Origin: a bacterium
GTDB taxonomy: Bacteria; Patescibacteriota; Patescibacteriia; JACQRZ01
NCBI GenBank assembly: GCA_023246095.1
Contig: JAHFJA010000006.1
Span: 1 to 49,122 of the forward strand
Length of the DNA stretch: 49,122 bases
Reading direction: 5' to 3'
Shown here: one piece after another, positions 1 to 49,122 of the stretch
Position numbering within the stretch: position 1 is the first letter of the stretch
Layout of the letters: the number at the start of each line of letters is the position of its first letter
Notes under the pieces: model-generated
The model's input: only the letters and a program-made list of their open reading frames with translations
Database searches by the model: none
What the model was told of the DNA's origin: nothing
Position numbers and translations under genes: made by a program

Positions 1-1185
1 GGCACAACTGGTGCCAATCGCGAAGTAGACGTCACTCCATTTTCAGGTAATCAGCATGGTTGCACTAATGGTGGCCAAACGATTCAAAGCTACCTCGATG
101 TTGATAAAAGTAATTCCATTACAGAAGGTGATATTCTTTCTACCCCGTCGTATCTCTGTAATGGTGTGTCAGGAAACAGCACGACCGGCATGACAAGCCT
201 AGTAAAAGTAACCAACGAACTATCTGGAACCCACTGTGCTAATGGAGGAAAAAAGATTGAAAGTGGGCTCGATTTAAATAAAAATGTGATTTTAGATGCT
301 GGAGAAATCACGGCTGTTGAATATGTGTGTAATGTGACGATAGGTGATGTGACCACCGGTTCGTTAGTAAAAGTAACCAACGAACCAGCAGGCCCCCACT
401 GTGCTAATGGAGGAAAAAAGATTGAAAGTGGGCTCGATTTAAATAAAAACAACATCTTAGAGGACAGCGAGACCACCTCAACTGATTACACCTGCAATGG
501 AACTCCCGGAACGAACGTAGAGGGAACGAACGGATTAGTCAGTGTTTCAGATGAGCCAGCAGGTATTAACTGTTCAAATGGAGGCAAAAAAGTACGAAGT
601 GGACTTGATACAAATGCAAATAATGCATTGGACGTCAGTGAAGTGACGTTTACAAACTACGTCTGTAACGGAATCCCCGGCACAAGTACAGAAGGAATGA
701 ACAGTATCGTCTTGGTATCAAACGAATCGCCAGGTGCAAATTGTCCAAATGGAGGGAAGAAAATTGAAACTGGTCTTGATTCGGATAAGAATGGAACTTT
801 AGATCCAAGTGAAGCTGTTTCTGCGTATGTCTGTAATGCCACCCCCATTGGTGGTACGTCAGGTACAAACCGAGAAGTTGATATCACTCCATTTTCAGGC
901 AATCAACATGGCTGCACCAATGGTGGTCAGACGATTCAAAGTTACCTTGATGTAGATAAAAGTAAAACGGTCACGACAGGAGATGTCCTTGACAACCCTA
1001 TATATGTTTGTAACGGCACTGTGGGAAATAATTCAAGTGGAAACAGTAGTATTTCTAAAGTTTCAGACGAACCAATCGGGGCTAACTGTACTAATGGCGG
1101 CAAAAAAATTGAGAGCGGAATTGACTCAAATAGCGACAGCATCTTACAAACTACGGAAGTAACAGACACACAATACGTATGTAAA
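1..1185 (+). repeat. Intragenic tandem repeat array with two repeat subtypes
   Basis: ~200-298 and ~364-461 are near-identical in DNA (gtaaaagtaaccaacgaac...gctcgatttaaataaaaa). ~1-112 matches ~862-964 (actccattttcagg..aatca.catgg.tgcac.aatggtgg.ca.acgattcaaag). Confidence 0.9.
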
Positions 1186-2697
1186 ACACTTGTCACTGGC
1201 GATTGTCAATCAACTTTCGAAAAACATTCGGATGGAAATTGTTACTCCATTGTCGACCCCAATATCACCAACAATCCTGTCGTTGAAATTATTAAGACAA
1301 ATGATCAGATAGGTAAAATTGCGCACCTAACTTTTCTTGTTAATGGTTTAGAAGCAACCAGCGATAGATTTACATGCGCAAAAAATAACTGTGAAACTAA
1401 TGACATGAGTACTGCTGAGGGAAACCAGCATCAGTATAAGGTCCGCGCGTATGCTTCTGACGGTTCTCAAATTGGAAATATTCAATCATACAGCTGGTCA
1501 GTTCCAGTTACAAACAAAACACTTCTCTTTCCACCTGGAGTGAATACCGATGAGGTAGAGGTGACGGCAAAGCAAGTTAACGGTACTACAACGGTGAGTG
1601 TTGTTGTAGAAGAAAGAAACTCGACATGCAGCACTGATATGACTATGCCATGTGACAAACCAGGCCCCGTCACGACAGCTGAGCTGAGCGTTGAGAATTA
1701 TCTATGTGAAAACTTATGGGAATTTGAAAGTTCGGCACCAGGACTGCCGAATGGATTTGATGGAATGGATTTCCGTACTGCATACTGCAAGGGTAATGCT
1801 GACACAAATCAACTGCCCGCGTTACTGGAACCCATCCCTATTGAAACAAGTAAGGTAGTCTTTGCTTTGGAAGATGTATTCCGATTTGCTATTCCGTGTA
1901 CTGCAACTTGCAATCCTGAGGATGAGGGTGTTGCGGATCCAAAAAACCCTGACGTTATTGTCTTGCGTGTTGGAATTAATGATCATAACTACTCCCCCTA
2001 TCAGTGGTATCTTAAAGCTAAAGCGGGGGCCAGTCCAACTCCTACAACAATAGATGGTTATCAAGCAGTTCGGGATGCTCAAGGAGTGTATATCGGCATA
2101 CCAAGTAAAAACGATGCTCACTTGTATATTTTATCATTTACGTACAATGAAGGGGCAAGTGCACAGACACAGCAAATTTTTGCAACATTTATATCTAACC
2201 TAAAATTATCCGCAAGTATTGTGGACGCAAGTGAGTCTGCTATAATAAGGAGAGATGTTCTTCGCCTTTCCGATATGGCTGATATGAATTATTTTCTGGA
2301 TGCTTACAGCAAGCTTATGGCGCCCCTGGGTAAAGTTCCTTATCCTGACTTGGCAGCAGGAAGCTTTTTCAAAGGTCAAACATTGTCAGCTTGGCCCTCT
2401 TGGCAAAGTGCGTTAGGCAATGTGCTGCGCGCAGCACTGCCAACTGATCCCCTCAAACCCTTTCCTTCATGTCCAGGTTTTGACACTAAAACATGCTGGA
2501 ATGCTCAAATAGGGAGGTTTGCATTTGGCCCAACTACAGGAACGCAAAAAGTTGAAGACGCACTTGGAAAACCAAACGTTCATGTGTACACATACACGAC
2601 TACAGATAATGGAAATACATACAAGTTGTGTATGAATCTAGAGAACCCGGGACGGTTTGGAAAAAATAGTCCATATTGCAGTACTGACTCAAACTAG
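1..2697 (+). CDS. Large surface protein, 5'-truncated: seven Cys-containing ~56-aa repeats (DUF7151-like) and a C-terminal pseudopilin-like domain
   Basis: Frame 1 is open from base 1 (GTTGANREVDVTPFSGNQHGC...). Repeat consensus EPAGxNCxNGGKKIESGLDxNxNxILDxxE...YVCNG. C-terminus RRDVLRLSDM..LDAY...YP...WPSWQ...LPTDP. Confidence 0.75.
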   Translation, partial: GTTGANREVDVTPFSGNQHGCTNGGQTIQSYLDVDKSNSITEGDILSTPSYLCNGVSGNSTTGMTSLVKVTNELSGTHCANGGKKIESGLDLNKNVILDAGEITAVEYVCNVTIGDVTTGSLVKVTNEPAGPHCANGGKKIESGLDLNKNNILEDSETTSTDYTCNGTPGTNVEGTNGLVSVSDEPAGINCSNGGKKVRSGLDTNANNALDVSEVTFTNYVCNGIPGTSTEGMNSIVLVSNESPGANCPNGGKKIETGLDSDKNGTLDPSEAVSAYVCNATPIGGTSGTNREVDITPFSGNQHGCTNGGQTIQSYLDVDKSKTVTTGDVLDNPIYVCNGTVGNNSSGNSSISKVSDEPIGANCTNGGKKIESGIDSNSDSILQTTEVTDTQYVCKTLVTGDCQSTFEKHSDGNCYSIVDPNITNNPVVEIIKTNDQIGKIAHLTFLVNGLEATSDRFTCAKNNCETNDMSTAEGNQHQYKVRAYASDGSQIGNIQSYSWSVPVTNKTLLFPPGVNTDEVEVTAKQVNGTTTVSVVVEERNSTCSTDMTMPCDKPGPVTTAELSVENYLCENLWEFESSAPGLPNGFDGMDFRTAYCKGNADTNQLPALLEPIPIETSKVVFALEDVFRFAIPCTATCNPEDEGVADPKNPDVIVLRVGINDHNYSPYQWYLKAKAGASPTPTTIDGYQAVRDAQGVYIGIPSKNDAHLYILSFTYNEGASAQTQQIFATFISNLKLSASIVDASESAIIRRDVLRLSDMADMNYFLDAYSKLMAPLGKVPYPDLAAGSFFKGQTLSAWPSWQSALGNVLRAALPTDPLKPFPSCPGFDTKTCWNAQIGRFAFGPTTGTQKVEDALGKPNVHVYTYTTTDNGNTYKLCMNLENPGRFGKNSPYCSTDSN

Positions 2698-2722
2698 AAG
2701 TTTAAACACTATATCATACAGT

Positions 2723-3385
2723 ATGCCAGGCGAAATTAGTTCAAATAATAGCGATAATCCCACTACTCCCAATTCAGTACAAACTCAAGTGCAGGATATA
2801 TTTAGTGACACCGATTCATCAGTGATGAGCCCCGAACCTTCAACTCAAGTATCTCATGAGACAACGTACAATCCGTATGCATCATCTGTAAGATCTGGAA
2901 CAAACAAAAAAACTATTATTTTGATAGTCGGTGCTCTTGTAGTGTTAGGTGGTATTGCTGGTGCAGCAATTTTGATTTATGGTCTTCTACAGAAAGCTCC
3001 ACAGCCCGTAGTCAATAACCCATCACCCGCGCCAGTGCAACAACCCATAACCAATCCTCCAGTTACGGCTCCCGCTAATTCCCAACCAACGACAACCCCT
3101 CCTCCGACAACTCAGCCTACAGTAACTCCTGAGACACCTCCAGTAGACCAAACTGTGTCTGATCGCGACGGTGACGGTTTGACCGACGCAGAAGAAGCAA
3201 CTCTTCACACAAATCCTGACTTACCTGATACTGACAATGACGGACTTACTGATAGAGAGGAAGTGAAAGTATATAAGACAAACCCTCTTAATGCCGATAG
3301 TGATGGGGATGGATATCTTGATGGTCAGGAAGTTAAGGGTGGATATAATCCAAATGGTCAGGGGATGTTATATAATATCAAATAG
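2723..3385 (+). CDS. Single-pass membrane protein with Pro/Thr stalk and Ca-binding DxDxDG (bacterial TSP3-like) repeats
   Basis: TM segment IILIVGALVVLGGIAGAAILIYG. Repeats DRDGDGLTDAEE, DTDNDGLTDREE, DSDGDGYLDGQE. ATG 2723 chosen to avoid overlap with the upstream gene. Confidence 0.8.
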   Translation: MPGEISSNNSDNPTTPNSVQTQVQDIFSDTDSSVMSPEPSTQVSHETTYNPYASSVRSGTNKKTIILIVGALVVLGGIAGAAILIYGLLQKAPQPVVNNPSPAPVQQPITNPPVTAPANSQPTTTPPPTTQPTVTPETPPVDQTVSDRDGDGLTDAEEATLHTNPDLPDTDNDGLTDREEVKVYKTNPLNADSDGDGYLDGQEVKGGYNPNGQGMLYNIK

Positions 3386-3405
3386 ATATTTTGTAAGTGA
3401 ATTTT

Positions 3406-4413
3406 ATGTTCGACCTTATTGAGGAATCACTTCCTGACGAGTCAAAAAATACTGGCGCTGCTCCGCTTCCTTCGTCACTCGAAGGTACGGTGTATACCAT
3501 GCCGTCTCATCGTCCTACAACATTATCTGCCTCTGGTAGTGAAACCAAAAAAAAGTCCGGTGGTTTAATACTGATCATTGTTGGTGTTGTCGTTGTTGTT
3601 TCGGCAACTGTTTTTCTTGTTTGGTGGGTTGTATTTCCACCAAATACTTCGACACCTACGCCGGTTGTAGAGCAACCTACCACACCAGTGAGTGAAGTAC
3701 CCGCGACTCCTGTAGTTGATAACACGCCCGTTACTCCTGCTACACCTCCTTCACCAATACCGGCCCCTACACCATCAGATGTTCCAACACCACCTCCCTC
3801 TGACACATTAAGTTATGTAAAGAGCCCAGATAGTGATGGCGACGATCTTACTGATGTTGAAGAGAAGCTTTTCAACACGGATCCTCAAAAGCCTGATACT
3901 GATGCAGATGGTTTTTTGGATGGTGCAGAGGTAAAATTTCTCTATGATCCAACAAAAGCTGGTGCTAAATTGGACACATCATCATCTGTGACTTTGTATA
4001 AAAACTCAGATTTTGCATATTCGCTATTATATCCATCTGCATGGGTCGTAAATTCCGTTGATAAAGGCAATAAAGATGTTATGTTTAGTTCAGCGACTGG
4101 TGAGTTTTTCAATCTGACCGTTCAGGACAATCCAGAAAAGCTGAGTGCTCTTGAATGGTACACTACAGTCCATAAGCCTAATGCTGACACTAAGTCCTTG
4201 CAGACTATGAAATATGATACATGGACGGGGGTAATGTCTGATGATGGCCTTGAAGTCTATATGACTGCAAACGACGATACGGGGACCGTAATCACTCCCT
4301 ATGTTTATGTTCTCACTTACGACATGGGCGGAAAAAAAGAAATGAATTTTGGTGCTGTTTTCCAGATGATGATCAGAAGTTTCTTGATCACTGATTTATC
4401 ATTTCAGAGGTAA
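3406..4413 (+). CDS. Paralogous membrane protein: Pro/Thr stalk, DxDxDG repeats, PsbP-like C-terminal domain
   Basis: TM segment; DSDGDDLTDVEE and DTDADGFLDGAE; YKNSDFAYSLLYPSAW motif. Confidence 0.75.
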   Translation: MFDLIEESLPDESKNTGAAPLPSSLEGTVYTMPSHRPTTLSASGSETKKKSGGLILIIVGVVVVVSATVFLVWWVVFPPNTSTPTPVVEQPTTPVSEVPATPVVDNTPVTPATPPSPIPAPTPSDVPTPPPSDTLSYVKSPDSDGDDLTDVEEKLFNTDPQKPDTDADGFLDGAEVKFLYDPTKAGAKLDTSSSVTLYKNSDFAYSLLYPSAWVVNSVDKGNKDVMFSSATGEFFNLTVQDNPEKLSALEWYTTVHKPNADTKSLQTMKYDTWTGVMSDDGLEVYMTANDDTGTVITPYVYVLTYDMGGKKEMNFGAVFQMMIRSFLITDLSFQR

Positions 4414-4847
4414 TGCTTCATTTTCTTATTGAAGAGGGAGCGTCAAACGTTCCTCAACTTCTTCAAAAACGCGCTTGGTATAACAAATACTATAATGCTT
4501 GTAATAAAATATTAGGGGCAAAGGCACCTCGCATTACGGTTACTGTCATACTAACGGGCGATGAACAAATCAAAAAACTCAATGCTCGTTACCGTAAATT
4601 ATCGAGGACGACAGATGTGCTATCATTTTATTACGGTGAGGATGGCATGACAGGGGAGGGAGAAGTATTCATTTCTGTACCTGTTGCGTTGAAGCAGGCG
4701 CGACGGTTTGAGCATTCACTCGAGAAAGAAATCGCACGTCTCGTGGTTCATGGTATTTTTCATGTGTATGGATATGATCATATCAAAACGGAAGAACGGC
4801 GACACATGAGAGCCCTTGAAAATGCCGCGCTTGCTCTTGTACCGTAA
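4413..4847 (+). CDS. ybeY: rRNA maturation endoribonuclease YbeY
   Basis: LNARYR, TDVLSF and HGIFHVYGYDH metal-binding motif. Confidence 0.93.
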   Translation: MLHFLIEEGASNVPQLLQKRAWYNKYYNACNKILGAKAPRITVTVILTGDEQIKKLNARYRKLSRTTDVLSFYYGEDGMTGEGEVFISVPVALKQARRFEHSLEKEIARLVVHGIFHVYGYDHIKTEERRHMRALENAALALVP

Positions 4848-4851
4848 CTAT

Positions 4852-5244
4852 ATGATTAATTATCATAACCTTAAAAAAAGTGCCAGATATGCTACTCGGG
4901 GTATGGTATCGGTTTGGCGAGAAGAACAGAATTTCAGAATAGAAATTTGTGGTGGATTAGTAGCAATATTTCTGGGTTTGGTCCTTCAATTTTCGTTTAT
5001 TGAATTATCGATAATTGTACTGCTTGTTGGATCTATACTTGCTGCAGAATGTGTGAATACTGCCTTGGAACGTATTGTTGATATATTAAAACCACGGGTT
5101 TCAGAATATGTACAGGTTGTGAAAGATATTTTAGCCGCCATGATGGCAATATTGGTGAGCGTATCAGTTCTTATCGCGCTTTTTTTATACGTACCCAAAA
5201 TTGTGACAGTCTTCGCTATTGTCATTCAGGCTATTTTCCGTTAA
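4852..5244 (+). CDS. dgkA: Diacylglycerol/undecaprenol kinase family protein
   Basis: EQNFRI, ECVNTALERIVD and VKDILAA motifs; usual position after ybeY. Confidence 0.88.
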   Translation: MINYHNLKKSARYATRGMVSVWREEQNFRIEICGGLVAIFLGLVLQFSFIELSIIVLLVGSILAAECVNTALERIVDILKPRVSEYVQVVKDILAAMMAILVSVSVLIALFLYVPKIVTVFAIVIQAIFR

Positions 5245-5267
5245 GGTGAAAGCACATATTTGTCTTT

Positions 5268-6521
5268 ATGAGTGAAACTCTAATTACAGGGCTTGATATC
5301 GGGGCAACATCGGTTCGTGTTGCCATTGCTCAAGCGCGTGACGATGGTGAAAATGCGGGTCTTGAGATTCTGCACGTCTTTGAGCAACCTACTGAAGGTT
5401 TTTCACGAGATACTGTGTCCAGTATCGAGGACGCGGTTGGTTCAATCAGCCGATGTCTTGAAAAAGCGGAACGAGTAGTCGGTGTGCCAATACAATCAGC
5501 GTGGGTAGGTATTTCAGGCACACACATACAAACCAGAGCAAGTCGCGGGGTTGTTGCGGTTGGAAAAATGAATGGCGAAATATCGCCTCAGGATTTTGAG
5601 CGGGCCATTGAAGCGGCAAAAGCAATATCCACACCACCAAATTATGAGATATTACACGTTATTCCTCGATCTTGCGTAATTGATGGACAGCAAGGTATAA
5701 AAGATCCCATTGGTATGTCTGGAGTTCGTCTTGAGGTAGACACGCGCATTGTTCAGGGTCTTTCTTCTCAAATTAAAAATTTCACCAAATGTATATATAA
5801 AGCGGGAATTGAGATCGACGACTTGGTTTTCTCCTTACTCGCTGCCGCAGAGGCTACTTTGACTACCCGACAAAAAGAATTGGGTGTCGTTCTAATCGAT
5901 ATCGGTGGAGCAACTACCGGTGTTGCTGTATATGAAGAGGGTGAATTACTGCATTCATTCGTTTTGCCTTTAGGGTCGGATCACATCACGTCAGATATAG
6001 CGATTGGATTGCGTGTATCGCTTGAAGTGGCTGAACGAATTAAGGTCGAGTATGGGACCCTTCTGACAAAGCAAATCCAGAAAAAGGATGAGATTGATCT
6101 TTCCCTTATTGATCCCGCTGAGAAGGGATACATTGCACATAAATATATTGCGGAGATTTTGGAGGCACGTGTTGAAGAGATCTTTGATCGCGTAGAGTCC
6201 GAGTTGAAGCGCATAGGGAGAAGCGGGCTTTTACCTGCAGGTGCAGTTTTAAGTGGCGGCGGTGCAAAGCTTCCTGGTATAGCTGATTGTGCAAAGAGAA
6301 GACTCAGGTTGTCCTCATCTCTTGCTCACCTTAAAGCAACGATCATAGGAGGTGAACACCTGCGTGATCCTCGCTATATTACAGTCACAGGACTCTGTTA
6401 TTGGGGGTGGCATGCACAGCAGAGAAAAGAGAAGAAAATGTCGTTTTCATCCATAAATACGACCTCAGCGGCGGATGTAAAGGGGCGAGTAAAAAAATGG
6501 CTCAAGGCACTCTTGCCATAG
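5268..6521 (+). CDS. ftsA: Cell division protein FtsA
   Basis: GLDIG, DIGGATT, PIGMSGVRLE and LSGGGAKL motifs; directly upstream of ftsZ. Confidence 0.96.
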   Translation: MSETLITGLDIGATSVRVAIAQARDDGENAGLEILHVFEQPTEGFSRDTVSSIEDAVGSISRCLEKAERVVGVPIQSAWVGISGTHIQTRASRGVVAVGKMNGEISPQDFERAIEAAKAISTPPNYEILHVIPRSCVIDGQQGIKDPIGMSGVRLEVDTRIVQGLSSQIKNFTKCIYKAGIEIDDLVFSLLAAAEATLTTRQKELGVVLIDIGGATTGVAVYEEGELLHSFVLPLGSDHITSDIAIGLRVSLEVAERIKVEYGTLLTKQIQKKDEIDLSLIDPAEKGYIAHKYIAEILEARVEEIFDRVESELKRIGRSGLLPAGAVLSGGGAKLPGIADCAKRRLRLSSSLAHLKATIIGGEHLRDPRYITVTGLCYWGWHAQQRKEKKMSFSSINTTSAADVKGRVKKWLKALLP

Positions 6522-6595
6522 CGTGTTTGCGGTGTTAAGATTGTGGTGATGAATCAGAAGCTTATTCACACCATAATTTTTTTGATCGTAACCGT

Positions 6596-7792
6596 ATGGA
6601 AATTAGACCAGAAATTGAAACCTTCGCAAAGATCAAGGTGATCGGCGTAGGTGGCAGTGGTGGATCCGCTGTAAACAGAATGATTACAACTAAAATTCGC
6701 GGTGTAGAATTTCTCGTTGCCAATACCGATATCCAGGCGCTTCATATATCTCAAGCACCTATCAAACTCCACATCGGAAAAAGTGTTACCAAAGGTCTCG
6801 GAGCAGGGATGAATCCTGACGTTGGGAAAAAAGCGGCGGAAGAAAGTCAGAATGAAATCCGTGATGCATTGGCTGGCGCTGATATGGTGTTCATAACATG
6901 CGGTTTGGGTGGTGGCACTGGTACTGGTGCTGCACCAGTGGTTGCTGAGCTCGCACGCGATATTGGTGCGTTGACTATTGCTGTGGTAACAAAACCATTT
7001 TCATTTGAAGGACCAGAACGCAAACGTCTTGCCGAAGAAGGTTGGAAGGAACTAGCGGCGAAAGTAGACTCCATCATTACGATTCCAAATGACAAGGTAT
7101 TGCAGATCGTTGACAAAAAAACGACGCTGCAAGAAGCATTTGTAATGGCTGATGAAATATTGCAACAAGGTGTTCGCGGAATATCAGAGCTTATCACCAT
7201 TCCAGGACTTGTAAACGTCGACTTTGCGGACGTTAAAGCCATCATGAAAAATACAGGTTCCGCTTTGATGGGTATTGGAAATGGAACAGGGGACAATCGC
7301 GCGGTTGAGGCAGCAAAGGCAGCTATATCAAGCCCACTACTTGAGCTTTCTATTGATGGGGCAGACGGTATCTTGTTTACTGTCACCGGTGGACCGGAAT
7401 TGGGTATGCTTGAGGTGAACGAAGCGGCAAAGATCATTACCAGCTCCGCAGCGGCAGACGCTCGTGTTATCTTTGGTGCGGTTATTGATGAAAATATGGG
7501 TGATGATATTCGTATTACGGTCATCGCAACAGGATTTCCCAACAAAGATAAAGACAAGCTCACTTCAAAGGCAGCAGAACCAACGCTTCATACAGATCGA
7601 AAGACGATGACTGGAGGCCCGCATCAGAGTATCTATACAGCACCTATTCCTCGCATTATGCGTCCTCCTATTCGTATGGAGGAATACAATGTGGAGGATG
7701 ATGACGAGGTATCACCTCCACCCGCACGGGATGTGACACAAGATGATGATGAATTGGAAATCCCCGCGTTTATCAGAAAAAAAATGATGTAA
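6596..7792 (+). CDS. ftsZ: Cell division protein FtsZ
   Basis: GGGTGTG signature, NVDFADV, C-terminal LEIPAFIRK. Confidence 0.99.
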
Positions 7793-7794
7793 TA

Positions 7795-7835
7795 GCAAGA
7801 AAAAAGCGCACATAATCTGTGTGCTTTTTTCTTGC
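7795..7835 (+). terminator. Intrinsic terminator after ftsZ
   Basis: GCAAGAAAAAAGCGCACA-taatc-TGTGTGCTTTTTTCTTGC inverted repeat. Confidence 0.8.
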
Positions 7836-7882
7836 GTATCGGTACTGCTTTTGGTATCATTATGTATAGCAAAATTTGCTTT

Positions 7883-8434
7883 ATGCAGCTGTTTAGACTG
7901 ATAGAAAATATATTATTTGCATCTGACGCGCCTGTCGCGTTTTTGAAATTATGTAAAATTGCTCACGCATCTGCCGAAGAAGTGGAAAGCGCGCTTTCTG
8001 CACTTAAAGAAGAATATAATCAAGAACGAGGAGGATTAGTGCTTGTTGAACATGAAGAAGCGTACCTATTCGCCACTAATCCTGACTGTGCTGACACAAT
8101 AGCACAATTGCGTAAAGAAGAACCGATGGGAGAGTTGACACGGCCTGCTTTGGAAACGTTGTCGGTGATTGCATATAGAGGGCCAGTTACTAAACCCGAA
8201 ATCGAACAAATCAGAGGTGTTAACTGCTCCGTCTCACTCCGTAATCTTCTTATGGCTGGTTTGATCGAGGAAACTGACGAGACAGGAGGGGAGAGAACGT
8301 ATTCTGTAAGCATAGATTTTTTACGACACCTGGGTGTGAGCGGACTTTCTCACCTTCCTGAATATCAGCGATTACATTCGTTGTTGGTAACAGGTAAATC
8401 AACAGAGGAGCCTCTTCCGGCGCTGAAGATATAA
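7883..8434 (+). CDS. scpB: SMC-Scp complex subunit ScpB
   Basis: LTRPALETLSVIAYRGPVTKPEIEQIRGVN motif. Confidence 0.95.
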   Translation: MQLFRLIENILFASDAPVAFLKLCKIAHASAEEVESALSALKEEYNQERGGLVLVEHEEAYLFATNPDCADTIAQLRKEEPMGELTRPALETLSVIAYRGPVTKPEIEQIRGVNCSVSLRNLLMAGLIEETDETGGERTYSVSIDFLRHLGVSGLSHLPEYQRLHSLLVTGKSTEEPLPALKI

Positions 8435-8448
8435 TAAATACCTATACA

Positions 8449-9246
8449 ATGTCATCAACTCTTTGCATCGCAAATTGGAAAGCGCAACTTACTCCTGACG
8501 ACGAAAGTATTCTCGCACACGATATTGTTTCCTTACTTCATCGCACTCCAGCCCCCAACGTTGAAATCGCATTAAGTCCTTCATTTTTATCGTTGTGTGA
8601 AATCGCGAAAACTACTGACTACCCCTTATCCTTGGCCGCTCAGGATTGTTACTGGGAACTATCAGCTGCCGCAACAGGTGAGATTACCCCATTGGCTTTG
8701 GCGCACGCGGGGTGTCGCTATGTGATTATTGGTCACTCAGAACGTCGACGAATGGGAGAGACCGATGCAATAATTGCAAAAAAAGCTAAGATTGTTTTTG
8801 AAACACAGAAGAAATTTGGCCTCATCCCTGTGATATGTATTGGTGAAACCGCTCAGGAACGAAAAAATGGAAAGACAAAATCCGTATTGACTAAACAGCT
8901 CTTATCCATTTTTGGTGCGTCATCACTGGACAAACATCACTCGTTTGTTATTGCTTACGAGCCGGTCTGGGCAATCAGCACGAATCAAACTCCAGGCATC
9001 AAAACAGGGTGTAGCCCGGAGGAATGTGCAACTGCCGTCTCCCACATACAGCAAGTGTTTAACGGTCATTACTCTTCAATCAAGACAGCCCCCACACTTA
9101 CGATTATTTATGGGGGTAGTGTAGATGAAAAAAATGCAGTCTCCTACGTCCACGACGGAGGAGCTCAGGGGGTGTTGGTGGGGAGCGCCAGTTTGCACGC
9201 AAAACGATTTTGCGCTATTGTGCACGCACTTAATACAGCACTATGA
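8449..9246 (+). CDS. tpiA: Triosephosphate isomerase
   Basis: NWK, GHSERR, AYEPVWAI and YGGSV motifs. Confidence 0.96.
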   Translation: MSSTLCIANWKAQLTPDDESILAHDIVSLLHRTPAPNVEIALSPSFLSLCEIAKTTDYPLSLAAQDCYWELSAAATGEITPLALAHAGCRYVIIGHSERRRMGETDAIIAKKAKIVFETQKKFGLIPVICIGETAQERKNGKTKSVLTKQLLSIFGASSLDKHHSFVIAYEPVWAISTNQTPGIKTGCSPEECATAVSHIQQVFNGHYSSIKTAPTLTIIYGGSVDEKNAVSYVHDGGAQGVLVGSASLHAKRFCAIVHALNTAL

Positions 9247-10103
9247 TATCAGTCATCATCTCTATTCTTCTTTTACTTGGTTGTTTGGTTATAATTGGCA
9301 TTATTGTCGGTCGCAAGATGACCATTTTGACATCTATCGATACGAGCATACTACCCGAAGAACGTGCCCGTACGGTAAAAAATAAGATAATCGCTGACAG
9401 AATAGAACGTAAATTACACACGGCGCGAAAAATGGCTTCGGTCGTTACGTTACCGTTATCGACGTTTCGAAAGAATTTGGGGCACAAAATGGGTGCGATC
9501 CAAAAGGGAGTATTAGAATTGCGCGAAAAACAACGCAGAGCAGCGGTTATCGGCGGGGCAAACGCGACAAATAGTGAACCCGAACGAAAACAAGAAGTCG
9601 CTAGTTCTCTTTTAGAACAAGCCCAAGAATTAGTAAATGCAGACCGATTTGTCGATGCAGAAAAAAGATACATAGATATCATTTCTCTGGATAGCAATAA
9701 TCTTGAAGCGTATGAAGGTCTAGCCGAACTATATATGACTCAAAAAGAATGGGCCGAAGCGAGTGAGGTGCTTGAGTATCTTTGTAAAAAAGAACGTGAA
9801 GGAATACAGATAACACCAGCAGAGGAATTAGGGCAGTTGCCAGCTCGATTTGCAAAACACCTATATGAACTTTCTGAGGTCCATCAAATGCTCGACAACC
9901 ACGAACGTGCACTCGAGGAAATTCTGGAAGCAGTGAGTCTCGATAAAAATAATCCAAAGCTACTTGATGCATTGGTTGAAATGTATATTTTCCAGAAACA
10001 ACGTCTCCGGGCAGAACGAGCTCTTGAACAGCTGCGACGCGCTAACCCTGATAATAATAAACTTGATGATCTGTCCGAGCGTATTGCAGAATTGTCATAT
10101 TAA
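9243..10103 (+). CDS. Membrane-anchored TPR protein
   Basis: N-terminal TM helix followed by TPR-like helical repeats (AEKRYIDIISLDSNNLEAYEGLAELY). Confidence 0.8.
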   Translation: MISVIISILLLLGCLVIIGIIVGRKMTILTSIDTSILPEERARTVKNKIIADRIERKLHTARKMASVVTLPLSTFRKNLGHKMGAIQKGVLELREKQRRAAVIGGANATNSEPERKQEVASSLLEQAQELVNADRFVDAEKRYIDIISLDSNNLEAYEGLAELYMTQKEWAEASEVLEYLCKKEREGIQITPAEELGQLPARFAKHLYELSEVHQMLDNHERALEEILEAVSLDKNNPKLLDALVEMYIFQKQRLRAERALEQLRRANPDNNKLDDLSERIAELSY

Positions 10104-10150
10104 ATCCCTCTTTACAAAAGAGACAAACGTGATATCATTTCGTTGTTAAT

Positions 10151-10223
10151 GCTGACGTAGCTCAGTTGGTAGAGCACGTCCTTGGTAAGGACGAGGTCTC
10201 GGGTTCAAGCCCCGACGTCAGCT
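10151..10223 (+). tRNA. tRNA-Thr(GGT)
   Basis: Acceptor stem GCTGACG/CGTCAGC, anticodon arm CGTCC-TTGGTAA-GGACG, T loop TTCAAGC. CCA not encoded. Confidence 0.96.
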
Positions 10224-10288
10224 TATGAATTTGAAAAAACAATTCTTTAGCGTATACTATATCTATTATCATTTACTCATGCGTCTTT

Positions 10289-11119
10289 ATGGATGAACTT
10301 AACAATCAACCTGCGAGTGTGCCTAGTGCGTCGAGTGTTTCCAGTGCACCGACAAATCAACCAATGAATAAATTTTCTCCAAAAGCAAGTTTTTTCATGG
10401 GGTTGGGAGCGGGCTTTTTCGTAATTTGTACCATTGGTTTCTTTGTTCTTCTTGGTGTGTTTTTGACCGGGAACAATAAACCATCTTCAGCGCAAGCAGT
10501 GGTAACTCCTCCAGCAACTGCACCCGTTGCCCCTTCAGCACAGGCGCCTGCTGATGCGCCTGCCGCACCTATCTCGGTTAAAGGGTATCAAAAAGATGAT
10601 CACGTCTATGGCGATGTAAACGCGCCTATTACGTTAGTTGTTTTCTCTGATACTGAATGTCCATTTTGCAAACGATTTCATCCAACCATGAAGCAGGTAG
10701 TTGATAACTATAAAGGAAAAGTAAATTTGGTATACCGCCATTTTCCGCTCGCACAGCTTCATAGCAAGGCTCCAAAAGAAGCGGAAGCAACTGAGTGTGC
10801 AGCAGAGTTGGGGGGCAACGCAGGTTTTTGGAAATATCTTGATCGATTGATGGAAATTACTCCATCGAATGATGGACTTGACCCAGCAAAGCTTCCTGAG
10901 ATTGCAAAAGAGGTAGGTCTTGATCAGAAAAAATTTGAAGACTGCTATAAGTCCGGTAAATACGCAGCCAAGGTAAGTGCACAAGAAAATGAAGGGCTCG
11001 CTGCAGGTGCTCAAGGAACCCCTTATGGAATTATCCTTGCCGGAGATCAAAAGATCCCCGTTCCTGGAGCTGTACCATTTGAACAGCTGAAAGCAACGAT
11101 TGATCCATTGATTAAGTAA
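10289..11119 (+). CDS. DsbA/BdbD-family thiol-disulfide oxidoreductase, membrane-anchored
   Basis: FSDTECPFCKRFH active site, YRHFPL, GTP cis-Pro motif, N-terminal TM. Confidence 0.92.
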   Translation: MDELNNQPASVPSASSVSSAPTNQPMNKFSPKASFFMGLGAGFFVICTIGFFVLLGVFLTGNNKPSSAQAVVTPPATAPVAPSAQAPADAPAAPISVKGYQKDDHVYGDVNAPITLVVFSDTECPFCKRFHPTMKQVVDNYKGKVNLVYRHFPLAQLHSKAPKEAEATECAAELGGNAGFWKYLDRLMEITPSNDGLDPAKLPEIAKEVGLDQKKFEDCYKSGKYAAKVSAQENEGLAAGAQGTPYGIILAGDQKIPVPGAVPFEQLKATIDPLIK

Positions 11120-11137
11120 ATGAACGACTGAATTCCA

Positions 11138-11166
11138 CAAAACGACCCTGCCTAAGGGTCGTTTTG
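11138..11166 (+). terminator. Intrinsic terminator
   Basis: CAAAACGACCCT-gccta-AGGGTCGTTTTG. Confidence 0.8.
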
Positions 11167-11245
11167 ACATATATTAAATTACGTATTATTTCGTTCAAAA
11201 CGAAGGCGACATTACAGAGGTACTCGATTGGTGTGTAATAATGAT

Positions 11246-11943
11246 ATGGAAGCTAACCAACAAAATCATACTGGTGAAATTTGTTTTTTGTATCAGAGGG
11301 ATTTTTTGAGCGCAAGTGAGATTGCCGAGAAATTATCTTTGTCAATTGATGCGGTGTATTATTGTTTGAGAAAAAATAAGATACCACGACGGACAACAAC
11401 AGAACAGAATATAATGAGATTCGAAAAGACACCATCTACCTTCCTATTAATGAGCATCTAAGCGATATTGATAGAGGGTTGTTAATTGCAGGTATTATTA
11501 TGTATTGGTGTGAGGGATCCAAGAGAGGAGATGGAAAGACGGTTGACTTCGCAAACAGCGACCCGACTCTAATTATATTGTTTCTTAAGTTTTTACGATC
11601 ATTGCTCCATGTACAAGAGAAGAAACTACGATGCTATCTGTATTGTTTTGCAAATCAAGATACTGACAACCTTATTGATTATTGGTCAAGCTTAATTGAA
11701 ATCAGGAAAGATCAATTTACCAAGCCGTATGTTCGAGGTGTCTATAATCCAAGTAAAGAGGGAAGAATGCCCTATGGTTTACTACATATAAGATATGCTG
11801 ACAAGAAACTCTTGTCTTTTATCAAAAATTACATTAATATACTCCCATGTGAGTTAATAAGAAATATGGGCGGTTACCGAAGTGGTCAACCGGGGCAGAC
11901 TGTCAGTAAAGGCAGCTTTATTGAGCAATCAATATCGAATTAA
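11246..11943 (+). pseudogene. Frameshifted HTH + LAGLIDADG-like endonuclease gene overlapping tRNA-Tyr
   Basis: 11246-11461 encodes an HTH (LSASEIAEKLSLSIDAVYYCLRK). A second frame, open from 11380, encodes AGIIMYWCEGSK...VDFANSDPTLIILFLKFLR. One extra base near 11441-11446 would join them (...TPSTF-x-INEHLSDIDRGLLIAG). Could be an assembly error. Confidence 0.6.
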
Positions 11944-12192
11944 TTGGGTGAATTCGGGGAAATCTTCATCTCAATCTTTGGGAAAAGACAATCCCGAGCC
12001 AAGCTAGGAAGGACATAGGTTTCCTAGACGGTGTAGAGACTAGTGAGTGAGTTCCAACAATACTCTCACAAACAGCGCCCAACCCCGCTTCAAATAGCGG
12101 GTGATGATATAGTCCGTGCTCCTAGAAATAGGGGAATTACATGAAATCTGCTGGCATCGCCTTCGAAGGTTCGAATCCTTCACCGCCCACCA
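11868..12192 (+). tRNA. tRNA-Tyr(GTA) split by a group I intron; exons 11868-11903 and 12144-12192
   Basis: Joining the exons gives acceptor stem GGGCGGT/ACCGCCC plus ACCA, anticodon arm GCAGA-CTGT|AAA-TCTGC, a long variable arm and T arm GAAGG-TTCGAAT-CCTTC. Confidence 0.95.
11904..12143 (+). ncRNA. Group I intron (240 nt, no ORF, IA-like)
   Basis: P1 CUGU|C pairs with GGCAG, with U.G at the splice site. P3 UUGGGUG/CGCCCAA, P4 UUCGGG/CCCGAG, P7 GACUA/UAGUC, an extra hairpin between P7 and P3', P8 CCCGCU/AGCGGG, P9 GAAA tetraloop, terminal G at 12143. Confidence 0.93.
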
Positions 12193-12234
12193 TAGCGCCC
12201 TTGAGGGCACCAAAGGCGTCCTTTTGGGACAGTC

Positions 12235-12306
12235 GCCACTTTAGCTCAGTGGTAGAGCAACACTTTTGTAAAGTGAAGGTCCTGGGTTCGAATCCCAGAA
12301 GTGGCT
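12235..12306 (+). tRNA. tRNA-Thr(TGT)
   Basis: Acceptor stem GCCACTT/AAGTGGC, loop TTTGTAA, T arm CTGGG-TTCGAAT-CCCAG. CCA not encoded. Confidence 0.95.
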
Positions 12307-12318
12307 TATTCCCAGCTC

Positions 12319-12347
12319 TTGAATAGTTTTTTAAGACATGTTATAGT
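12319..12347 (+). promoter_or_regulatory. Putative sigma70 promoter of rpmG
   Basis: TTGAAT-17 nt-TATAGT with TGn extended -10. Confidence 0.55.
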
Positions 12348-12369
12348 GTCGGCACCTATTTAAACCACT

Positions 12370-12525
12370 ATGTCACAAGATAATCTCATAAAAATGGAGT
12401 GCGGTAATTGTTCCCAGATAGGGTATTATACCTATAAGAACAAGAAAAAACTCAAGAACCGACTTGAGCTGAAGAAGTATTGCAAAACTTGCCGCGTCCA
12501 CCAGAACCACAAAGAGACCAAGTAA
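12370..12525 (+). CDS. rpmG: 50S ribosomal protein L33 (not in ORF track)
   Basis: Hand translation: MSQDNLIKMECGNCSQIGYYTYKNKKKLKNRLELKKYCKTCRVHQNHKETK, with two CxxC and RLELKKYC. Confidence 0.96.
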   Translation: MSQDNLIKMECGNCSQIGYYTYKNKKKLKNRLELKKYCKTCRVHQNHKETK

Positions 12526-12541
12526 GGGATGTCCAGAAGAA

Positions 12542-12571
12542 ACAAAAACCTGCGTAACAGCGGGTTTTTGT
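12542..12571. terminator. Bidirectional terminator between rpmG and the recombinase
   Basis: ACAAAAACCTGC-gtaaca-GCGGGTTTTTGT between convergent genes. Confidence 0.75.
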
Positions 12572-12603
12572 GTTAAAGAGGAGGTGACTGTCGGGGGGGT
12601 TTC

Positions 12604-13416
12604 CTAAAGGGGGCTTCTTATGTTTTTTAGTATAGGGTTGGTTACTTTTGTGTATAGTTGGGTTGTTCTGATATTGGCGTGCCCCAGAAGCTCTTGTACG
12701 TATCGTACATCGACACCATTTTCCAAGAGGTGAGTAGCAAAGCTATGGCGCAAAGAATGAAATGTTGCTTCTTTTTGAATATTGGCTTTTTTCAGTGCAT
12801 GTTCAAATACTTTTTGCGCGGTTCTTTCGGTGAGTCGACCGCCACATTCGCTTGAAAATACATACTCGTCGAGCTGTTTATGCGAAATCTGATCAATTAT
12901 GACGGGGATTAATTTCTCAGGAAATACGGTAATGCGATCTTTATTGCCTTTTGCACCTTTAACGTGAATTGTCAGCTCGGAAAGATTGATATCCTTTACC
13001 TTCATCGCTGTTACTTCGCTAACGCGCAAACCTCCGGCGTAGGCAAGCGCAATCATTGTTTTGTGTTTTGTGTTAGGGATGACTCGTAGAATGGATTGAA
13101 TTTCATCGCGAGATAAGAAGATAGGGAGTTTACTGGGTGTCTTGGCAAACCGAATATCAAGCTTACTATTAAACTTGAGCACATTCCGACAGAAAAAATT
13201 TATCGCTTGAAGCTTTTGATTAACGCTTTGCGAGGCCATTCCTTGGTCTATTTTGGATAGTAAGTATTGCTTGATGAAGTCGATATCAACAGAATCGAGG
13301 TTACTTTGTTTGGAAGTTAAATATTCAGCCACACAGGCGGAATAGCTTTTGATTGTTTTGGGACTGTAATTACGCAGTCTTAGCTCATTTTCGAGCTTTG
13401 ATAAATAGACATTCAT
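12604..13416 (-). CDS. Tyrosine recombinase (IntI/XerD-like, SAM-like N-terminus, no IntI insertion), 270 aa
   Basis: LRLRNYSPKTIKSY N-terminus. Catalytic residues intact: GLRVSE, KGNKDR, HSLRHSFATHLLE, LLGH, TTQLY. Ends SPL like IntI proteins. Confidence 0.93.
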   Translation of the reverse strand: MNVYLSKLENELRLRNYSPKTIKSYSACVAEYLTSKQSNLDSVDIDFIKQYLLSKIDQGMASQSVNQKLQAINFFCRNVLKFNSKLDIRFAKTPSKLPIFLSRDEIQSILRVIPNTKHKTMIALAYAGGLRVSEVTAMKVKDINLSELTIHVKGAKGNKDRITVFPEKLIPVIIDQISHKQLDEYVFSSECGGRLTERTAQKVFEHALKKANIQKEATFHSLRHSFATHLLENGVDVRYVQELLGHANIRTTQLYTKVTNPILKNIRSPL

Positions 13417-13450
13417 GTATTTATGTATTACTCTTAACCTAAGAGAAATT

Positions 13451-13520
13451 ATACGAAATATTCGGGTAGTATACAATATCTCGTATGCTATATGTAAACA
13501 CTTCGGATATGGAAGAGTTA
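13451..13520. other. Candidate attI-like primary site
   Basis: ACTTCGGATATGGAAGAGTTA (13500-13520) matches only the right half of the downstream sites. It is preceded by hairpin ATACGAAATATT/AATATCTCGTAT. Confidence 0.45.
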
Positions 13521-13565
13521 TATGAAATGCCAAAAGGAAATAAGGTATTTGGCACATCATCTAAC
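13517..13565. repeat. Empty cassette: GTTA...TAAC inverted arms with a 13-nt loop
   Basis: GTTATATGAAATGCCAAA / TTTGGCACATCATCTAAC, 15 of 18 pairs. Confidence 0.7.
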
Positions 13566-14035
13566 ACGGGATATCCGACTCACAAGCACTCAGAATAAAA
13601 TTATTTTTTCAAATTCATATGAAGAAAGACAATCTAAACAGCAACCCAGAGTTATCGTGGACATTTCTTGATGGAAGTAAGAGAACAGCTGGAATTCTTG
13701 AAACTGTTGTCATTGGTAAAGGAGAATATTTGCCAGGGTGGAAATGGTCAACACACGCTGGTGTAATAACAGGCAAAGAATCAGAACGGCATGTTGGCTA
13801 TGTGCTTTCAGGTGAAATGATAATCAAAAATTCTAATGGTGATGAGATTATGGTTGGTCCTGGAGAAGCCTTCGAGGCAGACCCTGGACATGATGCGTGG
13901 GTTGTTGGAAACGTCCCTTGTGTTGCTTTGGATTTTACAGATTTAGGATTGAAAAAATAATTTTATTCTGAATGCCTGTTCATCCAAATTTGTCTTCGCT
14001 ACACTACGACAAACTTCGGATATCCTGATACGTTA
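13562..14035. repeat. attC-like site 1, carrying the cupin gene inside its loop
   Basis: TAAC-A-CGGGATATCCGA (13562-13578) ... TCGGATATCCTG-ATAC-GTTA (14016-14035). Inner 31-bp inverted repeat at 13582-13612/13949-13979. Confidence 0.75.
13619..13960 (+). CDS. Cupin-domain protein
   Basis: PGWKWSTH, HVGYVLSG and PGHDAWVVG motifs. Confidence 0.88.
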   Translation: MKKDNLNSNPELSWTFLDGSKRTAGILETVVIGKGEYLPGWKWSTHAGVITGKESERHVGYVLSGEMIIKNSNGDEIMVGPGEAFEADPGHDAWVVGNVPCVALDFTDLGLKK

Positions 14036-14204
14036 TACGCAATTCAAAAAATATTTTTCTAACGGAGAATAAGGAATGATAGGCTTTTAAAAGGAAATAA
14101 ATTTGTTTTTCTTTATTTATCGAGGGGGATAATTTGTGTTTCCCTCCACTTCGTTACAGAAAACGAATTATTTATAAATATTAATTATTAAAGATACTAG
14201 TATG
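14035..14204 (+). repeat. Cassette leader copy 1 (homologous to 15785-15957)
   Basis: Shared blocks ATACGCAATT.AAAAAATATTTTTCT, GATAGG, TAAATTTG.TTTT and CTTCG.TACA.AAA.GAAT.ATTT, up to the ATG. Confidence 0.8.
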
Positions 14205-14795
14205 AGAAAAATAACCGTTCTAACAATGATTACATTGGATGGAGTCATGCAAGCACCTGGCGGATCCAAAGAGGATACCGCAGAGGGTTTTAAATATGGC
14301 GGCTGGTCTACGCCGTATATGGATGAAGCGTATGGTAAAGTTGCAGCAGAAGAAATGAAACCAGCAGAATATCTTTTGGGCAGAACAACATTTGAGATTT
14401 TTGCCAGATACTGGCCAGAACATGAAAATGGATGGCCAGGTATCAATAATGGTACGAAATATGTCTTGAGTGGGACTATGAAAAATTCAGATTGGAAAAA
14501 TACCGTTTTTCTCACAAGTCTGGCTGATATCGAAAAGTTAAAAAATTCAGAAGGTCCCGACATACAAGTATGGGGCAGCAGTAAACTCGTTCAACTGTTG
14601 CTTAAGAATGATTTAGTGGACGAACTTCGACTCAAAATTCACCCATTGACAATTGGCGAAGGAAAAAAATTGTTTGGCGATGGCACGATTCCGGCAGCAT
14701 TTGCCTTAATAGAGAGTTCGGTTACACCAAGCGGTGTGATTATTGCCCATTACAAACGAGCTGGAGAAGTCAAGACTGGCACCGTTGGAGATTAA
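14202..14795 (+). CDS. Dihydrofolate reductase-like / RibD C-terminal domain protein
   Basis: TLDGVMQAPG, LLGRTT, GSSKLVQLLL..DLVDE and GEGKKLF motifs. Confidence 0.9.
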   Translation: MRKITVLTMITLDGVMQAPGGSKEDTAEGFKYGGWSTPYMDEAYGKVAAEEMKPAEYLLGRTTFEIFARYWPEHENGWPGINNGTKYVLSGTMKNSDWKNTVFLTSLADIEKLKNSEGPDIQVWGSSKLVQLLLKNDLVDELRLKIHPLTIGEGKKLFGDGTIPAAFALIESSVTPSGVIIAHYKRAGEVKTGTVGD

Positions 14796-14821
14796 AGAGA
14801 AAAGAATTTGACGCAAAAAAA

Positions 14822-14882
14822 TTGAAAAATGAAATTCACCCCTGACCCCTCTTTCATTTTTCAAAACGGAAAAAACAAATTT
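14822..14882 (+). repeat. Cassette trailer copy 1 (homologous to 17150-17210)
   Basis: TTGAAAAATGAAATTCACCCCT.ACC.CTCTTTC.T.TTTCAAA..GGAAAAAA, containing a 13-bp hairpin. Confidence 0.85.
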
Positions 14883-14938
14883 CATACAAATACAAAGAAA
14901 AGTATGGATTACAAAGTCACGGAAAAGTATACTACATA

Positions 14939-15026
14939 TAACAAAGGATATGAGGTTACGAAGCCTTACGACTTCTCCACTCAAATTGCTCCCTATATTC
15001 GCAACTTCTCATATCCTTAAACGTTA
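14939..15026. repeat. attC-like site 2 (88 bp)
   Basis: TAAC-A-AAGGATATGAG-GTTACGAA ... TTCGCAAC-TT-CTCATATCCTT-AAAC-GTTA. Confidence 0.8.
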
Positions 15027-15103
15027 TCGGAAATAGCAAAAATCTTTCCTTATAGTTTAATATTTTGGATTTTTTTTATTTTGAATGCAAAAATTTTAAA
15101 AAT

Positions 15104-15715
15104 ATGGGCAACGAAATAGTAAGCGCGTTCGTACTGGGTCTAATAGGCGGTGTGATTCCCGGCCCAGTTTTGGCGGCCACATTCACGGAAATTTTACAGT
15201 CTGGCATGTTAAAAAGCATGCGGATAATTCTATGGGCAATGTTGACCGAAACCGTTGTTGCCCTAATAAGTTTATTGGCACTATCATCGATGAATTTTTC
15301 TGAGAGCTTTTTCCAGGGTCTTTCGGTAGTCGGGGCCGCCATCCTAATTTGGATTTCGACTTCGATTTGGAAAGTCCACAAAATCGACACCGAAGAAAAA
15401 GTCCATTTCAGTCTGGGTAAAATTTCGGCGATGATTCTGGCTAATGGTGTGCTGTGGACTTTCTGGATCACCGTGTGTGTGCCGAAAGCGATTATGTTGA
15501 ATAATAAGGCGGCTTTCGGCAATTACTTGTTCTTGCTACTCGTCGAAATCGGATGGCTCATTTCCACTGTTCTGGTTGCAGTGATATTTTCAAGATTCAG
15601 AAAAATTCTTTCCAACCCAAAAGTCGTGCCAATTATTTTTAAAATTTTTGCTCTTGTATTCGTGTATTTCGCTGTCGATATGGTTTATAGAAGTATCAGG
15701 TTTTTCCTGACCTAA
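15104..15715 (+). CDS. LysE/RhtB-family exporter
   Basis: GLIGGVIPGP motif and multiple TM helices. Enclosed by ~60-bp inverted arms 15023-15083/15716-15777. Confidence 0.8.
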   Translation: MGNEIVSAFVLGLIGGVIPGPVLAATFTEILQSGMLKSMRIILWAMLTETVVALISLLALSSMNFSESFFQGLSVVGAAILIWISTSIWKVHKIDTEEKVHFSLGKISAMILANGVLWTFWITVCVPKAIMLNNKAAFGNYLFLLLVEIGWLISTVLVAVIFSRFRKILSNPKVVPIIFKIFALVFVYFAVDMVYRSIRFFLT

Positions 15716-15784
15716 CAAGATAAAAAAATTCCAAAATCAATAGTAAGGAAGAAAGATTTTTTGCTACATCAGATAACACGCTAT

Positions 15785-15957
15785 ATACGCAATTTAAAAA
15801 ATATTTTTCTTAAGGTAAAATGAAGATAGGGTTTCAAAATATGGATAAATTTGATTTTTTCTTTTATTGTAAATGGGAATAATATTGTATTTTCTTCTGC
15901 TTCGCTACAAAAATGAATCATTTTATGAACTTTTAATTGTTAAGGGATATTATTATG
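15785..15957 (+). repeat. Cassette leader copy 2, fused to a collapsed site at 15774-15790
   Basis: TAAC-A-CGCTAT runs directly into ATACGCAATT. The hairpin body and GTT are missing. Confidence 0.75.
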
Positions 15958-16854
15958 GAAAACAATATGCAAAAAATAACGCCAAACCTATGGTTTTACG
16001 GAAACGCTAAAGAAGCCGCGGATTTTTATACCTCTGTTTTTTCCGATGCCAAAATCGTCGCAACTTCGCACTATCCAAAGAGTAAAGAAGAGGGGCTCGC
16101 CGACTTCCAGCTAAATATGGCCAGTAAAGTATTGACGGTTGACTTCGACGTTATGGATTTTCGTTTCGTGGCTATCAATGCAGGACCTGAGTTTACTCCT
16201 AATCCTTCTATATCATTCTTTATCACACTGGATTCCAAAGAAGAAATTGACGAGTTGTGGGGAAAGCTTGGAGATGGCGGAAAAGAATTGATGCCGCTCT
16301 CAAAGTATCCATTTAGCGAGTACTACGGCTGGTTGCAAGATAAGTACAATGTGAGCTGGCAGCTTATTTTGAACAATCCCGAGGGCGACCAGCGACCGAA
16401 AGTGATGCCTTCATTTCTCTTTACGCAAGACAAAAGTGGAAAAGCAAAGGAAGCAAGAGATTTCTATCTCTCAGTTTTCAAGGATTCAAAAGAAGGTATT
16501 ACCGCGCTTTTCGAAGAAGATGCCCAAGTTGGTCAAAAGAAGGGAGACGTAATGTTTTCTGATTTCATGCTTGAAAATGTGTGGCTGGCTGCCATGGATG
16601 GTGGAAACCCACACGAATTTACCTTCAATGAAGGAGTATCACTTTCGATTAGTTGCAAAGACCAAGACGAAATTGACTATTACTGGGAGAAGCTCACAGC
16701 GGACGGCGGTGAGGAAAGTGTTTGTGGCTGGCTCAAAGACAAATATGGCGTAATTTGGCAAGTCGTGCCTGCGAATATGGAAGAGCTTATGAAGCGGTCG
16801 AATGCATTCAAAATCATGATGCAGCAAAAGAAAATAATTATTGCCGAGTATTAA
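15955..16854 (+). CDS. Two-domain VOC/PhnB-like (3-demethylubiquinone-9 methyltransferase family) protein
   Basis: KITPNLWF..AKEAADFY, YGWLQDKYNVSWQL and CGWLKDKYGVIWQV motifs. Confidence 0.9.
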   Translation: MENNMQKITPNLWFYGNAKEAADFYTSVFSDAKIVATSHYPKSKEEGLADFQLNMASKVLTVDFDVMDFRFVAINAGPEFTPNPSISFFITLDSKEEIDELWGKLGDGGKELMPLSKYPFSEYYGWLQDKYNVSWQLILNNPEGDQRPKVMPSFLFTQDKSGKAKEARDFYLSVFKDSKEGITALFEEDAQVGQKKGDVMFSDFMLENVWLAAMDGGNPHEFTFNEGVSLSISCKDQDEIDYYWEKLTADGGEESVCGWLKDKYGVIWQVVPANMEELMKRSNAFKIMMQQKKIIIAEY

Positions 16855-16857
16855 GAA

Positions 16858-17145
16858 ATGAGCCATATGAATGAAAAGGAAATTGCAACCGGCTTTGTTC
16901 ACAAAGTACCTGCTGATTTAAAGGAAATCTTAACTTCTAATCCTGATGTGATCGAAAGATGGAACAAGTTAACTCCTGTTGCACGCAACGAGTGGATATG
17001 TTGGGTTACGATTGTCAAAAAACCAGAAACAAGAAAAGAGCATCTTGTTCGTTTGCAAGAAGATATTCTTATAGGGAAAAAGAGGCCATGTTGTTGGCCT
17101 GGTTGTCCTCATCGCAGAGAAAGTGCGAAAAAATGGTTTAAATAA
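16858..17145 (+). CDS. YdeI/OmpD-associated domain protein
   Basis: VPADL, WNKLTPVARNEWICWV..KKPETR and RPCCWPGCPHR motifs. Confidence 0.85.
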   Translation: MSHMNEKEIATGFVHKVPADLKEILTSNPDVIERWNKLTPVARNEWICWVTIVKKPETRKEHLVRLQEDILIGKKRPCCWPGCPHRRESAKKWFK

Positions 17146-17149
17146 GAAT

Positions 17150-17274
17150 TTGAAAAATGAAATTCACCCCTAACCTCTCTTTCGTGTTTCAAATAGGAAA
17201 AAATCAAATATATTATTAACGAGGAAAGCCTATCTGATAAACGAAATAGAAAATATTTTGATGAAATCACGTAT
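17150..17274 (+). repeat. Cassette trailer copy 2, truncated inside the expected TAAC core
   Basis: Homologous to 14822-14882 and complementary to leader 2 in several blocks. Ends AATCACGTAT followed by CATG. Confidence 0.75.
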
Positions 17275-17275
17275 C

Positions 17276-17968
17276 ATGGGAAATAACAAACTAATTCAAC
17301 TGAAAGATTCTCTTGTGGGCGCATTGTCAAAGCATGGATCCGTTGAGGAGATTGCTCTTTTTGGCTCGCTGGTTAAAGGCGATGTTGATCAGTATTCTGA
17401 TATAGATATGATTGTGGCCATCTCTTCACCGATAAACGGATTAGAGGCATTGGGACACTTTGGAGAGGTACGGTATTATCGATCGTTTAGTAGCGTAAAA
17501 TTTCCTTCAGGACGGTACTGGATGAAGGGTTACTCCGTATTCAATAAAATTGATATAAGTTTTCATACCCTTGATGAGTTTGAGAAAATTGTACTTCATG
17601 GTGATCCTGAAGGATATACAACACCGCCGTTCAATATTGAGTGGAAAGCAAATCGGGTCACCAGTGCAAAGTCCATCTCGACAAACATTGATATGGCGAG
17701 TCCATATATATTTTCCGAAGCAGAGGACAAGATAGGCAAGCTTGTGTATCGTTTGTCTCGTTCGCTTAAGTCTGTATATAGAAACGAATCCCCAGAACAT
17801 GATCCCCATGACGTTTATTCAGAATTGAGCTCATTATGGGCTATTCATTCAAACTCAAAGTGGGTTGGTGGTGCCTTGGATAGTCTTGTGACAGAAATAT
17901 TGTCTTTGGGTTCTGAGAGTGATACTGTAGTGTTACATAATGTGACGCCACTAAACAAATATGAATGA
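17276..17968 (+). CDS. Nucleotidyltransferase-domain protein (Pol-beta/MNT-like)
   Basis: LFGSLVKG..DQYSDID (GS...DxD) motif. Confidence 0.82.
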   Translation: MGNNKLIQLKDSLVGALSKHGSVEEIALFGSLVKGDVDQYSDIDMIVAISSPINGLEALGHFGEVRYYRSFSSVKFPSGRYWMKGYSVFNKIDISFHTLDEFEKIVLHGDPEGYTTPPFNIEWKANRVTSAKSISTNIDMASPYIFSEAEDKIGKLVYRLSRSLKSVYRNESPEHDPHDVYSELSSLWAIHSNSKWVGGALDSLVTEILSLGSESDTVVLHNVTPLNKYE

Positions 17969-18215
17969 AATAAAACGCAAATGGGATTTACTCCCAAAAA
18001 CAAAAAGACAGTCTTGTATTGACGAAATCGTTACTTTCTTCAAACAAAAACGAGACGAGGAAATTGGCATAATTGCAGCGGAAGATATTTTAGATTTTTT
18101 CTTGCAAGATATCGGAACAGACATATATAATAAAGGCATAGAAGATTCAAAAGAACTGCTAAAAAAACAGTTTGAGAATTTGGAAATAGATCTAGATCTT
18201 TTACTGAATAAATAG
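17961..18215 (+). CDS. DUF2164-family small protein
   Basis: FFKQKRDEEIGIIAAEDILDFF...IYNKGIED pattern. Confidence 0.8.
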   Translation: MNEIKRKWDLLPKTKRQSCIDEIVTFFKQKRDEEIGIIAAEDILDFFLQDIGTDIYNKGIEDSKELLKKQFENLEIDLDLLLNK

Positions 18216-18270
18216 TTTTGTTCAGTCATTACGAGAAGACGTACTGGGTGATTTTTCTTAACCACAGAAT

Positions 18271-18687
18271 ATGAAACAAAAAATCAAAAGAGGTGTTGCG
18301 ATTGTTGCAATTTATAATGGCAAGATTGTTTTATTAAAACAAATGCGACCTCCGCACAAAGTACCATTTTTAAATATTGTAATGGGTAGTATTAAAAATA
18401 ATGAAACACCAGAGCAAGCAGCAAAAAGAGAATGTATTGAAGAAATTGGTTTGGTGCCAAAAAAGCTGGTGAAGATTGGCAGAATAATCCAATTACCCGG
18501 AAGTGCAAATATCGAAACGGTTATTTTTTACTCTGAATTTCAGGAAAAGCCAAGTGTTCCTAAAAACATTTCCGAACCCATAATTGGTTTGGGGTTTTAT
18601 TCTGAGGAAGAGATAAAAAAGCTAATTAGCAAAGAAAAGATTATAGAGTCAACAACACTTTTGGCTCTACTATTGATAAAAAAATAA
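18271..18687 (+). CDS. NUDIX hydrolase
   Basis: GSIKNNETPEQAAKRECIEEIG Nudix box. Confidence 0.88.
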   Translation: MKQKIKRGVAIVAIYNGKIVLLKQMRPPHKVPFLNIVMGSIKNNETPEQAAKRECIEEIGLVPKKLVKIGRIIQLPGSANIETVIFYSEFQEKPSVPKNISEPIIGLGFYSEEEIKKLISKEKIIESTTLLALLLIKK

Positions 18688-18709
18688 ATCTGCGAAATTA
18701 AGAAAATCT

Positions 18710-19471
18710 ATGACCTACCAATGGGAAAAAACTGACAACCCTGACAAGATCAGATTTCGAAAAGAATTCGATCTTGATTCTGTTGTAGAAAAAGGGAAAA
18801 GTGAGTTTGAAAAATTACTCTTGTTAAGGTCTTGGGTACACAATATTTTACCTCCTGGCACCCCCTCGAGAGACTATTCTGAATTGGGGGTATTCGAAAT
18901 ACTGAGCGATGCAAAGAAAGGACTTCAGTTTTGGTGCACTCAATATAATCAAGTCTTTGTTCAAAGCGCAGTTGCTTTAGATTTTTATGCAAGAAAACTG
19001 GGAGTCGATTCTAAAGATCCGTCAAAAGACATGCATCACGGAGTTGCTGATATTTGGTCAAACGAATTTCAAAAATGGTATGTTGTAGACACGCAACATA
19101 ACCAACATTATGAAAAGGATGGTGAACCTCTGAATGTGTTGGAAATAAGAAACGAATATCTTAAAGATGGAGGTCAAAAAGTTAAAGGAATAATTGGAAA
19201 CTACGAAAAAGTCCTTGAATATAAGAAGGATTCTACTGGATACGACTCTCCTTCAAATTACTTTTGGTTTTTTATCCCTTTAAGAAATAACTTTTTTGAG
19301 GATCCTCGTATATACCATTCTCAAGCGCTACTCTGGGTAGATGAATTTAATAAAGATATGAAATGGGTGAGGAAGGGTGGAATTGAGGATCATCCTATGT
19401 ATGAATCCCAATTTGTTGAGACGTCTGATATTAATGAATGTTTCCCGGATATGGATAACATGAATAAGTAA
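18710..19471 (+). CDS. Transglutaminase-like (Cys-His-Asp) protein
   Basis: WCTQY, HGVADIWSNEFQKWYVVD. Confidence 0.72.
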   Translation: MTYQWEKTDNPDKIRFRKEFDLDSVVEKGKSEFEKLLLLRSWVHNILPPGTPSRDYSELGVFEILSDAKKGLQFWCTQYNQVFVQSAVALDFYARKLGVDSKDPSKDMHHGVADIWSNEFQKWYVVDTQHNQHYEKDGEPLNVLEIRNEYLKDGGQKVKGIIGNYEKVLEYKKDSTGYDSPSNYFWFFIPLRNNFFEDPRIYHSQALLWVDEFNKDMKWVRKGGIEDHPMYESQFVETSDINECFPDMDNMNK

Positions 19472-19477
19472 CCAAAA

Positions 19478-20128
19478 ATGGCCATGAGCGAACTAGAAAA
19501 ATTTATGCCACCATTTGAACAGTCACAACCAGAAAAAATACTGGCCTCGTTTGATGGAGAGCAGAAGACAGTACAGGATCAAGTCAAACAAGAGATACAA
19601 AACTGCCTTGGTATTGAGCAAAAAGATATTGAGAGAATAGAACTACTAAAGGTTGAAAATCTTCCAGAACACTATCGAGCGCAATTCGAGATTCTTCATG
19701 ACGAGCGGTTGAATGGAGTTACTATCGCAGTAGTACCCGATGAGTTATGGGTCAAAGGAGATCAGCCGTCTGAATCGAGTGCTGATAAACAGCTTATATT
19801 GATCAAGAAAAGCTATTTTGAAACACAAGAAAATCCTGACGAAATTGCTTGGCTATGCCATGAATTAGCGCACTGTCAAAATTTCCTTGATTCCCAGTCA
19901 CCTGAAGAATATCAAGATAACATGCAAAAATTGGCTTTTGAAGACTTGAACACTGGGTTTCCATACCCCAATAATCTCGTTGAAAAGTTCACATTCACCA
20001 GACAGTTTCAATATCTAAAAGAACAAGGTAAAAGTAGGGATGAGGTCCTAGAAATGTTGAGCCATGATTACAAAGAAAAAGACATCCCGTTTTTTAGTCG
20101 GCTGTTGGATGCTGTGTATGGGGAATAA
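19478..20128 (+). CDS. Hypothetical protein with HExxH zincin motif
   Basis: LCHELAHCQ, later NLVE. Start could be the ATG at 19505. Confidence 0.6.
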   Translation: MAMSELEKFMPPFEQSQPEKILASFDGEQKTVQDQVKQEIQNCLGIEQKDIERIELLKVENLPEHYRAQFEILHDERLNGVTIAVVPDELWVKGDQPSESSADKQLILIKKSYFETQENPDEIAWLCHELAHCQNFLDSQSPEEYQDNMQKLAFEDLNTGFPYPNNLVEKFTFTRQFQYLKEQGKSRDEVLEMLSHDYKEKDIPFFSRLLDAVYGE

Positions 20129-20136
20129 ACTCGATA

Positions 20137-20567
20137 TGAAAAAACTAAAATGCAATATTGGTGAATATGGCATCATCGTAAATCAACAAGGAGAATTGTT
20201 AATTTTGAAATTGGCAGCTAGCAAGAAGTACCCAAAGGAGACATGGATGTTACCGGGCGGTCGATTGAATATTGATGACCAACCAGAAGAAGGGCTCCAG
20301 CGTGAAATCAGCGAAGAGACAGGATTAAAGGTGAAAGTTATCAGCCCATGCCACGTTGCGCGATGGGGTTCAGAGAAACCGCCAAAATATGGGGTATTCT
20401 TTCTCTGTAAATTAGTCGGTAAGCAAACAGTGAAAATAAGTAATGAGCATGTTGAAAACAAATGGATACAATTTAGCGACATCGAAAAAATATCTTGGCA
20501 CAATGTGAATAGTAAAATAGCCATCAAAAAATCAAGAACTCTCATGAGTGGGGTTTGTGATGTATAA
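20137..20567 (+). CDS. NUDIX hydrolase
   Basis: WMLPGGRLNIDDQPEEGLQREISEETGL. Confidence 0.9.
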
Positions 20568-20582
20568 TGACCAGTCTTTCAT

Positions 20583-21215
20583 ATGTCAATAAATCTAAAA
20601 ATCGAATTTGGCATAGAGTACGAACTAAAAAGGGTAAACTATACTCTTGCAAAATTAGATTGGTTCGATTCGCAAGGATATAGGACGAGATTACCGGAAG
20701 GAATAACCAAAGAATCTTCGGAAGACGAAATCAAACATCAAATCGCGAATGAATTTGATGAAAAGAAATATAAAAAATTGGCTGATCAAATTGGCGCTGA
20801 TTTTGCGACGGTAAGCACTCAACTATTTAAAACGTTAAGAGAAGTATTTGGACAGGATATTCCCGAAACGTTCTGCGTCTATCTCACCACTTACGGTGTC
20901 GGTGGATCATATAACCTTCCTAATACGGTCATTTTTAACATAAACAACACAAGAGGCTACAAAACAATCATTCACGAAATTATTCATCTGCTTATTGAGA
21001 ACCAAATTATAAAATATAACGTTCAACACTGGGAAAAAGAAAGAATCGTTGATTTGATTTTGAATTCTAAGGAGTTGAGCTTTTTAGAGTATACTGAGTG
21101 GCAGAACAGCTATAATGGTGTTGAAAAATATATAGATGATTTATTCAATAGTTACTTCTTCGAGGATCCGGAAAACTTTTTTTCAAAAATACAACATGCA
21201 CGCATCTTTGCTTAA
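20583..21215 (+). CDS. Hypothetical protein with HExxH motif
   Basis: YGVGGSY, IIHEIIHL, HWEKE. Confidence 0.6.
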   Translation: MSINLKIEFGIEYELKRVNYTLAKLDWFDSQGYRTRLPEGITKESSEDEIKHQIANEFDEKKYKKLADQIGADFATVSTQLFKTLREVFGQDIPETFCVYLTTYGVGGSYNLPNTVIFNINNTRGYKTIIHEIIHLLIENQIIKYNVQHWEKERIVDLILNSKELSFLEYTEWQNSYNGVEKYIDDLFNSYFFEDPENFFSKIQHARIFA

Positions 21216-21218
21216 TCA

Positions 21219-21930
21219 AATGGAACAGGAAATTAACCAAACGTTAAAATCTTTTTTTGGTAAAAATTTAGTTTCATTATTGGTAGAGGGAAGCTATGGT
21301 ACATATGACATTATCGAGGGATACAGTGATTATGATCTTTGTGCTTTGGTGAAAGATGTTAGCAAAACGCCAGACGTCGATTTAGGCGATTTGTCAAAAA
21401 AATATTCCATTGATATCAAATGTTCAGTAAAGTCGTATAAAGATTTCCAAAATAGAGTTAAGAATAGTAACAAATCCTCCAGGTTTATTGATAATCTGTG
21501 GCTTGTCAAAGCAAAAAAGCAGGCGCGGGTCTTGGTCGGGAAAAATGTACTCAACCAAATACCGAGCATAAAGGAACTCATCAAAAGAGATATTGGCTGT
21601 GAACTAAGGGCAGATTATTATTATGCCACAAATCTAAATCCAGAATGGAATATATTTAGGCGAGAACCACAAAAATGGGTTAATTATATCATTAACATGA
21701 GTAATGACCTCTTGTTAAGTAAAGGCGTTATCACAAAAAAGGCAGATATTCCGGCAATGTTAGAAAAGCACTGTCCCGAATTCAAAGGGGTCGCGTACGT
21801 CAAAGAAGCACTTTATTTGCGAAAAACAAAGAAGGTTTTACACTTAACAAAAATAGAGAAAAATCAGCTAAAAAAGACCTTAGGCTTGTTTTTGGAGGAT
21901 TATAAGTTGTATACTTTCGGTGTTAAATGA
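21219..21930 (+). CDS. Nucleotidyltransferase-like protein
   Basis: VEGSYG......YSDYDL (GS...DxD) motif. Confidence 0.7.
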
Positions 21931-21965
21931 TCATACTCAATATGCCAAACCTCACAATTAAATAG

Positions 21966-22754
21966 ATGTCACAAAATACCAACAAACCTATATTGTCCTT
22001 TCCTTACCATGACCCCGCAGGGAAATTTAATGACTACATACGCCAGTCATTACCAAGATTGAAGGAAATTTTCTCGCATATTTGTATTAGTGCAACTCCG
22101 TCAACGTACGAGATAAATAAAGAGTTTGTCGATTTTTTGGAAAAAGAAGGCTGTCTAGTGTACAGAAATGTTGAAAATAGCAGTATAGGCGATCACTACA
22201 GAAACGCACTGCAGTTGGCGGTGGATATCGAGGGTGACAATAAAATATTCTTCAGTTTTATTGACCGGCTAGTATATATTTTAAACACCGATGTGCTGGA
22301 TCAGTTCACAGAAGATATGCAAACGAACTTTATTGACGTAGTTCTATACGAACGAAGCGAAAAAGCTTGGCAGACACACCCTGCGAACTATAGAGAGATA
22401 GAACAAACGGTAAATAAATTGGGGAGTTTTCTCATAGGTGAAGAAGTTGAATTGGGGACATGCGGATTTTCTATATATTCAGATATTGCAAGACAGATTT
22501 TACCGCAATCAATTGCCGATTCCTATTCGGCGGGGACAGAGTGGATTTTACTTATATATCTGTTAGGGATAAAACCAGCAATAATAAAGGTTGATTGGTT
22601 ATCCTGGGAAGACCCGTTCGTTGAGAAAATTTCGCCACAACAGCTCAAAGTCGAGCGGGAACAGGATAGGAATGAATATATCAAGCGTTTGGAAATGAAT
22701 ATTCCGTTCATAAATTTGCTTGTTCAAAAAAGATTTTACGGATTATTGAAATAG
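21966..22754 (+). CDS. Hypothetical protein (possibly GT-A-like fold)
   Basis: 262-aa ORF with PYHDP, GDHYRNAL, FIDRL and LSWEDP. The fold assignment is only a guess. Confidence 0.55.
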   Translation: MSQNTNKPILSFPYHDPAGKFNDYIRQSLPRLKEIFSHICISATPSTYEINKEFVDFLEKEGCLVYRNVENSSIGDHYRNALQLAVDIEGDNKIFFSFIDRLVYILNTDVLDQFTEDMQTNFIDVVLYERSEKAWQTHPANYREIEQTVNKLGSFLIGEEVELGTCGFSIYSDIARQILPQSIADSYSAGTEWILLIYLLGIKPAIIKVDWLSWEDPFVEKISPQQLKVEREQDRNEYIKRLEMNIPFINLLVQKRFYGLLK

Positions 22755-22764
22755 GGGCGGCATC

Positions 22765-22793
22765 TTGACTCAAACAGCTCAAAGTGGTAGCCT
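22765..22793 (+). promoter_or_regulatory. Putative promoter of uppS
   Basis: TTGACT-17 nt-TAGCCT with TGn. Confidence 0.45.
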
Positions 22794-22823
22794 GATCGAA
22801 TCCTATTAGTTTAAATATTACGT

Positions 22824-23516
22824 ATGGAAAACGAAACGCTACCAAAACATATTGGCATAATTATGGACGGAAATCGCCGTTGGGCGAAGAATAACGATCT
22901 CCCTACACTTGAAGGGCATGCAGAAGGGGAAAGAACGTTGTCCGATATTGTTGATCATTGTAAAAAACGAGATATTAAAGTATTGACGGTTTTTGCGTTT
23001 TCTACGGAAAACTGGAAGAGGACTCCCGATGAGGTAAAATACCTGCTCGATTTATTTTCAAAATTAATTCATGATCGAGCGGAGCGATTAATCCAGGAGA
23101 AGGTGAAAGTTCAGTTTATTGGCGATCTCAGCGGATTTTCACCTATACTTCGCAAAGAGATGCTTGATCTTATGGAACAGACAAAAGATCATACAGTCTT
23201 AACGTTCAACCTCGCGGTAAATTATGGAGGTCGCGCAGAGATACTGAATGCAATACGCCGGATCGATGAAGAGGGTATTGATATGAACACCTTGACGGAA
23301 GAAGTTTTCTCAAACTACCTGTACACCGCAGGATTGCCCGATCCTGATCTTGTTATCCGAACGTCAGGAGAACAGCGTCTTTCAAATTTTTTAACATGGC
23401 AGAGCGTCTATAGTGAACTGTATTTTATTGATATTCACTGGCCTGATTTCACACCAGAAGAACTCGACAAAGCAATCGAAGCTTATTCTCTCCGCCAACG
23501 TCGTTTTGGTAAATAA
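22824..23516 (+). CDS. uppS: Undecaprenyl diphosphate synthase
   Basis: IMDGNRRW, FSTENWKR, NYGGR and IRTSGEQRLSNF motifs. Confidence 0.97.
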   Translation: MENETLPKHIGIIMDGNRRWAKNNDLPTLEGHAEGERTLSDIVDHCKKRDIKVLTVFAFSTENWKRTPDEVKYLLDLFSKLIHDRAERLIQEKVKVQFIGDLSGFSPILRKEMLDLMEQTKDHTVLTFNLAVNYGGRAEILNAIRRIDEEGIDMNTLTEEVFSNYLYTAGLPDPDLVIRTSGEQRLSNFLTWQSVYSELYFIDIHWPDFTPEELDKAIEAYSLRQRRFGK

Positions 23517-23517
23517 C

Positions 23518-23796
23518 ATGGAATATCCATATATTCTTTCATTGGGCAAAGAATTAGAAGAGACAGGTACCATATCGTTTACCGCGTCAGTTCATCCAGG
23601 CGCGCGTACAACCAATGTTCAAAACGTATTTGAAAATAATGTTATAAAGATTAATATTGCAAAACCGGCAGATCAAGGAAAAGCCAATAAAGAACTGATA
23701 CGATTTATTGCGGAACACTTTTCTGTTCCTCAGGTCAATGTAGATATCGTAACAGGGGAACACTCGAGATTGAAAGGAATCCGGATAATAAAATAA
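23518..23796 (+). CDS. DUF167/UPF0235 family protein
   Basis: VHPGA, PADQGKANKELIRF and GEHSRLK motifs. Confidence 0.88.
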   Translation: MEYPYILSLGKELEETGTISFTASVHPGARTTNVQNVFENNVIKINIAKPADQGKANKELIRFIAEHFSVPQVNVDIVTGEHSRLKGIRIIK

Positions 23797-23927
23797 AAAA
23801 CGATAATAAGAGGCGGTGAATGCACAGAGAATCAACTTGGGTTACGGATATGTATTTGTTGCCCGACGGGTTGATTTATGGTATGATCCTTGTTGGAGAA
23901 CCTCTTATTTTATAGGAAAAGGTCACG

Positions 23928-26486
23928 ATGAATACGACTTTTTCATATTGGACACGACGGCTTCGCAGCATATATCAGTTATATGGGCGTCGTCTTTTTA
24001 TTGTTGATTTTCTAATCCTGATATCGTGGTTATTCCGATGCATTTCAGAAGGATTGGTTTTAATTATACGATCAGCTGCAGGCACGATTCGTTGGGCAGG
24101 TAATGTACTCTATCGTATAGTTGCCTTTTTTGCGTATGCCGCTACATTTTTTACTCGGACAGTGGGCCGTTCTGCAATGAGAGTGACTGAGGTCTCTTTG
24201 AAAACAACAGAACATGCGACTATCCAAACCGCGCACGTCACAAAAAAGGTTACTTTTGGTGGAGTGAGATTGGGATTGGCTATCATTGACTTTCTCGGGG
24301 AGGGGACAATCAATCTTTTTATCATGATATTCAGGGGCATTAGGTGGGTAATACAAGGTATATGCTATGTTGCTGCATACGCCATACACTTGATATTTAT
24401 TCGACCATTTTTGCTATTAGCGAGTATTTTTTCATATATTACTCGAAGTGTTCTCGGGAGTGCGCATCGCACAGGAGATGACACTATTGGATTTGTGACG
24501 TCTTTTCATCCTATTCATCCTCCACAAGGGTGGCAACGAACATTGATAAGTTTTGTAATTATGTCGATTGTTCTTATTGCCCCATTCACTGCAGTGCAAT
24601 CGCTACGGGCGATGGAGCGCGTGAAAGTGGATACGGTCACTCAAGCAATGAGCGGTGTTGATGCATTTTCGAAAGCGCAAGACGCTTTATTAAATAAGGA
24701 TGTTGGGAGTGCTAGTACCTATTTCAGTGAAAGTTATAGTCGCTTTTTAGAAGCAGAAGGCGCACTTGTTTCTATCCCTCCATTTGTGTTTGACCTTGCA
24801 CAGTATATTCCCGGCATGGGAAAAGAAGCAGCAGAGGGAAGGAAACTTTTAGAAGCAGGTAAAGAGCTCTCTTTGGCGGGTCAATCCCTTACAACGGCAT
24901 TCAATCCACTGGTTCATATTGACGAATTGTCTTCGCGGTCACTTTTGTCGGTTGCTGATACGGTACAGAAATCCCTTTCAGAGTCACTTCCACATCTACA
25001 GATTGCCTCTGATCTTGTCGAGTCAGTTGACCCTTCTTTTTTGCCCGAAAAACAACGCGAGTTATTAGTAAAAGCGCACCACCAGTTGCCCATGGTAGTA
25101 GCAACAGCTCATGACATGTCGGATGCCTTAGTTGTCTTACATAATGCGCTCGGTGCAGATCAAAAAAAACGTTATTTAGTTATCTTGCAAAACAATACTG
25201 AAATACGGCCGACAGGGGGTTTTATCGGGAGTTTTGCTTTGATTGATATCGATCGCGGTGTCATTACTTCTATTGAGGTCCCGCAAGGAGGATCGTATGA
25301 TCTCCAAGGTCAACTTGCTGCACATGTCATATCGCCTGACCCTATTCATTTAGTGAATCCTCAATGGCAATTTCAAGACGCAAATTGGTTTCCTGATTTT
25401 CCAACTTCTGCAAAAAAACTTGAATGGTTTTTTGAAAAGTCAGGTGGTTCCAGTGTTGATGGGGTTATTGCAATAAACGCAAAAATGGGTGCGGACATTT
25501 TAAAGCTCACCGGCCCTATTCCAATGCCGGCGTACAATAAAACAATATCGGCAGATAATTTCTTGTTGGAGATACAAAAAGCAGTGGAAATAGAATATGA
25601 TCGCGTAGAAAATAAGCCCAAAAAACTTATATCCGACCTTGTTCCTGAAGTAATTTCTCGCTTAAGTAATACATCCTCGAAAGACTATGACGCTTTATTA
25701 CAAATGCTTGTGCATTCGTTGAGTGTTAGTGATATACAGGTGTATCTAAATGATGGACCAGATCAGGAACGGCTGAAACATTTGGGCTTAGGAGGACATA
25801 TAAAAACATCTCCTCGTGATTATGCTATGGTAGTGGATTCAAATATTGCAGGCGGCAAAACAGACGGGGTTATACATACAAAAGCGCATGAATTAGTGGT
25901 AGTAAATGATGATGGAACTATTGACGTTACGACACGTCTCTGGAGAGAACACACGGGTGTTAAGGGGGATTTGTTTACGGGTGTTAATAACGTCGATTAT
26001 ATGCGTATGTATGTACCAGAGGGATCAAGATTGATGTCCGCGCAAGGGTTTAATGCTCCCGATCCATCATTATTTAAAAATCCTCCGCTTGACGATAAAC
26101 CAGATCAAGATTTGATGGCGATTCAGGGAGCAGTGGCATATGATCCAGTGGGGATGTATGTGAACAATGAATTTGGGAAAACGGTTTTTGGTAACTGGGT
26201 GCAGACAAAACCTGGACAAACCAGTTTGGTTGAAATAAAATATAGACTTCCTTTTAAGATAAAAGATTTAGTAACCTCAACGGGTGAATACGGATATATG
26301 CTCTTACTACAACGCCAATCAGCTTCTGTGGTTAACGATTATTCTGTCGATGTTGTATTACCTTCATCGTATGACATGACGTGGACTCTCCCCAAAGATA
26401 TGACACTCACCGATAACACGTGGCATTGGACATCTGCGTCTTTTGAGGAAGATGCGGTCATTGCCTTTCAATTTCATAAACGTTAA
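23928..26486 (+). CDS. DUF4012-domain membrane protein
   Basis: YLVILQNNTEIRPTGGFIGS, DANWFPDFPTSA and VDGVIAI motifs. Confidence 0.9.
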   Translation: MNTTFSYWTRRLRSIYQLYGRRLFIVDFLILISWLFRCISEGLVLIIRSAAGTIRWAGNVLYRIVAFFAYAATFFTRTVGRSAMRVTEVSLKTTEHATIQTAHVTKKVTFGGVRLGLAIIDFLGEGTINLFIMIFRGIRWVIQGICYVAAYAIHLIFIRPFLLLASIFSYITRSVLGSAHRTGDDTIGFVTSFHPIHPPQGWQRTLISFVIMSIVLIAPFTAVQSLRAMERVKVDTVTQAMSGVDAFSKAQDALLNKDVGSASTYFSESYSRFLEAEGALVSIPPFVFDLAQYIPGMGKEAAEGRKLLEAGKELSLAGQSLTTAFNPLVHIDELSSRSLLSVADTVQKSLSESLPHLQIASDLVESVDPSFLPEKQRELLVKAHHQLPMVVATAHDMSDALVVLHNALGADQKKRYLVILQNNTEIRPTGGFIGSFALIDIDRGVITSIEVPQGGSYDLQGQLAAHVISPDPIHLVNPQWQFQDANWFPDFPTSAKKLEWFFEKSGGSSVDGVIAINAKMGADILKLTGPIPMPAYNKTISADNFLLEIQKAVEIEYDRVENKPKKLISDLVPEVISRLSNTSSKDYDALLQMLVHSLSVSDIQVYLNDGPDQERLKHLGLGGHIKTSPRDYAMVVDSNIAGGKTDGVIHTKAHELVVVNDDGTIDVTTRLWREHTGVKGDLFTGVNNVDYMRMYVPEGSRLMSAQGFNAPDPSLFKNPPLDDKPDQDLMAIQGAVAYDPVGMYVNNEFGKTVFGNWVQTKPGQTSLVEIKYRLPFKIKDLVTSTGEYGYMLLLQRQSASVVNDYSVDVVLPSSYDMTWTLPKDMTLTDNTWHWTSASFEEDAVIAFQFHKR

Positions 26487-26491
26487 AAATT

Positions 26492-28387
26492 ATGATGTTT
26501 AAAACAAAAAAATTGAGCGCGACACAGTTAAAACAAGGAATAGAGTCAATTTATGACTCTTCGGACCATATCGGGAATGATGTAAGTATAATCAAGCCGT
26601 CAAAGAGCAGGAGACGATGGTGGATTATAGCTATTGTTGCACTTTTGTTAGCGTGTGCAATTACTACGTGGTTAGGTTTCCGCGTTTTTAGTAATCATCA
26701 GCCATTTCATGAGGATAGGGTGTCTATAAAAATGGATGGGCCTCGCACTGTTGCCTCCAGTGAAGAAGTGACCTACACGATTGTCTATCGAAATGATGAT
26801 CCGAATCCGATGACTAAAGTCGTGATTACTGCTAGTTACCCGCAAGGATTTAGTGTTATCAGTACTGAACCCAGTGCAAGCAACTCGTTAAATAATCGTT
26901 GGGAGCAAGATTTTCTTAAAACAGGAGAGGTCGGAACTATCACCATCAAAGGACAATTGCGTGGAAATGAAGGGCAAGAACAAGCCCTAAAAGCAAATCT
27001 AACCTACGTACCTGCTAATTTTAACTCTCCGTTTAGTCAGGAAGATACCTTATTGGTTACTGTGCAATCTTCTTTGCTCCATTTACAAATACATGGTCCT
27101 GCGCAAGCGAACCCGGGTGATGAGGTGCAATATGAAATTACGTATGATGATTTTAGCTCTATTTATAAAAAAGATGATGTCCAGCTTCGTGTTACTTATC
27201 CAAAAGGATTTGCATTCAAAGAATCGGATCCAAAAGCAGATTTTGGTCAGGATGTTTGGACTTCTGTAGCTCTCCTGAAAGGTATCGATCCAAATACTCG
27301 ACAAGGGAAGGTAAGAATTAGTGGAACATTTAATCCTGAAAGTCCGTCGGGTACTGTTGGTTTTGGTGCAGTATTTGGCTATGGTCACGGAGATGTGTTT
27401 ACTCCTGAAAAAAATGAAACTACTTCAACAGAGATAACAAAGAGTGATTTGATTCTCCATTTGCGTGTTAATGACATGCCAACAAATCCAGTAGTAAACG
27501 TTGGAGAACCTCTTGGTGTTGTTTTGGATTATGAAAATACCGGTAAATATCCGCTGTCTGATGTGACGCTTGCAGTCAAAATGGAAGGTCCTTTCATTGA
27601 TTGGTCCACACTAAAAGACAGTAAGTCAGCAGAGTTTAGTAATGACTCACTTACTTGGTCGAAGGGAAAGACGATCTCCTTGGCTGATGTTGCTCCAGGA
27701 GCAAAAGGACAAGTCTCTTTTCATGTGTCGCTTCAAAATAGTGCAAGTATTGCGAATTTGATTAAAGGTGGTATGGTGGACGTGAATAAAGCGTTGGCAT
27801 TTAATGCTTCAGCACTGGCTACCTACACAGTAGCTCCGTATAAGGATAACTTACCAACCGGTGGAACAGTGGAAGCAAAAACAGGTGCAACTACCGTCAT
27901 GATAAATTCAGATTTGGCATTTGTTGCTCAAGCTCGATATTTTGATGATCAACAGACTCCTGTCGGATCGGGCCCTCTTCCTCCTCGTGTAGGTCAAACG
28001 ACCGTATATAGTATCTCGTGGAATCTCCAAAATACGCTTCATGATCTTGATCAAATCCGGGTGACGACTATTTTGCCCCCCGATGTTATGTGGTCAAGTC
28101 ATGAACGGGCTGATGTAGGCGCAATTGAATATGACGACGCTACGAGAAGTGTATCTTGGGTTATTGATCGCATGTCGGCCACTCAACCTGTATTAACGGC
28201 TGATTTTACTGTTTCTATCACTCCAGCGGCTACCTATGCGCAAAAATTGATTACATTAACTGGTGATTCCGGTGTAACGGCGAAAGATATGATTAATAAT
28301 AGTAGTGTTTCTCTTAAACGGCCATCATTGACTACAAACCTTGATTTTGATCCAGTGGGAAAAGGAAAAGGATTGGTCCAACCATGA
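26492..28387 (+). CDS. Membrane-anchored protein with repeated Ig-like (DUF11-like) domains
   Basis: TM helix; VTYTIVYRN, YENTG and GSGPLPPRVGQTT beta-sandwich patterns. Confidence 0.7.
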   Translation: MMFKTKKLSATQLKQGIESIYDSSDHIGNDVSIIKPSKSRRRWWIIAIVALLLACAITTWLGFRVFSNHQPFHEDRVSIKMDGPRTVASSEEVTYTIVYRNDDPNPMTKVVITASYPQGFSVISTEPSASNSLNNRWEQDFLKTGEVGTITIKGQLRGNEGQEQALKANLTYVPANFNSPFSQEDTLLVTVQSSLLHLQIHGPAQANPGDEVQYEITYDDFSSIYKKDDVQLRVTYPKGFAFKESDPKADFGQDVWTSVALLKGIDPNTRQGKVRISGTFNPESPSGTVGFGAVFGYGHGDVFTPEKNETTSTEITKSDLILHLRVNDMPTNPVVNVGEPLGVVLDYENTGKYPLSDVTLAVKMEGPFIDWSTLKDSKSAEFSNDSLTWSKGKTISLADVAPGAKGQVSFHVSLQNSASIANLIKGGMVDVNKALAFNASALATYTVAPYKDNLPTGGTVEAKTGATTVMINSDLAFVAQARYFDDQQTPVGSGPLPPRVGQTTVYSISWNLQNTLHDLDQIRVTTILPPDVMWSSHERADVGAIEYDDATRSVSWVIDRMSATQPVLTADFTVSITPAATYAQKLITLTGDSGVTAKDMINNSSVSLKRPSLTTNLDFDPVGKGKGLVQP

Positions 28388-28388
28388 T

Positions 28389-29837
28389 ATGATTAGAATA
28401 TTTAATACTGCCAGCGGAAAGAAGGAAGATTTTAGACCTATTCACGAAAAGAAAGTGGGCATGTATACCTGTGGCATGACAGTATATGATTATGCTCATA
28501 TCGGTCATGGTCGAAAGTATGTTGGGGACGATATAGTGCGACGAACTTTGCAGTATTTTGGCTATAGCATTAACCACGTACAAAATGTTACCGACGTTGG
28601 GCATTTAGTTTCCGACGAAGATTCAGGACAAGACAAGATGGAAAAAGGTGCTTTAAAGCACGGAAAATCCGTTTGGGAAGTAGCGGAATATTTTACTGAT
28701 CATTTCTACGCCTCCATGGATGCGTTGAACGTACTGCGTCCAACTATCATTTGTAAGGCAACTGAACATATTACAGAACAAGTTGATCTGGTGAAAACGC
28801 TCATGGAAAAAGGGGTCGCCTATGACACACCCGAAGCGGTGTATTTTGACGTAACAAAATTTCCCGACTACGGAAAGTTGTTTGGTCAAAAGCTTGAGGA
28901 TAAAAAAACCGCAGTGCGTGAAGAAGTACATACGGGTGAGTATAAGAAAAATCCTCGCGATTTTGTTTTGTGGTTCAAACGAGTAGGAAGATTTGAAAAT
29001 CATATCATGTACTGGCAAAGTCCGTGGGGGGATGGATTTCCGGGATGGCACATTGAGTGTTCAGCTATGAGCATGAAATACCTTGGCGAAACATTTGATA
29101 TTCATACGGGCGGTATTGATCATATTTCCATACATCACATAAACGAAATAGCCCAGAGTGAAGCGGCGACAGGGAAGACATTTGCACACTATTGGCTTCA
29201 CCATGCATTTTTGACAGTGGACAGTACAAAGATGAGCAAAAGCTTGGGAAACTATTTCACTGTCGAAGATGTTATACAAAAAGGATATGACCCTCTAGCG
29301 CTTCGTTTTTTTTACTTGTCAGCACACTATCGCCAGCAATTGAACTTTACTTGGGAGGCATTGAGTGGAGCCCAAGCGGGGTATAAAACTCTTTGCAATC
29401 TCGTGCGATATATTCTTGATAAAAAAAATGCAGCCAGCTCAGATGAAATAAGCCAGGCAGCTCAAGACTTTATTGATACTACTCACCTGCAATGGACTGA
29501 TGCAGTCTCTGATGATTTCAATATGCCACAAGCAGTAGCTGTCCTGTTTGAGTATCTTAAACGGATTAAAGATGAGGTCGAGTTATCAGGAGCAGATTAT
29601 GCCGCGCTTTATGATGAAGTTATCGCCCTCGATTCTATACTGGGATTAAAGTTGGATCACGTTAAGCTTGTTGATGAAGTTAACGCCCCACAACACGTGC
29701 TTACCTTAGTTAAAGAGAGGGAAGAGGCACGTCATGAAAAGAACTGGAACGAATCAGATCGTCTCCGAGAAGAAATCATTAGACAGGGGTTTAGTGTAGA
29801 AGATACGTCAGAAGGTCCTGTCATCCGTGTTGTATGA
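28389..29837 (+). CDS. cysS: Cysteine--tRNA ligase
   Basis: [16 protein letters not shown] and KMSKS motifs. Confidence 0.98.
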
Positions 29838-30871
29838 CCTACTATCTTGCTATCGCCGTAGCTTCTTTTATAATTAGTATATTGTGTACTGCTATAGTAC
29901 GCCGGATTTCATTACTCTTAAATATCACTGATAAGCCTGATGGTAAGCGTAAGATACATAAAGTGGCTACCCCATTGTGGGGAGGATTGGCTGTCTATAC
30001 TGCGGTATGGGGGACCGTCATTCTCTATTCTTTATTTGCGCCAACGGGTTTTCCAGAGATTATCGGGCGACATGTTGAGGTATCTGATCTTGGATATGTT
30101 GCATTGGGGGGATTTTTCATTCTTGTCGGAGGCATGCTTGACGATGTGTATAATCTTAGGCCGTGGCAGCAAATCATTTGGCCGATTGCAGCCGCAGGAA
30201 TTGTTGTAGGAGCAGGAATTGGCATTGAACATGTATCTAATCCTTTTGGGGGTACTATTGAGTTAGGAATACTCTCTTCTATTACAACGTTTATTTGGCT
30301 TTTAGTCGTCATGTATGCAACCAAACTACTTGATGGACTTGACGGTCTCGTATCAGGAGTGACGGTCATCAACGCGGGAATCATTGCTGTACTGAGTCTT
30401 TTCTTTTTTATAAATATTCCCACAGCGATATTAGCGGTAATTATCGCATCTTCATATGCAGGATTTTTGGTGTTTAACTTCCACCCAGCGTCGATATTTC
30501 TTGGCGAGTCAGGTAGTTTGCTCGCGGGATATTTTTTGGGAATCCTTGCGATTATTTCAGGAGCAAAACTAGCGACCACTATGTTGATATTAGGTATTCC
30601 AATACTGGATGCTGTGTGGGTGATTGCACGCCGAGTTTTTATTGAACATCGTTCCCCATTTCAAGCAGATCGTAAACACATCCATTTCCGTTTGCTTGAC
30701 GCTGGTTTTTCTCAACGGCAATCGGTATTGGTTCTCTATGTGTTGGCAGCCGTGTTTGGTGTCGCAGCTCTTTATTTACAAAGTACACAAAAATTAATTG
30801 GACTTATGTTTCTTGTCTTGGTTATGATGGGGTTGGGATGGTTAGTGCTTGACAGACAGCCTCGAAATTGA
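29834..30871 (+). CDS. MraY/WecA(TagO)-family polyprenyl-phosphate GlcNAc-1-P transferase
   Basis: RKIH, LDD, DGLDGL, FNFHPASIFLGESGS and DRKHIHFRL motifs. Confidence 0.92.
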   Translation: MTYYLAIAVASFIISILCTAIVRRISLLLNITDKPDGKRKIHKVATPLWGGLAVYTAVWGTVILYSLFAPTGFPEIIGRHVEVSDLGYVALGGFFILVGGMLDDVYNLRPWQQIIWPIAAAGIVVGAGIGIEHVSNPFGGTIELGILSSITTFIWLLVVMYATKLLDGLDGLVSGVTVINAGIIAVLSLFFFINIPTAILAVIIASSYAGFLVFNFHPASIFLGESGSLLAGYFLGILAIISGAKLATTMLILGIPILDAVWVIARRVFIEHRSPFQADRKHIHFRLLDAGFSQRQSVLVLYVLAAVFGVAALYLQSTQKLIGLMFLVLVMMGLGWLVLDRQPRN

Positions 30872-30913
30872 TATCGTCATTTCAATATAATTGTAGAAAA
30901 AGGAGGGGTCATA

Positions 30914-31255
30914 ATGGCTAAACCATTATATCCAGAATACTTAAATGAGGGATCAATCGATGCAGGGACTCAGGGTCCTGTTCGTTTTCTTCAACAGCTT
31001 CTCTGTTCCCTTGGTGTAAAGACTGAGGATGATAGAGATATCATTATTGATGGTGTATATGGAGAAGGAACGGCCTCCGCTGTAAGGATGCTCCAAAATG
31101 ACACTTTGGAAGTTGATCCGGACGGCAACTTCGGGCCTGCAACCCGTGAAGCCTTATACCGGGTAACAAGCATCGATGTAAATACTATTCCGGCAGTAGG
31201 TGATTGCACGGTAAGTGTGAAAATGCCGGATGTTGAAGCTTTGCAGAGATATTAA
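30914..31255 (+). CDS. Peptidoglycan-binding domain protein
   Basis: VRFLQQLL, IDGVYGEGTASAVRMLQ, DGNFGPAT. Strong SD AAGGAGG and upstream TTGACA-17-TATCGT. Confidence 0.85.
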   Translation: MAKPLYPEYLNEGSIDAGTQGPVRFLQQLLCSLGVKTEDDRDIIIDGVYGEGTASAVRMLQNDTLEVDPDGNFGPATREALYRVTSIDVNTIPAVGDCTVSVKMPDVEALQRY

Positions 31256-31381
31256 CGTTCTTTAATTATTATTCTTGACGCCACCTCATGAGGAGAGGAT
31301 TGGCGTTTTTTTATAGTACTCTTTACAAACTCTTAAACCTTGCTATAATAACGCAATACATGAATTTTCTTATAAATACGT

Positions 31382-31696
31382 ATGTTCGCAGTCATTCAAA
31401 CAGGCGGAAAACAATATATTGTAAAACAAGGAGATAAGCTTGAGATTGAAAAAATCGAAGGTGAACCTACTTCTGAGGTCACTTTTGATCAGGTTTTTCT
31501 TAAAAGTGATGAAGAGGGTAACGATGTAACTCTTGGCATGCCTGCTATTGCGGGTGCTTCGGTAAAAGCAACTATTCTTGAGCAGGGCAGGGGAGACAAG
31601 ATCGATATCATCAAATATAAGCCAAAAGTCCGTTACCGACGTAAAAACGGCCATCGTCAGCCATTTACAAAGGTTCAGATCACATCCATCGCGTAA
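31382..31696 (+). CDS. rplU: 50S ribosomal protein L21
   Basis: MFAVIQTGGKQY...GHRQPFT. Confidence 0.98.
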   Translation: MFAVIQTGGKQYIVKQGDKLEIEKIEGEPTSEVTFDQVFLKSDEEGNDVTLGMPAIAGASVKATILEQGRGDKIDIIKYKPKVRYRRKNGHRQPFTKVQITSIA

Positions 31697-31703
31697 GAAA
31701 CCG

Positions 31704-31728
31704 CAAAAGCCCCGAAAGGGGCTTTTTG
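31704..31728. terminator. Bidirectional terminator between rplU and recR
   Basis: AAAAGCCCC-gaaa-GGGGCTTTT. Confidence 0.85.
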
Positions 31729-31756
31729 AGCAATTGAGATAGCTAGGTTTACAATT

Positions 31757-32359
31757 TTATACCTCTCTTCTTGCTTTTATCGCATCCGCCAGTGTAATTT
31801 CATCCGCATATTCAATATCCGCCCCCCTAGGCAGACCGCGTGCAAGACGGGTGAGTTTCATTCCGTATGGCATAAGCAACTTATAAAGATACAACCCCGT
31901 CGATTCTCCTTCGAGGTCAGGGTTAAACGCAAGGATGACTTCCTGAACTTTTTTTTCTGAGCGGGTGATACGTTCAACGAGTTCTTTGATTCGTAATCGA
32001 TCAGGAGTGATGCCATCGAGAATGTTTACATTGCCCCCCAGGATGTGATAAGCGCCTCGATATTCGCCCGTGCGCTCAAATGCTCCTACTTCATGGCTGA
32101 ATGCCACCACACAGATCGTTTCTTGGTCCCGAGTCGGATCACCACAAATATTACAGGGTGTTTTTTCAGCATAATTGAAACAGACCCGACATACAATAAT
32201 AGAGTCCTGGAGTTCCATGAGCGCTCGTGCAAAGCGAATAATATCTGCTGGCGGCTGACGCAAGAGGTAAAAAACAAACCGTTGTGCTGTTTTTTCGCCA
32301 ATACCAGGGAAGCGAGAAAATTGGTCAATGAGAAAACGAAGGGGGGCGGGATAGGACAT
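31757..32359 (-). CDS. recR: Recombination mediator RecR
   Basis: PGIGEKTAQR HhH, C4 zinc finger, Toprim domain, IEYADEITL. Confidence 0.97.
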   Translation of the reverse strand: MSYPAPLRFLIDQFSRFPGIGEKTAQRFVFYLLRQPPADIIRFARALMELQDSIIVCRVCFNYAEKTPCNICGDPTRDQETICVVAFSHEVGAFERTGEYRGAYHILGGNVNILDGITPDRLRIKELVERITRSEKKVQEVILAFNPDLEGESTGLYLYKLLMPYGMKLTRLARGLPRGADIEYADEITLADAIKARREV

Positions 32360-32367
32360 ACGTACTA

Positions 32368-33786
32368 CTAATTGAAGATATCAAATGAACCCCCTGTACT
32401 ACTGGTTGCTTCTTCGTTGGAGTGTTGTTGATCAAGGTTACGAAAACATGCGCGCTGTTCATCAAAGAAGAGATTCACAATTCCGGTCGGTCCATTGCGG
32501 TGTTTTGCAATATGGATTTCTGTAGTGTATTTATCTTGATCAGTCAGTTGGTCGGGACGATAGTTTCTGTCTGCGGCCTTACGATAAATAAATAGTACGA
32601 CGTCAGCATCTTGTTCGATAGATCCTGATTCGCGCAGGTGAGCCATTTTTGGAATAGCAGGCTTTGAAAGTTCCACAGCGCGGTTGAGCTGTGAGAGGGC
32701 AATGAGTGGTACATCGAGCTCGCGGGCTATAGATTTGAGACCACGACTGATTTCTGATACTTCTTGCGTACGGCCATCATTGCCTCCTGCTCGTCCTTCC
32801 ATAAGCTGCAAGTAGTCTAAAATAATCAAATCAAGTCCATGTTCGCTTTTAAGACGTCGCGCTTTTGTTCTGATCTCCATGATGTTGGCAGAAGGAGTAT
32901 CGTCGATAAAAATCTTTGCCTGAGAAAGTTGGTCGATAGCAGTACCGATGCGATTAAAGTCATCTGAATCAGGGCTGTCGGAGAGTTTTCCTGTACGCAT
33001 TTTCCATAGATCAACGCCTGCTTGCGCACAAATCATACGATCAACAAGTTGATCCTTTGACATTTCCAAGCTAAAAAATCCGACTGACGCACCACCCATG
33101 AGTGCAGCATTGCGAGCAAGGTCAAGCGCAAATGAGGTTTTACCAACACTGGGACGAGCGGCAAGAATAAGAAGGTCAGATCGTTGTAATCCCGCAAGAC
33201 TTTTATCAAGGTCAATAAAGCCGGTCGTAATACCACGCAGTTTCCCTTTTTCCTTGTGCATTTCATCAATGCGTTCAAAGGCATCGGTTAACACTTCACT
33301 GATTGAAGTAAATGCCTTTTTCAACAACCGTTGTGAAACACCAAAAACACTTCGTTCGGCACTATCAAGAGTTACTTCCACATCATTTTCTTCCTCAAAT
33401 GACATTTTCATGATATCCGACGCGGCTGCTTGCAAACGGCGCAGGGTAGATTTTTTTTGTACGATTTCAGCGTAATGAACGACATTGCTTGATGTGGGGA
33501 CGCTGTTGGCAAGCCCTATTAAATAACTGCGTCCTCCAATCATTTCGAGTTGCTTTTTTTCATCCAAACGGTTGCCAAGGCTAAGTAGATCGATGGGGTC
33601 ATGTTTACTATAAAGGTCCAGCATGGCGCCAAAAATGATCCGGTGGATGTCCTTGTAGTAGTCCTCATCAGTGATCATGTCAGCTATTTTGTGGATCGCT
33701 TCTTTGTCAATCAAAAGAGCTCCGAGAAGTGATTGCTCGGCGTCTACACTATGAGGGGGGATACGATCCATCAATTCAGTTGCCAT
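32368..33786 (-). CDS. dnaB: Replicative DNA helicase
   Basis: PPHSVDAEQ, ARPSVGKT, DYLQL, LRESGSIEQDAD and KHRNGP motifs. No intein. Confidence 0.98.
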   Translation of the reverse strand: MATELMDRIPPHSVDAEQSLLGALLIDKEAIHKIADMITDEDYYKDIHRIIFGAMLDLYSKHDPIDLLSLGNRLDEKKQLEMIGGRSYLIGLANSVPTSSNVVHYAEIVQKKSTLRRLQAAASDIMKMSFEEENDVEVTLDSAERSVFGVSQRLLKKAFTSISEVLTDAFERIDEMHKEKGKLRGITTGFIDLDKSLAGLQRSDLLILAARPSVGKTSFALDLARNAALMGGASVGFFSLEMSKDQLVDRMICAQAGVDLWKMRTGKLSDSPDSDDFNRIGTAIDQLSQAKIFIDDTPSANIMEIRTKARRLKSEHGLDLIILDYLQLMEGRAGGNDGRTQEVSEISRGLKSIARELDVPLIALSQLNRAVELSKPAIPKMAHLRESGSIEQDADVVLFIYRKAADRNYRPDQLTDQDKYTTEIHIAKHRNGPTGIVNLFFDEQRACFRNLDQQHSNEEATSSTGGSFDIFN

Positions 33787-34007
33787 AGGGTACAAAATAG
33801 AAGGCGCTGTTATTGTAGGGCAAGCGAGCGGGGGGCGCAATGGTGTGTTCCAAACCTTACCCAAAAGGGTACCCCTAGGGCATCTCCGGACTACCGCCTA
33901 CGATATCTACGAGCTTCCGCTCTATGACTTGCCATTTTGCCTTATTTATTGTTAAATATAGGGGCAATATGGGAAGGGCTATTCACGTGGCAACCCAGTT
34001 GTCATAT

Positions 34008-34083
34008 GCGCTCATAGCTCAATCGGTAGAGCAATGGCCTTTTAAGCCAGTGGTTGAAGGTTCAAGTCCTTCTGGGCGCACCA
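34008..34083 (+). tRNA. tRNA-Lys(TTT)
   Basis: Acceptor stem GCGCTCA/TGGGCGC plus ACCA; anticodon arm TGGC-CTTTTAA-GCCA. Confidence 0.96.
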
Positions 34084-34139
34084 AAGTCTCATTTTTATAG
34101 GTTAAAAAAAATAAACATTCATATTTTGATATTTGAGTT

Positions 34140-35129
34140 ATGTCGATGGAGATGATGCCGACTGTTGAAAGCGCGGAGGAAGACCCGGAGATTTTTCGTT
34201 ATCGAATTGACGACGAAGCCTACGAACAAGCTGTTGAATTGTTTGGTGACCAGAAAAATGATTTTATTAATAATTGTGAGAAAGTTAGAGTTTCATTGCC
34301 GGAGCGACAGAAACAATCGGTTATTTGGATTAAGGACGCTATTTATGAAATGGCGGTTGGTTATGGGTCTGAACAAGCAGGTGGGTTTCAGACTGATTTT
34401 ATCCCAATGAAGCCACAGGATTATAAAAAACTTGGTTATGGTGAAAAATCCGCTGCTGGATTTATCTCGCCTCTTAATATCATAGTAATGTCGTACGACC
34501 CGTCACTCCAAGGTAGAAGTAATGATGCTGATTTTATACAAAGCACAAGCCATGAATTTCTCCATGCGTTTTCTTTTCAGAGACACCTTGCACATTCGAC
34601 AGAAAAAAATAATCAACAAAGGTCGCACATAAGCCCTGCTCGTATTGGACTGAGTACTTGGCATCCAAATTATCCCAAAAAACACAAAGAAGGAAAATTC
34701 AATGGTCTCAACGAAGCAATTACGGAGTCTCTCGCCAAGGATATTACTGACACAGTGATTAATCAACATGCCCGATATTTTGCTGGCACTGCATCCACGG
34801 GGTTGGTGAGAGACAATGATTTTTTGACTCAAAAAAACGCTGATGTATCACCTCAAGACGATTTTCGTTATTCTTATCCACGAGATAAGATGATTTATCA
34901 GAAAGAAATAAAGATTTTTGATGAGCTAGTGGAAGCAGTGGCGCAAAAAAGACCGGATTTAGGTAGTGCGGGTGTAAAAAAGTTGTTTTACGAAGCGTAT
35001 TTTGGGGACTCAATGGTAACATTAGGCAGGTTGATGGAAGAAACACTGGGCCGAGGTGCATTTCGTGTGATTGCAGAAGATTTTAAAAGCGTTAGACAAG
35101 ATTTACTTTATACAGGAAGAGACCTATAA
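34140..35129 (+). CDS. Putative zinc metallopeptidase (gluzincin-like)
   Basis: HEFLH plus downstream GLNEAITE. Confidence 0.65.
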   Translation: MSMEMMPTVESAEEDPEIFRYRIDDEAYEQAVELFGDQKNDFINNCEKVRVSLPERQKQSVIWIKDAIYEMAVGYGSEQAGGFQTDFIPMKPQDYKKLGYGEKSAAGFISPLNIIVMSYDPSLQGRSNDADFIQSTSHEFLHAFSFQRHLAHSTEKNNQQRSHISPARIGLSTWHPNYPKKHKEGKFNGLNEAITESLAKDITDTVINQHARYFAGTASTGLVRDNDFLTQKNADVSPQDDFRYSYPRDKMIYQKEIKIFDELVEAVAQKRPDLGSAGVKKLFYEAYFGDSMVTLGRLMEETLGRGAFRVIAEDFKSVRQDLLYTGRDL

Positions 35130-35173
35130 TTAACGATAGATCAATATTTTATATTTTCTAATTCTTCAGTTTT

Positions 35174-36337
35174 ATGGAACAAATGCAATCAGGCTCAATT
35201 TCGATTATTAATCTTCCAGGGACTGGCTCTTTGTTGTCACGGACTTGGTTAATTTATCAGCGACTGAGTAAATCACTTGTCTCATTGAGCATTGGTCTAG
35301 GCCTAACGTTTCTTGTATATCTTGGGGTTACATCGTTATTGAATTTCCTGGTCAAAGACTCGTCGCATAGTGCACAAGCGCTCATAGAAATTATAAATAC
35401 TCTTGTTCAGCTTGCATCGTGCTTTGCCTATGCGTACTTCTTTACCGCCATGTTGTTTGTTATCAAACATCGGGACGAAGCGGTTTTGACAATGAAGGAG
35501 GCACTTTTAAAAGCAAAGTCCACATACCGTTCTTTGCTCTGGATTGGCGTTGTTTCAGGGCTAGCGATATATGGAGGGGCGATTACGATGATATTGCCGC
35601 TCCTTATGTCAGTTTGGTTCTATTTCGCCGTATATGTTTTGGTTACAGAAGGTCTTCGGGGAACCGATGCACTCAACAAGAGTCGGTACCTTAGTCGAGG
35701 AAATTGGTTTGCTATTTTTGGTCGTTATCTTTCACTTGCCGCAATCATGGGGGTGATTGCTTTGGTCATTTATATGTTAAGTGCCATCCCTGCCGCGGGC
35801 GCTGTCGTGTTTATCGTCATGTTTGTTGTCTTTTTGTTGGCAGCACTTCCATTCTTTGCGATTTATGACTTCCTCCGATATGAAGATCTCGTCGAGTTGC
35901 CTCGTACTCAAGGATATCAGTCCTTTAGAGGCGAAAAACATTCAGTAACTTTTTTTGCGATTATTGGTCTTATTATCACGGTGGTTATGTGGATTGGTTC
36001 ACTGTTGACCTGTGTTCAGCGGACGAGTATAGCTAATAATGCAAAAGGTGCCGCCGCCGTTATCGTGTTGTCTATTGCACAGAATGCAAGCGTGAATCTT
36101 GAAGGTCTATCAAGTACCCTTGATAAAATGATTTACGTGTACCATCCTGATGTATGCCCTCTTCCGCCTCGACCCGCGTACGACTTGAAGAACACATACC
36201 CACCAACGAGCAGTAGCGGTACCAATAACTTGAATGGCGTTCCTGTCCCGAGTGCTACTATACCTACAACGCCAAGTAGTTACGACGATTACCTCAAAAC
36301 ACTTCCATCGAGCGCCATCACTCCGACAAATCCCTAA
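35174..36337 (+). CDS. Polytopic membrane protein with Pro/Ser/Thr tail
   Basis: Multiple TM helices; VLVTEGLRGTDALNKSRYLSRGNWFAIFGR pattern. Confidence 0.7.
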   Translation: MEQMQSGSISIINLPGTGSLLSRTWLIYQRLSKSLVSLSIGLGLTFLVYLGVTSLLNFLVKDSSHSAQALIEIINTLVQLASCFAYAYFFTAMLFVIKHRDEAVLTMKEALLKAKSTYRSLLWIGVVSGLAIYGGAITMILPLLMSVWFYFAVYVLVTEGLRGTDALNKSRYLSRGNWFAIFGRYLSLAAIMGVIALVIYMLSAIPAAGAVVFIVMFVVFLLAALPFFAIYDFLRYEDLVELPRTQGYQSFRGEKHSVTFFAIIGLIITVVMWIGSLLTCVQRTSIANNAKGAAAVIVLSIAQNASVNLEGLSSTLDKMIYVYHPDVCPLPPRPAYDLKNTYPPTSSSGTNNLNGVPVPSATIPTTPSSYDDYLKTLPSSAITPTNP

Positions 36338-36349
36338 TTCAGAATGACC

Positions 36350-36381
36350 GAACACTGGCTCTGTATTCGGAGCCAGTGTTC
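36350..36381. terminator. Hairpin / possible terminator
   Basis: GAACACTGGCTC/GAGCCAGTGTTC 12-bp stem, weak U-tract. Confidence 0.55.
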
Positions 36382-36392
36382 TCTACTCGTTT

Positions 36393-37904
36393 ATGATTCG
36401 TGTACGTCTTTGCCCTTCGCCCACTGGTCTTCTCCATATAGGAACTGCACGAGCAGCTCTCTTTAATGTTCTATTTGCGCGTCATAACAACGGTGAGGTG
36501 GTATTCCGTATGGAGGATACAGACAAAGAGCGCTCTACGAGAGAGTCTGAAAAAGACATTATTGATGGATTAAAATGGCTCGGGATTGCCTGGGATGAAG
36601 GAATGGAAATTGGAGGACCCCATGCGCCATATCGTCAAAGTGAACGCAATGACATATACACGCCGTATATTCAGAAACTTCTTGATCAGGGGAATGTGTA
36701 TCATTGTTTTTGTACGGCAGAGGCGCTGGATGAAGAACGGAAACAGGCGACAGAAGATAAGCGCCCATCTATTTACCCAGGAACATGCGCGAAATTGACT
36801 TCTGAAGAGGTGAAAGAGCGTTTAGATCGAAGTACCCCATCGACATTGAGGTTTCGCGTGGGTACAAAGGTTATCCAATTTCATGATCTGATCCGTGGTG
36901 ATGTTGAATTCGACACCGCACTTATTGGAGATATCATCATCGCGAAAGACATCAAAACACCCCTTTATCATCTGGCTGTCGTAATAGATGATCATGAAAT
37001 GGCTGTTACTCATGTGATTAGAGGAGAAGATCACATATCCAACACTCCAAAACAGATACTTCTCATTCAAGCGTTGGGGTTTGAAATCCCTGAGTATGCC
37101 CATCTTCCCCTCATTTTGAACGCGGACAAAACAAAAATGAGCAAACGAAAAAACAAGGTTTCTTTGAACGAATACCGTAGAGAAGGATATCTTCCCGAAG
37201 CTATTATCAATTTTTTAGGATTGTTGGGATGGAACCCCGGTACGGAACAAGAGATGTTTACGTTTGACGAACTGGTACAACAATTTACTATTGAACGGGT
37301 TCAAAAGTCAGGAGCGGTGTTCAATTTGGAAAAACTTCAATGGATCAATGCACAGTATATCCATGCCCTATCGCGTGAAGAACTAATGCGACGCACCATA
37401 CCGTTTTTGATCGATCAAGGATACTTGCAATCACCAAAAGGTGATATGATAGAGGCGCCTGAGTACATCATTACCAAATCAGGGGAGAGTATAGGACGAG
37501 ATACTCTTGCAGGATATATCGCCCTTGAACAAGAGCGCGCAAAAATATTGTCGGAAATCCCTCCTGCCATCGCATTTTGCTTTGCAAATGAACTTATGTA
37601 TAATCCTGCCTTGTTGTCATGGAAAGAGACTCCAGTGGATGGTACTCGCGATATGCTTGAGTGGGCGAACCTCATACTCAAAGATATTCCGGATGATTCC
37701 TTCACTGCGACAAAACTTGAAGAAGTACTGAAGGAAGCAATTTCGCAAAAAGAGCTAAAAAATGGTATGGTGTTGTGGCCATTACGCATTGCTCTAAGCG
37801 GTCAACAAAACAGTCCGGGACCGTTTGAGATCGCGCAGGCCCTTGGAAAAGAGAAAACGTTGCATCGAATAGAGCATGCGATAGCACTTCTTCCTTTGAA
37901 ATAA
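36393..37904 (+). CDS. gltX: Glutamate--tRNA ligase
   Basis: PSPTGLLHIG, THVIRGEDHISNT and KMSKR motifs. Confidence 0.98.
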   Translation: MIRVRLCPSPTGLLHIGTARAALFNVLFARHNNGEVVFRMEDTDKERSTRESEKDIIDGLKWLGIAWDEGMEIGGPHAPYRQSERNDIYTPYIQKLLDQGNVYHCFCTAEALDEERKQATEDKRPSIYPGTCAKLTSEEVKERLDRSTPSTLRFRVGTKVIQFHDLIRGDVEFDTALIGDIIIAKDIKTPLYHLAVVIDDHEMAVTHVIRGEDHISNTPKQILLIQALGFEIPEYAHLPLILNADKTKMSKRKNKVSLNEYRREGYLPEAIINFLGLLGWNPGTEQEMFTFDELVQQFTIERVQKSGAVFNLEKLQWINAQYIHALSREELMRRTIPFLIDQGYLQSPKGDMIEAPEYIITKSGESIGRDTLAGYIALEQERAKILSEIPPAIAFCFANELMYNPALLSWKETPVDGTRDMLEWANLILKDIPDDSFTATKLEEVLKEAISQKELKNGMVLWPLRIALSGQQNSPGPFEIAQALGKEKTLHRIEHAIALLPLK

Positions 37905-37920
37905 ACGAGTTTAAAGCCCC

Positions 37921-39132
37921 ATGCGTCACCGAGCCACTATAATTATAGTTACCCTTAGCCTTATAGCGCCTTTTTTGGTGCCCTATTTAGGATATGGTAT
38001 TGATAAACCAGTGACTGATGTGACGGTTTTGGAGTTGAATAATGAGATAAAAGATAAAAAAAGTAATATCTCTGATTTACGTAAGCGCATTGATATCTAT
38101 CAACAGAATATTGCAAACAAGCGCAATGAAGCATCAACTTTAGAAAATGACATGTCTATAGTTGAGGATGAAATTGAAAAAACAAACCTTGATTTGCAGG
38201 CGTCAGAACAAGAAATCGAACAATTAACACTTGAGATTAAGCAAACGGATCTTGAAATACAATCAAAAAGCGAAGAATTTGCAGTACTTAAGAGTCAGTT
38301 GGCGGAATTTGTCCGTCAAGTATATTCTGAAGATCAGAAAAATCTTCTAGAGATTTTACTGACAAACGATTCGCTCTCTGAATTTTTTGATCAAGTAAGA
38401 TATTTGGAAGAGTCAGAGGGGGAGTTGAATAAGACAATATCACGAATGAAAGTGTTGCAGGAAGAACTGAATGTCCAGAAAATGGGTCTCGAAAATAATA
38501 AAAAAAGGCAGGAAGAAATCCGAGATCAACTCGCTAAAGATCAAGACAGTTTGGAGGAACAACGGTCAGCTAAACAAGAACTGGTTGTTGAATCTATTCT
38601 TTCTGCTGAAAAATTTGAACAACTGTTGAATGATGCTCGGTCCGATCAAGCAAGTATTGATTCTGAAATTTCAAGTTTAGAACAGACGAAGCAGGAAAAA
38701 TTAAGAATTTTATCATCAAAGTCGGTAAGCTTTATTTGGCCAGTGGATCCATCACGAGGGATATCAACCTATTTTAGGGACCCTTCTTATCCATTCCGTC
38801 ACGTATTTGAGCATGCTGCAATCGATATTCGAGCATATCAGGGAACACCCATTAGGGCTGCTGAAGACGGGTATGTTGCGCGCACCTACATGAATGGTAT
38901 CCAATATGCATACATCATGATTTTACATGACAAGGGCTTAGCGACAGTGTACGGTCATCCGTCGGTAATCAGTGTTCGACAGGATACATATGTTAAAAAA
39001 GGGACGATAATAGGCTATACGGGCGGAATGCCAGGCAGTACCGGTTCAGGAAAATTTACCACAGGACCGCACTTACATTTTGAAGTGCGACAAAATGGTA
39101 TCCCCGTTGATCCTATAAAGTTTCTTCCATAG
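37921..39132 (+). CDS. Coiled-coil M23 peptidase (murein hydrolase, EnvC/CwlO-like architecture)
   Basis: Signal/TM segment, long coiled coil, HAAID, YGH and TGPHLHFEVR motifs. Confidence 0.92.
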   Translation: MRHRATIIIVTLSLIAPFLVPYLGYGIDKPVTDVTVLELNNEIKDKKSNISDLRKRIDIYQQNIANKRNEASTLENDMSIVEDEIEKTNLDLQASEQEIEQLTLEIKQTDLEIQSKSEEFAVLKSQLAEFVRQVYSEDQKNLLEILLTNDSLSEFFDQVRYLEESEGELNKTISRMKVLQEELNVQKMGLENNKKRQEEIRDQLAKDQDSLEEQRSAKQELVVESILSAEKFEQLLNDARSDQASIDSEISSLEQTKQEKLRILSSKSVSFIWPVDPSRGISTYFRDPSYPFRHVFEHAAIDIRAYQGTPIRAAEDGYVARTYMNGIQYAYIMILHDKGLATVYGHPSVISVRQDTYVKKGTIIGYTGGMPGSTGSGKFTTGPHLHFEVRQNGIPVDPIKFLP

Positions 39133-39136
39133 TACG

Positions 39137-39685
39137 TTAGCGTTTTCCATTGCATGTATTTTTTGCCCATAGACCTCGGTCATGGGCTTTTGCATTTAGT
39201 GCGTATTGTTTAAATTGTTCTTTGAAGCGAAAGTCAAATCGAGTATAGGCGTACGCATAACCACTACTGATCATGGATGCATTCACAAATGTTACGGGAG
39301 CAAAAGGCTTATCCTGAAGATATGCGTATCTCAAAAGGCGACCGTACTTATCGCGATTAGTACCCAAAGACTCATCCATCAAAGTGATCGCCTTGTTAAG
39401 AAGAAGGGAAGATAGATTTTGCGACGCTTCTTTTCCGAAACACTCAACTTTCTTTGTGGGGTGATGCAGTTCGGGAGTGTCGATACCAATCAAGCGGACA
39501 GTTTCAGTGGTTCTATCGAGTTTAACAACAAAAGTATCACCATCAACCACTCGTGTGACGACGGCTTTTTGTATGCGAGGCGGGGGAGTAGTAGGTTGCT
39601 CTGCGGCGTAAAGAGACAAGGTGGATATTGTGAGTGAAGAGAGTACGACAAAAACTAGGGAAGGGAAGGTCTTGACAAAATGCAT
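39137..39685 (-). CDS. Thermonuclease (SNase) family protein
   Basis: VVDGDT, VRLIGIDTPE, DKYGRLLRY and RGLW motifs. Confidence 0.93.
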   Translation of the reverse strand: MHFVKTFPSLVFVVLSSLTISTLSLYAAEQPTTPPPRIQKAVVTRVVDGDTFVVKLDRTTETVRLIGIDTPELHHPTKKVECFGKEASQNLSSLLLNKAITLMDESLGTNRDKYGRLLRYAYLQDKPFAPVTFVNASMISSGYAYAYTRFDFRFKEQFKQYALNAKAHDRGLWAKNTCNGKR

Positions 39686-39799
39686 AATAAGTGATATTTT
39701 GGCACCTAATGATCGCCGTTACTATTGTATTGTAACTCACGAATCAGAATTTAGCACATTTACATTAGGATATCCCTAAACAAGGGAAAAGGAGTCATC

Positions 39800-40780
39800 G
39801 TGGCTAAACTAAAATTTCTCGCAAGCATCTTCATTGTCCTCATGAGTTTTGCTTTATCGGGGTGTGTTATAAGACAAACAGCCCCCATAATTGCACCTTC
39901 TCCAGCATCCATTGTTCAAATGTCACCATCTCAATCTAGTGTTCCAATAATTATGAACATGATTGTGATAGACCCACTCAACACTGATCCAACAACATCA
40001 GATTTTGAGTTGATCAAAGGTGAATTAAGAACTCAGATTACCCCCGATGTTCTTAAAGCAGCTGGAGTTGACCTGGGAGCAAAGGAAGATATCGTTGATA
40101 ATATCAAAAATATGTGTGGTATTGATGAGTCTACCCCTGACAAGAAGGTCGTTCTTGTTATCAATCGATCTATGATTAACAATGGGGTGAAGGTATTTTA
40201 CGAAGGTCCTATGAATAAGTTCAATCTGAAGACCGCTACCGACTTTTCTCTTGAAGATCAATACGCAGCTATTCAGAAAGGAATGAATATATTTAGCAAT
40301 ATTACAGGACTTCCTGTTAGTATGGTTCACTCTAAAGAAGAAGCCAATATCGTTCTTGAAGCCCCCGCTGGTCTTGACAGACCTCGCAGCTCTCTCACTG
40401 GCGAAGTACATGGATCATTCCAAACAGAAACAGGAAGACTCAATGGCTTATGGGATGAGATCGGAGTTGATATGCGCCTATATGATGTTGAGCCATCTTC
40501 ATATATTGATTTTTCTTCTGTGAAAGATCCAGTACTTAAGGCCAGGATGGAGAAGGCAGTCAAAACAGTTGCGTGGACGTATTCTACTGTCCACGAATTA
40601 GGACACGCTTTCGGGTATCGCATACACAGTAGCAACCCTAAAAGTATCATGAGTGCTCAGCTGGATATTCGTATAAAATACGTTGATACTCCGGAGATAT
40701 TTACTGTGGGTTTTATCAATAGTGATACTAACAACGCTGCATACAAGGTTGCACGACTTCTGGTGGCAAAAGGAATGTAA
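39800..40780 (+). CDS. Lipoprotein, matrixin-like metalloprotease
   Basis: Lipobox LSGC, HELGHAFGYRIH, Met-turn SIM. SD AAGGAG before the GTG start. Confidence 0.8.
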   Translation: MAKLKFLASIFIVLMSFALSGCVIRQTAPIIAPSPASIVQMSPSQSSVPIIMNMIVIDPLNTDPTTSDFELIKGELRTQITPDVLKAAGVDLGAKEDIVDNIKNMCGIDESTPDKKVVLVINRSMINNGVKVFYEGPMNKFNLKTATDFSLEDQYAAIQKGMNIFSNITGLPVSMVHSKEEANIVLEAPAGLDRPRSSLTGEVHGSFQTETGRLNGLWDEIGVDMRLYDVEPSSYIDFSSVKDPVLKARMEKAVKTVAWTYSTVHELGHAFGYRIHSSNPKSIMSAQLDIRIKYVDTPEIFTVGFINSDTNNAAYKVARLLVAKGM

Positions 40781-40958
40781 TCAAATAAGAAAACCTTAGC
40801 AGGCTATTGCACTCGGAATGAGTACTCAATAGTAGCTAAGGTTTTTTGATATAGCAGATTCAGGGTATAATATTTTGCGACACATAATCTTGTGCGATTG
40901 ACACAGAAGAGAGGATATTGTATTCTCATCGGTAATATAGAGGTAAAGGAGGGAAACA

Positions 40959-41084
40959 GTGAAATCGAAAGATATCAAGGATTTATTCGAGTACATTTGC
41001 CGGTTAGCGAGATCATTCCTCAATGAGAATGAAAACATTCAGGATGAAGAGAAGGAGGATGAGAGTGGCACAACACAACCGTGA
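40959..41084 (+). CDS. 41-aa small protein (not in ORF track)
   Basis: TTGACA(40898)-17-TATTCT, SD AAGGAGG, GTG start, MKSKDIKDLFEYICRLARSFLNENENIQDEEKEDESGTTQP, downstream hairpin AGCGGG/CCCGCT with T-tract. Confidence 0.6.
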   Translation: MKSKDIKDLFEYICRLARSFLNENENIQDEEKEDESGTTQP

Positions 41085-41288
41085 ACACATATTCAAATAG
41101 AAAGCGGGAGGTACTAACGTACCAATACCCGCTATTTTTATATAACTAGATGCGTCGCTCAATATATCTTAAACGACGCCAAGGAGAGGGGCTTTGAACA
41201 AATATGTGATACATTGGTACCTTGACTCTGACAAGATAAGGGTCTATAGTTCAGCATAATCATAGATACAAATATTTAGGGGGGTAAT

Positions 41289-41417
41289 GTGAGAAGAGAG
41301 TTCTTTGTTGGAGCCGCTATGTTTTTTGCAGGTATCGGTTTCTCGGTGATTGATACTTTTAGTGGTGTGACCATTACACTGGCAGGTCTTTTTGGTATGT
41401 TTATGAACACCGAGTAA
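41289..41417 (+). CDS. 42-aa small membrane protein (not in ORF track)
   Basis: TTGACT(41222)-17-TATAGT, G-rich SD, GTG start, MRREFFVGAAMFFAGIGFSVIDTFSGVTITLAGLFGMFMNTE, hairpin plus T-tract at 41433-41464. Confidence 0.62.
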   Translation: MRREFFVGAAMFFAGIGFSVIDTFSGVTITLAGLFGMFMNTE

Positions 41418-41532
41418 AAATAATGATCGATTAAAAAAGGAGACATAAGTCCCCTTTTCTTTTTCCCTCACGATATCGCATGCGTCGCACAATAAATATC
41501 CCCTACTCTATCTTATTTACTCTACGCAATAT

Positions 41533-41751
41533 TTATTCGACGATGATCTCTTTAAGATACTCAACAAAATCCTTTGTTGACTGAATCTTTGCCTGTTCCC
41601 TTCCCGCAAGCTGTTGCCAGTCCTTTTGACTTGGCTCGGCAATGAGTTTTCGGCTATAAAAACGCTCAGTGATCTCATATTCACAAACCTGGTTTTCCGC
41701 GTGCTCGAGCATCTTTTTTGCCGCTTCTTTGTGTGCTTGGGTGAATGCCAT
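41533..41751 (-). CDS. Small helical hypothetical protein
   Basis: 72-aa ORF MAFTQAHKEAAKK...; TTGACA on the minus strand at 41804-41809. Confidence 0.6.
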   Translation of the reverse strand: MAFTQAHKEAAKKMLEHAENQVCEYEITERFYSRKLIAEPSQKDWQQLAGREQAKIQSTKDFVEYLKEIIVE

Positions 41752-41826
41752 AGTGGTTATCAATATGTAGTAATGGGTAAAGAATAAAAGATTTCCCGAG
41801 TTATGTCAATGATAATACAAATTCAA

Positions 41827-41847
41827 AGACCCTTCCATGAAGGGTCT
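41827..41847 (-). terminator. Terminator
   Basis: AGACCCTTC-cat-GAAGGGTCT. Confidence 0.65.
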
Positions 41848-41864
41848 GTTTAGAGGCTAAATAT

Positions 41865-42317
41865 TCAATTGCATTTGAACTGTTTATAGATTTTCAGGAC
41901 AATATCTATATCTGTTGTGTTTGGTGCACTGATCTCTAGTTCCTTGTCGAGGCTCATGACATAGAATATGTTATCAATTCCTGTTTTTGGCATTTTTACT
42001 CCTACTATACCAGCATCCATAAGGTCAATATACCCTAAATTAGCAAATTGCCTGGCGTGCTCCATTTTTCCGCTCAATATGTGAAAAACCTTGATATGTG
42101 GTGCGAGTTTTGCTAGCACGTATACAGATTTCCCTACCTGTATTGGTTGAAATTTGTCGATACTGCAGGTGTTTACTCTCTGGATTTGCTGTTGCAATTC
42201 CTTAGAGAGGCTCCCTAATTTAATATCATTATAGCCACCATCGTTTTCAGCTGCCCAACTAGGAAGGCATAAAGCAGTAACAGCAAGTGAAATGAACAAT
42301 TTTTTAAAAACTTTCAT
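41865..42317 (-). CDS. Secreted hypothetical protein
   Basis: Signal peptide MKVFKKLFISLAVTALCLPSWA, SD AAGGAG, TTGACA at 42383-42388 on the minus strand. Confidence 0.7.
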   Translation of the reverse strand: MKVFKKLFISLAVTALCLPSWAAENDGGYNDIKLGSLSKELQQQIQRVNTCSIDKFQPIQVGKSVYVLAKLAPHIKVFHILSGKMEHARQFANLGYIDLMDAGIVGVKMPKTGIDNIFYVMSLDKELEISAPNTTDIDIVLKIYKQFKCN

Positions 42318-42456
42318 TTTGTTTCTCCTTATTGAAACAAAAATAATCTATATGCAAGATATTAACGCAATAATGACTTTTTGTCAATCCTACTGTCTTG
42401 ATGCCGGAGAACAAACCTTTTAATTGATGGGGACTTTGTAGAAAATCTATAAACAA

Positions 42457-42499
42457 TAAAATAAAATACACCTTGTATAAAGAGGTGTATTTTTATTTC
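42457..42499 (-). terminator. Terminator after the DUF2207 gene
   Basis: AAAATACACCT...AGGTGTATTTT inverted repeat. Confidence 0.7.
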
Positions 42500-42510
42500 G
42501 CATTATAACA

Positions 42511-44283
42511 CTACCACCCTCCCCCACCTCCACCACCGCCTCCACCACCAGAGAAGCCACCCCCACTAGAACCTGATGAAGTCGTCACATGCGACCCAAT
42601 CTCAGAAGACATCGACGATATTTGTGTTGTCAGAGCGTCAAACGATGTAAATGCTTGCGTACCCACGTACCATGCGGGCGCATAATTTGCAGCAGGTACC
42701 GCGCCTATATCATTCATCTTGCTAATCCACCGTTTGGTCATATCGAAGGCAATCGCATATGGCAGCATTTCTTCAAAAAAGTTTTGTTTTTCATTCCATT
42801 GTTGACGATACTTTTCTACCGTTTCCATGAAGAGTTTGAAGCCTTTTATTTTCCATAGAACCTCAGCTCCTTTCAACGTTGGTCGCTTCATTACAAGGCC
42901 GAATAAAAACATGATGATTGCAGAGACAATCAAAGACAGCCCAAAAGTGGTTACAAGTCCGATCAGATAGTATCCGATAAATCCCATCACTACACTAACT
43001 CCGGCTAATATACCCGCCAACTTTTTTCCTTTTCCTGGATCAATATAGCCTAAATCAGTAAGATCTTGTTCTGCTATTTTTTGTATCTCCGGAACTTGTT
43101 TATAAAACGATAACTTCAAGCTATTGACGCTCACATCATCGCCGAGGTGGAATAATCCATTAACAAATGCACGTTCCGTTTTGCTGAGTGTGCGTTTCCA
43201 TTCAGATTCAGGACGTTTTTGTAGATTGAATTGGGCAGCACTCAAGAATGCCGCGGGTTTAGTTTCCTTGATGATCAAAACGTTGTGAATCGCCAAATCA
43301 ACGATCGCAGCAGTGATTCCCTGTTTATCAAGTTTCCCGTACGTCTGTAATAACCTCATCATCAAAGGTGAGAGCTTATCGGGCGCCTCATATTCGGCAA
43401 TGATTGTCTTATTGGATTTGGGATCCTTCCCGTATTTTCTCCAATAGAGGAAACAGACTATTAATACAGCGAGGGGCAGTAAAAATACCCCATAGTAAAG
43501 TAGTGCAAAGAATATCGCCTCAATCCCGACAAGCTTATCTTGACTTGAAGCCGTTGCGGAAGTAATGAGTCCTTTAGGGAAACTCATCGACACGGTCATG
43601 TCATGTTTTTGAGGAAACGTCTGTATTGATTCCAGTGTGAGAGTGTGATCATCTACCCATTGAGATGTCATCCATTCCTTCGGATCACCGTTCTTTCCTT
43701 GCGGGCCTGCATATGTGTATAACTGTATGTCTTTTTGAAAAAGATTTGATGGCAAGTGAATGGTCGCGTTGACATGGTCCATTTCTAATGTCCAAAAACC
43801 GCCAACAAGGTTCCAGTAGAGCTCGTCAAACTGTTTTTGGTCGCGCACCACTCTATCGACTGAATAATTGATAATATAGTGGTGTTCACCGGTGACAGTG
43901 GTATCGGCATCACCAATCTTCCATGTTACGGTACCATCTTTAGTACTTTGACTTTCGGAGTAGGGATATGTATTTCCCTGCTCATCGGTGATGTCGTTAA
44001 GGGTGACTGGTGTTGAGTACACATTCCCTTCTTTTGTTTTAACTCGTTCAGGTACAATGCGAAAAATTCCATGGCGATCGCTACATTGCCCGCAATCCGC
44101 CAATATGTCTTCCACAATATCCAATCCCCCATCCTGTTTAACAGTGATATCAGTTTTAAAGTCCTCAATATACCAATCAGTCGCATTGGGTCGTGGAGCA
44201 GCGAAGGTAGAACCACCAATGAATGTAAAACTCAAAACGGTCAGCACAACCCCCGTGCGTAATATATTCAAAAATAATTTCAT
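42511..44283 (-). CDS. DUF2207 membrane protein
   Basis: HGIFR, ELYWN, FEEMLPYAIAF and C-terminal GGGFSGGGGGGGGGGGW. Confidence 0.92.
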   Translation of the reverse strand: MKLFLNILRTGVVLTVLSFTFIGGSTFAAPRPNATDWYIEDFKTDITVKQDGGLDIVEDILADCGQCSDRHGIFRIVPERVKTKEGNVYSTPVTLNDITDEQGNTYPYSESQSTKDGTVTWKIGDADTTVTGEHHYIINYSVDRVVRDQKQFDELYWNLVGGFWTLEMDHVNATIHLPSNLFQKDIQLYTYAGPQGKNGDPKEWMTSQWVDDHTLTLESIQTFPQKHDMTVSMSFPKGLITSATASSQDKLVGIEAIFFALLYYGVFLLPLAVLIVCFLYWRKYGKDPKSNKTIIAEYEAPDKLSPLMMRLLQTYGKLDKQGITAAIVDLAIHNVLIIKETKPAAFLSAAQFNLQKRPESEWKRTLSKTERAFVNGLFHLGDDVSVNSLKLSFYKQVPEIQKIAEQDLTDLGYIDPGKGKKLAGILAGVSVVMGFIGYYLIGLVTTFGLSLIVSAIIMFLFGLVMKRPTLKGAEVLWKIKGFKLFMETVEKYRQQWNEKQNFFEEMLPYAIAFDMTKRWISKMNDIGAVPAANYAPAWYVGTQAFTSFDALTTQISSMSSEIGSHVTTSSGSSGGGFSGGGGGGGGGGGW

Positions 44284-44306
44284 ATTATAAACATCGTTAG
44301 GTACCC

Positions 44307-45014
44307 TTATGGTACCATAGATTTGATGGAAGCGACTTCTTCGGGGGTCAGATTACGCCATTGTCGCCTTCGTAGTCCTTCATGAGTAATACCTGCGCAT
44401 GAAAGTCGATCCAGCTTTTCTACGATGTACCCTTTGGATTCAAACATTTTTCTGATCTGTCTATTTCTTCCCTCTTTGAGAGTAATTCGTACGAAGCGAC
44501 GGTCTCTTGGCGAAATGTCTATCTCACAGCTGTGTGTCGTGACCCCGTCTATCTCGACACCCTTCGCAAGCGTTCGTCTATCTGGTTCGATGAGTGGGAT
44601 ATCAAGAATAGCCTCGTAAATTTTCTCCATGTGGTGTTTTGGATGAGTCAATTGATATGCAAAGTCACCATCATTGGTGAGAAATAACACGCCCGTTGTA
44701 TGTCTATCGAGTCGTCCTACAGGAAATATTCTTTCTCGGGATTTGATAATATCTAAAACAGTCGAACGATCTCGCTCGTCTGAAGCGGTGGTAATATATC
44801 CATCCGGTTTGTTGAGAAGGATATAAATTGGCTTTTGATTTCGTGGAATCTGGATTCGGGAACCATTCACTTCAATGTCTTCCGTACCTTCAACTTTTTG
44901 TCCCAATTGTGCAACGACACCGTTTACTTTTACGCGACCATTCTCAATAAGGCTATCGACGGCGCGCCGTGATGCTATCCCTGCTTTTGCCAGAAATGTA
45001 TTAAGTCGTTCCAT
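44307..45014 (-). CDS. RsuA/RluB-family pseudouridine synthase
   Basis: S4 domain, LNKP, VGRLD and EGRNRQIR motifs. Confidence 0.95.
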   Translation of the reverse strand: MERLNTFLAKAGIASRRAVDSLIENGRVKVNGVVAQLGQKVEGTEDIEVNGSRIQIPRNQKPIYILLNKPDGYITTASDERDRSTVLDIIKSRERIFPVGRLDRHTTGVLFLTNDGDFAYQLTHPKHHMEKIYEAILDIPLIEPDRRTLAKGVEIDGVTTHSCEIDISPRDRRFVRITLKEGRNRQIRKMFESKGYIVEKLDRLSCAGITHEGLRRRQWRNLTPEEVASIKSMVP

Positions 45015-45016
45015 AT

Positions 45017-46156
45017 TTAAAAAAGTAATTTCATTTCGCGTAAACGGCGAATATGTTGCATTTCTTTCCATTGTTGCCACGAGGAATCAATAAATGTCCC
45101 CATCTCTTTTTGAAAACGCTCAGTGCTGAACTTTAATGCATGTTGGCGGATGACTTGAGGATCAAACTTTTCTGGGTGAAAATTGAGGATTACGTTCGCA
45201 AGCGCCGGCCAGTCTTGATCATAAAAAAATGTGCCCGTGACTCCATCAACGATTGTTTCTAACGCACCTCCCGCTGCTAAGGCAATGGCCGGCCTGCCCG
45301 CGGCCGCTGCTTGAACTAATGTGATACCAAAATCTTCTTCTTGTGGGTGGATATATGCGATACAGTGACGATATAGTTCGATCTTTTCTTCATCGGGAAC
45401 CTTACCGACAAACTCAATATTTTTGTTCGCAAGTTTTTTAAGTTTTTTAAGCTCAGGTCCTTCTCCGAATATCTTTAATTTTATACCAAGACGGTTAAAT
45501 GTATCAACAATCAGATCAAACCGCTTATACGCGACCAGGCGGCCTCCTGCAAGGTAATAGTCCCCTATCTTGTCCGATATGGAATAATGCCCGACGTCAA
45601 CGGGAGGATAAATAATATCACTATCTCTTTTGTAATATTTTTTTATACGCTCCTGTACTGTTTTGGAATTTGCAATAAATTTGTCGACACGGTCGGCAGC
45701 TAATTGATCCCAAATCCGAAGATGGGTCAGCAAAAACGGTAAAAACGGTTTCAAAAATTTTCCTTGTTGCAGTCCACGAATATAACTGTGCGTATCCATC
45801 CAAAGATATCGTGTTGGGGTATGGCAATAGCACAGATGCAATGTTGTTGATCGAGTGATTATTCCCTTTGAAAATGCAGAACTACTTGAAAGTACTACAT
45901 CGTATTGACTGAGATCATAACTTTCAGTGGCGGTGGGCATAAGAGGTAAAAACCACTGATAATGTTTCGTTCCAAATGGAAATCTTTGCAAAAACGAAGG
46001 ACGTATACTCTTCTTATTAAAAAACTTCCCTAGTCTCTTTTCATCATAGACAAGGGTGTAGATAGGTGCTTCGGGGTACATATCATGAAAGGCTTTGAGA
46101 ACACGCTCTGCTCCGCCTTCCTGGGTCAGGTGGTCATGTACAAGGGCAATCTTCAT
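45017..46156 (-). CDS. GT4 glycosyltransferase
   Basis: GGAERV, YCHTPTRYLW and EEDFGI motifs. Confidence 0.93.
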   Translation of the reverse strand: MKIALVHDHLTQEGGAERVLKAFHDMYPEAPIYTLVYDEKRLGKFFNKKSIRPSFLQRFPFGTKHYQWFLPLMPTATESYDLSQYDVVLSSSSAFSKGIITRSTTLHLCYCHTPTRYLWMDTHSYIRGLQQGKFLKPFLPFLLTHLRIWDQLAADRVDKFIANSKTVQERIKKYYKRDSDIIYPPVDVGHYSISDKIGDYYLAGGRLVAYKRFDLIVDTFNRLGIKLKIFGEGPELKKLKKLANKNIEFVGKVPDEEKIELYRHCIAYIHPQEEDFGITLVQAAAAGRPAIALAAGGALETIVDGVTGTFFYDQDWPALANVILNFHPEKFDPQVIRQHALKFSTERFQKEMGTFIDSSWQQWKEMQHIRRLREMKLLF

Positions 46157-46171
46157 GCAGTTTTTCGTTCA

Positions 46172-47599
46172 TTATACGTCTGATCGTCGAGATATGACCG
46201 CCCATGGAGTTTTGATGAGAATGGACAAATCCAGCAATAACGACCAGTTTTCAATATAGTACGTATCTAACCGCACTTCGTCCTCAAAGTCAAGGTCGCT
46301 ACGGCCACTAATTTGAGCAAGTCCCGTGATACCAGGCTTGATGGCAAATACTTTATGATGATGTTTCTGATACCCTGCAACTTGAACAGGCATGTGTGGT
46401 CGAGGCCCCACGAGGCTCATGTTTCCAAAAAACACATTAAAGAGTTGTGGCAACTCATCAAAACTCATACGTTCGATATATCGACCTACTTTTGTCCGAC
46501 GAGGGTCGTTGAGTACTTTGAAAACGGGGCCTTTTCGTTCGCTTTTTTCTTTTGCCAGTTTTAGCTCATACTCCCCTGCTTTGCCGGTGGCATCATACTG
46601 TGTTGGATTATTAGACGGCCCGGTACAATATTGGATATACATGGAGCGAAATTTATATACCAAAAAATTCCCTTTTGGACCAACGCGTTCGTTTTTATAG
46701 ACAGCGGGACCTTTTGATTCAAGTCGAACCGCAATTGCAACCACGATCATGATCGGAGAAGTAATGACAATTAGTAACAGTGAAACAATGATATCAAATA
46801 AGCGCTTGATGATTCTGCCCCATCCATCGAGCTTCGTTCGCTTGAGTTCAATCATAGGTAAACCCGCTATGGTGGTAATTTCAAAATTACGTCCACCCAG
46901 CAGATCAGCAGAATAGCGAACATTCAGATGCGAAACATCCGCAAAATCAAGAATTTCTTGAAATTCGTCATGAGACAGGTCGGTGTCCACAACAAATAAT
47001 TCTTCAAGGTTATTACTGCTTGCTAACGAAGAAAGTTGCGTTCGCGCCTTAACATCGAGTGTAGAAACGCGAGCTACTACCTTGTATCCAGCACCTACGT
47101 TTTCTTTCAAGCCGTCATATAGTTTTTTACTTTTGGAATCGCGTCCTATAAGAGCGACCTTATGAACACCGATGTCTTTTTTCAAAAGAAAATATCGGGT
47201 CGCCCTCAAGGTCAATCGAGCTAGGATAATAAAAGTAATACTTAACGCCCAAAATGCGAGAACAATTAATCGTGAGGAAAACAAATCAGGGATGAAAAAA
47301 ATAAAGAGAATTACCATCAAAATTGCCGAGGAACATGCGGTGATAATCTTTGGGATCTCATTCTTGATACGATAGAACCCTATTTCATAGAGACCGGAAA
47401 TCGCAAACACTAATAAATATCCGAGCGCAGCCAAAATGGTGTAATGAAGAAATTGCGGTAAAGCGATGGTATAAAGAACAGGCCGAACGTCTGATAAAGC
47501 TTGAAAACGTAAAAAATAACTTACCACGCCCGCCAGAATAAGCATGACAAAATCAACCGGTACGAGAATAGATGTAAAAATGAGATCAGCGCGTTTCAT
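46172..47599 (-). CDS. Polyprenyl glycosylphosphotransferase (WcaJ/CpsE-like sugar transferase)
   Basis: KRLFD, YKFRSM, DELPQL, GPRP and KPGITGLAQ motifs. Confidence 0.95.
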   Translation of the reverse strand: MKRADLIFTSILVPVDFVMLILAGVVSYFLRFQALSDVRPVLYTIALPQFLHYTILAALGYLLVFAISGLYEIGFYRIKNEIPKIITACSSAILMVILFIFFIPDLFSSRLIVLAFWALSITFIILARLTLRATRYFLLKKDIGVHKVALIGRDSKSKKLYDGLKENVGAGYKVVARVSTLDVKARTQLSSLASSNNLEELFVVDTDLSHDEFQEILDFADVSHLNVRYSADLLGGRNFEITTIAGLPMIELKRTKLDGWGRIIKRLFDIIVSLLLIVITSPIMIVVAIAVRLESKGPAVYKNERVGPKGNFLVYKFRSMYIQYCTGPSNNPTQYDATGKAGEYELKLAKEKSERKGPVFKVLNDPRRTKVGRYIERMSFDELPQLFNVFFGNMSLVGPRPHMPVQVAGYQKHHHKVFAIKPGITGLAQISGRSDLDFEDEVRLDTYYIENWSLLLDLSILIKTPWAVISRRSDV

Positions 47600-47624
47600 T
47601 GTGGAAGTTAAGTATTTGTTATGA

Positions 47625-48179
47625 ATACATTTACATTACGAGGTAAACCTATAAGCCGAATTCTGTCATACCCCCAAAGGGGCGGGGTGACCATCTCTCT
47701 TGCGATACTGTTGCCAGTACCGTCATGCGAGTGTTTATACTCTTGCACCTGGTAGGTGTTTGCCAAGCTGTTGTATCACTACAACACTGGTGCGCTCTTA
47801 CCTCGCTTACGCAAGTCAGCCATTCAAAAGGCTTCCGCACCTTTTCATCCTTACCTGTGCCCCGAAAGGCGTAGGCGGTATTTTATCAAAACATTTCTGA
47901 TTCGACCCCTCTTTTCGGGAGGGCTTTTCTGTTGCTCCGGTAGTTTTGAGGCCACCGAAACCAGTCTGAGACTGATACTATCCCGTGACTTGGTCATAGT
48001 ATCAAACGATCGAGTTGGGGTTTAATCCCCTTCTCTATCATAAAAGATTCTATGATTGCTTCAGGCCGTCGTTAACGGCTACCTCTTCCTTGGTTATACA
48101 CCAAGGGGTGTTCGGACTTTCCTCTATGACACTTGCGCGCCACAGCGATCACCCAGCTTACCTCGTAATGTCAATGTAT
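47625..48179 (-). ncRNA. rnpB: RNase P RNA, enlarged
   Basis: Minus strand contains GAGGAAAGUCCGAAC, GCAACAGAAAA, GGUAAGAGCGCACC and ACAGAAUUCGGCUUAU. P1 helix is extended to ~25 bp. Confidence 0.96.
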
Positions 48180-48192
48180 CATTATGTCCTTT

Positions 48193-48220
48193 ATTATACA
48201 GAAAAAGGTCATTTTGTCAA
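48193..48220 (-). promoter_or_regulatory. rnpB promoter
   Basis: TTGACA-16 nt-TATAAT on the minus strand. Confidence 0.75.
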
Positions 48221-48257
48221 GAAAAAGAAAGCCAGATAAATTGAAGTTATAAGCTTC

Positions 48258-48671
48258 TTACCTCCCCAAATGCTCGTCAATCGCCTCATTCACCAACCGA
48301 TCAGCATGCTTATTCTTCTCTCTCCCCACATGGGTAAACGTAATTTTTTTAAACTCCGTCGTAAGATTCCAAACTTGTATAAAAAGCTTAGCCAAACCAG
48401 GATCTTTGACTTTATATTCCTTTTTCATCTGTTTGACCACCAATTCGCTATCGAGATAGCACTCCACCTCGTCTGCACCTACATCGCGTGCACCTTCCAG
48501 GGCCATGATGAGCGCCTTGTATTCAGCCTGGTTATTGGTTGTCTCTCCAATATATCGTTTATATTCATGAATAATGTCAGTTGTGAGATCATGTACTACC
48601 GCACCGATCCCTGCGGGACCTGGATTTCCGCGCGCTCCCCCGTCGGTATATGTTGTTACTCTTTTTGACAT
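48258..48671 (-). CDS. rnhA: Ribonuclease HI
   Basis: TDGGARGNPGPAG, TNNQAEY, DSELV and NKHAD motifs. Confidence 0.94.
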   Translation of the reverse strand: MSKRVTTYTDGGARGNPGPAGIGAVVHDLTTDIIHEYKRYIGETTNNQAEYKALIMALEGARDVGADEVECYLDSELVVKQMKKEYKVKDPGLAKLFIQVWNLTTEFKKITFTHVGREKNKHADRLVNEAIDEHLGR

Positions 48672-49122
48672 AATCGCATATCGAGTAAATTAAGCTGTAA
48701 CTCTTGCTGACCATTCCACTCGTTGATATCTAATTCACATAGTATATCGACTATATCCCCTGTTTGAAAGTCCGCCGTCTGAACACCCAAGGAAAATCCA
48801 ATGGCACGGCGTTTCATCCCATCTTGTGAAAATGTACAACGGACGTGCTGGCCTGTTTTTCCAATGACAGACACGTGTTCTATGGTGACGTTTGAAATAT
48901 GGAAAATTGGTTTGGTATTACCTTGCCCAAACGGCTCAAGCTGGCTTATTGCATTTACCAATTCCCAGGAAACGTCGGTTAGAGTAATAGAGATATCGGC
49001 GCTAATGGACGGTCGCGTATCGGTAGACGAAAGTAAGTCAGAAATGTGAGGAGCAATCGTTGAACGAAATGTGTCAAATGATATCTCTTCTTTCAATGCA
49101 ATACCAGCTGCCGCGGCATGTC
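48656..49122 (-). CDS. recJ: ssDNA exonuclease RecJ, C-terminal part (runs off the window)
   Basis: Frame open to the window end: (G)HAAAAG DHHA1 motif, LEPFGQGN and INEWNG. Confidence 0.92.
   Translation of the reverse strand, partial: HAAAAGIALKEEISFDTFRSTIAPHISDLLSSTDTRPSISADISITLTDVSWELVNAISQLEPFGQGNTKPIFHISNVTIEHVSVIGKTGQHVRCTFSQDGMKRRAIGFSLGVQTADFQTGDIVDILCELDINEWNGQQELQLNLLDMRLCQKE

Follow-up and report, generated by a model that had tools for sequence, protein, structure and literature searches.

Group I introns of subgroup IC3 are known from a few tRNA genes, namely tRNA-Leu(UAA) of cyanobacteria and plastids, tRNA-fMet, tRNA-Ile(CAU) of Azoarcus, and tRNA-Arg(CCU) of Agrobacterium. 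To our knowledge, these classical introns have no extra helices between P7 and the 3' strand of P3 (P3'). In subgroup IA, which comprises phage-type and tmRNA introns, the P7.1 and P7.2 helices are located there. A survey of tRNA introns (Williams 2020) distinguished 21 host/site types, 17 of them new and four classical (Leu.3Ug, Arg.5Ug, fMet.2Ug, and Ile2.5Ug). In that survey, metagenomic assemblies of unnamed phyla were second in frequency only to Cyanobacteria, with 0.49 per genome. The classical hosts named by the first-pass annotation of the present DNA (Leu, fMet, Ile, and Arg, at other positions) agree with this list. When the literature was searched for named group I introns in tRNA-Tyr, tRNA-Asn or tRNA-Phe of bacteria or CPR, Williams 2020 was the only relevant paper. 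PMC5733544 was set aside, as "group I intron" in that paper denotes insertions of 22-49 nt in cyanobacterial tRNAs.

In this study, we analyzed a stretch of 49,122 nt (the window) from the 985,568-base draft genome (40 contigs, 94.8% complete) of a small-genome groundwater bacterium of the CPR/Patescibacteria type. Our overall reading, to which we give a probability of about 0.88, is that a functional, ORF-less group I intron of 240 nt (11904-12143, + strand) lies between U35 and A36 of tRNA-Tyr(GUA), with the origin and the neighboring cassette described below. In the naming of Williams 2020, this gene would be Tyr.4Ug: tRNA-Tyr, interrupted after loop base 4, with U at -1 and a final G. Like the classical IC3 introns, it is small, ORF-less, and located in the anticodon loop between exons that pair as the anticodon stem. 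It also shares with them a short P1 with a U.G pair, GNRA loops on P2 and P9 (GCAA and GAAA), a compact P3-P9 core, and a terminal G. The site differs, being 35/36 rather than 34/35 (Leu), 33/34 (fMet) or 36/37 (Ile2 and Arg), as deduced from the names in Williams 2020. A further difference from the IC3 introns as we know them is the hairpin at 12043-12069, which has a covarying stem of 5 bp and a 17-nt loop that is conserved. Compared with subgroup IA, there is one hairpin between P7 and P3', not two.

The boundaries of the split gene were determined from the exons. Removal of 11904-12143 in silico joins exon 1 (11868-11903, +) to exon 2 (12144-12192, +), and ARAGORN identified the 85-nt product as tRNA-Tyr(gta), a class II tRNA with a long variable arm, A73 and encoded CCA. 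Exon 1 contains the acceptor 5' strand, the D arm, the 5' strand of the anticodon stem (11894-11898), and the loop bases C32, U33, G34, and U35. U35 (11903), its last base, occupies position -1 at the 5' splice site, and the last intron base is G (12143). Exon 2 contains A36, A37, A38, the 3' strand of the anticodon stem (12147-12151), the long variable arm, the T arm, the acceptor 3' strand, A73, and CCA at 12190-12192. In the spliced tRNA, 11894-11898 pairs with 12147-12151, and thus the intron site is the anticodon loop. The congener G002 carries an intronless tRNA-Tyr gene that is 100% identical to exon 1 (36/36) and 96% identical to exon 2 (49 nt), the two parts directly abutting. Across the junction this gene reads ...GCAGACTGT followed at once by AAATCTGC... 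Since an intronless gene exists in the same genus, the junction is fixed at ACTGT/AAATCT, between the anticodon bases U35 and A36. In seven more genomes of the family, the exons abut at exactly the same point. These results confirm that removal of the intron restores a complete tRNA-Tyr(GUA) with CCA, as had been proposed.

The gene is the middle one of a Thr(GGU)-Tyr-Thr(UGU) cluster whose order is conserved in relatives. Default ARAGORN and the Rfam tRNA model both detected tRNA-Thr(GGU) (10151-10223, +) and tRNA-Thr(UGU) (12235-12306, +), which is followed by rpmG for L33 (12370-12525). Neither detected tRNA-Tyr, in line with the earlier suspicion that standard annotators could miss it. When introns were allowed, ARAGORN found the gene at 11868-12192, with the junction one base to the left and the label Ser(gga), i(36,240).

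We then examined the intron itself. RF00028 (Intron_gpI) matched 11893-12135 (+) along the entire model (positions 1-253), and this was the only RF00028 match in the 985,568-base genome. The match scored 68.2 bits, where the gathering score is 50, and its E value in a search of the whole window was 2.7e-15. The helices were read from the sequence. P1 is formed by 11900-11904 and 11911-11915 and contains the U.G pair 11903/11912. P2 (11921-11924 with 11929-11932) is closed by the GCAA loop. P3 pairs 11944-11950 with 12076-12082, P4 pairs 11954-11959 with 11992-11997, and P5 pairs 11963-11966 with 11985-11988. P6 (11998-12000 with 12030-12032) is extended by P6a (12004-12010 with 12021-12027). 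P7 consists of 12036 and 12038-12042 paired with 12110-12115, with A12037 bulged. P8 pairs 12084-12089 with 12096-12101, P9 is a 6-bp hairpin with a GAAA loop (12119-12124 with 12129-12134), and the terminal G (omega) is 12143. All core pairings are intact in this copy. The group I assignment and the elements listed by the first-pass annotation (P1 with U.G, P3, P4, P7, P8, P9, and the terminal G) were all recovered. Between the 5' strand of P7 and the 3' strand of P3 lies an extra, P7.1-like hairpin (12043-12069, +), in which a 5-bp stem (12043-12047 with 12065-12069) closes the 17-nt loop. It is an insertion relative to the RF00028 consensus, and in the alignment its loop is nearly invariant in the Tyr introns of this genus and in Phe introns. 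This hairpin had been called IA-type; the hairpin is present, and the term holds for its position only. We also looked in the sequence for a P10 helix, in which bases preceding the guide would pair with exon 2, and found no convincing one. Exon alignment may rest on the anticodon stem instead.

To count base pairs, 12 related introns were aligned and 59 pairs were scored, with slid partners and 500 shuffles as controls. Paired cells amounted to 90.3%, compared with 33-46% for slid partners. Both sides changed in 33 of the 59 pairs, a value reached by none of the 500 shuffles. The U.G pair at the 5' splice site and the final G were present in all 12 introns. In P1, four of five pairs changed on both sides, along with the host exon. 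The pairs changed on both sides or on one numbered 4/7 in P3, 3/6 in P4, 3/4 in P5, 5/5 in P6a, and 5/6 in P8. The extra hairpin was paired in 100% of cells, with both-side changes in four of its five pairs. P9 scored only 31% paired because the Tyr and Phe rows were aligned out of register. P7 never varied (12/12), which counts neither for nor against it; the window intron has the same P7, J8/7 region and U.G pair as its 11 relatives. These results demonstrate that the core helices, the U.G pair at the 5' splice site and the terminal G are backed by compensatory changes in 12 introns.

The first-pass annotation had proposed looking for a second tRNA-Tyr in the genome. None was present among the 34 tRNAs found by ARAGORN in the draft, and BLAST of the 325-nt split gene against its own genome hit a single place. 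Since the 985-kb draft yielded this tRNA-Tyr alone, splicing in vivo is very probable, and we infer from the sequence that it may proceed without a helper. The orthologous split gene of the congener G001 is 84% identical over 325 nt and also contains a 240-nt intron with the same U/G ends; its identity, intron length and ends count for the split gene being kept by selection. None of the sequencing runs listed for the stretch is an RNA run, and the one metatranscriptome of the source sample contained next to none of its sequence words. Four runs, all of contigs, were aligned to the stretch. A 351-nt DNA contig from the source sample covers 11874-12192, including the intron, and a soil contig with 93% likeness covers 11767-12115. 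Contigs of other organisms with an intronless tRNA-Tyr match exon 2 from exactly 12144. These contigs have no bearing on splicing in this organism.

Following the established chemistry of group I introns, maturation may be envisaged in this way. The gene would be transcribed together with its neighbors. The guide GGCAG (11911-11915) would pair with the CUGU end of exon 1 and the first intron base to form P1, placing U35 in the U.G wobble. A free guanosine held in P7 would attack 3' of U35. G12143 would next move into the guanosine site, and the 3'-OH of U35 would attack after G12143. Ligation of the exons would restore a normal loop, CUGUAAA, on the anticodon stem formed jointly by the two exons. 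RNase P and end trimming would complete the tRNA, whose CCA is already encoded.

It has been reported that stand-alone homing endonuclease genes lie beside introns in phages ("collaborative homing"; review PMC3984707), and T4 SegB is reported to be such a gene in a tRNA cluster (PMC2330249). We found a broken gene of this general arrangement at the 5' end of tRNA-Tyr. Its N-terminal helix-turn-helix (HTH) part (11258-11449, +) corresponds to profile positions 5-68 of the family alignment and lies in an ORF of 77 aa (11228-11461). The C-terminal LAGLIDADG-like part (11401-11943, +) is in another reading frame, with an ORF of 154 aa (11479-11943); profile positions 51-198 fall at 11401-11844. 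The two domains are therefore in different frames, and the gene is not intact in the window. The C-terminal frame has no stop before the tRNA and runs through exon 1 and 40 nt of the intron, so that its tail ...GGYRSGQPGQTV is translated exon 1. There are 94 homologues, typically of about 202 aa. In 78 of the 80 loci examined, the family gene directly precedes tRNA-Tyr, which is intron-split in 33 of the 80 and intronless in 45.

The N-terminal part gave weak HTH matches in Pfam and NCBIfam, and the window ORF matched no LAGLIDADG family in either; neither collection gave any family for its C-terminal domain. Among the matches listed for 30 homologues (25 of 50 families, E <= 1), no LAGLIDADG family occurred; HTH families alone appeared, at the N-terminus. 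The PDB sequence profile search returned HTH proteins only, and Foldseek of an intact homologue against PDB gave nothing at E <= 0.001. An AlphaFold model of the intact homologue had a pLDDT of 92.3, and its best VIA-align match was the intein endonuclease domain of 7qsu (Z 8.9, rmsd 2.7, 89 residues). I-DmoI (Z 7.3), E-DreI (6.8), WhiA (6.7 and 6.0), I-Tsp061I (5.8), I-Vdi141I (5.5), and 2cw8 (5.4) followed; all of these are LAGLIDADG domains and cover residues 65-202 of the homologue, with Z values that are middling by the tool's own note. In the window, LIAGIIMYWCEGS is the LAGLIDADG helix ending in the conserved acidic residue. Y88, E91, and G92, which lie where helix 75-91 ends, do not vary in the family alignment. 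The window copy lies on a long branch of the family tree. As in collaborative homing and with SegB, a nuclease-fold gene here stands outside the intron, against a conserved tRNA gene, and is patchy among close relatives; the window copy is decaying, as the homing-cycle model predicts. In contrast to those systems, the predicted nuclease combines a LAGLIDADG-like fold with an N-terminal HTH instead of having a GIY-YIG or HNH fold, the cassette is chromosomal in CPR bacteria, and introns are lacking at over half of the loci examined. These results suggest that the broken gene is most likely a decaying stand-alone homing cassette, which most likely lands at the tRNA-Tyr 5' end and came independently of the intron.

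Three other explanations of the locus were weighed. The ARAGORN label could be taken literally, so that the gene would encode tRNA-Ser, with its intron shifted 5' by one base (GGA) or by two (UGA). The G001 and G007 orthologues were labeled Ser (tga) just as the window gene was labeled Ser (gga), and in both orthologues the alternative Ser cut likewise follows a U and gives an intron ending in G. In the window, however, the Ser(gga) cut needs G at -1 and U as the last intron base, and only the Tyr junction has both U at -1 and a final G. The base at the Ser site, U33, pairs with A in P1, and the wobble is at U35. The discriminator A73 fits bacterial tRNA-Tyr and not tRNA-Ser (G73), and a tRNA-Ser(gga) gene is present elsewhere in the genome, where no further Tyr gene was found. 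The Ser reading was already refuted by the intronless alleles, since the orthologues in eight family genomes read GTA, and we give it practically no chance of being correct. A dead intron remnant in a tRNA pseudogene would require a working tRNA-Tyr in the unassembled 5% of the genome. The assembly is indeed incomplete, and 16S rRNA and tRNA-Phe, Ile(GAU), Pro, Cys, and Trp were not found in it. Nevertheless, the core pairings are all intact, P7, J8/7 and the U.G pair are those of the 11 relatives, and the exons match the intact gene of the congener at the identities given above. The G001 orthologue has the same split architecture, no second Tyr gene was found in that genome, and in the relatives looked at tRNA-Tyr was seen only at the conserved cluster position. 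We consider a remnant highly improbable.

The remaining explanation accepts the intron and questions its autonomy: self-splicing could be inefficient and require help from a protein, for instance a LAGLIDADG maturase of the kind that the neighboring gene might encode. Some LAGLIDADG proteins act as group I intron maturases, the LAGLIDADG-like gene is directly upstream of tRNA-Tyr, and the 33 split loci among 80 fit such a role. Maturase activity is a possible later role of homing endonucleases according to the review PMC3984707. However, the family gene is absent from G001 and G007, which have the Tyr intron, and in the 45 intronless loci it stands beside a tRNA with nothing to splice. The window copy is split over two frames and divergent, and the lineage of the window intron is not that of the introns commonly found beside the gene. 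Being broken here and absent from G001, the gene cannot be required for splicing, and its link to this particular intron is weak. Dependence on a helper is therefore unlikely, and we retain the self-sufficient intron in tRNA-Tyr as the preferred reading.

We investigated the relationship of the window intron to other tRNA introns. Its core lineage is not that of the common CPR tRNA-Tyr intron. In blastn, Tyr_G001 matched Phe_G002 with 84.6% identity over 143 nt, and Tyr_G000 matched Phe_G010 with 74.7% over 182 nt. Neither Tyr_G000 nor Tyr_G001 matched the Tyr introns of G007 and G083 in blastn, whereas those two matched Asn introns. A single clade for all four Tyr introns was rejected (AU p 0.0005). 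In the core-only tree, the Tyr introns of the genus stood beside Phe_G001/G002, with 87-92% identity over 119 columns. In the ends-only tree they grouped with all 35/36 introns (support 99/100), and in the whole-length tree the Tyr pair was sister to the Asn/Tyr group (88/98) and not within Phe. Over P3 to P3', extra hairpin and loop included, the core shows 82-92% identity with tRNA-Phe introns from the same genus, and P1, P9 and the last bases resemble the Asn/Tyr 35/36 introns. Compared with the Phe (33/34) and Asn (35/36) introns of the class, the host gene is different and P1, P2, P8, and P9 are re-tailored.

We infer, with less confidence, that the intron is one product of a radiation of tRNA introns within this class of bacteria. 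Its core may have a recent common ancestor with the tRNA-Phe (33/34) introns of the genus, while the ends are like those of other 35/36 introns. A Phe-like core with 35/36-like ends would probably reflect a move or recombination between tRNA genes. The partition AU tests fall short of significance, leaving a mosaic origin statistically unsettled: for the core, the alternative grouping with Asn and other Tyr introns was not rejected (p 0.075), nor was grouping of the ends with Phe (p 0.23). The likeness of the ends may be convergence, as they include P1, which must match the CUGU target. The complete scenario, a host-switched mosaic that combines a Phe 33/34 core including the extra hairpin with an Asn/Tyr 35/36 guide and 3' end, behind a decaying HTH and LAGLIDADG-like cassette landing on the tRNA-Tyr 5' end, is thus a tentative proposal that we regard as rather doubtful.

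Next, we examined the distribution of such introns in related bacteria. A census of 101 related genomes resolved 40 tRNA introns, in Asn (18), Phe (10), Tyr (4), Thr (3), Met (3), and Leu (2) genes. All 40 end in G, although junctions were chosen partly by that rule. For one census locus (L002, ARAGORN Leu(taa), 539-nt intron), the shift routine gave no U/G junction. The relatives also carry RF00028 matches outside tRNA genes; the census counts tRNA introns. The first-pass annotation had stated that 35/36 introns in Patescibacteria are reported mainly in Asn and Asp tRNAs, so that Tyr may be a rarer host. Asn at 35/36 was indeed the commonest type (18/40), but we found no Asp case and no paper saying so. 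Tyr was relatively rare in the census (4/40), but the 80 loci fetched for the LAGLIDADG-like gene add 33 further split tRNA-Tyr genes, one of which is identical in sequence to a census intron. RF00028 reached its cut-off in nine of the 20 intron-bearing Tyr loci scanned from these 33. The scores of compact Tyr introns (about 190 nt) lie close to this cut-off, that of G083 being 47 bits, and Rfam-based counts therefore understate them. In the family, 16 genomes were searched and a tRNA-Tyr gene was found in 11; it is split in three (G000, G001, and G007) and intact in eight. Among the congeners, G001 has introns in Tyr, Asn, and Phe and G002 in Asn and Phe only, and the Asn gene of G000 is intronless. 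Such presence/absence polymorphism is typical of mobile introns. These results indicate that tRNA introns of this kind are common in related bacteria, not rare, and the kind has probably been catalogued already. Two features are particular to this copy, the tRNA-Phe-like core and the frameshifted LAGLIDADG-like gene at the tRNA 5' end.

Because default tRNA finders miss the gene, this genome and many of its relatives would be reported without a tRNA-Tyr. With introns allowed, ARAGORN gives such genes the wrong name, Ser for Tyr and Thr for Asn. The upstream family, which may be undescribed, is a candidate for a new group of stand-alone homing endonucleases, one whose target is defined. The intron is a compact natural ribozyme with a covarying extra hairpin and a simple substrate for splicing and folding studies. 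Because close relatives differ in which tRNA genes are split, they offer a natural system for intron gain, loss and host switching. If the mosaic origin is true, tRNA introns would colonize new tRNA genes and anticodon positions via recombination between resident introns, and at least three separate invasions of tRNA-Tyr would have occurred within a single bacterial class. The intron and the cassette would then be two independent selfish elements on the same essential single-copy gene. For the organism, the sequence suggests that an essential and apparently single-copy tRNA in a genome of about 1 Mb relies on a ribozyme for its maturation.

The Rfam group I intron model (RF00028) was searched against the window, a check proposed by the first-pass annotation. 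It matched positions 11893-12135 on the plus strand over the full model length with 68.2 bits (E 2.7e-15; gathering score, 50 bits), and this was the only RF00028 match in the window's own genome, G000 (985,568 bases, 40 contigs). As had been anticipated of standard tRNA annotators, neither ARAGORN under default settings (three other tRNAs reported elsewhere in the window) nor the Rfam tRNA model called a gene at 11868-12192. When 11904-12143 (240 nt) was removed by script, the exons of 36 nt and 49 nt joined into an 85-nt sequence with A73, a long variable arm and CCA encoded in the gene; ARAGORN identified it as tRNA-Tyr(gta), in agreement with the product originally proposed from the sequence. 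It follows from this product that the intron separates the second anticodon base (U35 = 11903) from the third (A36 = 12144). ARAGORN with introns allowed returned the same gene ends, and it moved the cut by one base and labelled the gene Ser(gga). We rejected this reading because the alternative cut lacks the group I ends, a U before the 5' cut and a G before the 3' cut, which only the junction 11903|12144 of the first-pass annotation satisfies; in addition, the intronless relatives read GTA, and the own genome has a separate Ser(gga). These results indicate that the anticodon of tRNA-Tyr is interrupted at 11904-12143 by a genuine group I intron that is intact.

The 325-nt split gene was then compared by BLAST with 16 genomes of the same family. 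An orthologous split gene was found in G001, of the same genus, with 84% identity across all 325 nt, and a more distant split tRNA-Tyr gene in G007. In G002, also of the same genus, exon 1 (36/36 identical) directly abuts exon 2 (96%). This intronless gene reads ...GCAGACTGTAAATCTGC... and equals the predicted ligation product, with only the variable arm differing. The abutting exons thus support the 35/36 junction independently of the U/G ends. Intronless tRNA-Tyr(GTA) genes were also present in G003, G004, G006, G008, G009, G011 and G015, within the same Thr(GGU)-Tyr-Thr(UGU) cluster as in the window; a Tyr gene was not found in the family genomes G005, G010, G012, G013 and G014. A second tRNA-Tyr was sought in the own draft genome (94.8% completeness), and none was found among its 34 intronless tRNAs (ARAGORN) or by BLAST with the 325-nt gene, which matched a single place. 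The 16S rRNA, tRNA-Phe, Ile(GAU), Pro, Cys and Trp were likewise not found in any contig of this draft. The congeners both have an intron-split tRNA-Phe next to tRNA-Ile(GAU), so this region is probably unassembled in G000.

The intron structure was derived from the Rfam alignment and from reading of the window sequence. We located P1 (wobble pair U11903.G11912), P2 (GCAA loop), P3, P4, P5, P6 and P6a, P7 (A bulged), an extra hairpin at 12043-12069 that separates P7 from P3's 3' strand, P8, P9 (GAAA loop) and the terminal G12143. All elements named earlier (the P1 U.G, P3, P4, P7, the hairpin after P7, P8, P9 and the terminal G) were therefore recovered. The exons pair with each other as the anticodon stem (11894-11898 with 12147-12151), and no convincing P10 pairing was seen in the window sequence. 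Covariation was tested in an alignment of the two Tyr introns of this genus and ten related tRNA-Phe introns. Standard pairs occupied 90.3% of 701 cells, compared with 33-46% when the 3' partners were slid by 1-3 columns, a comparison that favours a structure derived from the window sequence but leaves the compensatory counts unaffected. Two-sided changes were found in 33 of 59 pairs. The observed value was reached by none of 500 shuffles for four of five measures and by one of 500 for the fifth (further pair types). The U.G pair was invariant in all 12 introns; P7 was also invariant and therefore uninformative for covariation. Four of the five pairs of the extra hairpin were compensatory, around a nearly invariant 17-nt loop. 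Only 31% of P9 cells were paired, owing to a register shift between the Tyr and Phe rows, an alignment fault that we did not count as evidence.

Group I introns splice by guanosine attack at the 5' site, after which the terminal G takes the same site and the exons are ligated. In this gene, exogenous guanosine would attack after U35, the terminal G would next take the guanosine site, and the ligated exons would restore the loop CUGUAAA. No RNA run was among the sequencing runs that contain the stretch; the four runs matched to the locus were contig sets, in which only DNA copies with the intron and intronless genes of other organisms were seen. From the sequence, we infer that the intron splices: this is apparently the sole tRNA-Tyr, its exons are strictly conserved, and every core pairing is kept. 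A functional ORF-less group I intron between U35 and A36 of tRNA-Tyr(GUA) is the main explanation, to which we assign a probability of about 0.88.

RF00028 matches occurred in 51 genomes out of 101 relatives, each of about 0.7-1.5 Mb. Host genes were assigned at fetched loci by ARAGORN and the U/G junction rule, which resolved 40 introns in tRNA genes; one more locus was unresolved and the remaining matches were unclassified. The introns lie in Asn(GUU) at 35/36 (18), Phe(GAA) at 33/34 (10), Tyr(GUA) at 35/36 (4; G000, G001, G007 and G083), Thr(GGU) at 36/37 (3, one from ARAGORN only), Met-type (CAU) at 33/34 (3) and Leu(UAA) at 34/35 (2). ARAGORN with introns labelled most of the split Asn genes (loci L005, L009, L013 and 15 further loci) as Thr(tgt). 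Two junctions fit the U/G rule in these genes because the introns start with GT and end with GTG; the ambiguous Asn/Thr calls were settled by comparing the tRNA body with the tRNAs of G000, which identified the genes as Asn. The introns after U36 of tRNA-Thr(GGU) in G007, G011 and G083 are very compact (178-191 nt; L036 1789-2039, L042 2444-2710 and L076 480-740, all on the minus strand) and form a separate long-branch clade (support 100/100). They fall below the Rfam cut-off, the G007 copy scoring 25.9 bits and G011 having no RF00028 match, and they adjoin the split tRNA-Tyr in G007 and G083.

Two plus-strand ORFs precede the tRNA. The ORF at 11228-11461 (77 aa) has weak HTH matches, and that at 11479-11943 (154 aa), which continues through exon 1 into the intron, matched no family in Pfam or NCBIfam. 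We found 94 homologues of this upstream gene, mostly of about 202 aa, with Moranbacteria, the Parcubacteria group and Omnitrophota among the names given. Together with the genome size (985 kb at 94.8% completeness), the names of homologues suggest that the organism is of the CPR/Patescibacteria type. Intact members consist of an HTH and a C-terminal domain; the latter contains the helix L.aG..LYW.EG and has no Pfam family. The AlphaFold model of one member was confident (pLDDT 92.3). Foldseek found nothing with this model; in a structural search against representatives, LAGLIDADG endonuclease domains came top for residues 65-202 (Z: 7qsu 8.9, I-DmoI 7.3, E-DreI 6.8, WhiA 6.7 and 6.0, I-Tsp061I 5.8, I-Vdi141I 5.5, 2cw8 5.4). 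As these Z values are middling, the LAGLIDADG fold is probable, not certain. The window copy is broken, since its HTH and LAGLIDADG-like domains sit in different frames.

We examined the best 80 of 156 confirmed loci of this cassette, whose titles almost all name Patescibacteria-group or Omnitrophota MAGs; in none was the matched stretch interrupted by a stop. At 76 of these 80, the cassette stop lies between 78 nt inside and 25 nt before the first base of the tRNA. The next tRNA was an intron-split Tyr in 33, an intronless Tyr in 45 and Thr(GGU) in 2. The intron followed CTGT in all 33 split genes, and 9 of the 20 scanned reached the RF00028 cut-off. On a protein tree of 81 tips, intron presence required 5 changes compared with a shuffled mean of 26, so particular cassette lineages travel with, or are inherited with, an intron. 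The window copy forms a long branch, and the lineages around it go with intronless genes. The intron is present in G001 and the cassette gene is absent; by comparison with G001, the cassette of the window stands in place of about 57 nt, and its end lies two bases or fewer from the tRNA first base. Close subfamily members (>200 bits) were found in 4 of 101 relatives (G000, G083, G018 and G034), of which G000 and G083 carry a Tyr intron; the cassette-bearing contigs of G018 and G034 had no RF00028 match. We read the cassette as a putative stand-alone homing-type element landing on the tRNA-Tyr 5' end, often but not necessarily accompanied by an intron, and the window copy as decaying.

The lineage of the intron was investigated by all-against-all blastn. 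The Tyr introns of G000 and G001 were each other's closest (79.8% over 242 nt), followed by tRNA-Phe introns (Tyr of G001 and Phe of G002, 84.6% over 143 nt; Tyr of G000 and Phe of G010, 74.7% over 182 nt). Neither had a match among the Tyr introns of G007 and G083, whose own matches are to Asn introns. In a maximum-likelihood tree of 33 ORF-less introns out of the 40, with seven longer than 340 nt left out, grouping of the four Tyr introns in one clade was rejected (AU p 0.0005). None of the 33 tRNA-Tyr introns from the cassette loci gave a blastn match to the window intron at E <= 1e-5, whereas 25 of them matched the G083 intron, which places the window intron outside the common tRNA-Tyr intron lineage. 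Its core, which runs from P3 to P3' with the extra hairpin included (intron nt 41-179), shares 87-92% identity with the Phe introns of its genus across 119 retained columns, and its ends (nt 1-40 and 180-240) cluster with all 35/36 introns (support 99/100). This suggests that recombination or a host switch may lie behind the intron. We go no further than this suggestion because the AU tests of a mosaic were not decisive (p 0.075 and 0.23) and the ends contain the guide sequence, which has to match its target.

Other features of the window were also observed. Upstream of the two ORFs, 10289-11119 (+) encodes a membrane-anchored DsbA/thioredoxin-like protein with a CPFC motif. This insertion between tRNA-Thr(GGU) and tRNA-Tyr is present in all three genomes of the genus; in the family's other genera, wherever one fetched locus contained both tRNAs, they are separated by 3-142 nt, except in G011 (856 nt). 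A tyrosine recombinase (Phage_integrase, E 1e-43) at 12604-13560 (-) directly follows rpmG and the tRNA cluster and may mark the border of an inserted element; the gene after rpmG in G001 instead encodes a 228-aa protein resembling undecaprenyl-diphosphate synthase by eye. The bacterial RNase P RNA at 47636-48164 (-) (RF00010, 140 bits) has 529 nt compared with a 367-nt consensus, with 167 nt where the model has 15 positions and 38 nt where it has 4, and is unusually large for so small a genome.

A previous report mapped bacterial tRNA genes split by introns, a total of 5,292 belonging to 21 host/site types, with the frequency in metagenomic assemblies of unnamed phyla second only to Cyanobacteria (Williams, bioRxiv 2020); its types are given in an image table, and "Tyr" is absent from its running text. 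The tRNAscan-SE 2.0 paper states that the program was not designed for group I intron detection, and the review PMC3984707 gives accounts of reverse splicing, the homing cycle and collaborative homing. The literature searched contained no named description of group I introns that lie in the tRNA-Tyr, Asn or Phe of bacteria. Introns in the tRNA-Tyr anticodon are a known kind, probably catalogued already. What sets this copy apart is a core that resembles Phe introns and carries a conserved extra hairpin, together with the decaying LAGLIDADG-like cassette at the tRNA 5' end. Within the genus, introns split the Tyr, Asn and Phe genes in G001 and only the Asn and Phe genes in G002, and G000 combines the Tyr intron with an intronless Asn gene and an unassembled Phe gene. 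This patchy complement is the pattern of mobile or often-lost introns.

Follow-up and report, generated by a model that had tools for sequence, protein, structure and literature searches.

Among described systems, those closest to the locus analysed here are integrons, the rAID-1 clusters of Bacteroidales and simple tyrosine recombinases related to Xer. The canonical integron attC site has short R and L boxes, an unpaired central spacer and single extrahelical bases. The IntI-specific domain of the integron integrase is described as necessary for integron recombination (PMC9668308; PMC8138268), and the host phylum of the present locus is not among the integron-bearing phyla listed in PMC8618304. 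rAID-1 clusters are described as consisting of a XerD-like tyrosine recombinase and an array of short, co-oriented, low-GC genes with conserved intergenic motifs. Their authors call such arrays 'reminiscent of integrons' and define rAID-1 by a recombinase with 44% identity or more to the B. fragilis reference, a GC content of 41% or less, and at least two co-directional downstream genes. The 'Cand' simple tyrosine recombinases are described as Xer-related (PMC8138268).

The window analysed in this study is a stretch of 49,122 nucleotides from a member of the Patescibacteria (genome G000). Between rpmG and uppS it carries a segment (Table 1) that is quite probably an integron-like gene-cassette platform, with a recombinase free of the IntI domain, an attI-like site, and cassettes that end in structured sites. 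A preliminary description of this DNA had proposed an integron-like capture system with its own site grammar and a recombinase other than a true IntI, and all tests run agree with it; the comparison with relatives indicates a working kind of system rather than chance. The platform is small here, comprising two intact cassettes (cupin and RibD_C), a LysE cassette whose site has decayed, a fourth unit recognisable by its modules only, and a site-less block of 5.5 kb. It would represent gene capture like that of the integron in a tiny-genome bacterium, with a shorter recombinase and a folded site type of its own.

Table 1. Coordinates of the features in and around the recombinase/cassette segment
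Feature	Position	Strand	Details
rpmG	12370-12525		Flank of the recombinase/cassette segment
Tyrosine recombinase, XerA/IntI-like	12604-13416	minus	270 aa; start Met at 13416 according to homologues
attI-like simple site	13503-13528	plus	About 100 nt from the recombinase start, on its upstream side
Cassette 1, cupin	13518-14032	plus	515 bp; apparently integrated at the attI-like site
Site 1	13562-14035	plus	474 nt; TAAC/GTTA box, 12-bp outer stem
Cupin-domain ORF	13619-13960	plus	113 aa; inside site 1; Cupin_2 E 1.3e-5, under the curated cut-off
Cassette 2, RibD_C	14033-15023	plus	Leader, ORF, D1 module and site 2
Conserved leader of cassette 2	14033-14201	plus
RibD_C/dihydrofolate-reductase-family ORF	14202-14795	plus
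D1 module of cassette 2	14816-14875	plus
Site 2	14939-15026	plus	88 nt; three-way junction, 11-bp outer stem
Cassette 3, LysE	15024-15783	plus	Ends in the decayed site
LysE-family exporter ORF	15065-15715	plus	Likely ATG at 15104
Decayed ('collapsed') site	15764-15793	plus	Read by eye
Probable cassette 4	15783-17257	plus	Cassette-flanking modules kept, intact site absent
Second leader copy	15783-15936	plus
Double 3-dmu-9_3-mt/PhnB-like ORF	15937-16854	plus
OmdA/YdeI ORF	16858-17145	plus
D1 module and tail of cassette 4	17144-17257	plus
Distal block	17258-22754	plus	Nine ORFs, tightly packed, overlapping or abutting, without sites: nucleotidyltransferase, DUF2164, two NUDIX, four without Pfam match, one of 264 aa
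uppS	22824-23516		Flank on the distal side of the segment

The intact recombinase points away from 14 plus-strand ORFs in the rpmG-uppS interval, as had been described; all have the same orientation and together they span 13619-22754. Their products include cupin, RibD_C, LysE, double 3-dmu-9_3-mt/PhnB-like, OmdA, nucleotidyltransferase, DUF2164 and two NUDIX proteins, and the remaining five match no Pfam family above the curated cut-off. A Pfam search found no transposase in the segment. A further ORF of 63 aa at 14829-15020 is doubtful. The expectation that the interval would differ in content across relatives was borne out: rpmG and uppS are adjacent in the same-genus genome G001, where the whole 10.26 kb is missing, and G002 has unrelated genes at this locus.

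The open frame of the recombinase extends to 13560; homologues of 270-271 aa favour the start given in Table 1. The frame is intact, all catalytic residues are present (R131, K156/K159, H220, R223, H246 and Y255), and PF00589 matches with an E-value of 1e-43. The additional domain specific to IntI, located around patch III, is absent, in agreement with the preliminary description, and the protein does not score as IntI. TIGR02249 (IntI) reached 201.7 bits against a cut-off of 265, as the second-best NCBIfam match, in an alignment split into two stretches with model positions 180-237 unmatched; PRK15417 reached 122 against 435. Residues 183-242 of IntI4 (2a3v) align to only query residues 227-243, and the 311 aa of IntI1 face 266 query residues, making it about 45 aa longer over the span. 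The best NCBIfam model was NF040815 (XerA type), at 215.2 bits against a cut-off of 220, which the Wolfebacteria copy and all long forms tested except one exceed. Public names of the 120 closest proteins were XerD, integrase or tyrosine-type recombinase, with integron integrase in none.

In length, domain layout and lack of the insertion the protein is similar to XerA/NF040815 and 'Cand' recombinases, as the latter are described in PMC8138268; however, its family belongs to the accessory genes, occurs patchily and goes with cassette arrays, and a separate recombinase fills the Xer role. A second, Xer-like recombinase (32% identity) is encoded in the same genome, and Xer-like matches (31-41% identity) occur in many relatives, including some without the cassette-type family. 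The tree sets the housekeeping Xer clade apart from the cassette-type recombinases with 100/100 support, and IntI1 falls among the latter on a single long branch with weak support (88/72). The cassette-type recombinase is an accessory gene of patchy distribution, while a different recombinase is widely conserved.

Scanning the whole window for TAAC...GTTA hairpins returned 13 candidates per strand, and only two, sites 1 and 2, had stems of 11-12 bp; both share the 1/4-nt spacer geometry, and both are sites named in the preliminary description. They are folded and bounded by TAAC and GTTA, as described there, but form a three-way junction instead of a simple hairpin. A site of this type comprises, in order, the TAAC...GTTA box; an internal loop, asymmetric at 1/4 nt; an outer stem 11-13 bp long in which pairing is kept and sequence is not; two inner hairpins, set around the conserved core CCCAtATTTGCC...GGCAAAC; and a bulge of 3 nt, (A/T)TC. 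Length varies from 78 to 474 nt. Site 2 is the best formed in the window, and covariance models built from the sites and run with filters off gave 14933-15034 E-values of 7e-16 (78.4 bits, model R1) and 4e-17 (model R2). In site 1, the first inner hairpin has a 31-nt stem that is 94% complementary (13582-13612 with 13949-13979) and has the entire cupin ORF within it; for its right half, site 1 has a covariance-model E-value of 7e-5. The collapsed copy reported at 15774 is visible by eye and lies at noise level for the covariance model (E = 9), its left box, ...CAGATAAC-ACG, being joined to the start of the next cassette with GTTA gone. The right-half-only copy reported near the recombinase is also present and is the attI-like site, a counterpart of the right half of a cassette site in which GTTA at 13517-13520 is followed by nnnGAAAT (E about 0.04 on the half-site region 13443-13528). 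Of 26 loci scanned, some with less than 150 nt of upstream sequence, 14 have a related 26-nt pattern at a distance of 50-157 nt before the recombinase start, with an ATA-containing stretch followed by GTT(A/G)nnnnAAAT. Covariance models with filters off found no further significant sites in the window, and a covariance-model scan found no additional sites in the rest of G000.

Across the sites, covariation is strong: 93.5% of cells are paired, with compensatory changes on both sides in 11 of 13 outer-stem pairs; the observed covariation score was reached by none of 500 shuffles, and slid controls paired at 27-40%, although the result leans towards pairing since the alignment had been fitted to the model. 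The bottom strand is the more stable fold in 32 of 34 sites. In addition, the 7 nt left of AAC in a site complement the 7 nt after GTT in the preceding site. Under this cassette rule, the 62 consecutive pairs average 5.40 of 7 (19 are perfect), compared to 3.67 of 7 for 290 non-consecutive control pairs (5 perfect); inside the window the value is 5 of 7 for all three pairs, the decayed-site pair having been counted by eye. The sites have no T-run, and Rfam gave no match to them.

Of the segment in which the preliminary description placed 14 accessory ORFs, only cassettes 1-3, and probably 4, are bounded by sites or modules; the nine distal ORFs are without sites. The demonstrable cassettes are the first three or four ORFs only, and the distal block is part of the segment absent from G001. 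Pfam at E-values up to 0.01 gave no match for distal ORFs of 253, 216, 210 and 262 aa, and the distal ORF of 264 aa has a weak CoiA_nuc match only, below the cut-off. Shared 5' and 3' modules are common to many cassettes, and OmdA homologues (68-72% amino acid identity) lie on the array side of the recombinases at loci L041 and L050.

The cupin and RibD_C examples indicate, from the pattern of sequence breaks, that individual cassettes are mobile. The cupin cassette occurs at full length and 90% identity in G030 (locus L032), a genome of another family, where its ORF has 94% amino acid identity. High similarity begins at GTTA, and past the second GTTA there is only weak leader-type similarity; in G030 the cassette sits after a different site, and the recombinase of that genome is only 56% identical. 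Runs X2 and X4, from two other studies, yielded contigs in which the RibD_C cassette, with 24-26 differences, follows other site ends. These contigs cover the GTTA at 14031/14032 to about 14872-14882 (gene and D1, with site 2 outside the coverage), and they part from the window sequence exactly at 14031/14032. No joints at GTTA were found in contigs of the probable source run X1, and contigs drop rare variants.

Of 61 genomes, 25 carry the recombinase family, some of them in two copies; 22 genomes contained both recombinase and sites, three the recombinase only, eight sites only and 28 neither, counts that are not independent because the genomes are related to each other. One of the eight site-bearing genomes without a recombinase match to the window-protein query, G042, contains 21 sites. 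The suggestion that a covariance model would find such sites beside recombinase homologues in Patescibacteria proved correct, with the same relative orientation: all 28 matches of model R1 lie on the strand opposite the recombinase, at its 5' side. The model had no match in six Xer control loci and 44 matches in 80 further loci, 29 of them in CPR-type loci, on the opposite strand and upstream. Inter-site segments of 234-1250 bp contain one array-strand ORF each, with one exception on the other strand, and several longer segments hold at least two ORFs; array-strand ORFs are absent from two gaps of 73 nt and from the first segment of L033 (157 nt). In 14 of the 26 recombinase copies of relatives, the array-side contig end is at most 460 nt away.

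There are several potential explanations for this arrangement. In the platform reading, the recombinase is transcribed away from an attI-like site and a cassette array in which a structured site ends each cassette. On the model of integrons, the bottom strand of each site would fold, the recombinase would cut within GTT, and recombination between sites would release cassettes, to be inserted beside the recombinase gene, at the attI-like site. The recombination itself is proposed on this analogy, and, since the IntI domain is described as necessary, so is the action of a domain-less recombinase on folded sites. Likenesses to integrons include a tyrosine recombinase that is transcribed divergently and has a simple site by its 5' end; cassettes of like orientation, mostly with a single ORF, each closed by an imperfect inverted repeat with ...AAC/GTT... 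boxes; a structure conserved by covariation and more stable on the bottom strand; and left boxes that complement the start of their own cassette, with cassettes shared between genomes and breaks at GTT. It might be argued that the locus is simply an ordinary integron, with a true IntI whose extra domain was lost or went unscored and with standard attC sites. The TAAC/GTTA boxes, the cassette rule, the more stable bottom strand and the attI by the integrase would fit this, as would the rank of TIGR02249 among the NCBIfam matches and the position of IntI1 in the tree, single long branch notwithstanding. However, this is improbable, as the defining insertion is missing, the IntI cut-off is not reached, and the closest proteins are never named integron integrase. 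The geometry also appears to differ from canonical attC: a site of the window type folds as a three-way junction, its stem of 11-13 bp is perfect, its loop is asymmetric (1/4 nt), and it has a bulge of 3 nt. These sites span 78-474 nt, one holds its own gene, and many of the cassettes carry conserved 5' and 3' modules. Model R2 with filters off returned nothing at E-values up to 10 on the R100 class 1 integron, where only one canonical attC is present.

It is also possible, though unlikely, that the family is integron-like and this copy inactive, the 10-kb segment being a horizontally acquired island that includes it. The presence of just two intact sites alongside a collapsed one and a cassette 4 without a site would be expected of such a fossil, as would the site-less distal 5.5 kb, the behaviour of the segment as a single indel relative to G001, and the lack of further sites in the rest of G000. 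The intact frame and catalytic residues of the recombinase argue against this, as do the retention of the attI-like site and two well-formed sites and the location of the first cassette exactly at the attI-like crossover. An extremely improbable explanation is a housekeeping Xer acting on an adjacent dif-like site, with the hairpins serving as terminators, structured RNAs or MITE-like repeats. The top NCBIfam model is of XerA type, some Xer systems keep dif beside the gene, and the hairpins do lie 3' of ORFs. For dimer resolution by Xer/dif, however, a near-universal single-copy gene is expected, whereas the window family is present in only 25 of 61 genomes, and a separate Xer-like recombinase exists in G000 and many relatives. 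The sites lack a T-run, their antisense strand is the more stable in 32 of 34 cases, the reverse of what mRNA elements would show, and Rfam is blank; the cassette rule and the GTT-bounded cassette identity are unexpected for terminators or MITEs, and the segment is without a transposase.

The platform reading extends beyond the CPR setting of the preliminary description, which holds in that many Patescibacteria carry the system but not as a confinement to them: the same site grammar occurs beside longer recombinase relatives in Bacteroidota, Bacillota, Spirochaetota and Thermodesulfobacteriota. In these long-form relatives the array is co-directional with the recombinase and downstream of it. 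Bacteroidota recombinases are about 350-430 aa long and 35-40% identical to the window recombinase, with an N-terminal extension of about 100 aa that is missing from the window protein. A homologue is present in 32 of 81 sampled Bacteroidales genomes, and the CPR-derived model recognises arrays after it (eight sites in G098, five in G092); in seven of ten Bacteroidales regions examined, the array coincides with a contig break. Because arrays of the same grammar exist in Bacteroidales, this kind of system is partly known.

On balance, we lean towards a second, cross-phylum integron lineage, run by XerA-like recombinases in which the IntI domain was lost or had never been present, and using three-way-junction sites whose long stem has a bulge. 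It would be common in Patescibacteria (about four in ten sampled relatives) and, with inverted layout and an N-terminally extended recombinase, would also occur in Bacteroidota (including rAID-1 clusters), Bacillota, Spirochaetota and Thermodesulfobacteriota. In that case, folded cassette sites could be recombined without the IntI domain, and an unrecognised integrase may lie behind many 'integrase-less' cassette arrays in metagenomes. The sampled Bacteroidota recombinases presumably belong to the rAID-1 recombinase family, and the earlier comparison with rAID-type arrays was apt with regard to site grammar, although those arrays accompany a longer homologue. rAID genes are downstream and co-directional, whereas the window genes are upstream and divergent. 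The cargo also differs: rAID clusters carry orphan immunity genes, while Pfam and NCBIfam indicate metabolic, export, NUDIX-type and unknown products in the window and recognised no immunity-type cargo there, OmdA being the sole protection-type name. The low GC of rAID-1 arrays (41% or less) fits the window segment, where nine of ten 1-kb intervals between 13 and 23 kb have a GC of 0.336-0.390 and one (16-17 kb) of 0.426; most flanking intervals lie at 0.40-0.46, and those at 11-12 kb and 38-39 kb have 0.38.

The segment between rpmG and uppS is a real finding and is best read as an integron-like platform that combines a tyrosine recombinase lacking the IntI-specific domain with a site architecture of its own; recombination itself is something that we infer. 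The assembly that carries it (0.99 Mb, 94.8% complete) consists of 40 contigs, of which the window is C39; a genome this small is in keeping with Patescibacteria. As the preliminary description had reported, ORF and domain calls placed between the two flanking genes a minus-strand recombinase and fourteen plus-strand ORFs with unrelated predicted functions. Of the ten 1-kb intervals between 13 and 23 kb, nine had a GC content of 0.34-0.39 and one (16-17 kb) had 0.43; the flanks were mostly at 0.40-0.46. The features with coordinates are collected in the table, where L numbers denote loci fetched from other genomes.

Coordinates of features in the window and in loci of other genomes
Feature	Sequence	Position	Remark
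tRNA gene	window	12235-12306	just 5' of rpmG; only real Rfam match at 12-24 kb
rpmG	window	12370-12525	left flank of accessory segment
Terminator-like hairpin	window	12543-12570	3' of rpmG; left edge of 10.26-kb segment
attI-like site	window	13503-13528	
Site 1	window	13562-14035	around cupin ORF
Site 2	window	14939-15026	
Leader copies	window	14033-14201, 15783-15936	
Leader copy	L052	80-259	
Leader copy	L058	60-234	
Leader copy	L034	2070-2244	
Leader copy	L022	2562-2740	
Leader copy	L042	4842-5040	
D1 copies	window	14816-14875, 17144-17257	
D1 copy	L034	59-168	
D1 copy	L045	8880-8938	
D1 copy	L073	8425-8487	
D1 copy	L043	9-63	
Nine distal ORFs	window	17258-22754	overlapping or abutting
uppS	window	22824-23516	right flank of accessory segment
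Back-to-back sites	L033 (G026)	2198-2270, 4371-4443	73 nt apart; ORF-less cassettes
Recombinase frame	L073	9971-10804	in-frame TGA
Recombinase region	L133	9874-12792	plasmid NZ_CP092416
Site array	L134-L136	G042:C1:227932-270978	21 same-strand sites
rpmG-uppS interval	L126	G002:C5:20500-36000	

The IntI-specific domain, on which integron-finding software relies, is what enables tyrosine recombinases to act on folded single-stranded sites and is the basis of integron biology. The open frame of the window recombinase has 318 aa and a full set of catalytic residues, and its closest 120 database proteins are mostly 270-273 aa long (range 266-298), with the alignment beginning at Met 13416. Among curated models, NF040815 ('site-specific tyrosine recombinase/integron integrase') scored best (215.2 bits, cut-off 220). 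The insertion specific to IntI had been described as missing, correctly so, because the IntI model TIGR02249 matched in two pieces (201.7 bits, cut-off 265), approximately 59 residues of the solved IntI4 structure stand opposite 16 recombinase residues, and class 1 IntI1 is approximately 45 aa longer across the same span.

A scan of the 49 kb for TAAC...GTTA boxes with adjacent stems returned 13 candidates per strand, and only sites 1 and 2 had stems of 11-12 bp, with identical spacer geometry in both; the same site grammar was found beside recombinase homologues of other genomes. Canonical attC geometry was the standard with which the window sites were compared. The sites fold into a three-way junction in which the TAAC/GTTA box is outermost, followed by a 1/4-nt asymmetric loop and, inward of it, an outer stem of 11-13 bp, a pair of inner hairpins that surround the conserved core CCCAtATTTGCC...GGCAAAC, and a bulge of (A/T)TC. 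Site 1 is atypical, with the whole cupin ORF enclosed by the 31-nt stem of the first inner hairpin. In 34 sites, aligned by fitting to the model and therefore in a way that favours pairing, 93.5% of cells were paired and 11 of the 13 outer-stem pairs had changes on both sides; the observed score was reached by none of 500 shuffles, and slid controls paired at 27-40%. The bottom strand was more stable in 32 of the 34 (means -23.0 and -20.0 kcal/mol). In addition, the 7 nt left of AAC were complementary to the 7 nt after the preceding site's GTT at a mean of 5.40 of 7 positions in 62 consecutive pairs (19 perfect), compared to 3.67 of 7 in 290 non-consecutive pairs (5 perfect), as predicted by a crossover inside GTT. 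In 14 of the 26 loci scanned, a conserved attI-like motif that ends in GTTAnnnGAAAT is present 50-157 nt 5' of where the recombinase starts. Rfam returned no family at the sites (12-24 kb searched, E up to 1), the covariance model R2, in the one direct test against a canonical site, did not match the class 1 integron of R100, which has one attC, and a promoter scan found promoter-like sites no commoner than in shuffles (13 versus 11.0 ± 3.0).

Scanning the flanks of recombinase homologues in Patescibacteria with a covariance model was proposed in the preliminary description, and the outcome bore it out. All 28 matches of such a model (R1, built from seven sites) lay on the strand opposite the recombinase and on its 5' side, a few of them duplicates since the loci partly overlap, and there was no match in six Xer control loci. 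In 80 loci from a species collection, R1 gave 44 matches, 29 in the layout typical of CPR (Patescibacteria) and 15 downstream of longer recombinases from other phyla, running in the same direction as these. Among 61 related genomes, 22 had both recombinase and sites, 3 the recombinase only, 8 sites only and 28 neither; these genomes are kin, so the counts are a description of co-occurrence and not a test of it. In two of the three recombinase-only genomes the contig ends 136-242 nt away from the recombinase copy, and for 14 of the 26 recombinase copies in relatives it ends at most 460 nt away on the array side, the pattern that assemblies broken by arrays would produce. The sites of G042, a related genome, extend across 43 kb of a 456-kb contig, and the window-protein query found no recombinase homologue at 222-282 kb (none within 60 kb) or elsewhere in that genome. 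In one locus of Candidatus Gracilibacteria (L073), TGA codons stand in frame where the recombinase has conserved glycines, and the site array is still there; this lineage uses an alternative code, in line with such codons.

That the recombinase is simply the housekeeping Xer protein can be ruled out. The window genome encodes a second recombinase (32% identity to the first), the cassette-associated family is patchy (25 of the 61 related genomes) while Xer-type matches occur in many searched relatives, including genomes without this family, and in a tree of 50 proteins the CPR Xer proteins group apart in a clade of their own (support 100/100). The single IntI1 in this tree sits among the integron-like recombinases; as its branch is long and weakly supported, nothing further is drawn from its position. 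The nearest relative of the window recombinase in the species collection, at 74% identity, is from a Candidatus Wolfebacteria genome. A published tyrosine-recombinase classification (PMC8138268) describes a 'Cand' subgroup as Xer-related.

Sites mark only part of the run of fourteen ORFs in the window. Two intact sites and one decayed copy at 15774 stand; the fourth unit keeps its leader and D1 (the conserved 5' and 3' modules of cassettes) and has no site, and no sites were found at 15.9-22.75 kb when the whole window was searched with R1 and R2 with filters off, which leaves the nine distal ORFs site-less. None of these nine had a homologue in the other fetched arrays, as a tblastn search with every window ORF gave matches for the cupin and OmdA ORFs alone, and the nine could represent either one large, old cassette or something acquired separately. 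A model search of the genome found no further site. Comparison of the rpmG-uppS interval across relatives, as had been suggested, showed that its content differs. In the same-genus genome G001, rpmG is next to uppS with no counterpart of window 12574-22832, and the junction alignment offers just a short T(T)TAAA-like overlap as a possible target duplication, too short to interpret. In G002, of the same genus, the interval is occupied by a type IV pilus cluster that includes T2SSE, T2SSF and prepilins, by a PAS histidine kinase accompanied by two response regulators, and by genes for a polyprenyl synthetase and a DsbD/thioredoxin-like protein. A reading of this interval as a variable cassette array was rejected, as these pilus, two-component and redox genes are accompanied by no sites and reflect a synteny change unrelated to cassettes.

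The cupin cassette (515 bp) has a 90% identical copy in G030, a genome of a different family whose recombinase is 56% identical; the similarity begins exactly at GTTA and fades past the next GTTA, and the cassette follows the attI-like site in the window and another site in G030. The RibD_C cassette recurs, with 24-26 differences from GTTA through the gene and D1, in contigs of two sequencing runs from two other studies (X2 and X4), which part from the window at 14031/14032 into sequence resembling other site ends. Past 14875, contigs of X2 and of the likely source run X1 continue into a tail of the 17204 type, which makes 'leader - gene - D1' a recurring cassette frame and 14875 a breakpoint. 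Among four runs' contigs over 12600-16000, those of X1 contained no joint at GTTA, although contigs cannot show rare excision products. In ten arrays, segments of 234-1250 bp between sites hold one array-strand ORF, with one exception on the other strand; several longer segments hold at least two, and none is present in two segments of 73 nt or in the first segment of L033 (157 nt). Two such ORF-less cassettes, formed by back-to-back sites, are in the G026 array. The leader (150-170 nt) begins precisely at the GTTA crossover ahead of different cassette genes in six genomes; its copies are 70-86% identical with many invariant columns and carry a motif that resembles the sites' second inner hairpin. 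The leader may be a promoter or 5' UTR carried by the cassette, or else an ORF-less cassette that has decayed. The D1 module comes after the cassette gene, on its 3' side, and before the site.

The family to which this platform belongs spans several phyla. Co-directional arrays that share the site grammar follow recombinases approximately 40% identical, which have an extra N-terminal stretch of approximately 100 aa, in Flavobacterium difficile (11 sites), Desulfitobacterium sp. Sab5 (9), a Bacillota and a Spirochaetia genome (5 each), Saccharibacillus kuerlensis (3) and Thermodesulfobacterium (2). Five loci of DPANN archaea with recombinases approximately 40% identical (L094, L110, L113, L118, L124) had no R2 match at E up to 0.01, and the proposed family is not extended to archaea. 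In Bacteroidales, a homologue was present in 32 of the 81 sampled genomes, and 8 and 5 sites were found downstream of it on two long contigs. The resemblance to rAID-type arrays that was noted initially is one of layout: that of the Bacteroidales arrays agrees with the published description of rAID-1 clusters, and the family probably includes rAID-1.

Open-licence papers and preprints yielded no description of integrons or cassette arrays in Patescibacteria/CPR, which supplementary taxon tables could still list, and their main texts none of integrases lacking the IntI domain with attC-like arrays. Patescibacteria are not among the 14 phyla listed in an integron review (PMC8618304) and are unmentioned in the IntegronFinder 2.0 paper, in which complete integrons are almost nil in Firmicutes. 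A permafrost study reported that 97.4% of contigs with 'integron-type' recombinases were not complete integrons according to IntegronFinder, and an archaeal integron paper (PMC9668308) gives 539 attC sites versus only six IntI proteins. If a domain-less family is indeed tied to rule-abiding cassette arrays, the definition of integrons and the tools used to search for them would need to be widened, Patescibacteria, with genomes near 1 Mb, would have a device dedicated to gene capture, with consequences for how reduced genomes gain accessory functions, and a mechanism would be supplied for the Bacteroidales rAID clusters. Cultured carriers open the way to bench testing (F. difficile KDG-16, Desulfitobacterium sp. 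Sab5 and S. kuerlensis DSM 22868), and the sites, being structure-specific and having a long stem that can be designed, could be of interest to builders of recombination tools.

A plasmid of Flagellimonas marinaquae (L133) carries a short-form recombinase annotated as xerA, 'site-specific tyrosine recombinase/integron integrase'. Upstream of it, a dihydrofolate-reductase-family gene lies between two weak opposite-strand sites (E 0.012 and 0.019), with erm(F) in between and a Tn3-family transposase alongside; the whole looks like a mobilised plasmid version of the platform.

Follow-up and report, generated by a model that had tools for sequence, protein, structure and literature searches.

In integrons, attC sites are recombined as the folded bottom strand. 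In CTX-phi, the forked hairpin attP(+) is integrated at dif1 by the host XerCD. In Acinetobacter, the pdif sites of plasmids are 28-bp duplex XerC/XerD sites, with no linked recombinase gene.

In integron biology, what permits single-stranded and strand-selective capture is the IntI-specific domain together with the extrahelical bases of attC; the joint origin of the two is a "chicken-egg" question (Escudero et al. 2016, PMC4792948, where the CTX-phi attP(+) case is named too). Search tools, as a part of Cury et al. 2016 (PMC4889954) has it, drop recombinases which lack the IntI-specific domain; arrays of attC-like sites with a Xer-like enzyme would be invisible to such tools for this reason. 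In the literature that we searched, we found no account of such arrays in candidate phyla.

The locus described here resembles integrons in its divergent recombinase gene beside an attI-like site, in its small co-oriented cassettes, and in its sites, which are imperfect palindromes of the form R''-L''...L'-R' with an invariant AAC/GTT, an unequal central spacer and, on the bottom strand, G-rich unpaired parts; moreover, the portion of R' past GTT is part of the following cassette, and each cassette begins with a stretch complementary to its own R'', as in integrons, where the crossover is at G|TT. Unlike integrons, its recombinase has no IntI-specific insertion and its L stem no extrahelical bases; its sites have a three-way junction, an invariant CCCAAAT, an L-box sequence conserved across phyla and a fixed 2-nt mismatch at R positions 10-11, some genes lie inside the stem-1 loop of a site, and many cassettes have their own conserved leader and trailer. 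With CTX-phi it has in common a Xer-type enzyme which has no I2-like domain and, if our reading of single-stranded DNA is right, a folded hairpin without extrahelical bases which mimics a duplex site; however, the phage makes use of the host's housekeeping XerCD and integrates at dif, whereas here a dedicated second recombinase adjoins a site of its own and an array of several cassettes. The family to which this locus belongs is a concrete system for asking whether strand-selective hairpin recombination works without the IntI-specific domain.

Results

The window (the whole stretch of 49,122 nucleotides that was analysed) comes from a small groundwater bacterium. Positions 13451-17274 form an array of gene cassettes resembling an integron, with a recombinase, an attI-like site, and four cassettes with attC-like sites between them (Table 1).

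Table 1. Features of the recombinase gene and of the cassette array in the window
Feature	Position	Strand	Remarks
Tyrosine recombinase	12604..13416	-	270 aa from ATG at 13416; Pfam PF00589 and PF13495
Inverted repeat preceding the attI-like site	13451..13486	+	12-nt arms 13451-13462/13475-13486, one A.C 13457/13480
attI-like site	13499..13528	+	L box ACTTCGGATAT, 6-nt spacer, R' beginning GTT at 13517
attC-like site 1	13554..14043	+	R'' ACATCATCTAAC, L'' 13567-13577, L' 14017-14027, R' GTT at 14032
Site 1 stem-1 arms	13582-13612/13949-13979	+	loop holds the entire cupin ORF; followed by CCAAAT and stem 2
Cupin-domain ORF	13619..13960	+	113 aa; Pfam Cupin_2, E=1.3e-05, under gathering score; inside the site 1 stem-1 loop
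Cassette 2	14032..15022	+	conserved leader of about 170 nt; RibD_C ORF 14202-14795 (Pfam RibD_C, 68 bits)
Cassette 2 trailer hairpin	14816-14875	+	
attC-like site 2	14931-15034	+	in cassette 2
Cassette 3	15023..15783	+	LysE-family ORF to 15715 (Pfam LysE, 39 bits); ends in R'' CATCAGATAAC, 15767-15777
Cassette 4	15784..17274	+	same leader module as cassette 2; 3-dmu-9_3-mt/VOC ORF to 16854 (Pfam)
OmdA ORF of cassette 4	16858-17145	+	Pfam
Cassette 4 trailer hairpin	17144-17203	+	
R''-like box closing cassette 4	17265-17274	+	no L or R' past it

The recombinase is a divergent Xer/XerA-like enzyme without the IntI-specific insertion. XerA is its best match both in NCBIfam (XerA_Arch, 216 bits for a cutoff of 220) and in the PDB, where 5hxy aligns with it in a single stretch from end to end. 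The integron integrase model TIGR02249 matches it below its cutoff (202 bits for 265) and in two separate stretches, while in the alignment with IntI4 (PDB 2a3v) residues 8-179 correspond to 9-183 and residues 195-270 to 242-317, 58 residues of IntI4 facing 15 of the recombinase. In both comparisons the protein lacks the extra domain that is peculiar to IntI and lies near patch III (I2 helix, intI_Cterm), which bears out what the preliminary description said of it. The mechanical ORF of the recombinase extends to 13560, beyond the ATG. The same genome has a second, more XerC/D-like gene, as does one complete genome of a relative. A portion of Smyshlyaev et al. 2021 (PMC8138268) mentions, among Xer-like enzymes, a "Cand" subgroup which possibly stands in for Xer. 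The window protein resembles this subgroup, as described there, and archaeal XerA by its simple Xer-like fold from candidate phyla; unlike the subgroup, it is tied to a cassette array in a genome which has another Xer-like gene.

The flanks of cassette 3 are inverted repeats, mutually complementary over about 60 nt, and its R'' is followed by a degenerate junction without L boxes. Direct repeats underlie the leader and trailer modules which are common to cassettes of the window, and this leader and trailer occur in other loci too. The region of the inverted repeat at 13451 is likewise conserved among related loci.

The recombinase, the attI-like site and the sites of this family are found again in 148 loci (duplicates removed), which belong mostly to Patescibacteria and in a few cases to archaea. 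Relatives were confirmed by tblastn in 399 of 556 matched stretches from genome contigs and in 462 of 600 from metagenome contigs; 80 loci of each kind were kept, from which 12 duplicates were removed. Among the 122 loci having at least 220 nt upstream, 103 have an attI-like L box and GTT at most 220 nt from the recombinase start (median position of the GTT: 113 nt upstream of the start codon; the alignment of the loci at this site was judged by eye). At least one attC-like site was found in 44 of the 67 loci with at least 2 kb upstream. For the anchor motif, we counted 247 occurrences in 504 kb of array-side sequence, as against 56 in 885 kb of the opposite side.

We collected 85 attC-like sites from the window and the loci. 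Each is an imperfect palindrome of 85-248 nt whose interior contains two covarying stems, and reads R'' (ACATC-nnnn-AAC), L'', variable stem 1, CCCAAAT, variable stem 2, ACTTC-L', and R' (AC|GTT-nnnn-GAAAT); its 3' half, that is, the L' box, the spacer and the R' box with its GTT, has the layout of the attI-like site. AAC and GTT are paired in all 85 sites, both being demanded by the search pattern. The L stem, aligned without gaps in 75 sites, is Watson-Crick in 64-75 of them at each of its 11 positions, where as many as four types of pair are found at a position and L'' occurs as 32 different 9-mers; no extrahelical L-box base was seen at these positions. This strong covariation upholds the earlier view of the sites as attC-like hairpins. 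Stems 1 and 2 fold locally into short hairpins, each with a loop of a few bases, and retain their hairpin potential although their sequences are unrelated.

Inside a site only the GTT/AAC part of the R pairing is constant, and positions 4-7 pair in 31-48 of the 85 sites. When R' of one site is compared with R'' of the next, positions 1-9 and 12-16 are Watson-Crick (86 distinct pairs), with partners up to several hundred or thousand bases apart. The RibD_C cassette was found again, about 97% identical, in three other contexts, the runs X2, X3 and X4 from two other studies. Behind three different upstream sequences, the likeness begins at 14031/14032, with the break at AC|GTT. Such comparisons show the exchange of cassettes to take place at the GTT of R' or adjoining it.

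The array could also consist of modules between inverted double-stranded sites of the Xer type, like those of pdif modules or of invertible segments; inversion or module swapping would then be the function of R'/R'' and L''/L', which would not form hairpins. Inverted sites do alternate along the array, genes lie in either interval (cupin between L'' and L', RibD_C and LysE between R' and R''), and the matching of overlaps between partner sites of a tyrosine recombinase could mimic covariation. We hold this to be highly unlikely: the short local stems 1 and 2 are not needed for double-stranded recombination, the occurrence of one cassette in several contexts, with AC|GTT as the exact break, fits excision and insertion, and the anchor motif is strongly strand-specific on the array side (71 on the top strand versus 12 on the bottom, in the first 80 loci and the window). 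The Acinetobacter pdif modules do resemble the array in that small gene modules lie between inversely oriented Xer-type sites; unlike them, the present sites are structured, 90-200 nt in length, with covarying stems, and adjoin a dedicated recombinase. As a class, pdif-type modules were rejected on the length of the sites (85-248 nt) and their two covarying internal stems.

In the preliminary description, the mismatches in the arms were said to be mostly A.C on the top strand, which become G.T wobbles on the bottom strand, and nine A.C were listed. All nine are present: 13585/13976 and 13589/13972 in the cupin arms, 14038/14936, 14040/14934 and 14042/14932 at the ends of the RibD_C ("DHFR") cassette, 14958/15002 in the inner stem GTTACGAA/TTCGCAAC of site 2, 15790/17269 and 15791/17268 at the VOC ends, and, as the single one of the hairpin at 13451, 13457/13480. 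The G.T exception at 13568/14026 is also found in the sequence; GTTATACGCAAT begins at 14032 and not at 14031. The list was incomplete. It left out, in the LysE flanks, C.A at 15044/15756 and 15048/15752, A.C at 15033/15767 and T.G at 15045/15755 and 15080/15719, as well as the junction A.C at 13988/14014 and 14985/15005 and a mismatch at the cassette-1 ends (13527/13555). Our recount over 12 helices of the window gives 15 A.C (14 if the two mutually exclusive pairings of site 2 are counted once) versus 3 G.T (binomial p=0.0075). However, about half of these A.C sit where almost all members of the site family have A.C as well; hence they are not independent events. The start of the RibD_C cassette was probably not paired originally with the R'' at 14931-14942: behind the same cassette in run X4 stands a perfect inverted copy, 28 nt in length, of 14032-14059.

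Across the family, the A.C excess stems from two invariant positions, the three-way junction and R-box position 11. At the junction, which lies at the foot of stem 2, the last A of CCCAAAT is set against the C that opens ACTTC, an A.C called in 49 of 75 sites; three sites read CCCAAGT, and the pair becomes G-C. Among the 86 cassette-end pairs, R-box position 10 is A.A in 74 and position 11 is A.C in 83. Stem 1 has a fixed tandem T.C/C.T at its base. Read on the bottom strand, A.C becomes G.T, A.A plus A.C becomes T.T plus G.T, and T.C/C.T becomes tandem G.A, all of which are much milder. Outside the fixed positions, the site helices have 12 A.C versus 17 G.T, of which 7 versus 16 are in the L stem and stems 1 and 2; counted per position, the L stem alone has 6 cells of A.C type versus 8 of G.T type. 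A generic scan for inverted repeats with arms of at least 20 nt gives 89 A.C versus 90 G.T. The sole class leaning towards A.C is that of the cassette-end arms outside the fixed positions (26 versus 12, p=0.034, uncorrected). The general argument from mismatches, and with it the reasoning that wobble tolerance on the bottom strand filters the mismatches arising by drift, is not supported by these counts, which show no consistent A.C excess at the variable positions.

We then compared the folding energies of the two strands. Of 75 short sites, 65 are more stable as the bottom strand and 8 as the top strand, the two strands being equal in 2, and the mean difference is -2.56 kcal/mol (Wilcoxon p=6.5e-11); for cluster representatives the figures are 46, 7 and 1. 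Shuffled sequences give -0.84 kcal/mol, which is all that composition explains, and the real difference lies beyond the shuffle mean in 64 of the 75 sites. The strand asymmetry predicted earlier for folding energies holds, therefore, in a larger sample and above composition. The minimum free energy folds contain 175 G.T pairs on the bottom strand versus 60 on the top; when G.T pairs are forbidden, the difference falls to -0.55 kcal/mol, so that the advantage of the bottom strand is mostly due to them. The variable stems alone show no preference for the bottom strand: stem 1 is more stable on the top strand in 42 sites and on the bottom in 21 (mean +0.21 kcal/mol), stem 2 on the bottom strand in 38 and on the top in 19 (mean -0.12 kcal/mol). 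Hence the asymmetry is real but hard-wired in fixed non-Watson-Crick positions, and not diffuse. In the window, the bottom strand folds better for the arms of site 1 (cofold, -40.4 versus -38.0 kcal/mol) and for site 2 (minimum free energy, -14.4 versus -10.3 kcal/mol), while for the LysE flanks the cofold of the top strand is slightly better (-31.2 versus -29.6 kcal/mol). The unpaired parts of the bottom strand are G-rich (G 0.242, C 0.118); a purine and G skew of attC bottom strands is reported in a part of Nivina et al. 2016 (PMC5027507).

Discussion

We lean towards an integron-like array in which folding of the bottom strand is favoured by means of fixed positions, ordinary mismatches arising by drift being unbiased. 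The covariation suggests that the sites most likely work when folded as single strands, of which the bottom strand would be the preferred substrate, as in integrons; such folding of single-stranded DNA seems plausible. The fixed mismatches, mild on the bottom strand, make it fold about 2.6 kcal/mol better. The fixed positions and the G-rich unpaired parts would be the strand mark, in place of the extrahelical bases which the IntI-specific domain reads. Candidate strand marks are in this way narrowed to three fixed positions, as opposed to a general tolerance of wobbles. It counts against reading the sites as bottom-strand DNA that the fixed positions never vary and may be sequence-specific protein contacts instead of pairs (the invariant bases could be explained equally well in this manner), that the 3' half of the site resembles a double-stranded attI-like site, that the enzyme lacks the domain which IntI uses on single-stranded attC, that A.C is in no consistent excess outside the fixed positions, that the variable stems alone do not favour the bottom strand, and that the LysE flanks of the window fold slightly better on the top strand.

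There is a different explanation, which we regard as unlikely though deserving some weight: CCCAAAT, ACTTC, GAAAT and ACATC would be contacts of the recombinase or of host factors, a classical Xer reaction would take place on double-stranded half sites with no choice of strand by folding energy, and the A.C pattern would be a by-product of the difference between the R' and R'' consensus. Such a reaction agrees with the attI-like layout of the 3' half, with the end-to-end alignment to XerA without the IntI insertion, with the lack of an A.C excess at variable positions, and with a statement in Cury et al. 2016 (PMC4889954), as far as the passage goes, that tyrosine recombinases near attC without intI_Cterm are not IntI. 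Yet it leaves unexplained the L''/L' covariation, with arbitrary sequence at 11 positions, the hairpin potential of stems 1 and 2 despite their unrelated sequences, and the fact that every fixed non-Watson-Crick position is harsh on the top strand and mild on the bottom (G.T, tandem G.A); the CCCAAGT variants, moreover, restore a G-C at the junction.

The hairpins might also act in RNA: on the top strand, as terminators or 3'-UTR structures of the mRNAs of the cassettes, or on the bottom strand, in an antisense RNA, in which the same G.U pairs would be read as in bottom-strand DNA. They are indeed intergenic, and cassettes have conserved leader and trailer hairpins. This seems to us most improbable, as a top-strand RNA would bear A.C, A.A and tandem pyrimidine mismatches at its most conserved positions, the sites track cassette boundaries and the crossover point and not transcript ends, R' pairs with R'' several hundred or thousand bases away, and no Rfam family matches at the stretch. 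None of the RNA runs searched contains the stretch.

Returning to folded bottom strands, we tentatively suggest, with rather less assurance, that the arrays represent a natural integron-type platform, spread across Patescibacteria and present in archaeal genomes, which does without the IntI-specific domain and extrahelical bases and in which the choice of strand resides in fixed wobble or mismatch positions and in the three-way junction; it might be a Xer/dif-integron intermediate of ancestral type or an independently invented way of capturing cassettes as single-stranded DNA.

In the resolution of chromosome dimers by Xer/dif, the housekeeping recombinase works at dif, in the terminus of replication; in this respect we noted the second, more XerC/D-like gene of the genome and, in the window, a GC skew which shows no switch at the array and whose sign changes near 41 kb. 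Among 79 loci, the orientation of the array has no link with GC skew (33 positive, 46 negative), a further point against the bottom strand as the preferred substrate.

The A.C excess and the family of sites

The preliminary description had listed nine A.C mismatches on the top strand and one G.T exception, and had read the former as G.T wobbles of a folded bottom strand. All of them are present in the sequence. When the omitted helices (the flanks of LysE, the ends of cassette 1 and two junctions) are added, we count 15 A.C versus 3 G.T in 12 helices (p=0.0075), or 14 A.C after adjustment for site 2, which has two mutually exclusive pairings. The A.C excess in the window is real, and about half of these A.C lie at positions which are A.C family-wide.

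Comparing the window with 160 related loci, we see one family of sites. On the top strand, a site begins with ACATC-nnnn-AAC (R''), 1-3 nt, an 11-nt L'' and a variable stem 1; then come the nearly invariant CCCAAAT (63 of the 75 short sites) and a variable stem 2; it ends with ACTTC running into L', 3-6 nt with a terminal AC, and GTT-nnnn-CGAAAT (R'). The L stem covaries strongly: each of its 11 positions is Watson-Crick in 64-75 of the 75 sites, no position has more than four pair types, and L'' comprises 32 distinct 9-mers. No Rfam family matched at the sites at gathering score.

Features of the recombinase and array region in the window
Feature	Position	Strand	Remarks
Tyrosine recombinase gene	12604-13416	minus	270 aa from ATG at 13416; Pfam PF00589 and PF13495
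attI-like site	13499-13528
Site 1	13554-14043		entire cupin gene within the stem-1 loop
Site 2	14931-15034
Degenerate R''/R' junction	near 15767-15795
Terminal R''-like box	17265-17274
Small genes right of the recombinase		plus	in order: cupin ORF, RibD_C ORF, LysE ORF, 3-dmu-9_3-mt/VOC ORF, OmdA ORF

The position of the cupin gene means that genes can sit within a site and not just before it. Stem-1 loops with several hundred bases between L'' and CCCAAAT are also found in six related loci (L002 1513-2095, L052 582-1023, L070 1372-2096, L073 1864-2389, L108 170-932 and L131 883-1690; coordinates are counted from the recombinase start on the reverse strand of the locus). The complete Wolfebacteria genome of locus L002 has, in addition, three copies of a structured element of about 230 nt without an ORF (about 105-335, 1300-1530 and 2085-2315), in which two nested R''-L'' halves share a single L'-R'; the first elements of L012 and L025 are similar.

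Of the matched stretches, 399 of 556 in genome contigs and 462 of 600 in metagenome contigs were confirmed to hold relatives of the recombinase, 55-77% identical to it. We took 80 loci from each scan (160 of about 860 confirmed stretches) and removed 12 duplicates. The named genomes are mostly Patescibacteria, together with a 1.39-Mb Altiarchaeales contig and a Methanosarcinaceae contig. An attI-like L box with GTT lies at most 220 nt from the start codon in 103 of the 122 loci of sufficient length. Of the 67 loci with at least 2 kb upstream, 44 have one or more called attC-like sites. The anchor motif is found 247 times on the array side (504 kb) and 56 times on the opposite side (885 kb). 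The array is integron-like. Contigs frequently stop at the attI-like site or shortly after it, 100-300 nt upstream of the start of the recombinase (for instance L001, L003, L005, L008, L009, L014 and L015), which is consistent with assembly breaks in variable arrays. We looked for a second array in the window's genome, and the only paired motif matches fell within a duplicated coding region.

There were 95 candidate sites; the 10 without a CCCAAAT-like motif were dropped before all counts, and 75 of the remaining 85 are at most 260 nt long. The 10 longer candidates are absent from the energy and 1x1/2x2 mismatch counts, and all are included in the 85-site table of in-site R boxes. Among them, at least the one at 5700-6600 of the window is a false pairing in coding DNA, and L059_858 and L070_3622 have wrong partners.

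Cassettes as moving units

Inside one site, GTT and AAC (both required by the search pattern) always pair, and positions 4-7 do so in just 31-48 of the 85 sites. The R' of one site and the R'' of the next are complementary at positions 1-9 and 12-16, the arms of these cassette ends having a median of 25 nt (86 distinct pairs). This is the integron signature: the bases past GTT travel with the downstream cassette. The cassette which the preliminary description had attributed to DHFR is there, but its ORF is annotated here as RibD_C. We found this cassette (14031/14032 to about 14872-14882) in three public runs from two other studies, with 24-26 differences per ~842 nt; the likeness starts exactly at AC|GTT, after three different upstream sequences, which is independent support for the exchange of cassettes at GTT that the comparison of sites shows. 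In one of these runs, the cassette ends with 14032-14059 repeated perfectly in inverted orientation (28 nt); judged from this copy, the R'' at 14931-14942 is probably not its original partner. All four public runs are contigs, which carry neither strand nor RNA level and are informative only where they cover the stretch; the RNA runs among those searched did not contain it.

Two cassettes with unrelated genes have in common a leader of about 170 nt (14032-14200 and 15784-15955) and a trailer hairpin of 60 nt (14816-14875 and 17144-17203). The leader contains a hairpin and a promoter-like TTGatt...gATAAT. Both modules are present in other loci, and in two of the runs (X2 and X3) a different insert, of 907 nt, lies between them.

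Folding energies of the two strands

We folded the 75 sites of at most 260 nt with DNA energy parameters. The bottom strand folds better: it is the more stable one in 65 sites, the top strand in 8, and 2 are equal, with a mean difference of -2.56 kcal/mol (Wilcoxon p=6.5e-11). With a single representative per sequence cluster, the counts become 46, 7 and 1. Forbidding G.T pairs, of which the minimum free energy folds contain 175 on the bottom and 60 on the top strand, reduces the difference to -0.55 kcal/mol. Composition alone, estimated from 20 mononucleotide shuffles per site, gives -0.84 kcal/mol, and the observed difference exceeds the shuffle mean in 64 of the 75 sites. Hence, the strand asymmetry which the preliminary description proposed to check by folding both strands exists in the family, beyond composition.

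Where the asymmetry sits

Single and tandem mismatches were taken from G.T-free folds of both strands, a procedure which is strand-symmetric. The junction, where the last A of CCCAAAT faces the first C of ACTTC at the base of stem 2, was called A.C in 49 of the 75 sites. At all other positions there are 12 A.C versus 17 G.T, of which the L stem and stems 1 and 2 account for 7 versus 16. Of the 86 cassette-end pairs, 74 have A.A at position 10 and 83 have A.C at position 11; the remaining positions give 26 A.C versus 12 G.T (p=0.034, uncorrected). A tandem T.C/C.T recurs at the base of stem 1 (calls in 16 and 15 sites), which is a tandem G.A on the bottom strand; its 5' side reads G-Y-T-C in 52 of the 75 sites.

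Freed of their conserved flanks, stems 1 and 2 have no bottom-strand preference: stem 1 is more stable on top in 42 sites and on the bottom in 21 (mean +0.21 kcal/mol), stem 2 on the bottom in 38 and on top in 19 (mean -0.12 kcal/mol). We also scanned the array and non-array flanks for inverted repeats with arms of at least 20 nt. The array side gave 168 A.C versus 91 G.T before filtering, and this excess disappeared (89 versus 90) once we took out the two conserved contexts and counted identical contexts only once; as a test, this generic scan is dominated by chance repeats in AT-rich DNA. The excess is found at fixed positions and neither in the variable stems nor in the scan. This means that the asymmetry is hard-wired into a few invariant positions, and that a general tolerance of A.C, by which drift would be free wherever the bottom strand can wobble, is not supported as its cause. 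The candidate strand marks are narrowed to three fixed features, which are directly testable.

Reading of the mechanism

The best reading is, in our opinion, that the sites would act as folded single-stranded DNA and that the bottom strand would be the active one; we give it about an even chance. It is favoured by the fixed non-Watson-Crick positions: as A.C, A.A or pyrimidine-pyrimidine they are all harsh mismatches on the top strand, and as G.T, T.T or tandem G.A they are all mild on the bottom strand. A further point in its favour is three sites with CCCAAGT, in which the junction pair becomes G-C. It is also favoured by the unpaired parts of the bottom strand, where G is twice as abundant as C; for attC bottom strands, Nivina et al. 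(2016, PMC5027507) describe a similar skew. Against it, the fixed bases are invariant, so that they may be protein contacts, and the orientation of the arrays relative to GC skew shows no bias (33 versus 46 loci). Moreover, the 3' half of every site resembles the duplex attI-like site, and the enzyme lacks the domain which IntI uses on single-stranded attC.

The preliminary description was correct that the recombinase lacks the IntI insertion. Its alignment with the XerA structure 5hxy is continuous, in one stretch, whereas that with the Vibrio IntI4 structure 2a3v falls into two (residues 8-179 with 9-183, and 195-270 with 242-317), which leaves 15 residues in place of the 58 of IntI4. The HxxR and GH...Y motifs are seen in the structure alignment. 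Among NCBIfam models, archaeal XerA scores 216 bits, slightly below its cutoff of 220, and the integron-integrase model TIGR02249 matches in two separate pieces, below cutoff.

This system is like integrons in its platform layout, R/L box logic, GTT crossover and unequal spacer, but two defining features, the IntI domain and the extrahelical bases, are absent. As in the CTX-phi/XerCD hairpin reaction, the hairpin on which a Xer-type enzyme would act has no extrahelical bases; unlike in that reaction, the enzyme is dedicated and its target is an array. Smyshlyaev et al. (2021, PMC8138268) count a 'Cand' subgroup of Xer-related recombinases, found in candidate phyla, among the enzymes that may stand in for Xer. 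Cury et al. (2016, PMC4889954) conclude that a recombinase close to attC sites is not IntI if it lacks the intI_Cterm domain, and the archaeal integrons reported by Ghaly et al. (2022, PMC9668308) have IntI with the additional domain. We found no description of such arrays in candidate phyla in the literature searched, which takes in few subscription journals.

We also considered that the array might be a dif site. The GC skew does not switch there, and the window's genome has a second tyrosine recombinase of 327 aa (contig C23, 66213-66761; locus L162, 1450-2433, minus strand), with XerC and XerD scores of 245 and 233 bits, which is probably the housekeeping enzyme. One complete relative genome also has a second, more XerC/D-like recombinase; in both genomes, therefore, the array enzyme is not the sole Xer-type protein.

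Wider setting of the array

From the array to ~24 kb (13500-24000), the GC content is 0.36-0.39, versus 0.40-0.45 elsewhere. The tightly packed genes at 17277-22754 (nucleotidyltransferases, NUDIX, unknowns) have no recognisable sites, and could represent old cassettes or a separate island. A possible replication terminus or origin lies at about 40500-43500, some 27 kb away from the array, where the sign of the GC skew reverses and the genes switch orientation. A group I intron (11893-12135, plus strand; Rfam 68 bits, full model) overlaps the end of an ORF (11479-11943) and lies 100 nt upstream of tRNA-Thr(TGT) at 12235-12306, within no tRNA called by ARAGORN. The bacterial RNase P RNA (47636-48164, minus strand) measures 529 nt for 367 model positions and hence has large insertions.

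Follow-up and report, generated by a model that had tools for sequence, protein, structure and literature searches.

The region beside a tyrosine recombinase gene in the window (the whole 49,122-nucleotide stretch of DNA analysed) is probably the first cassette of an integron-like array, with a cupin gene in the loop of hairpin 1 of its recombination site, a 31-bp clamp stem closing that loop and strand exchange at G/TT, where the slash marks the point of exchange.

A cupin gene enclosed by the two halves of one site

As described in the initial annotation, two 31-nt inverted-repeat arms (13582-13612 and 13949-13979) bracket the cupin gene. They are complementary at 29 of 31 positions (94%) with 336 nt between them; the right arm begins at TTG AAA AAA TAA, which are the last three codons and the stop of the cupin ORF, and the left arm stops 6 nt upstream of the ATG. 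Flanking the repeat are the outer halves of site 1, TAAC-A-CGGGATATCC (13562-13576, with TAAC at 13562-13565) and AACTTC-GGATATCCTG-ATAC-GTTA (14012-14035, with GTTA at 14032-14035), and the stretches GGATATCCGA (13569-13578) and TCGGATATCC (14016-14025) are complementary at 10 of 10 positions. The site extends from 13555 to 14043 and its gene-bearing interior is 435 nt long. When the 49-kb window was scanned for TAAC...GTTA pairs with inner complementarity, none were found besides site 1 and site 2 (14939-15026). The features of the region are as follows.

12604..13416, minus strand: tyrosine recombinase gene, 270 aa from MNVYL (Pfam Phage_integrase, E 4.8e-44), divergent from the cassette array
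13500..13528, plus strand: attI-like core, ACTTCGGATATGGAAGA/GTTATATGAAAT, with the cassette boundary at G 13517
13517..14032, plus strand: cupin cassette, mobile unit from G/TT to G/TT, with a copy of ~90% nucleotide identity in genome G030 (G030:C27, locus L012)
13517..13565, plus strand: R'-R'' spacer hairpin with 18-nt arms, 83% complementary (fold of 13497-13582, z -4.39)
13555..13576, plus strand: left half of site 1, CATCATC-TAAC (R''), A and L'' CGGGATATCC (13567-13576), fitting the family left-half consensus tACATCnnnTAACA plus decamer
13582..13612, plus strand: putative left clamp arm, the lengthened stem of inner hairpin 1, found by inverted-repeat search and fold and retained in L012
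13619..13960, plus strand: cupin gene, 113 aa (Cupin_2, E 1.3e-5, 25.2 bits against a cut-off of 27.2; 627 homologues)
13949..13979, plus strand: putative right clamp arm, overlapping the last three cupin codons and the stop
13980..14013, plus strand: CAAATTTG motif and short inner hairpin 2 (TTTGTC 13989-13994 and GACAAA 14008-14013, paired in the fold)
14012..14043, plus strand: right half of site 1, AACTTC, L' GGATATCCTG (14018-14027), ATAC, GTTA and TACGCAAT, fitting the family pattern
14033..14201, plus strand: leader element opening the next cassette, with a 76% identical copy at 15784-15943
14202-14795: RibD_C-family gene, between sites
14930..15034, plus strand: site 2, an ordinary short family site closing the RibD_C cassette
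15767..15795, plus strand: collapsed site following LysE, in which a generic left half runs directly into an R' arm (TATACGCAAT)

Folded as single-stranded DNA, positions 13555-14045 reach -61.5 kcal/mol, compared with -49.0 +/- 4.4 kcal/mol for shuffled sequences, none of the 100 of which was as good, and the minimum-energy fold pairs both the arms and the outer halves. Among the window and 30 cupin-homologue loci, a flanking repeat with z ~12 is present in the window and L011/L012 only, the other 28 having z of 2.2 or less. L' and L'' of site 1 are complementary at 9 of 10 positions in the window and at 10 of 10 in L012, where the two halves are again found together with the gene; their occurrence as independent sites, which the initial annotation had named as grounds for giving up a gene within a single attC-like site, was not seen. 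Between the arms of the window and L012 there are one compensatory pair (13591 C>A with 13970 G>T), two pair-making changes, two pair-breaking changes and a 1-nt bulge, so there is no net gain in pairing. The spacer at 13517..13565 is gene-free, although ordinary cassettes carry their gene at that place. A promoter and terminator scan of 13380-15100 gave five promoter-like sites, against 6.2 expected, and zero terminators, an uninformative result.

Among the 627 cupin homologues, many carry PF07883. The codon differences between the window and L012 comprise 24 synonymous and 7 non-synonymous ones, and comparison of the two sequences establishes purifying selection on the predicted gene. The protein is of the usual length for its family, and K-rich C-termini (GKKK, GKEK, EKK) are seen in those relatives that stand closest to it in the alignment. 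The suggestion that a hairpin supplies the stop codon is not supported, the stop having the same position in armless homologues: the cupin in L013 ends in GKEK-stop with the same AAA TAA, although L013 has neither arms nor site. The family right half was found in none of 158 cupin loci (L013-L090 and L141-L220, a set that excludes P0002-P0012, the closest protein relatives at 70-82% identity), which gave only three loose pattern matches. No relative above 69% identity was found in a metagenome scan with the cupin.

A family of structured sites across the class

The pattern AACTTC-N14-16-GTTAKNNGNAAT matched in 79 of 401 genomes of the same class, with 139 matches versus 10 for the reversed control (summed from the table), and the matches often lie in same-strand arrays with a spacing of 0.6-3 kb. 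Cassettes of the class close with such a site, which is built in the order TAAC, A, a variable decamer (L''), two inner hairpins, AACTTC, L' (complementary to L''), 4-5 unpaired bases and GTTAnnnGAAAT. A single A separates R'' from L'', and 3-5 nt (mostly 4) separate L' from R'; at the inner junction a G stands opposite TTC, and the CAAATTTG motif is found in nearly all of 53 short sites. A class-wide search for the AT-rich arm core with one mismatch was discarded as noise, since it hit 284 of 401 genomes and the reversed control matched almost as often.

A subset of 22 of the 53 short sites, hand-picked from those of 91-112 nt and aligned by MAFFT without fitting to structure, was folded with RNAalifold, which predicted the R''/R', L''/L' and hairpin 1 helices, with compensatory changes in 17 of 26 pairs. 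In this set 94.5% of cells are paired, versus 72.0% after shuffling (a value of the real set reached by 0 of 500 shuffles) and 22-45% with partners slid; the short sites had been pre-selected for L''/L' pairing, but neither for hairpin 1 nor for the R helix. A census of 94 unique right halves in the examined loci gave 49 with a cognate left half and an interior of up to 210 nt, nine with an interior of 375-761 nt and 36 without a cognate left half by the rule used. The 58 partnered sites have 37 distinct L'' decamers, and non-cognate decamer pairs match on average at 5.4 of 10 positions. At the level of sequence, these comparisons establish the anatomy of the predicted site, its recurrence, the covariation within it and, together with the homology breaks given below, the cassette boundaries. 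The covarying palindrome and the varying stretch between the conserved arms of the right half suggest that the site may recombine as a folded single strand, one strand exchange being resolved by replication. The right half alone shows dyad symmetry, and its two arms presumably resemble those of the phage P1 lox site.

Gene-sized sites and the long inner stem

In addition to the 49 sites that are ordinary and attC-like in interior size, nine are gene-sized. Their cargo includes the present cupin (window and L012), another cupin (L137), higB/higA (L139) and hicB/hicA (L106 and L114), the remainder being small ORFs (L099 and L133) and an unclear insert (L121), in whose loop ARAGORN found no tRNA and Rfam gave an opposite-strand match below threshold (24.7 bits, cut-off 29). 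L'' and L' are complementary at 9-10 of 10 positions in all nine. Cognate halves thus enclose the cupin where short sites have only small hairpins, and they are cognate also in the eight other gene-sized sites, which bears out the proposal that a gene can lie inside one attC-like site. The companion proposal that both types of interval carry genes likewise stands, the RibD_C gene lying between sites and the cupin within one.

For the best inner stem, the median number of matches is 20 in long sites versus 4-7.5 in the short classes, an apparent link between stem length and loop size that is drawn from related sequences; read from the sequences, the stem brackets the cargo in every long site. 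Stems of the hairpin 1 type start at the base of hairpin 1, at most 5 nt from L'', and are followed by a C(C)AAATT motif either directly or 5 nt later (window, L099 and L121). In L106 and L092, the putative clamp is instead a lengthened stem of hairpin 2 (TTTGACTTATTTTTCC and GGAAAAATAAGTCAAA in L106), and in L114 it is paired at 13 of 15 positions. Near-identical arms surround a different gene in L099, while the arms are clear of coding sequence in L137 and L139. The idea that an arm complementary to the 3' end of the gene records its capture is not upheld by these loci: what the arms form is the stem of inner hairpin 1, reaching from beside L'' to the CAAATTTG motif. The hicBA genes with their arms are found in two otherwise unrelated scaffolds, with homology confined to CAAATTTGAC through GTCAAACTTC. 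Promoter-like TTGAC..TATAAT stretches were recognized by eye within the arms in L139 and L106.

The recombinase and its attI-like core

Judged by its alignments, the predicted recombinase is IntI/XerA-like and is without the IntI-specific insertion, the domain around patch III. Against NCBIfam it scores 216 bits with XerA_Arch (cut-off 220) and 202.5 bits, in two stretches, with integrase_gron TIGR02249 (cut-off 265). Against PDB it aligns with XerA 5hxy in one stretch and with IntI4 2a3v in two, and residues 184-241 (58) of the latter are spanned by just 15 recombinase residues (180-194). The array-head enzymes of L012 and L140 likewise have no IntI insertion. Array-head recombinases score higher with the integron-integrase model (202-216 bits) than with XerC/XerD (172-188 bits), and the XerC/D-like enzyme of the present genome is its second recombinase (245 bits). 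Database relatives of the recombinase, in Patescibacteria, are annotated as XerD or tyrosine recombinase.

A divergent homologous recombinase heads the array in the window, L012, L123, L124, L140 and G319:C1, and a TTCGnATA...GTTAnnnGAmAT core adjoins the recombinase gene in L012 (seen in L010), L140, L124 and L123. No recombinase homologue lies beside the array in nine of ten genomes that were probed, arrays in these genomes often being at contig ends; in the nine, the homologue is on another contig or far off, is represented by weak matches only (G054) or is absent (G090). We infer that the adjacent recombinase catalyses the reaction at the site.

Boundaries and movement of the cupin cassette

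Homology between the window and L012 starts precisely at 13517, the G of GTTA, with a DNA identity of 39% to the left of 13517, 82-100% inside the cassette and 52% in the next leader. Two contigs of the metagenome run X6 (records 20 and 21) start matching at 14033. In the G030 array the cupin cassette sits second, not beside the recombinase, and comparison of the two arrays establishes it as a predicted unit with the same G/TT boundaries in two genomes and at different array positions. The movement of cassettes was traced for the cupin cassette only, which is present, with 94% amino-acid identity, in a single genome from a different family and absent from 15 genomes of the same family. No circle, empty junction or inversion was seen in the metagenome contigs, which are blind to rare forms. 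Word shares of the metagenome runs X2-X11 are small and uninformative on habitat.

Proposed mechanism and alternative explanations

Based on these results, we propose that the first inner hairpin, with a stem grown to 31 bp, carries the cupin gene in its loop, the gene being inside the site and not before it. When the DNA is single-stranded or extruded, the 31-bp stem would zip first and bring the distant halves together, after which the recombinase-binding duplex could form despite the 336-nt loop and the cassette would move as one unit by strand exchange at the right-half G/TT (13517/13518 and 14032/14033). In canonical integrons, recombination under replicative conditions is reported to fall by as much as four logs when the terminal structure is long, with no such loss when the site is delivered single-stranded (PMC8946536). 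A means of making the effective loop shorter therefore makes sense, and the 31-bp stem may be such a clamp. Counting against this proposal, the recombinase is without an insertion that is described as essential for integron function (PMC8138268, PMC9668308), the extra unpaired bases are on the L'-R' arm and not on the R''-L'' arm as in canonical attC, 36 of the 94 right halves have no cognate left half and the arms show no net pairing gain relative to L012. The right half could also act alone as an ordinary double-stranded core site, in which case the left half and the clamp would be irrelevant to the chemistry.

The resemblance of the arms to terminal inverted repeats and the presence of hicBA with its arms in two unrelated scaffolds, which gives the cargo-plus-arms module a history of its own, would suit a parasitic insertion, in which a gene flanked by such repeats entered and inactivated an ordinary site, of which the matching halves would be a relic. 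We consider this unlikely, given that the arms have no target-site duplication (GACTC precedes and TCATCC follows them in the window, and the other long sites are alike) and no transposase inside, that they begin at the hairpin base or beside it and make use of conserved motifs of the site, and that L'' and L' are still complementary at 9-10 of 10 positions in all long sites. The left half (13555-13578) is identical to that of L012 at 24 of 24 positions while the coding sequence is 90% identical, and a gene-loaded cassette with the same G/TT boundaries in genomes of two families still moved as a cassette. An inverted repeat that brackets a small segment right beside a tyrosine recombinase gene also recalls an inverton, in which the 31-bp repeats would be crossover sites and the adjacent recombinase would flip the cupin relative to an outside promoter; the ORF would stay intact after inversion because the arms are near-identical. 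The arms, however, are unlike both the attI-like core and the right-half core where homology breaks, and their sequences differ among cassettes, yet they are always at the base of an inner hairpin of a site. Furthermore, the cassette does not adjoin the recombinase in G030, other gene-sized sites lie in arrays without a recombinase in the fetched stretch, and the promoter-like stretch inside the arms of L139 and L106 implies that inversion would not switch that cargo off. The cupin has a single orientation in the window, L012 and the X6 contigs, in which a minority form would be invisible. Taken together, these points make an inverton quite improbable.

The position of the arms relative to the ORF, with the left arm ending just before the ATG and the right arm covering the stop, raises the question of an RNA-level device, since a transcript with both arms would form a 31-bp duplex and no Shine-Dalgarno sequence is visible. 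The 5'-3' stem would then enclose the mRNA and control its stability, processing or translation, and its position in the site would be incidental. That the stem serves in this way only is very doubtful: the arm-ORF distances vary, whole two-gene modules are enclosed, transcripts started at the promoter-like stretch inside the arms of L139 and L106 would lack the left arm, and the fixed register with L'' and the CAAATTTG motif points to a DNA site. An RNA-level role is compatible with a clamp role of the same stem. It is least credible of all that the TAAC and GTTA halves come from separate sites and that the repeat is accidental. The consensus motifs of the halves are generic across the family, so that some resemblance is expected for any two, and a generic left half is also present at 15767; but the decamers match at 9 of 10 positions in the window (10 of 10 in L012) versus the non-cognate mean of 5.4, and by our estimate ~0.004 cognate decamers with AAC context would arise by chance per site within 3 kb. 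The repeat stands at z ~12 versus shuffles, the layout recurs nine times with different decamers, and both halves travel together in L012.

Beyond the single locus, the proposal of a gene-bearing, clamped site can be widened, although we rate the wider form as a real possibility somewhat short of probable. Patescibacteria may possess a widespread, unrecognised integron-like system with insertion-less IntI-like recombinases, in which the site would be a second cargo slot filled by capture at the hairpin tip, the stem would be kept or lengthened as a clamp, and cargo-plus-stem modules would move between scaffolds. The basis for such module movement is hicBA in two unrelated sites and similar arms around three different genes.

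Comparison with known systems

The sites resemble attC in being imperfect palindromes with AAC...GTT ends and inner boxes that are conserved in structure but not in sequence, a likeness judged by these features. Shared with integrons are same-strand arrays of single-gene cassettes with toxin-antitoxin pairs, cupins and small unknown genes as cargo, a divergent tyrosine recombinase, an adjacent attI-like site and a cassette boundary at the right-end G/TT. A branched terminal structure is also shared with large canonical sites such as VCR, in which it measures 65 nt (PMC2727003). Terminal structures of attC range from 3 nt to a branched one of some tens of nt, and the gene is outside the site; in the long sites here, a whole gene or gene pair is held in a terminal structure of 375-761 nt. 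The asymmetry known from canonical attC, with extrahelical bases on the R''-L'' arm (PMC2727003), is present, but the extra unpaired bases are on the opposite, L'-R' arm; in attC, the extrahelical bases and an unpaired central spacer set the choice of strand. The family also differs in its two conserved inner hairpins and conserved CAAATTTG motif, in the closure of the long sites, mostly by 15-29 matched bases (8-29 by census scoring), and in a recombinase without the IntI insertion.

The sites of Xer-dependent pdif modules and IMEX are double-stranded, dif-like cores of 28 bp that alternate in orientation and are not known to have a long palindrome or covarying boxes. They are similar to the present arrays in that gene modules are bounded by short Xer-type sites and both kinds of interval carry genes, while the sites here are structured palindromes of ~65-210 nt in a single orientation. 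Elements of the IS1111-attC group and group IIC-attC introns, which interrupt an attC site, carry a transposase or reverse transcriptase gene of their own. They too place foreign DNA including an ORF within an attC site, but the genes here are ordinary cassette genes with no mobility gene, and the flanking stem extends a hairpin that belongs to the site.

Synthetic attC sites embedded in arbitrary or coding sequence (Nivina et al., 2020; PMC7439510) share with the present sites a definition by structure that tolerates foreign sequence; there an engineered site was placed in coding sequence (PMC7439510), whereas here a natural gene is in the terminal loop of the site. Simple tyrosine recombinases of candidate phyla have been grouped with Xer-related enzymes as the 'Cand' subgroup, in a classification that also has an 'integron-like' subgroup (Smyshlyaev et al., 2021; PMC8138268). 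The present enzymes are similarly short (~270 aa), 'simple' and from candidate phyla, but they head cassette arrays, and passages of that study on such enzymes describe no cassettes (PMC8138268). Searches of open-access main texts turned up neither attC-type arrays from Patescibacteria or the candidate phyla radiation nor genes inside attC sites.

The material bears on two questions, namely how a gene and an attC site are joined in the birth of a cassette and why IntI needs an extra domain. It offers a natural series within one family, from ordinary short sites through mid-sized hairpins to whole-gene sites, and a recombinase that resembles IntI at both ends yet is without the insertion. If the second-cargo-slot reading is true, insertion at the hairpin tip would be a natural route for joining a gene to a recombination site, and the system would stand, as a living intermediate, between the Xer and integron types of recombination. 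Ultra-small, host-dependent bacteria would have a hidden route of gene exchange in such cassette arrays, for which 'XerD' is the sole annotation. The clamp hypothesis is open to the established suicide-conjugation and replicative assays.

The rest of the array

An empty version of site 1 was sought among the 401 genomes of the class, as the initial annotation had suggested, and was not found: no short-interior site with the decamer of site 1 is among the family-pattern matches. The collapsed site after the LysE gene (15767-15800) was considered as an empty site 1 and rejected, its left half being merely the generic family consensus that abuts an R' arm and the common leader. The second site mentioned in the initial annotation is most likely the one at 14930-15034. 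The leader element also follows R' in L131, L121, L116, L135 and L012, and its copy at 14033..14201 has very deep summed contig cover in metagenome X6.

A Cupin Gene Within an attC-Like Site

The window is one entire contig (C39) of a genome of 985 kb, which is assembled in 40 contigs and 94.8% complete. The features around the cupin gene are as follows.

12235–12306: tRNA-Thr
Between tRNA-Thr and the recombinase gene: small rpmG-like ORF
12604–13416, minus strand: tyrosine recombinase, 270 aa from MNVYL
13619–13960, plus strand: cupin, 113 aa
14202–14795, plus strand: RibD_C-family gene
15065–15715, plus strand: LysE gene
Past LysE, plus strand: 3-dmu-9_3-mt/glyoxalase-type gene, OmdA, nucleotidyltransferase, DUF2164 and NUDIX genes

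A site of the family consists, in order, of R'' (TAAC), L'', hairpins 1 and 2, L' and R' (GTTA), where R'' and L'' form the left half and L' and R' the right half. Given the cassette boundaries and sites located in the window, the array therefore runs from an attI-like core through the cupin cassette and a leader with the RibD_C gene and site 2 (a short site, 14930–15034) to LysE with a collapsed site. The collapsed site at 15767–15795, in which a generic left half (CATCAGATAACA + CGCTATAT) is joined directly to an R' arm (TATACGCAAT) and the inner hairpins and L' are absent, fuses the LysE cassette to downstream DNA.

The initial annotation placed the cupin gene in the loop of an attC-like site (site 1) and gave it an inverted repeat of its own, and both observations hold. 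A repeat search returned 31-nt arms at 13582–13612 and 13949–13979, 29/31 complementary and 336 nt apart; the right arm opens with the 3' end of the cupin coding sequence, stop included (TTG AAA AAA TAA), and 6 nt separate the left arm from the ATG. External to the arms, GGATATCCGA (13569–13578) and TCGGATATCC (14016–14025) are perfectly complementary, with TAAC (13562) and GTTA (14032) just beyond them, and the cupin gene sits between L'' and L'. Across the whole window, TAAC...GTTA pairs that enclose complementary sequence were found only at site 1 and at the short site at 14939–15026. As single-stranded DNA, 13555–14045 is more stable than 100 of 100 shuffles (z −2.86), and in its minimum-energy fold the arms and the outer decamers are paired and a small second hairpin is formed. 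The gene of an ordinary cassette lies between the preceding R' and its own R'', whereas in the cupin cassette the same interval is 41 nt of hairpin.

A Family of Sites Across the Class

Site 1, site 2 and 13500–13528 have similar right halves (AACTTCnnATAT...GTTATnnGnAAT). The right-half pattern is matched in 79 of the 401 class genomes sampled (139 matches versus 10 in a reversed control, as summed from our own table), often in 2–6 copies on the same strand at a spacing of 0.6–3 kb. Left halves were searched upstream as the reverse complement of each right half's variable decamer with AAC before it. The common anatomy is as follows.

Left end: (t)ACATCnnnTAAC, A, decamer L''
Hairpin 1: usually GGTnnn...nnnACC
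After hairpin 1: conserved CAAATTTG motif, then inner hairpin 2
Right end: AACTTC, L' (complement of L''), 4–5 bases, GTTAKnnGAAAT

Among 53 distinct short sites listed, 22 of 91–112 nt were aligned with MAFFT and folded with RNAalifold, which predicted 26 pairs, 17 of them with compensatory changes. Paired cells amounted to 94.5% versus 72.0% in column shuffles (0/500 as high) and fell to 22–45% when partners were slid by 1–3 columns. The 22 sites were preselected for L''/L' pairing, which makes the support for helix 2 circular in part. No such preselection applied to the R helix or to hairpin 1, in which 7/7 pairs have double changes.

The family shows the same logic as integron attC sites, with conserved AAC...GTT ends, boxes conserved in structure but not in sequence and a variable terminal structure, which in attC is branched in large sites (PMC2727003). 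In canonical attC the unpaired bases are on the opposite arm (PMC2727003), whereas here they are on the L'-R' arm.

The right half also has dyad symmetry, AACTTCnnATA ... TATnnGAAAT, with ~9–11 variable bases in the middle (e.g., 1501–1597, minus strand, of class locus L100 and 14012–14043 of the window), and the same arms with shorter middles are found in the left half read backwards (~8) and in the attI-like core (~9). These arms may be similar to the lox-site arms of phage P1.

Gene-Sized Sites Recur, with Separable Cargo and Scaffold

Our census covered 94 unique right halves in class loci L091–L140, the window and L012, a locus of genome G030 with the other copy of the cupin cassette. A cognate left half was found with an interior of ≤210 nt for 49 and of 375–761 nt for nine; the other 36 had none by the rule used, including six without upstream DNA. 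The placement of a gene inside a site is real and recurs. Gene-sized sites are of two types.

Gene-sized sites and their cargo
Type 1: cargo in hairpin 1; arms start at or ≤5 nt from L'', then, at once or within 5 nt, C(C)AAATT motif
Window and L012: cupin; 31-nt arms
L099 (L140 is the same stretch): ORF of 89 aa, membrane-like; arms AAATAAAATTATTTTTTAAA, nearly the window's
L121: no clear insert identity; 27-nt arms
L133: 91-aa ORF; 26-nt arms
L137: different cupin, 124 aa, ORF end 18 nt before arm; 33-nt arms
L139: higB/higA with own promoter-like stretch; 18-nt perfect arms
Type 2: cargo in hairpin 2, whose lengthened stem forms the arms
L106 and L114: hicB/hicA; L106 arms TTTGACTTATTTTTCC / GGAAAAATAAGTCAAA, L114 pairs 13/15
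L092: 142-aa ORF; two L'' mismatches, outside the count of nine

Long sites have a median of 20 matched bases in their best inner stem, and the three short classes 4–7.5; this is a descriptive comparison of related sequences. Between the two hicBA sites, common sequence is confined to the stretch that opens with CAAATTTGAC and closes with GTCAAACTTC. Left halves, hairpin 1 and L' show no relationship between them, and within each site L'' matches L'. Conversely, arms of similar AT-rich sequence enclose three different genes, with three different decamers, in the window, L099 and L133. By these comparisons, cargo and scaffold are separable.

In the gene-sized loop of L121 (2313–2770, G176:C9), no convincing protein ORF was found. 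On the opposite strand, Rfam matches a tRNA-like stretch below threshold (24.7 bits versus 29; ARAGORN finds none), and a T-arm-like and CCA-like stretch lies ~70 nt beyond.

The Cupin Unit as a Mobile Cassette

A 94% identical cupin protein is encoded by one genome (G030) from another family of the class and by 0/15 of the same-family genomes searched. DNA homology between the window and L012 covers 13517–14177 (84% over 667 nt); in the alignment it starts exactly at 13517, the G of GTTA. To the left of this point 39% of positions are identical, in every cassette part 82–100% and in the next leader 52%. All 24 positions of the left half (13555–13578) are the same, and the CDS is 90% identical, with 24 synonymous and seven non-synonymous codon differences. 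In L012 the cassette is second, behind a 118-aa gene with an ordinary short site. Two contigs of metagenome run X6, from another study, carry 38 and 55 unrelated bases before their match begins, at 14033. The cupin unit is, by these boundaries, a mobile cassette, and its homology boundaries point to strand exchange at G|TT.

The initial annotation also proposed that the arm records gene capture, as a copy of the gene's 3' end or through a hairpin that supplied the stop codon. Neither proposal is borne out. In the cupin family (627 hits), the conserved core ends at LDFxxL, and a variable tail of 0–6 residues comes after it, rich in K in the nearest aligned relatives (GKKK, GKEK, EKK). The cupin of locus L013, which is 77% identical to that of the window, has neither arms (z 1.3) nor site, has a similar T-rich leader and ends with GGA AAG GAA AAA TAA versus GGA TTG AAA AAA TAA in the window. 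The stop did not come from the hairpin, because the arm-free L013 ends at the same length, the family's usual place. Near-identical arms are found on another gene (L099), and in L137 and L139 the arms are clear of the ORF. By these comparisons the arms are part of the site rather than a copy of the cupin gene end; the last two or three cupin codons, which fall in the variable tail, may have been reshaped to fit the arm.

The Array-Head Recombinase

The recombinase matches Pfam Phage_integrase and scores about equally with NCBIfam XerA_Arch (216 bits, cut-off 220) and integrase_gron (202.5 bits, cut-off 265, two stretches). XerA (5hxy) aligns to it in one stretch and IntI4 (2a3v) in two. Because 15 recombinase residues span 58 of IntI4 (184–241), the enzyme lacks the IntI-specific insertion. 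A second tyrosine recombinase, the only other one in the genome, is XerC/XerD-like (245 bits). Homologues of the array-head enzyme, with 38–56% identity, are divergently oriented at the array head in L012, L123, L124, L140 and G319:C1, and a core, TTCGnATA-n5-7-GTTAnnnGAmAT, which we call attI-like, is conserved beside array-head recombinases. In the remaining nine genomes probed, where arrays are often at contig ends, the homologue is on a different contig or distant from the array, or no close homologue was found (G054, G090).

With 7365 proteins of ~270 aa at E ≤ 1e-20 among the 8000 candidates scored, the recombinase family is very large, and its named members are XerD or tyrosine recombinase of Patescibacteria. 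Smyshlyaev et al. assign Xer-related enzymes of candidate phyla to a 'Cand' subgroup; the accessible part of that paper does not describe cassettes. Relatives of the array-head recombinase are highly conserved, with 70–79% identity among 119 listed, the named ones from Patescibacteria. Such size and conservation are unusual for an accessory integrase and would reflect either horizontal spread or a second, housekeeping role.

A Proposed Clamp and Its Alternatives

The 31-bp repeat is the stem of hairpin 1, and we propose that it acts as a clamp that brings the site halves together across the gene-sized loop. In canonical integrons, recombination drops by up to four logs with a long terminal structure if the site folds during replication and not at all when the site arrives single-stranded (PMC8946536), and deletion of the terminal structure has hardly any effect (PMC2727003). 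A terminal structure is therefore a tolerant place for extra DNA, if the halves can still meet. We infer site folding, the strand used and the enzyme responsible. Several observations stand against the proposed mechanism: the recombinase is without an insertion described as essential for integron function, the unpaired bases are on the arm opposite to that of canonical attC, and the right half alone has dyad symmetry and might be a plain double-stranded core. Also against it, arm changes between the window and L012 (one compensatory pair at 13591/13970, two pair-making, two pair-breaking and one bulge) are balanced, so there is no net gain in pairing.

The main alternative, in which the arms would serve an inversion switch, is disfavored by the fixed register of the arms in the site, their varied sequences and cargo with its own promoter-like stretch. 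An insertion that disabled the site would be at odds with the intact cognate halves and with the G|TT boundaries of the gene-bearing cassette common to two families, and is likewise disfavored. Alongside the clamp, the stem may have a role at the RNA level. Chance origin of the site 1 layout was excluded.

In the passages of non-subscription literature covered, no paper was found on attC-type arrays in Patescibacteria or the candidate phyla radiation or on a gene within an attC site. 'Patescibacteria' and 'candidate phyla' are absent from the IntegronFinder 2 text, as are 'CPR' and 'Patescibacteria' from that of the archaeal integron paper.

Other Features

Just upstream of tRNA-Thr (region 11228–12135), Rfam identifies a group I intron at 11893–12135 (68 bits, cut-off 50), which overlaps the end of a 154-aa ORF (11479–11943) without Pfam match; no host gene (rRNA or tRNA) was recognized in its surroundings. 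A 60-nt repeat (14816–14875 and 17144–17203, 87% identical) lies 3' of the RibD_C and OmdA genes, respectively. Both copies have a 13-bp stem (TTGAAAAATGAAA / TTTCATTTTTCAA in the first) around a C-rich loop; the repeat is terminator-like in appearance, yet the terminator scan made no call.

A conserved leader of ~150–170 nt lies 3' of the R' crossover and 5' of differing genes in the window (14033–14201 and 15784–15943, 76% identical to each other), L131, L121, L116, L135 and L012; the genes behind it include RibD_C and 3-dmu-9_3-mt, and L012 has a large methylase-like ORF there. No Rfam match to it was found at the gathering threshold. Summed contig depth of 14003–14113, a leader part, is very high in X6. 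A GATAAT/GAATAAT box is conserved in this element, which also has a CTTCGnTAC..GAAAACGA stretch and may be a portable cassette promoter or leader.

Follow-up and report, generated by a model that had tools for sequence, protein, structure and literature searches.

Integron cassettes are promoterless units with a short 5' UTR that are expressed from the platform promoter Pc, and we know of no account of how an ORF becomes joined to attC. The window studied here, by which we mean the whole analysed stretch of 49,122 nucleotides, raises the question of whether two cassettes with unrelated cargoes have been assembled on a common non-coding scaffold. An earlier note on this DNA had proposed as much on the basis of a leader and a trailer shared by the two cassettes, together with a pairing between leader and trailer that appeared to co-vary.

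Results

Array layout and recombinase

Profile searches of the genome, which belongs to a tiny groundwater bacterium, identified an integron-like array of four cassettes beside a tyrosine recombinase, the array being one-directional and the recombinase divergent (Table 1). The cupin ORF (13619-13960) is flanked by a 31-nt inverted repeat that is 94% complementary (13582-13612 / 13949-13979), and the non-coding 5' and 3' parts of the cassette with the LysE ORF (15105-15715) likewise form inverted repeats of their own (15023-15051 / 15749-15777 and 15062-15083 / 15716-15737). Cargo A is 72% identical at the amino-acid level to the cargo behind the same leader at locus L144, and the VOC protein of cargo B, which the ORF listing starts at TTG 15937, contains two 3-dmu-9_3-mt domains. 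An NTase ORF begins at 17276, directly after trailer B. Relatives have a short palindrome adjoining the recombinase in the same place as the half-site at 13561-13579.

Table 1 Features of the recombinase-array region, in window coordinates
Feature	Position	Strand	Basis
Array-associated tyrosine recombinase, 318 aa, Xer-like	12604..13560	-	Pfam Phage_integrase 1.1e-43
Half-site at recombinase start, R''-L''-like; partner 14014-14038	13561..13579	+	Read from sequence
Cupin ORF and flanks	13582..13979	+	Pfam Cupin_2
Right half of attC-like site (L'-R'); crossover G|TTATAC at 14032	13970..14038	+	Profile positions 61-128, E 2.3e-9
Leader A	14032..14201	+	Alignments, leader blocks
Cargo A, RibD_C (DHFR-like) protein	14202..14795	+	Pfam RibD_C 1.3e-18
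Trailer A; hairpin arms 14822-14834 / 14852-14864, inverted block 14871-14882	14816..14942	+	Alignments, profile
Complete attC-like site, cassette A: R'' ATATAAC, L'', variable centre, L', R' GTTATCG	14931..15029	+	Profile E 1.9e-11
LysE cassette, without the leader family	15023..15783	+	Pfam LysE
Leader B	15784..15954	+	Alignment to leader A
Cargo B: VOC protein 15955-16854 and OmdA/YdeI 16858-17145	15955..17145	+	Pfam
Trailer B; hairpin 17148-17194, inverted block 17197-17213	17146..17275	+	Alignments, profile

The recombinase scored 215.2 bits against NCBIfam XerA_Arch (cut-off 220) and 201.7 bits, in two stretches, against integrase_gron TIGR02249 (cut-off 265). Its match to XerA (5hxy) is continuous, whereas a 58-residue part of the IntI4 chain (2a3v) is matched by 15 residues of the query; homologues beside other leaders align with it over 262-302 aa with no long insertion. 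A canonical IntI was rejected on these scores and residue counts, the IntI-specific domain being absent. The same genome holds a second, ordinary Xer-like gene on contig C23.

Leaders

Leader A (14032-14204) and leader B (15784-15957) are 76% identical over ~171 nt (E 2.2e-21) and 91% identical over their first 32 nt; the homology proposed earlier (14035-14204 vs 15785-15957) was thereby recovered, and its reported end at the ATG agrees with an alignment that runs up to the start codon. Five blocks were recognised in leader A: an R' box with an A/T palindrome (14032-14059), GATAGGCTTT (14078-14087), ATAAATTTG (14097-14105), GAGGGGGA (14122-14129), and, at 14136-14164, a hairpin whose loop is conserved. 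The R' box of leader B has decayed to TA|TATAC, not G|TTATAC. Modules of the leader were also found apart: bases 1-29, bases 1-79 and bases 68-146 each occur by themselves. Part of the near-invariance of leader bases 6-27 in alignment A3 stems from the way the loci were recruited, namely with that exact 22-mer.

Many relatives' leaders carry TTGACA-18-TAAATT, which matches 10 of 12 promoter positions, and the two promoter-like blocks are spaced ~15-19 nt apart among leaders. A promoter scan of both window leaders returned nothing at the homologous place, and promoter-like sites were not enriched (12 found vs 11.2 expected overall; 6 vs 5.9 in L155). To judge from the motifs in relatives, the leader may supply a promoter; the stretch was found in no RNA run, which speaks neither for nor against its expression. 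The leader does not behave as a structured cis-regulatory RNA: the consensus fold of 51 leaders contained a single 6-bp helix (-2.26 kcal/mol) and no extended, multi-helix structure, and no Rfam family matched the leader, whether the gathering score or a limit of E 1 was applied.

Trailers

Trailers A and B are 87% identical over 60 nt (14816-14875 vs 17144-17203; 86%, E 9.9e-16 in another alignment). The earlier note had placed them at 14822-14882 and 17150-17210; as a homologous pair these stand, but trailer B is longer, running from 17146 to 17275 with further blocks at 17224-17234 (GAAAGCCTATC) and 17248-17261 (an inverted A/T block) and an R''-like end (17268-17275). Trailer A, in diverged form, probably extends beyond 14882 to an R'' box at 14936-14942. 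Homology resumes 21 nt past the stop codon in A and at the stop codon in B, in keeping with the earlier description, and in the genome of 985,568 bases A and B are the only copies of either the leader or the trailer above noise.

The trailer hairpin, with its invariant C-rich loop at the cargo stop codon, is under selection. Compensated changes on both sides affect 15 of its 17 pairs, 89.3% of its cells are paired against 68.4% in shuffles (0/500 as good), and in 11 cassettes it begins between -25 and +20 nt from the stop codon. A trailer was located 3' of the cargo in 19 of the 49 evaluable leader-bearing cassettes and was missing or undetected in the other 30; the arms therefore cannot be essential. 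The terminator scan did not call the hairpin, and its A/U-rich stem and 17-nt loop, followed by an A-rich tract with no U tract, exclude a canonical intrinsic terminator.

attC sites and cassette boundaries

The only complete attC in the window is the site at 14931-15029, which aligns with 17 attC sites of relatives and gives the 3' end of its cassette the R''-L''...L'-R' symmetry of integron attC sites. Upstream of leader A only a right half is present, the site of the LysE cassette is without a left half, and the attC profile found none after cassette B in the window. The attC crossover G|TTATAC marks the exact start of the leader; homology among leaders of different contexts also begins there, and contigs of other metagenomes diverge at the same point (14031/14032). 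This boundary corresponds to the G|TT of the integron core GTTRRRY, from which GTTATAC deviates at one position.

All leaders start at G|TTATAC, directly past either an attC L'-R' end or a short palindrome adjoining the recombinase. Under strict criteria, 27 of 82 leaders follow an attC-profile match and 10 adjoin a divergent homologous recombinase. The possibility raised earlier, that the leader occurs independently of recombinase arrays, for example as a regulon promoter, is contradicted by these loci: every leader with a classifiable context (37/82) lies at an attC or beside a recombinase, and none was found there before scattered regulon genes.

Spread and cargo diversity

The leader is present in 50 of 401 genomes of the class, and its 22-mer occurs at at least 120 genome loci, some of them titled as other phyla and archaea. 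An ORF of at least 60 aa starts 90-400 nt downstream on the same strand at 67 of 82 loci; 47 of these 67 ORFs have a Pfam match, with 38 different best families, and the cargoes, which are often defence-related or of unknown function, span restriction genes, other defence genes and metabolic enzymes. Backbone identity is 75-90% across many lineages of ultra-small bacteria, and in one case the backbone lies in a 5.8-Mb genome, on a contig of 2 Mb.

Copies of the RibD_C cassette with ~97% identity (exact bounds 14031/14032 and 14872/14882) occur in two other metagenomes, where different sequence precedes them, in line with movement as one unit, and one contig from these metagenomes has the leader, 907 nt of other cargo, and then the trailer. 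Listing the ORFs enclosed in other genomes, a check that the earlier note had suggested, thus bears out its central proposal of one non-coding scaffold with many cargoes. At locus L080 the trailer follows the leader directly with almost no cargo, and at L144, in a 5.8-Mb genome, the leader stands beside the DDE transposase gene of a neighbouring IS.

Inverted relation of leader and trailer

In part, the trailer repeats the leader in inverted orientation. When 127 leaders were searched with a trailer profile, 83 matched, every time on the opposite strand, and leader B is identical to the reverse complement of trailer B at 62 of 92 positions (E 2e-6). The two arms are ~60% complementary over ~100 nt with four well-kept blocks, and TTCAAAAAATATTTTTC, GATAGGCTTT, ATAAATTTG(A)TTTTT, and AGAGGGG are common to 20 leaders and 20 reversed trailers. 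Full-length trailers terminate in an inverted R' box, and a copy of cassette A in metagenome run X4 carries leader bases 14032-14059, inverted and without a difference, ~38 nt past 14882.

Both leader-trailer pairs to which the earlier note had drawn attention exist: 14099-14110/14871-14882 (12 nt, 100% complementary) and, at 15849/17197, 15845-15861/17197-17213 (17 nt, 94% complementary). By itself the 12-nt pair is at chance level because the same 3.7-kb region contains three further 12-nt inverted pairs that are perfect yet of no apparent significance; it counts as real solely as part of the longer inverted homology. The pairing of 12-13 nt is best read as belonging to a ~100-nt inverted repeat, of which it is the best-kept block.

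A natural contiguous trailer-attC-leader sequence (L121:855-1235) is predicted, when single-stranded, to fold into a single DNA hairpin in which the arms pair with each other around attC (-58.6 vs -35.4 +/- 4.5 kcal/mol in shuffles; z -5.2; 0/100 as good).

Discussion

Anatomy, inverted relation, boundaries, spread and cargo diversity of the trailer-attC-leader unit were all observed directly, and in interpreting them we lean, by a modest margin, towards a reading in which both cassettes belong to a widespread integron-type family whose excised form contains the unit as a conserved palindrome of ~350-400 nt. In an excised circle, or in two such cassettes in a row, trailer, attC and leader would be contiguous and form a long imperfect palindrome with attC at its tip. 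In the array the unit would be cut at the crossover G|TTATAC, so that the leader comes to lie 5' of the cargo and the trailer and attC 3' of it. Leader and trailer would then be the outer inverted-repeat arms of the palindrome; they might lengthen the folded attC, make it more stable, or contain sites at which the adjacent Xer-like recombinase binds. The cargo-facing arm could supply a promoter and 5' UTR, so that a cassette would be expressed wherever it lands, and the trailer hairpin may end or insulate the transcript. Against this reading stand a recombinase without the domain by which canonical IntI reads a folded attC, the incomplete complementarity of the arms, and the ~45-55 nt spacer that separates trailer from R'' in the common trailer type.

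The co-varying pairing in the earlier note would correspond to an mRNA panhandle, in which the 5' leader pairs with the 3' trailer to stabilise or regulate the transcript and compensatory changes preserve the contact. Both window cassettes do have a perfect or near-perfect pair with a matching one-base indel, and leader AGAGGGG is complementary to CCCCUCU of the trailer loop. The one-base GA/G variant is also concordant in 14 of 20 cassettes, but its one-sided Fisher p of 0.07 counts related cassettes as independent. Among those 20 cassettes, leaders are no more complementary to their own trailers than to those of others (0.599 vs 0.595; permutation p 0.26), cassette A's own trailer ranking 20th of 20, and the claim of a selected RNA contact finds no support in this comparison. 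The ~100-nt repeat, including its best-kept block, moreover covers sequence 5' of any plausible transcription start, so that -35-like, -10-like, and A/T blocks would fall outside the RNA; conservation of the blocks extends to their sequence and is not confined to complementarity; and the two hairpins contain 13 G-T against 22 A-C cells, with no excess of G-U mismatches and therefore no top-strand bias. The apparent compensation seems to reflect which repeat variant each cassette carries rather than selected RNA pairing, and we infer that the inverted relation acts at the DNA rather than the mRNA level, which leaves the panhandle quite unlikely.

At the DNA level, the arms might rebuild a double-stranded promoter on the folded bottom-strand circle, for cargo transcription or for priming, as in Frpo/sso elements. 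The paired blocks of the predicted fold are the A/T tract and the -35-like and -10-like motifs, with the spacers between them unpaired, and the geometry would fit in that the bottom strand is the cargo template and the base of the stem faces the cargo. That an excised cassette persists as a single strand in these organisms is, however, an assumption; the promoter reading is weak too, and many cassettes are without a trailer, so this also we consider rather improbable. An explanation without any unit, in which the leader derives from an ORF-less promoter cassette that became fused and whose own attC decayed, the trailer is a second decayed element, and the scaffold is a by-product of such fusions happening repeatedly, would draw on published fused and ORF-less promoter cassettes, on the separate occurrence of leader modules, and on the resemblance of the leader's 3' hairpin (stem GTTTTC/GAAAAC, loop TCCGCTNCGCTNC) to the central hairpin of attC sites. 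It would nevertheless need an independent origin for dozens of cargoes, and leaves the inverted relation as well as the conserved hairpin starting at the stop codon, whatever the cargo, without explanation; we regard it as unlikely. Very improbable, in our view, is a MITE-like non-autonomous transposon with long terminal inverted repeats, passenger genes, and attC as preferred target. Inverted ends of ~100 nt around the cargo, the nearly cargo-free copy at L080, and the DDE transposase gene adjoining the L144 leader would suit it, but the left end is a tyrosine-recombinase crossover, the right end in the full-length trailer form is R'', no target duplication was noticed in an unsystematic look, and no cognate transposase travels along, the associated enzyme being a tyrosine recombinase.

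A bolder extension of the integron-type reading, to which we give little credence, would make trailer-attC-leader a universal, host-independent 'cassette vector': arms of the folded single-stranded circle would rebuild a promoter for cargo expression or second-strand priming straight after excision or uptake, an empty unit such as that at L080 would be a landing pad capturing new ORFs, and the system would be run by a Xer-like recombinase predating the IntI-specific domain. If that were true, the empty unit would be the long-sought intermediate of cassette genesis.

Comparison with known systems

Genes bracketed by inverted sites or repeats are also known from the pdif modules of Acinetobacter plasmids and from Correia-type MITEs, where Xer-type recombinases and promoter-bearing repeats occur. 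The present backbone shares with these the inverted repeats around genes, the Xer-type recombinase, and promoter-like motifs within repeats; unlike in pdif modules, no alternating XerC/XerD-type 28-bp sites were seen here, and the sites are attC-like. Frpo elements are imperfect ssDNA hairpins in which -35-like and -10-like motifs become double-stranded, and act in the plasmid leading region after conjugation. A comparable pairing of -35-like and -10-like blocks is predicted for our ssDNA hairpin, but its arms flank a cassette recombination site, in contrast to the plasmid single-strand promoters and origins of the Frpo type (PMC9849209). Promoter activity within the variable part of integrons, distinct from Pc, and cassette fusion by attC loss have been reported (10.1101/427781, PMC4670013, PMC3001079), and the abstracts of these papers describe neither a conserved leader shared by dozens of cargoes nor an inverted 3' copy.

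The array resembles integron cassettes, including those of archaeal integrons (PMC9668308), in its one-directional order, divergent tyrosine recombinase, R''-L''...L'-R' sites, G|TT boundary and diverse cargo. Ghaly et al. (2022) report semi-conserved attI sites across archaeal phyla (PMC9668308, fig. S2), which may overlap the start of the present leader. In the literature consulted we found neither a description of the backbone motif nor a paper on integrons in these bacteria, although supplements on archaeal integrons may show part of it. Unlike integrons, the present system has a recombinase without the IntI-specific domain, promoter-like motifs inside the cassette, and, where integron cassettes have a short 5' UTR, a conserved ~150-nt leader that is accompanied by an inverted trailer; the backbone points to an array-forming recombinase without the domain thought to define integron integrases.

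A single backbone that measures several hundred bases and surrounds dozens of unrelated genes across many microbes is a concrete object for testing cassette genesis, and so may help show how cassettes are built; it is equally a test object for cassette-autonomous expression and recombination-site folding. Sedentary chromosomal integrons, such as those with the V. cholerae repeats, contain a lineage-specific family of attC repeats in which attC alone lies 3' of the ORF. There as here, many unrelated ORFs come with one near-identical non-coding repeat, and the same question about the making of cassettes arises. Unlike the V. cholerae repeats of one lineage, the present unit is conserved over ~100-150 nt on each side of attC, and so brackets the ORF, and it is found, by record title, in many phyla.

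Results

The array and its recombinase

The genome (985,568 bases, 94.8% complete) encodes a tyrosine recombinase of 318 aa in the window, to the right of which cupin, RibD_C, LysE, VOC with OmdA/YdeI, and nucleotidyltransferase ORFs follow in that order on the plus strand. Profile searches of the whole genome recovered the leader, a conserved non-coding piece 5' of the cargo, only at 14032 and 15784, and its 3' counterpart, the trailer, only at 14822 and 17148; attC-like sequence, sought with profiles derived from related sites, is limited genome-wide to one right half and one complete site. A second, ordinary Xer-like recombinase lies on another contig, so the enzyme in the window is additional to it and linked to the array. 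Its NCBIfam score fell just below the cut-off for XerA and well below that for the integron integrase; where the solved integron integrase IntI4 has 58 residues, this enzyme has 15, and its alignment to XerA is unbroken, so it lacks the domain that defines integron integrases.

Coordinates of features in the window
Feature	Position	Strand	Remark
ORF near group I intron	11479-11943		154 aa, no Pfam match
Group I intron	11893-12135		Rfam RF00028, 68.2 bits
tRNA-Thr	12235-12306
Tyrosine recombinase gene	12604-13560	minus	318 aa
Palindrome enclosing cupin ORF	13561-14038		half-sites 13561-13579 and 14014-14038
attC-like sequence	13970-14038		right half
Leader A	14032-14201
Trailer A	14816-14942
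Small ORF from trailer A	14829-15020		rejected candidate
attC-like sequence	14931-15027		complete
LysE cassette	15023-15783
Leader B	15784-15954
Trailer B	17146-17275
Nucleotidyltransferase and DUF2164 ORFs	17276-18215		DUF2164 at 17961-18215
RNase P RNA class A	47636-48164		529 nt

In other genomes, attC-type arrays are headed by a clade of Xer-like recombinases that share 38-60% identity with the window's enzyme and, like it, lack the IntI extra domain; their genes are divergent from and adjoin the leader (loci L154, L057, L092, L110, L130, L136, L011, and L090); more loci of the clade are L152, L143, L053, L066, L155/L050, and L098. The group I intron lies between, or overlaps, a 154-aa ORF and the tRNA-Thr gene. 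The RNase P RNA is longer than the 367 positions of its model, so it contains insertions.

The half-sites of the palindrome around the cupin ORF have GGATATCC in common, and a 31-nt inverted repeat (I1, 94% complementary) touches the start of the ORF and overlaps its stop; it looks as if the ORF sits in the loop of an attI-like site adjoining the recombinase. The LysE cassette is without the leader family, and its non-coding flanks, 5' and 3', form inverted repeats of their own (I2, I4; 29 nt at 76%, 22 nt at 91%); the ORFs of all four array cassettes are therefore bracketed by inverted repeats. Among cassettes without this leader, ORF-flanking inverted repeats exceeded the 99th percentile of mismatched controls in 10 of 32, a count confounded by neighbouring attC sites in the flanks, since such sites are palindromes and resemble one another within an array. 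The nucleotidyltransferase ORF (weak MntA-like match), followed by the DUF2164 ORF, begins straight after trailer B with no attC in between.

Spread of the leader and diversity of its cargo

BLAST at E <= 0.01 placed leader A in 29 of 101 relatives, the best match, from another family, reaching 89% identity across 147 nt. At E <= 1e-6 its distribution in the class is patchy (50 of 401 genomes), and of the 12 genomes in its own family only one has it. Homology starts at the crossover G|TTATAC in every case read, and the sequence 5' of it is the L'-R' end of a site of about 95-100 nt with R''-L''...L'-R' symmetry, or else a short palindrome adjoining a divergent recombinase homologue. An exact 22-mer of the leader matched at least 120 stretches in a species-level genome collection, 80 of which were analysed together with two viral contigs, the only viral matches to the motif, giving 82 loci. 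Under strict criteria, an attC-profile match ends at the leader in 27 of these and a recombinase lies within 900 nt in 10; 40 are unclassified, many with an L'-like motif by eye, and five are too short to classify. The record titles among the matches listed span many candidate-phyla lineages, Woesearchaeota, ANME-1, Methanosarcinales, Ignavibacteria, and Methylomirabilis, and include a Chitinophagaceae-titled contig of 2.09 Mb; titles of some third-party bins are unreliable, a "Gammaproteobacteria" locus being placed in the window's own class by another collection, and short contigs with archaeal or other non-CPR titles may be mis-binned. Five leader-bearing genomes of 1.2-5.8 Mb have one or two copies each.

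Small G+C-rich palindromic insertions of the type CCTGCC..GGCAGG lie between two promoter-like blocks in several leaders (L076, L077, L082, L088, L081) and break some trailer hairpins (L070, L080); these may be a tiny mobile repeat in its own right. A third leader type (L117, on a 548-kb contig), in which a CAACC..GGTTG hairpin replaces the -35-like block, has a LexA gene downstream and adjoins recA and a putative tRNA gene that was recognised by eye.

An ORF of at least 60 aa begins 90-400 nt after the leader start in 67 of the 82 loci, and 47 of these ORFs match Pfam at E <= 1e-5, their best matches falling into 38 families, which bears out the earlier note's idea of one scaffold with many cargoes. 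The cargo includes restriction-modification methylases, GmrSD, Fic, a TIR protein, a Cap4-type nuclease, and LexA, as well as peroxiredoxin, carbamoyltransferase, a PEP-utilising enzyme, permeases, radical SAM enzymes, OmdA, and RibD_C. At L144, on a 2.09-Mb contig of a 5.8-Mb genome, a DDE transposase gene, the leader, RibD_C, a second RibD_C, and a VOC gene follow one another; the RibD_C behind the leader has 72% protein identity to that of the window, no attC-like site was seen upstream, and this arrangement suggests transfer between ultra-small bacteria and Bacteroidota-type genomes. Cassette A, which carries RibD_C, recurs in two other metagenomes with exact bounds (14031/14032 to 14872/14882) and 24-26 differences, behind unrelated sequence, and one metagenome contig has a leader, 907 nt of other sequence, and a trailer. 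Among all loci examined, only one candidate for an empty scaffold was found. In run X1, from the source sample, one contig has the end of a VOC-like gene (16854) and the start of a RibD_C-like gene (14201) separated by 31 other letters; it probably represents another organism with both cargo types as neighbours.

The trailer is an inverted leader

The homology between the two cassettes that the earlier note described is confirmed, the leaders sharing 76% identity over about 171 nt and the trailers 86-87% over 60-65 nt, and the two leader-trailer inverted pairs that it named both exist (I9, I20). Perfect 12-nt inverted pairs are not unusual, three unrelated ones lying in the same 3.7 kb (I21-I23), and we read the named pairs as meaningful solely within a longer inverted relation between leader and trailer. 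Leader B matches reverse-complemented trailer B at 62 of 92 positions (E 2e-6), and a profile of 11 trailers matched leaders on the opposite strand in 83 of 127 instances and never on the same strand (some loci overlap). Blocks common to the leader and the reversed trailer are an A/T palindrome, GATAGGCTTT, ATAAATTTG(A)TTTTT, and AGAGGGG, the third of which is the pairing first noticed. Trailer B recurs at full length 3' of leaders in other genomes, and a complete trailer closes with the R' box in inverted form, which is also R'' of the next attC. In L121, a natural contiguous run of trailer, attC, and next leader, the bottom strand is predicted to form a single long hairpin with the arms (leader and trailer) paired around attC (z -5.2).

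Covariation within the trailer

The proposal that leader and trailer compensate for each other within a cassette was not supported: in 20 cassettes with both parts, leaders had a mean identity of 0.599 with their own reversed trailer and of 0.595 with those of other cassettes (permutation p 0.26), and for cassette A of the window the own trailer ranked last of 20. A one-base GA/G variant was concordant in 14 of 20 (Fisher one-sided p 0.07), an association that even this value overstates because the cassettes are related; five of the six discordant cassettes combine a G-type leader with a GA-type trailer. Likeness among leaders (75-89%) and among trailers (80-87%) lies far above that of either arm to its own partner, which means that each arm is conserved in its own right.

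Compensation is found inside the trailer, which starts with a 16-17-bp hairpin no more than about 25 nt from the stop codon in 11 of 49 evaluable cassettes and further downstream in eight more. The stem varies among cassettes with pairing kept (changes on both sides in 15 of 17 pairs; 89.3% of cells paired against 68.4% in shuffles, 0 of 500; covariation score 0.461 against at most 0.243 with the partner slid), and the C-rich loop of 17-21 nt is almost invariant. The leader's one hairpin (6 bp) shows modest compensation, and its conserved loop is also present in the centre of attC sites. G-T and A-C mismatches (13 versus 22) are balanced, with no top-strand bias in these small numbers, a pattern that lends no support to folding restricted to the mRNA strand. 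Rfam gave no leader or trailer match at the gathering score or at E up to 1, save a chance-level miRNA on the trailer. Two coding candidates were rejected: a leader peptide, the frame of which, read by eye, is broken by one-base indels and the GTG of which is not invariant, and a small ORF from trailer A, which has no Pfam match and the ATG of which is missing in trailers with other stems.

Discussion

The anatomy of the trailer-attC-leader family, its boundaries, the inverted relation of its arms, its spread, the diversity of its cargo, and the selected hairpin are close to certain. We propose that trailer, attC, and leader would form one unit of a circular cassette, in which the arms may lengthen the attC palindrome or carry putative recombinase binding sites, the cargo-facing arm would give a putative promoter and 5' UTR, and the trailer hairpin would end or insulate the transcript. 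Taken as a whole, anatomy and putative functions together, this model seems to us somewhat better than an even prospect. TTGACA-18-TAAATT is present in many relatives' leaders, but the window copies are weaker; a promoter scan of the window called none at the expected place in the leaders and gave no enrichment. Among RNA data sets none is listed as containing the stretch, and the single metatranscriptome from its sample yielded no contig matching it, which counts neither for nor against expression. The trailer hairpin is not a canonical terminator.

Promoters carried by cassettes, ORF-less promoter cassettes, and cassette fusions are already published (10.1101/427781, PMC4670013, PMC3001079), and for archaeal integrons PMC9668308 reports semi-conserved attI sites as well as integrases that have the extra domain. 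Neither the leader motif nor integrons of these bacteria turned up in the literature searched; the supplementary figure of PMC9668308, on archaeal attI, may include the start of this leader. The trailer-attC-leader family is of clear interest for integron research and for gene flow among ultra-small microbes, and the array-heading Xer-like recombinases, which lack the IntI extra domain, merit a study of their own. In its working the array resembles an integron cassette system, with the same kind of site and boundary; unlike in a canonical integron, however, its recombinase lacks the IntI-specific domain, so we do not file it as one. Chromosomal integrons are known to combine a conserved repeat with many ORFs, but there the repeat is attC alone, whereas here the conserved non-coding part also includes a leader and a trailer.
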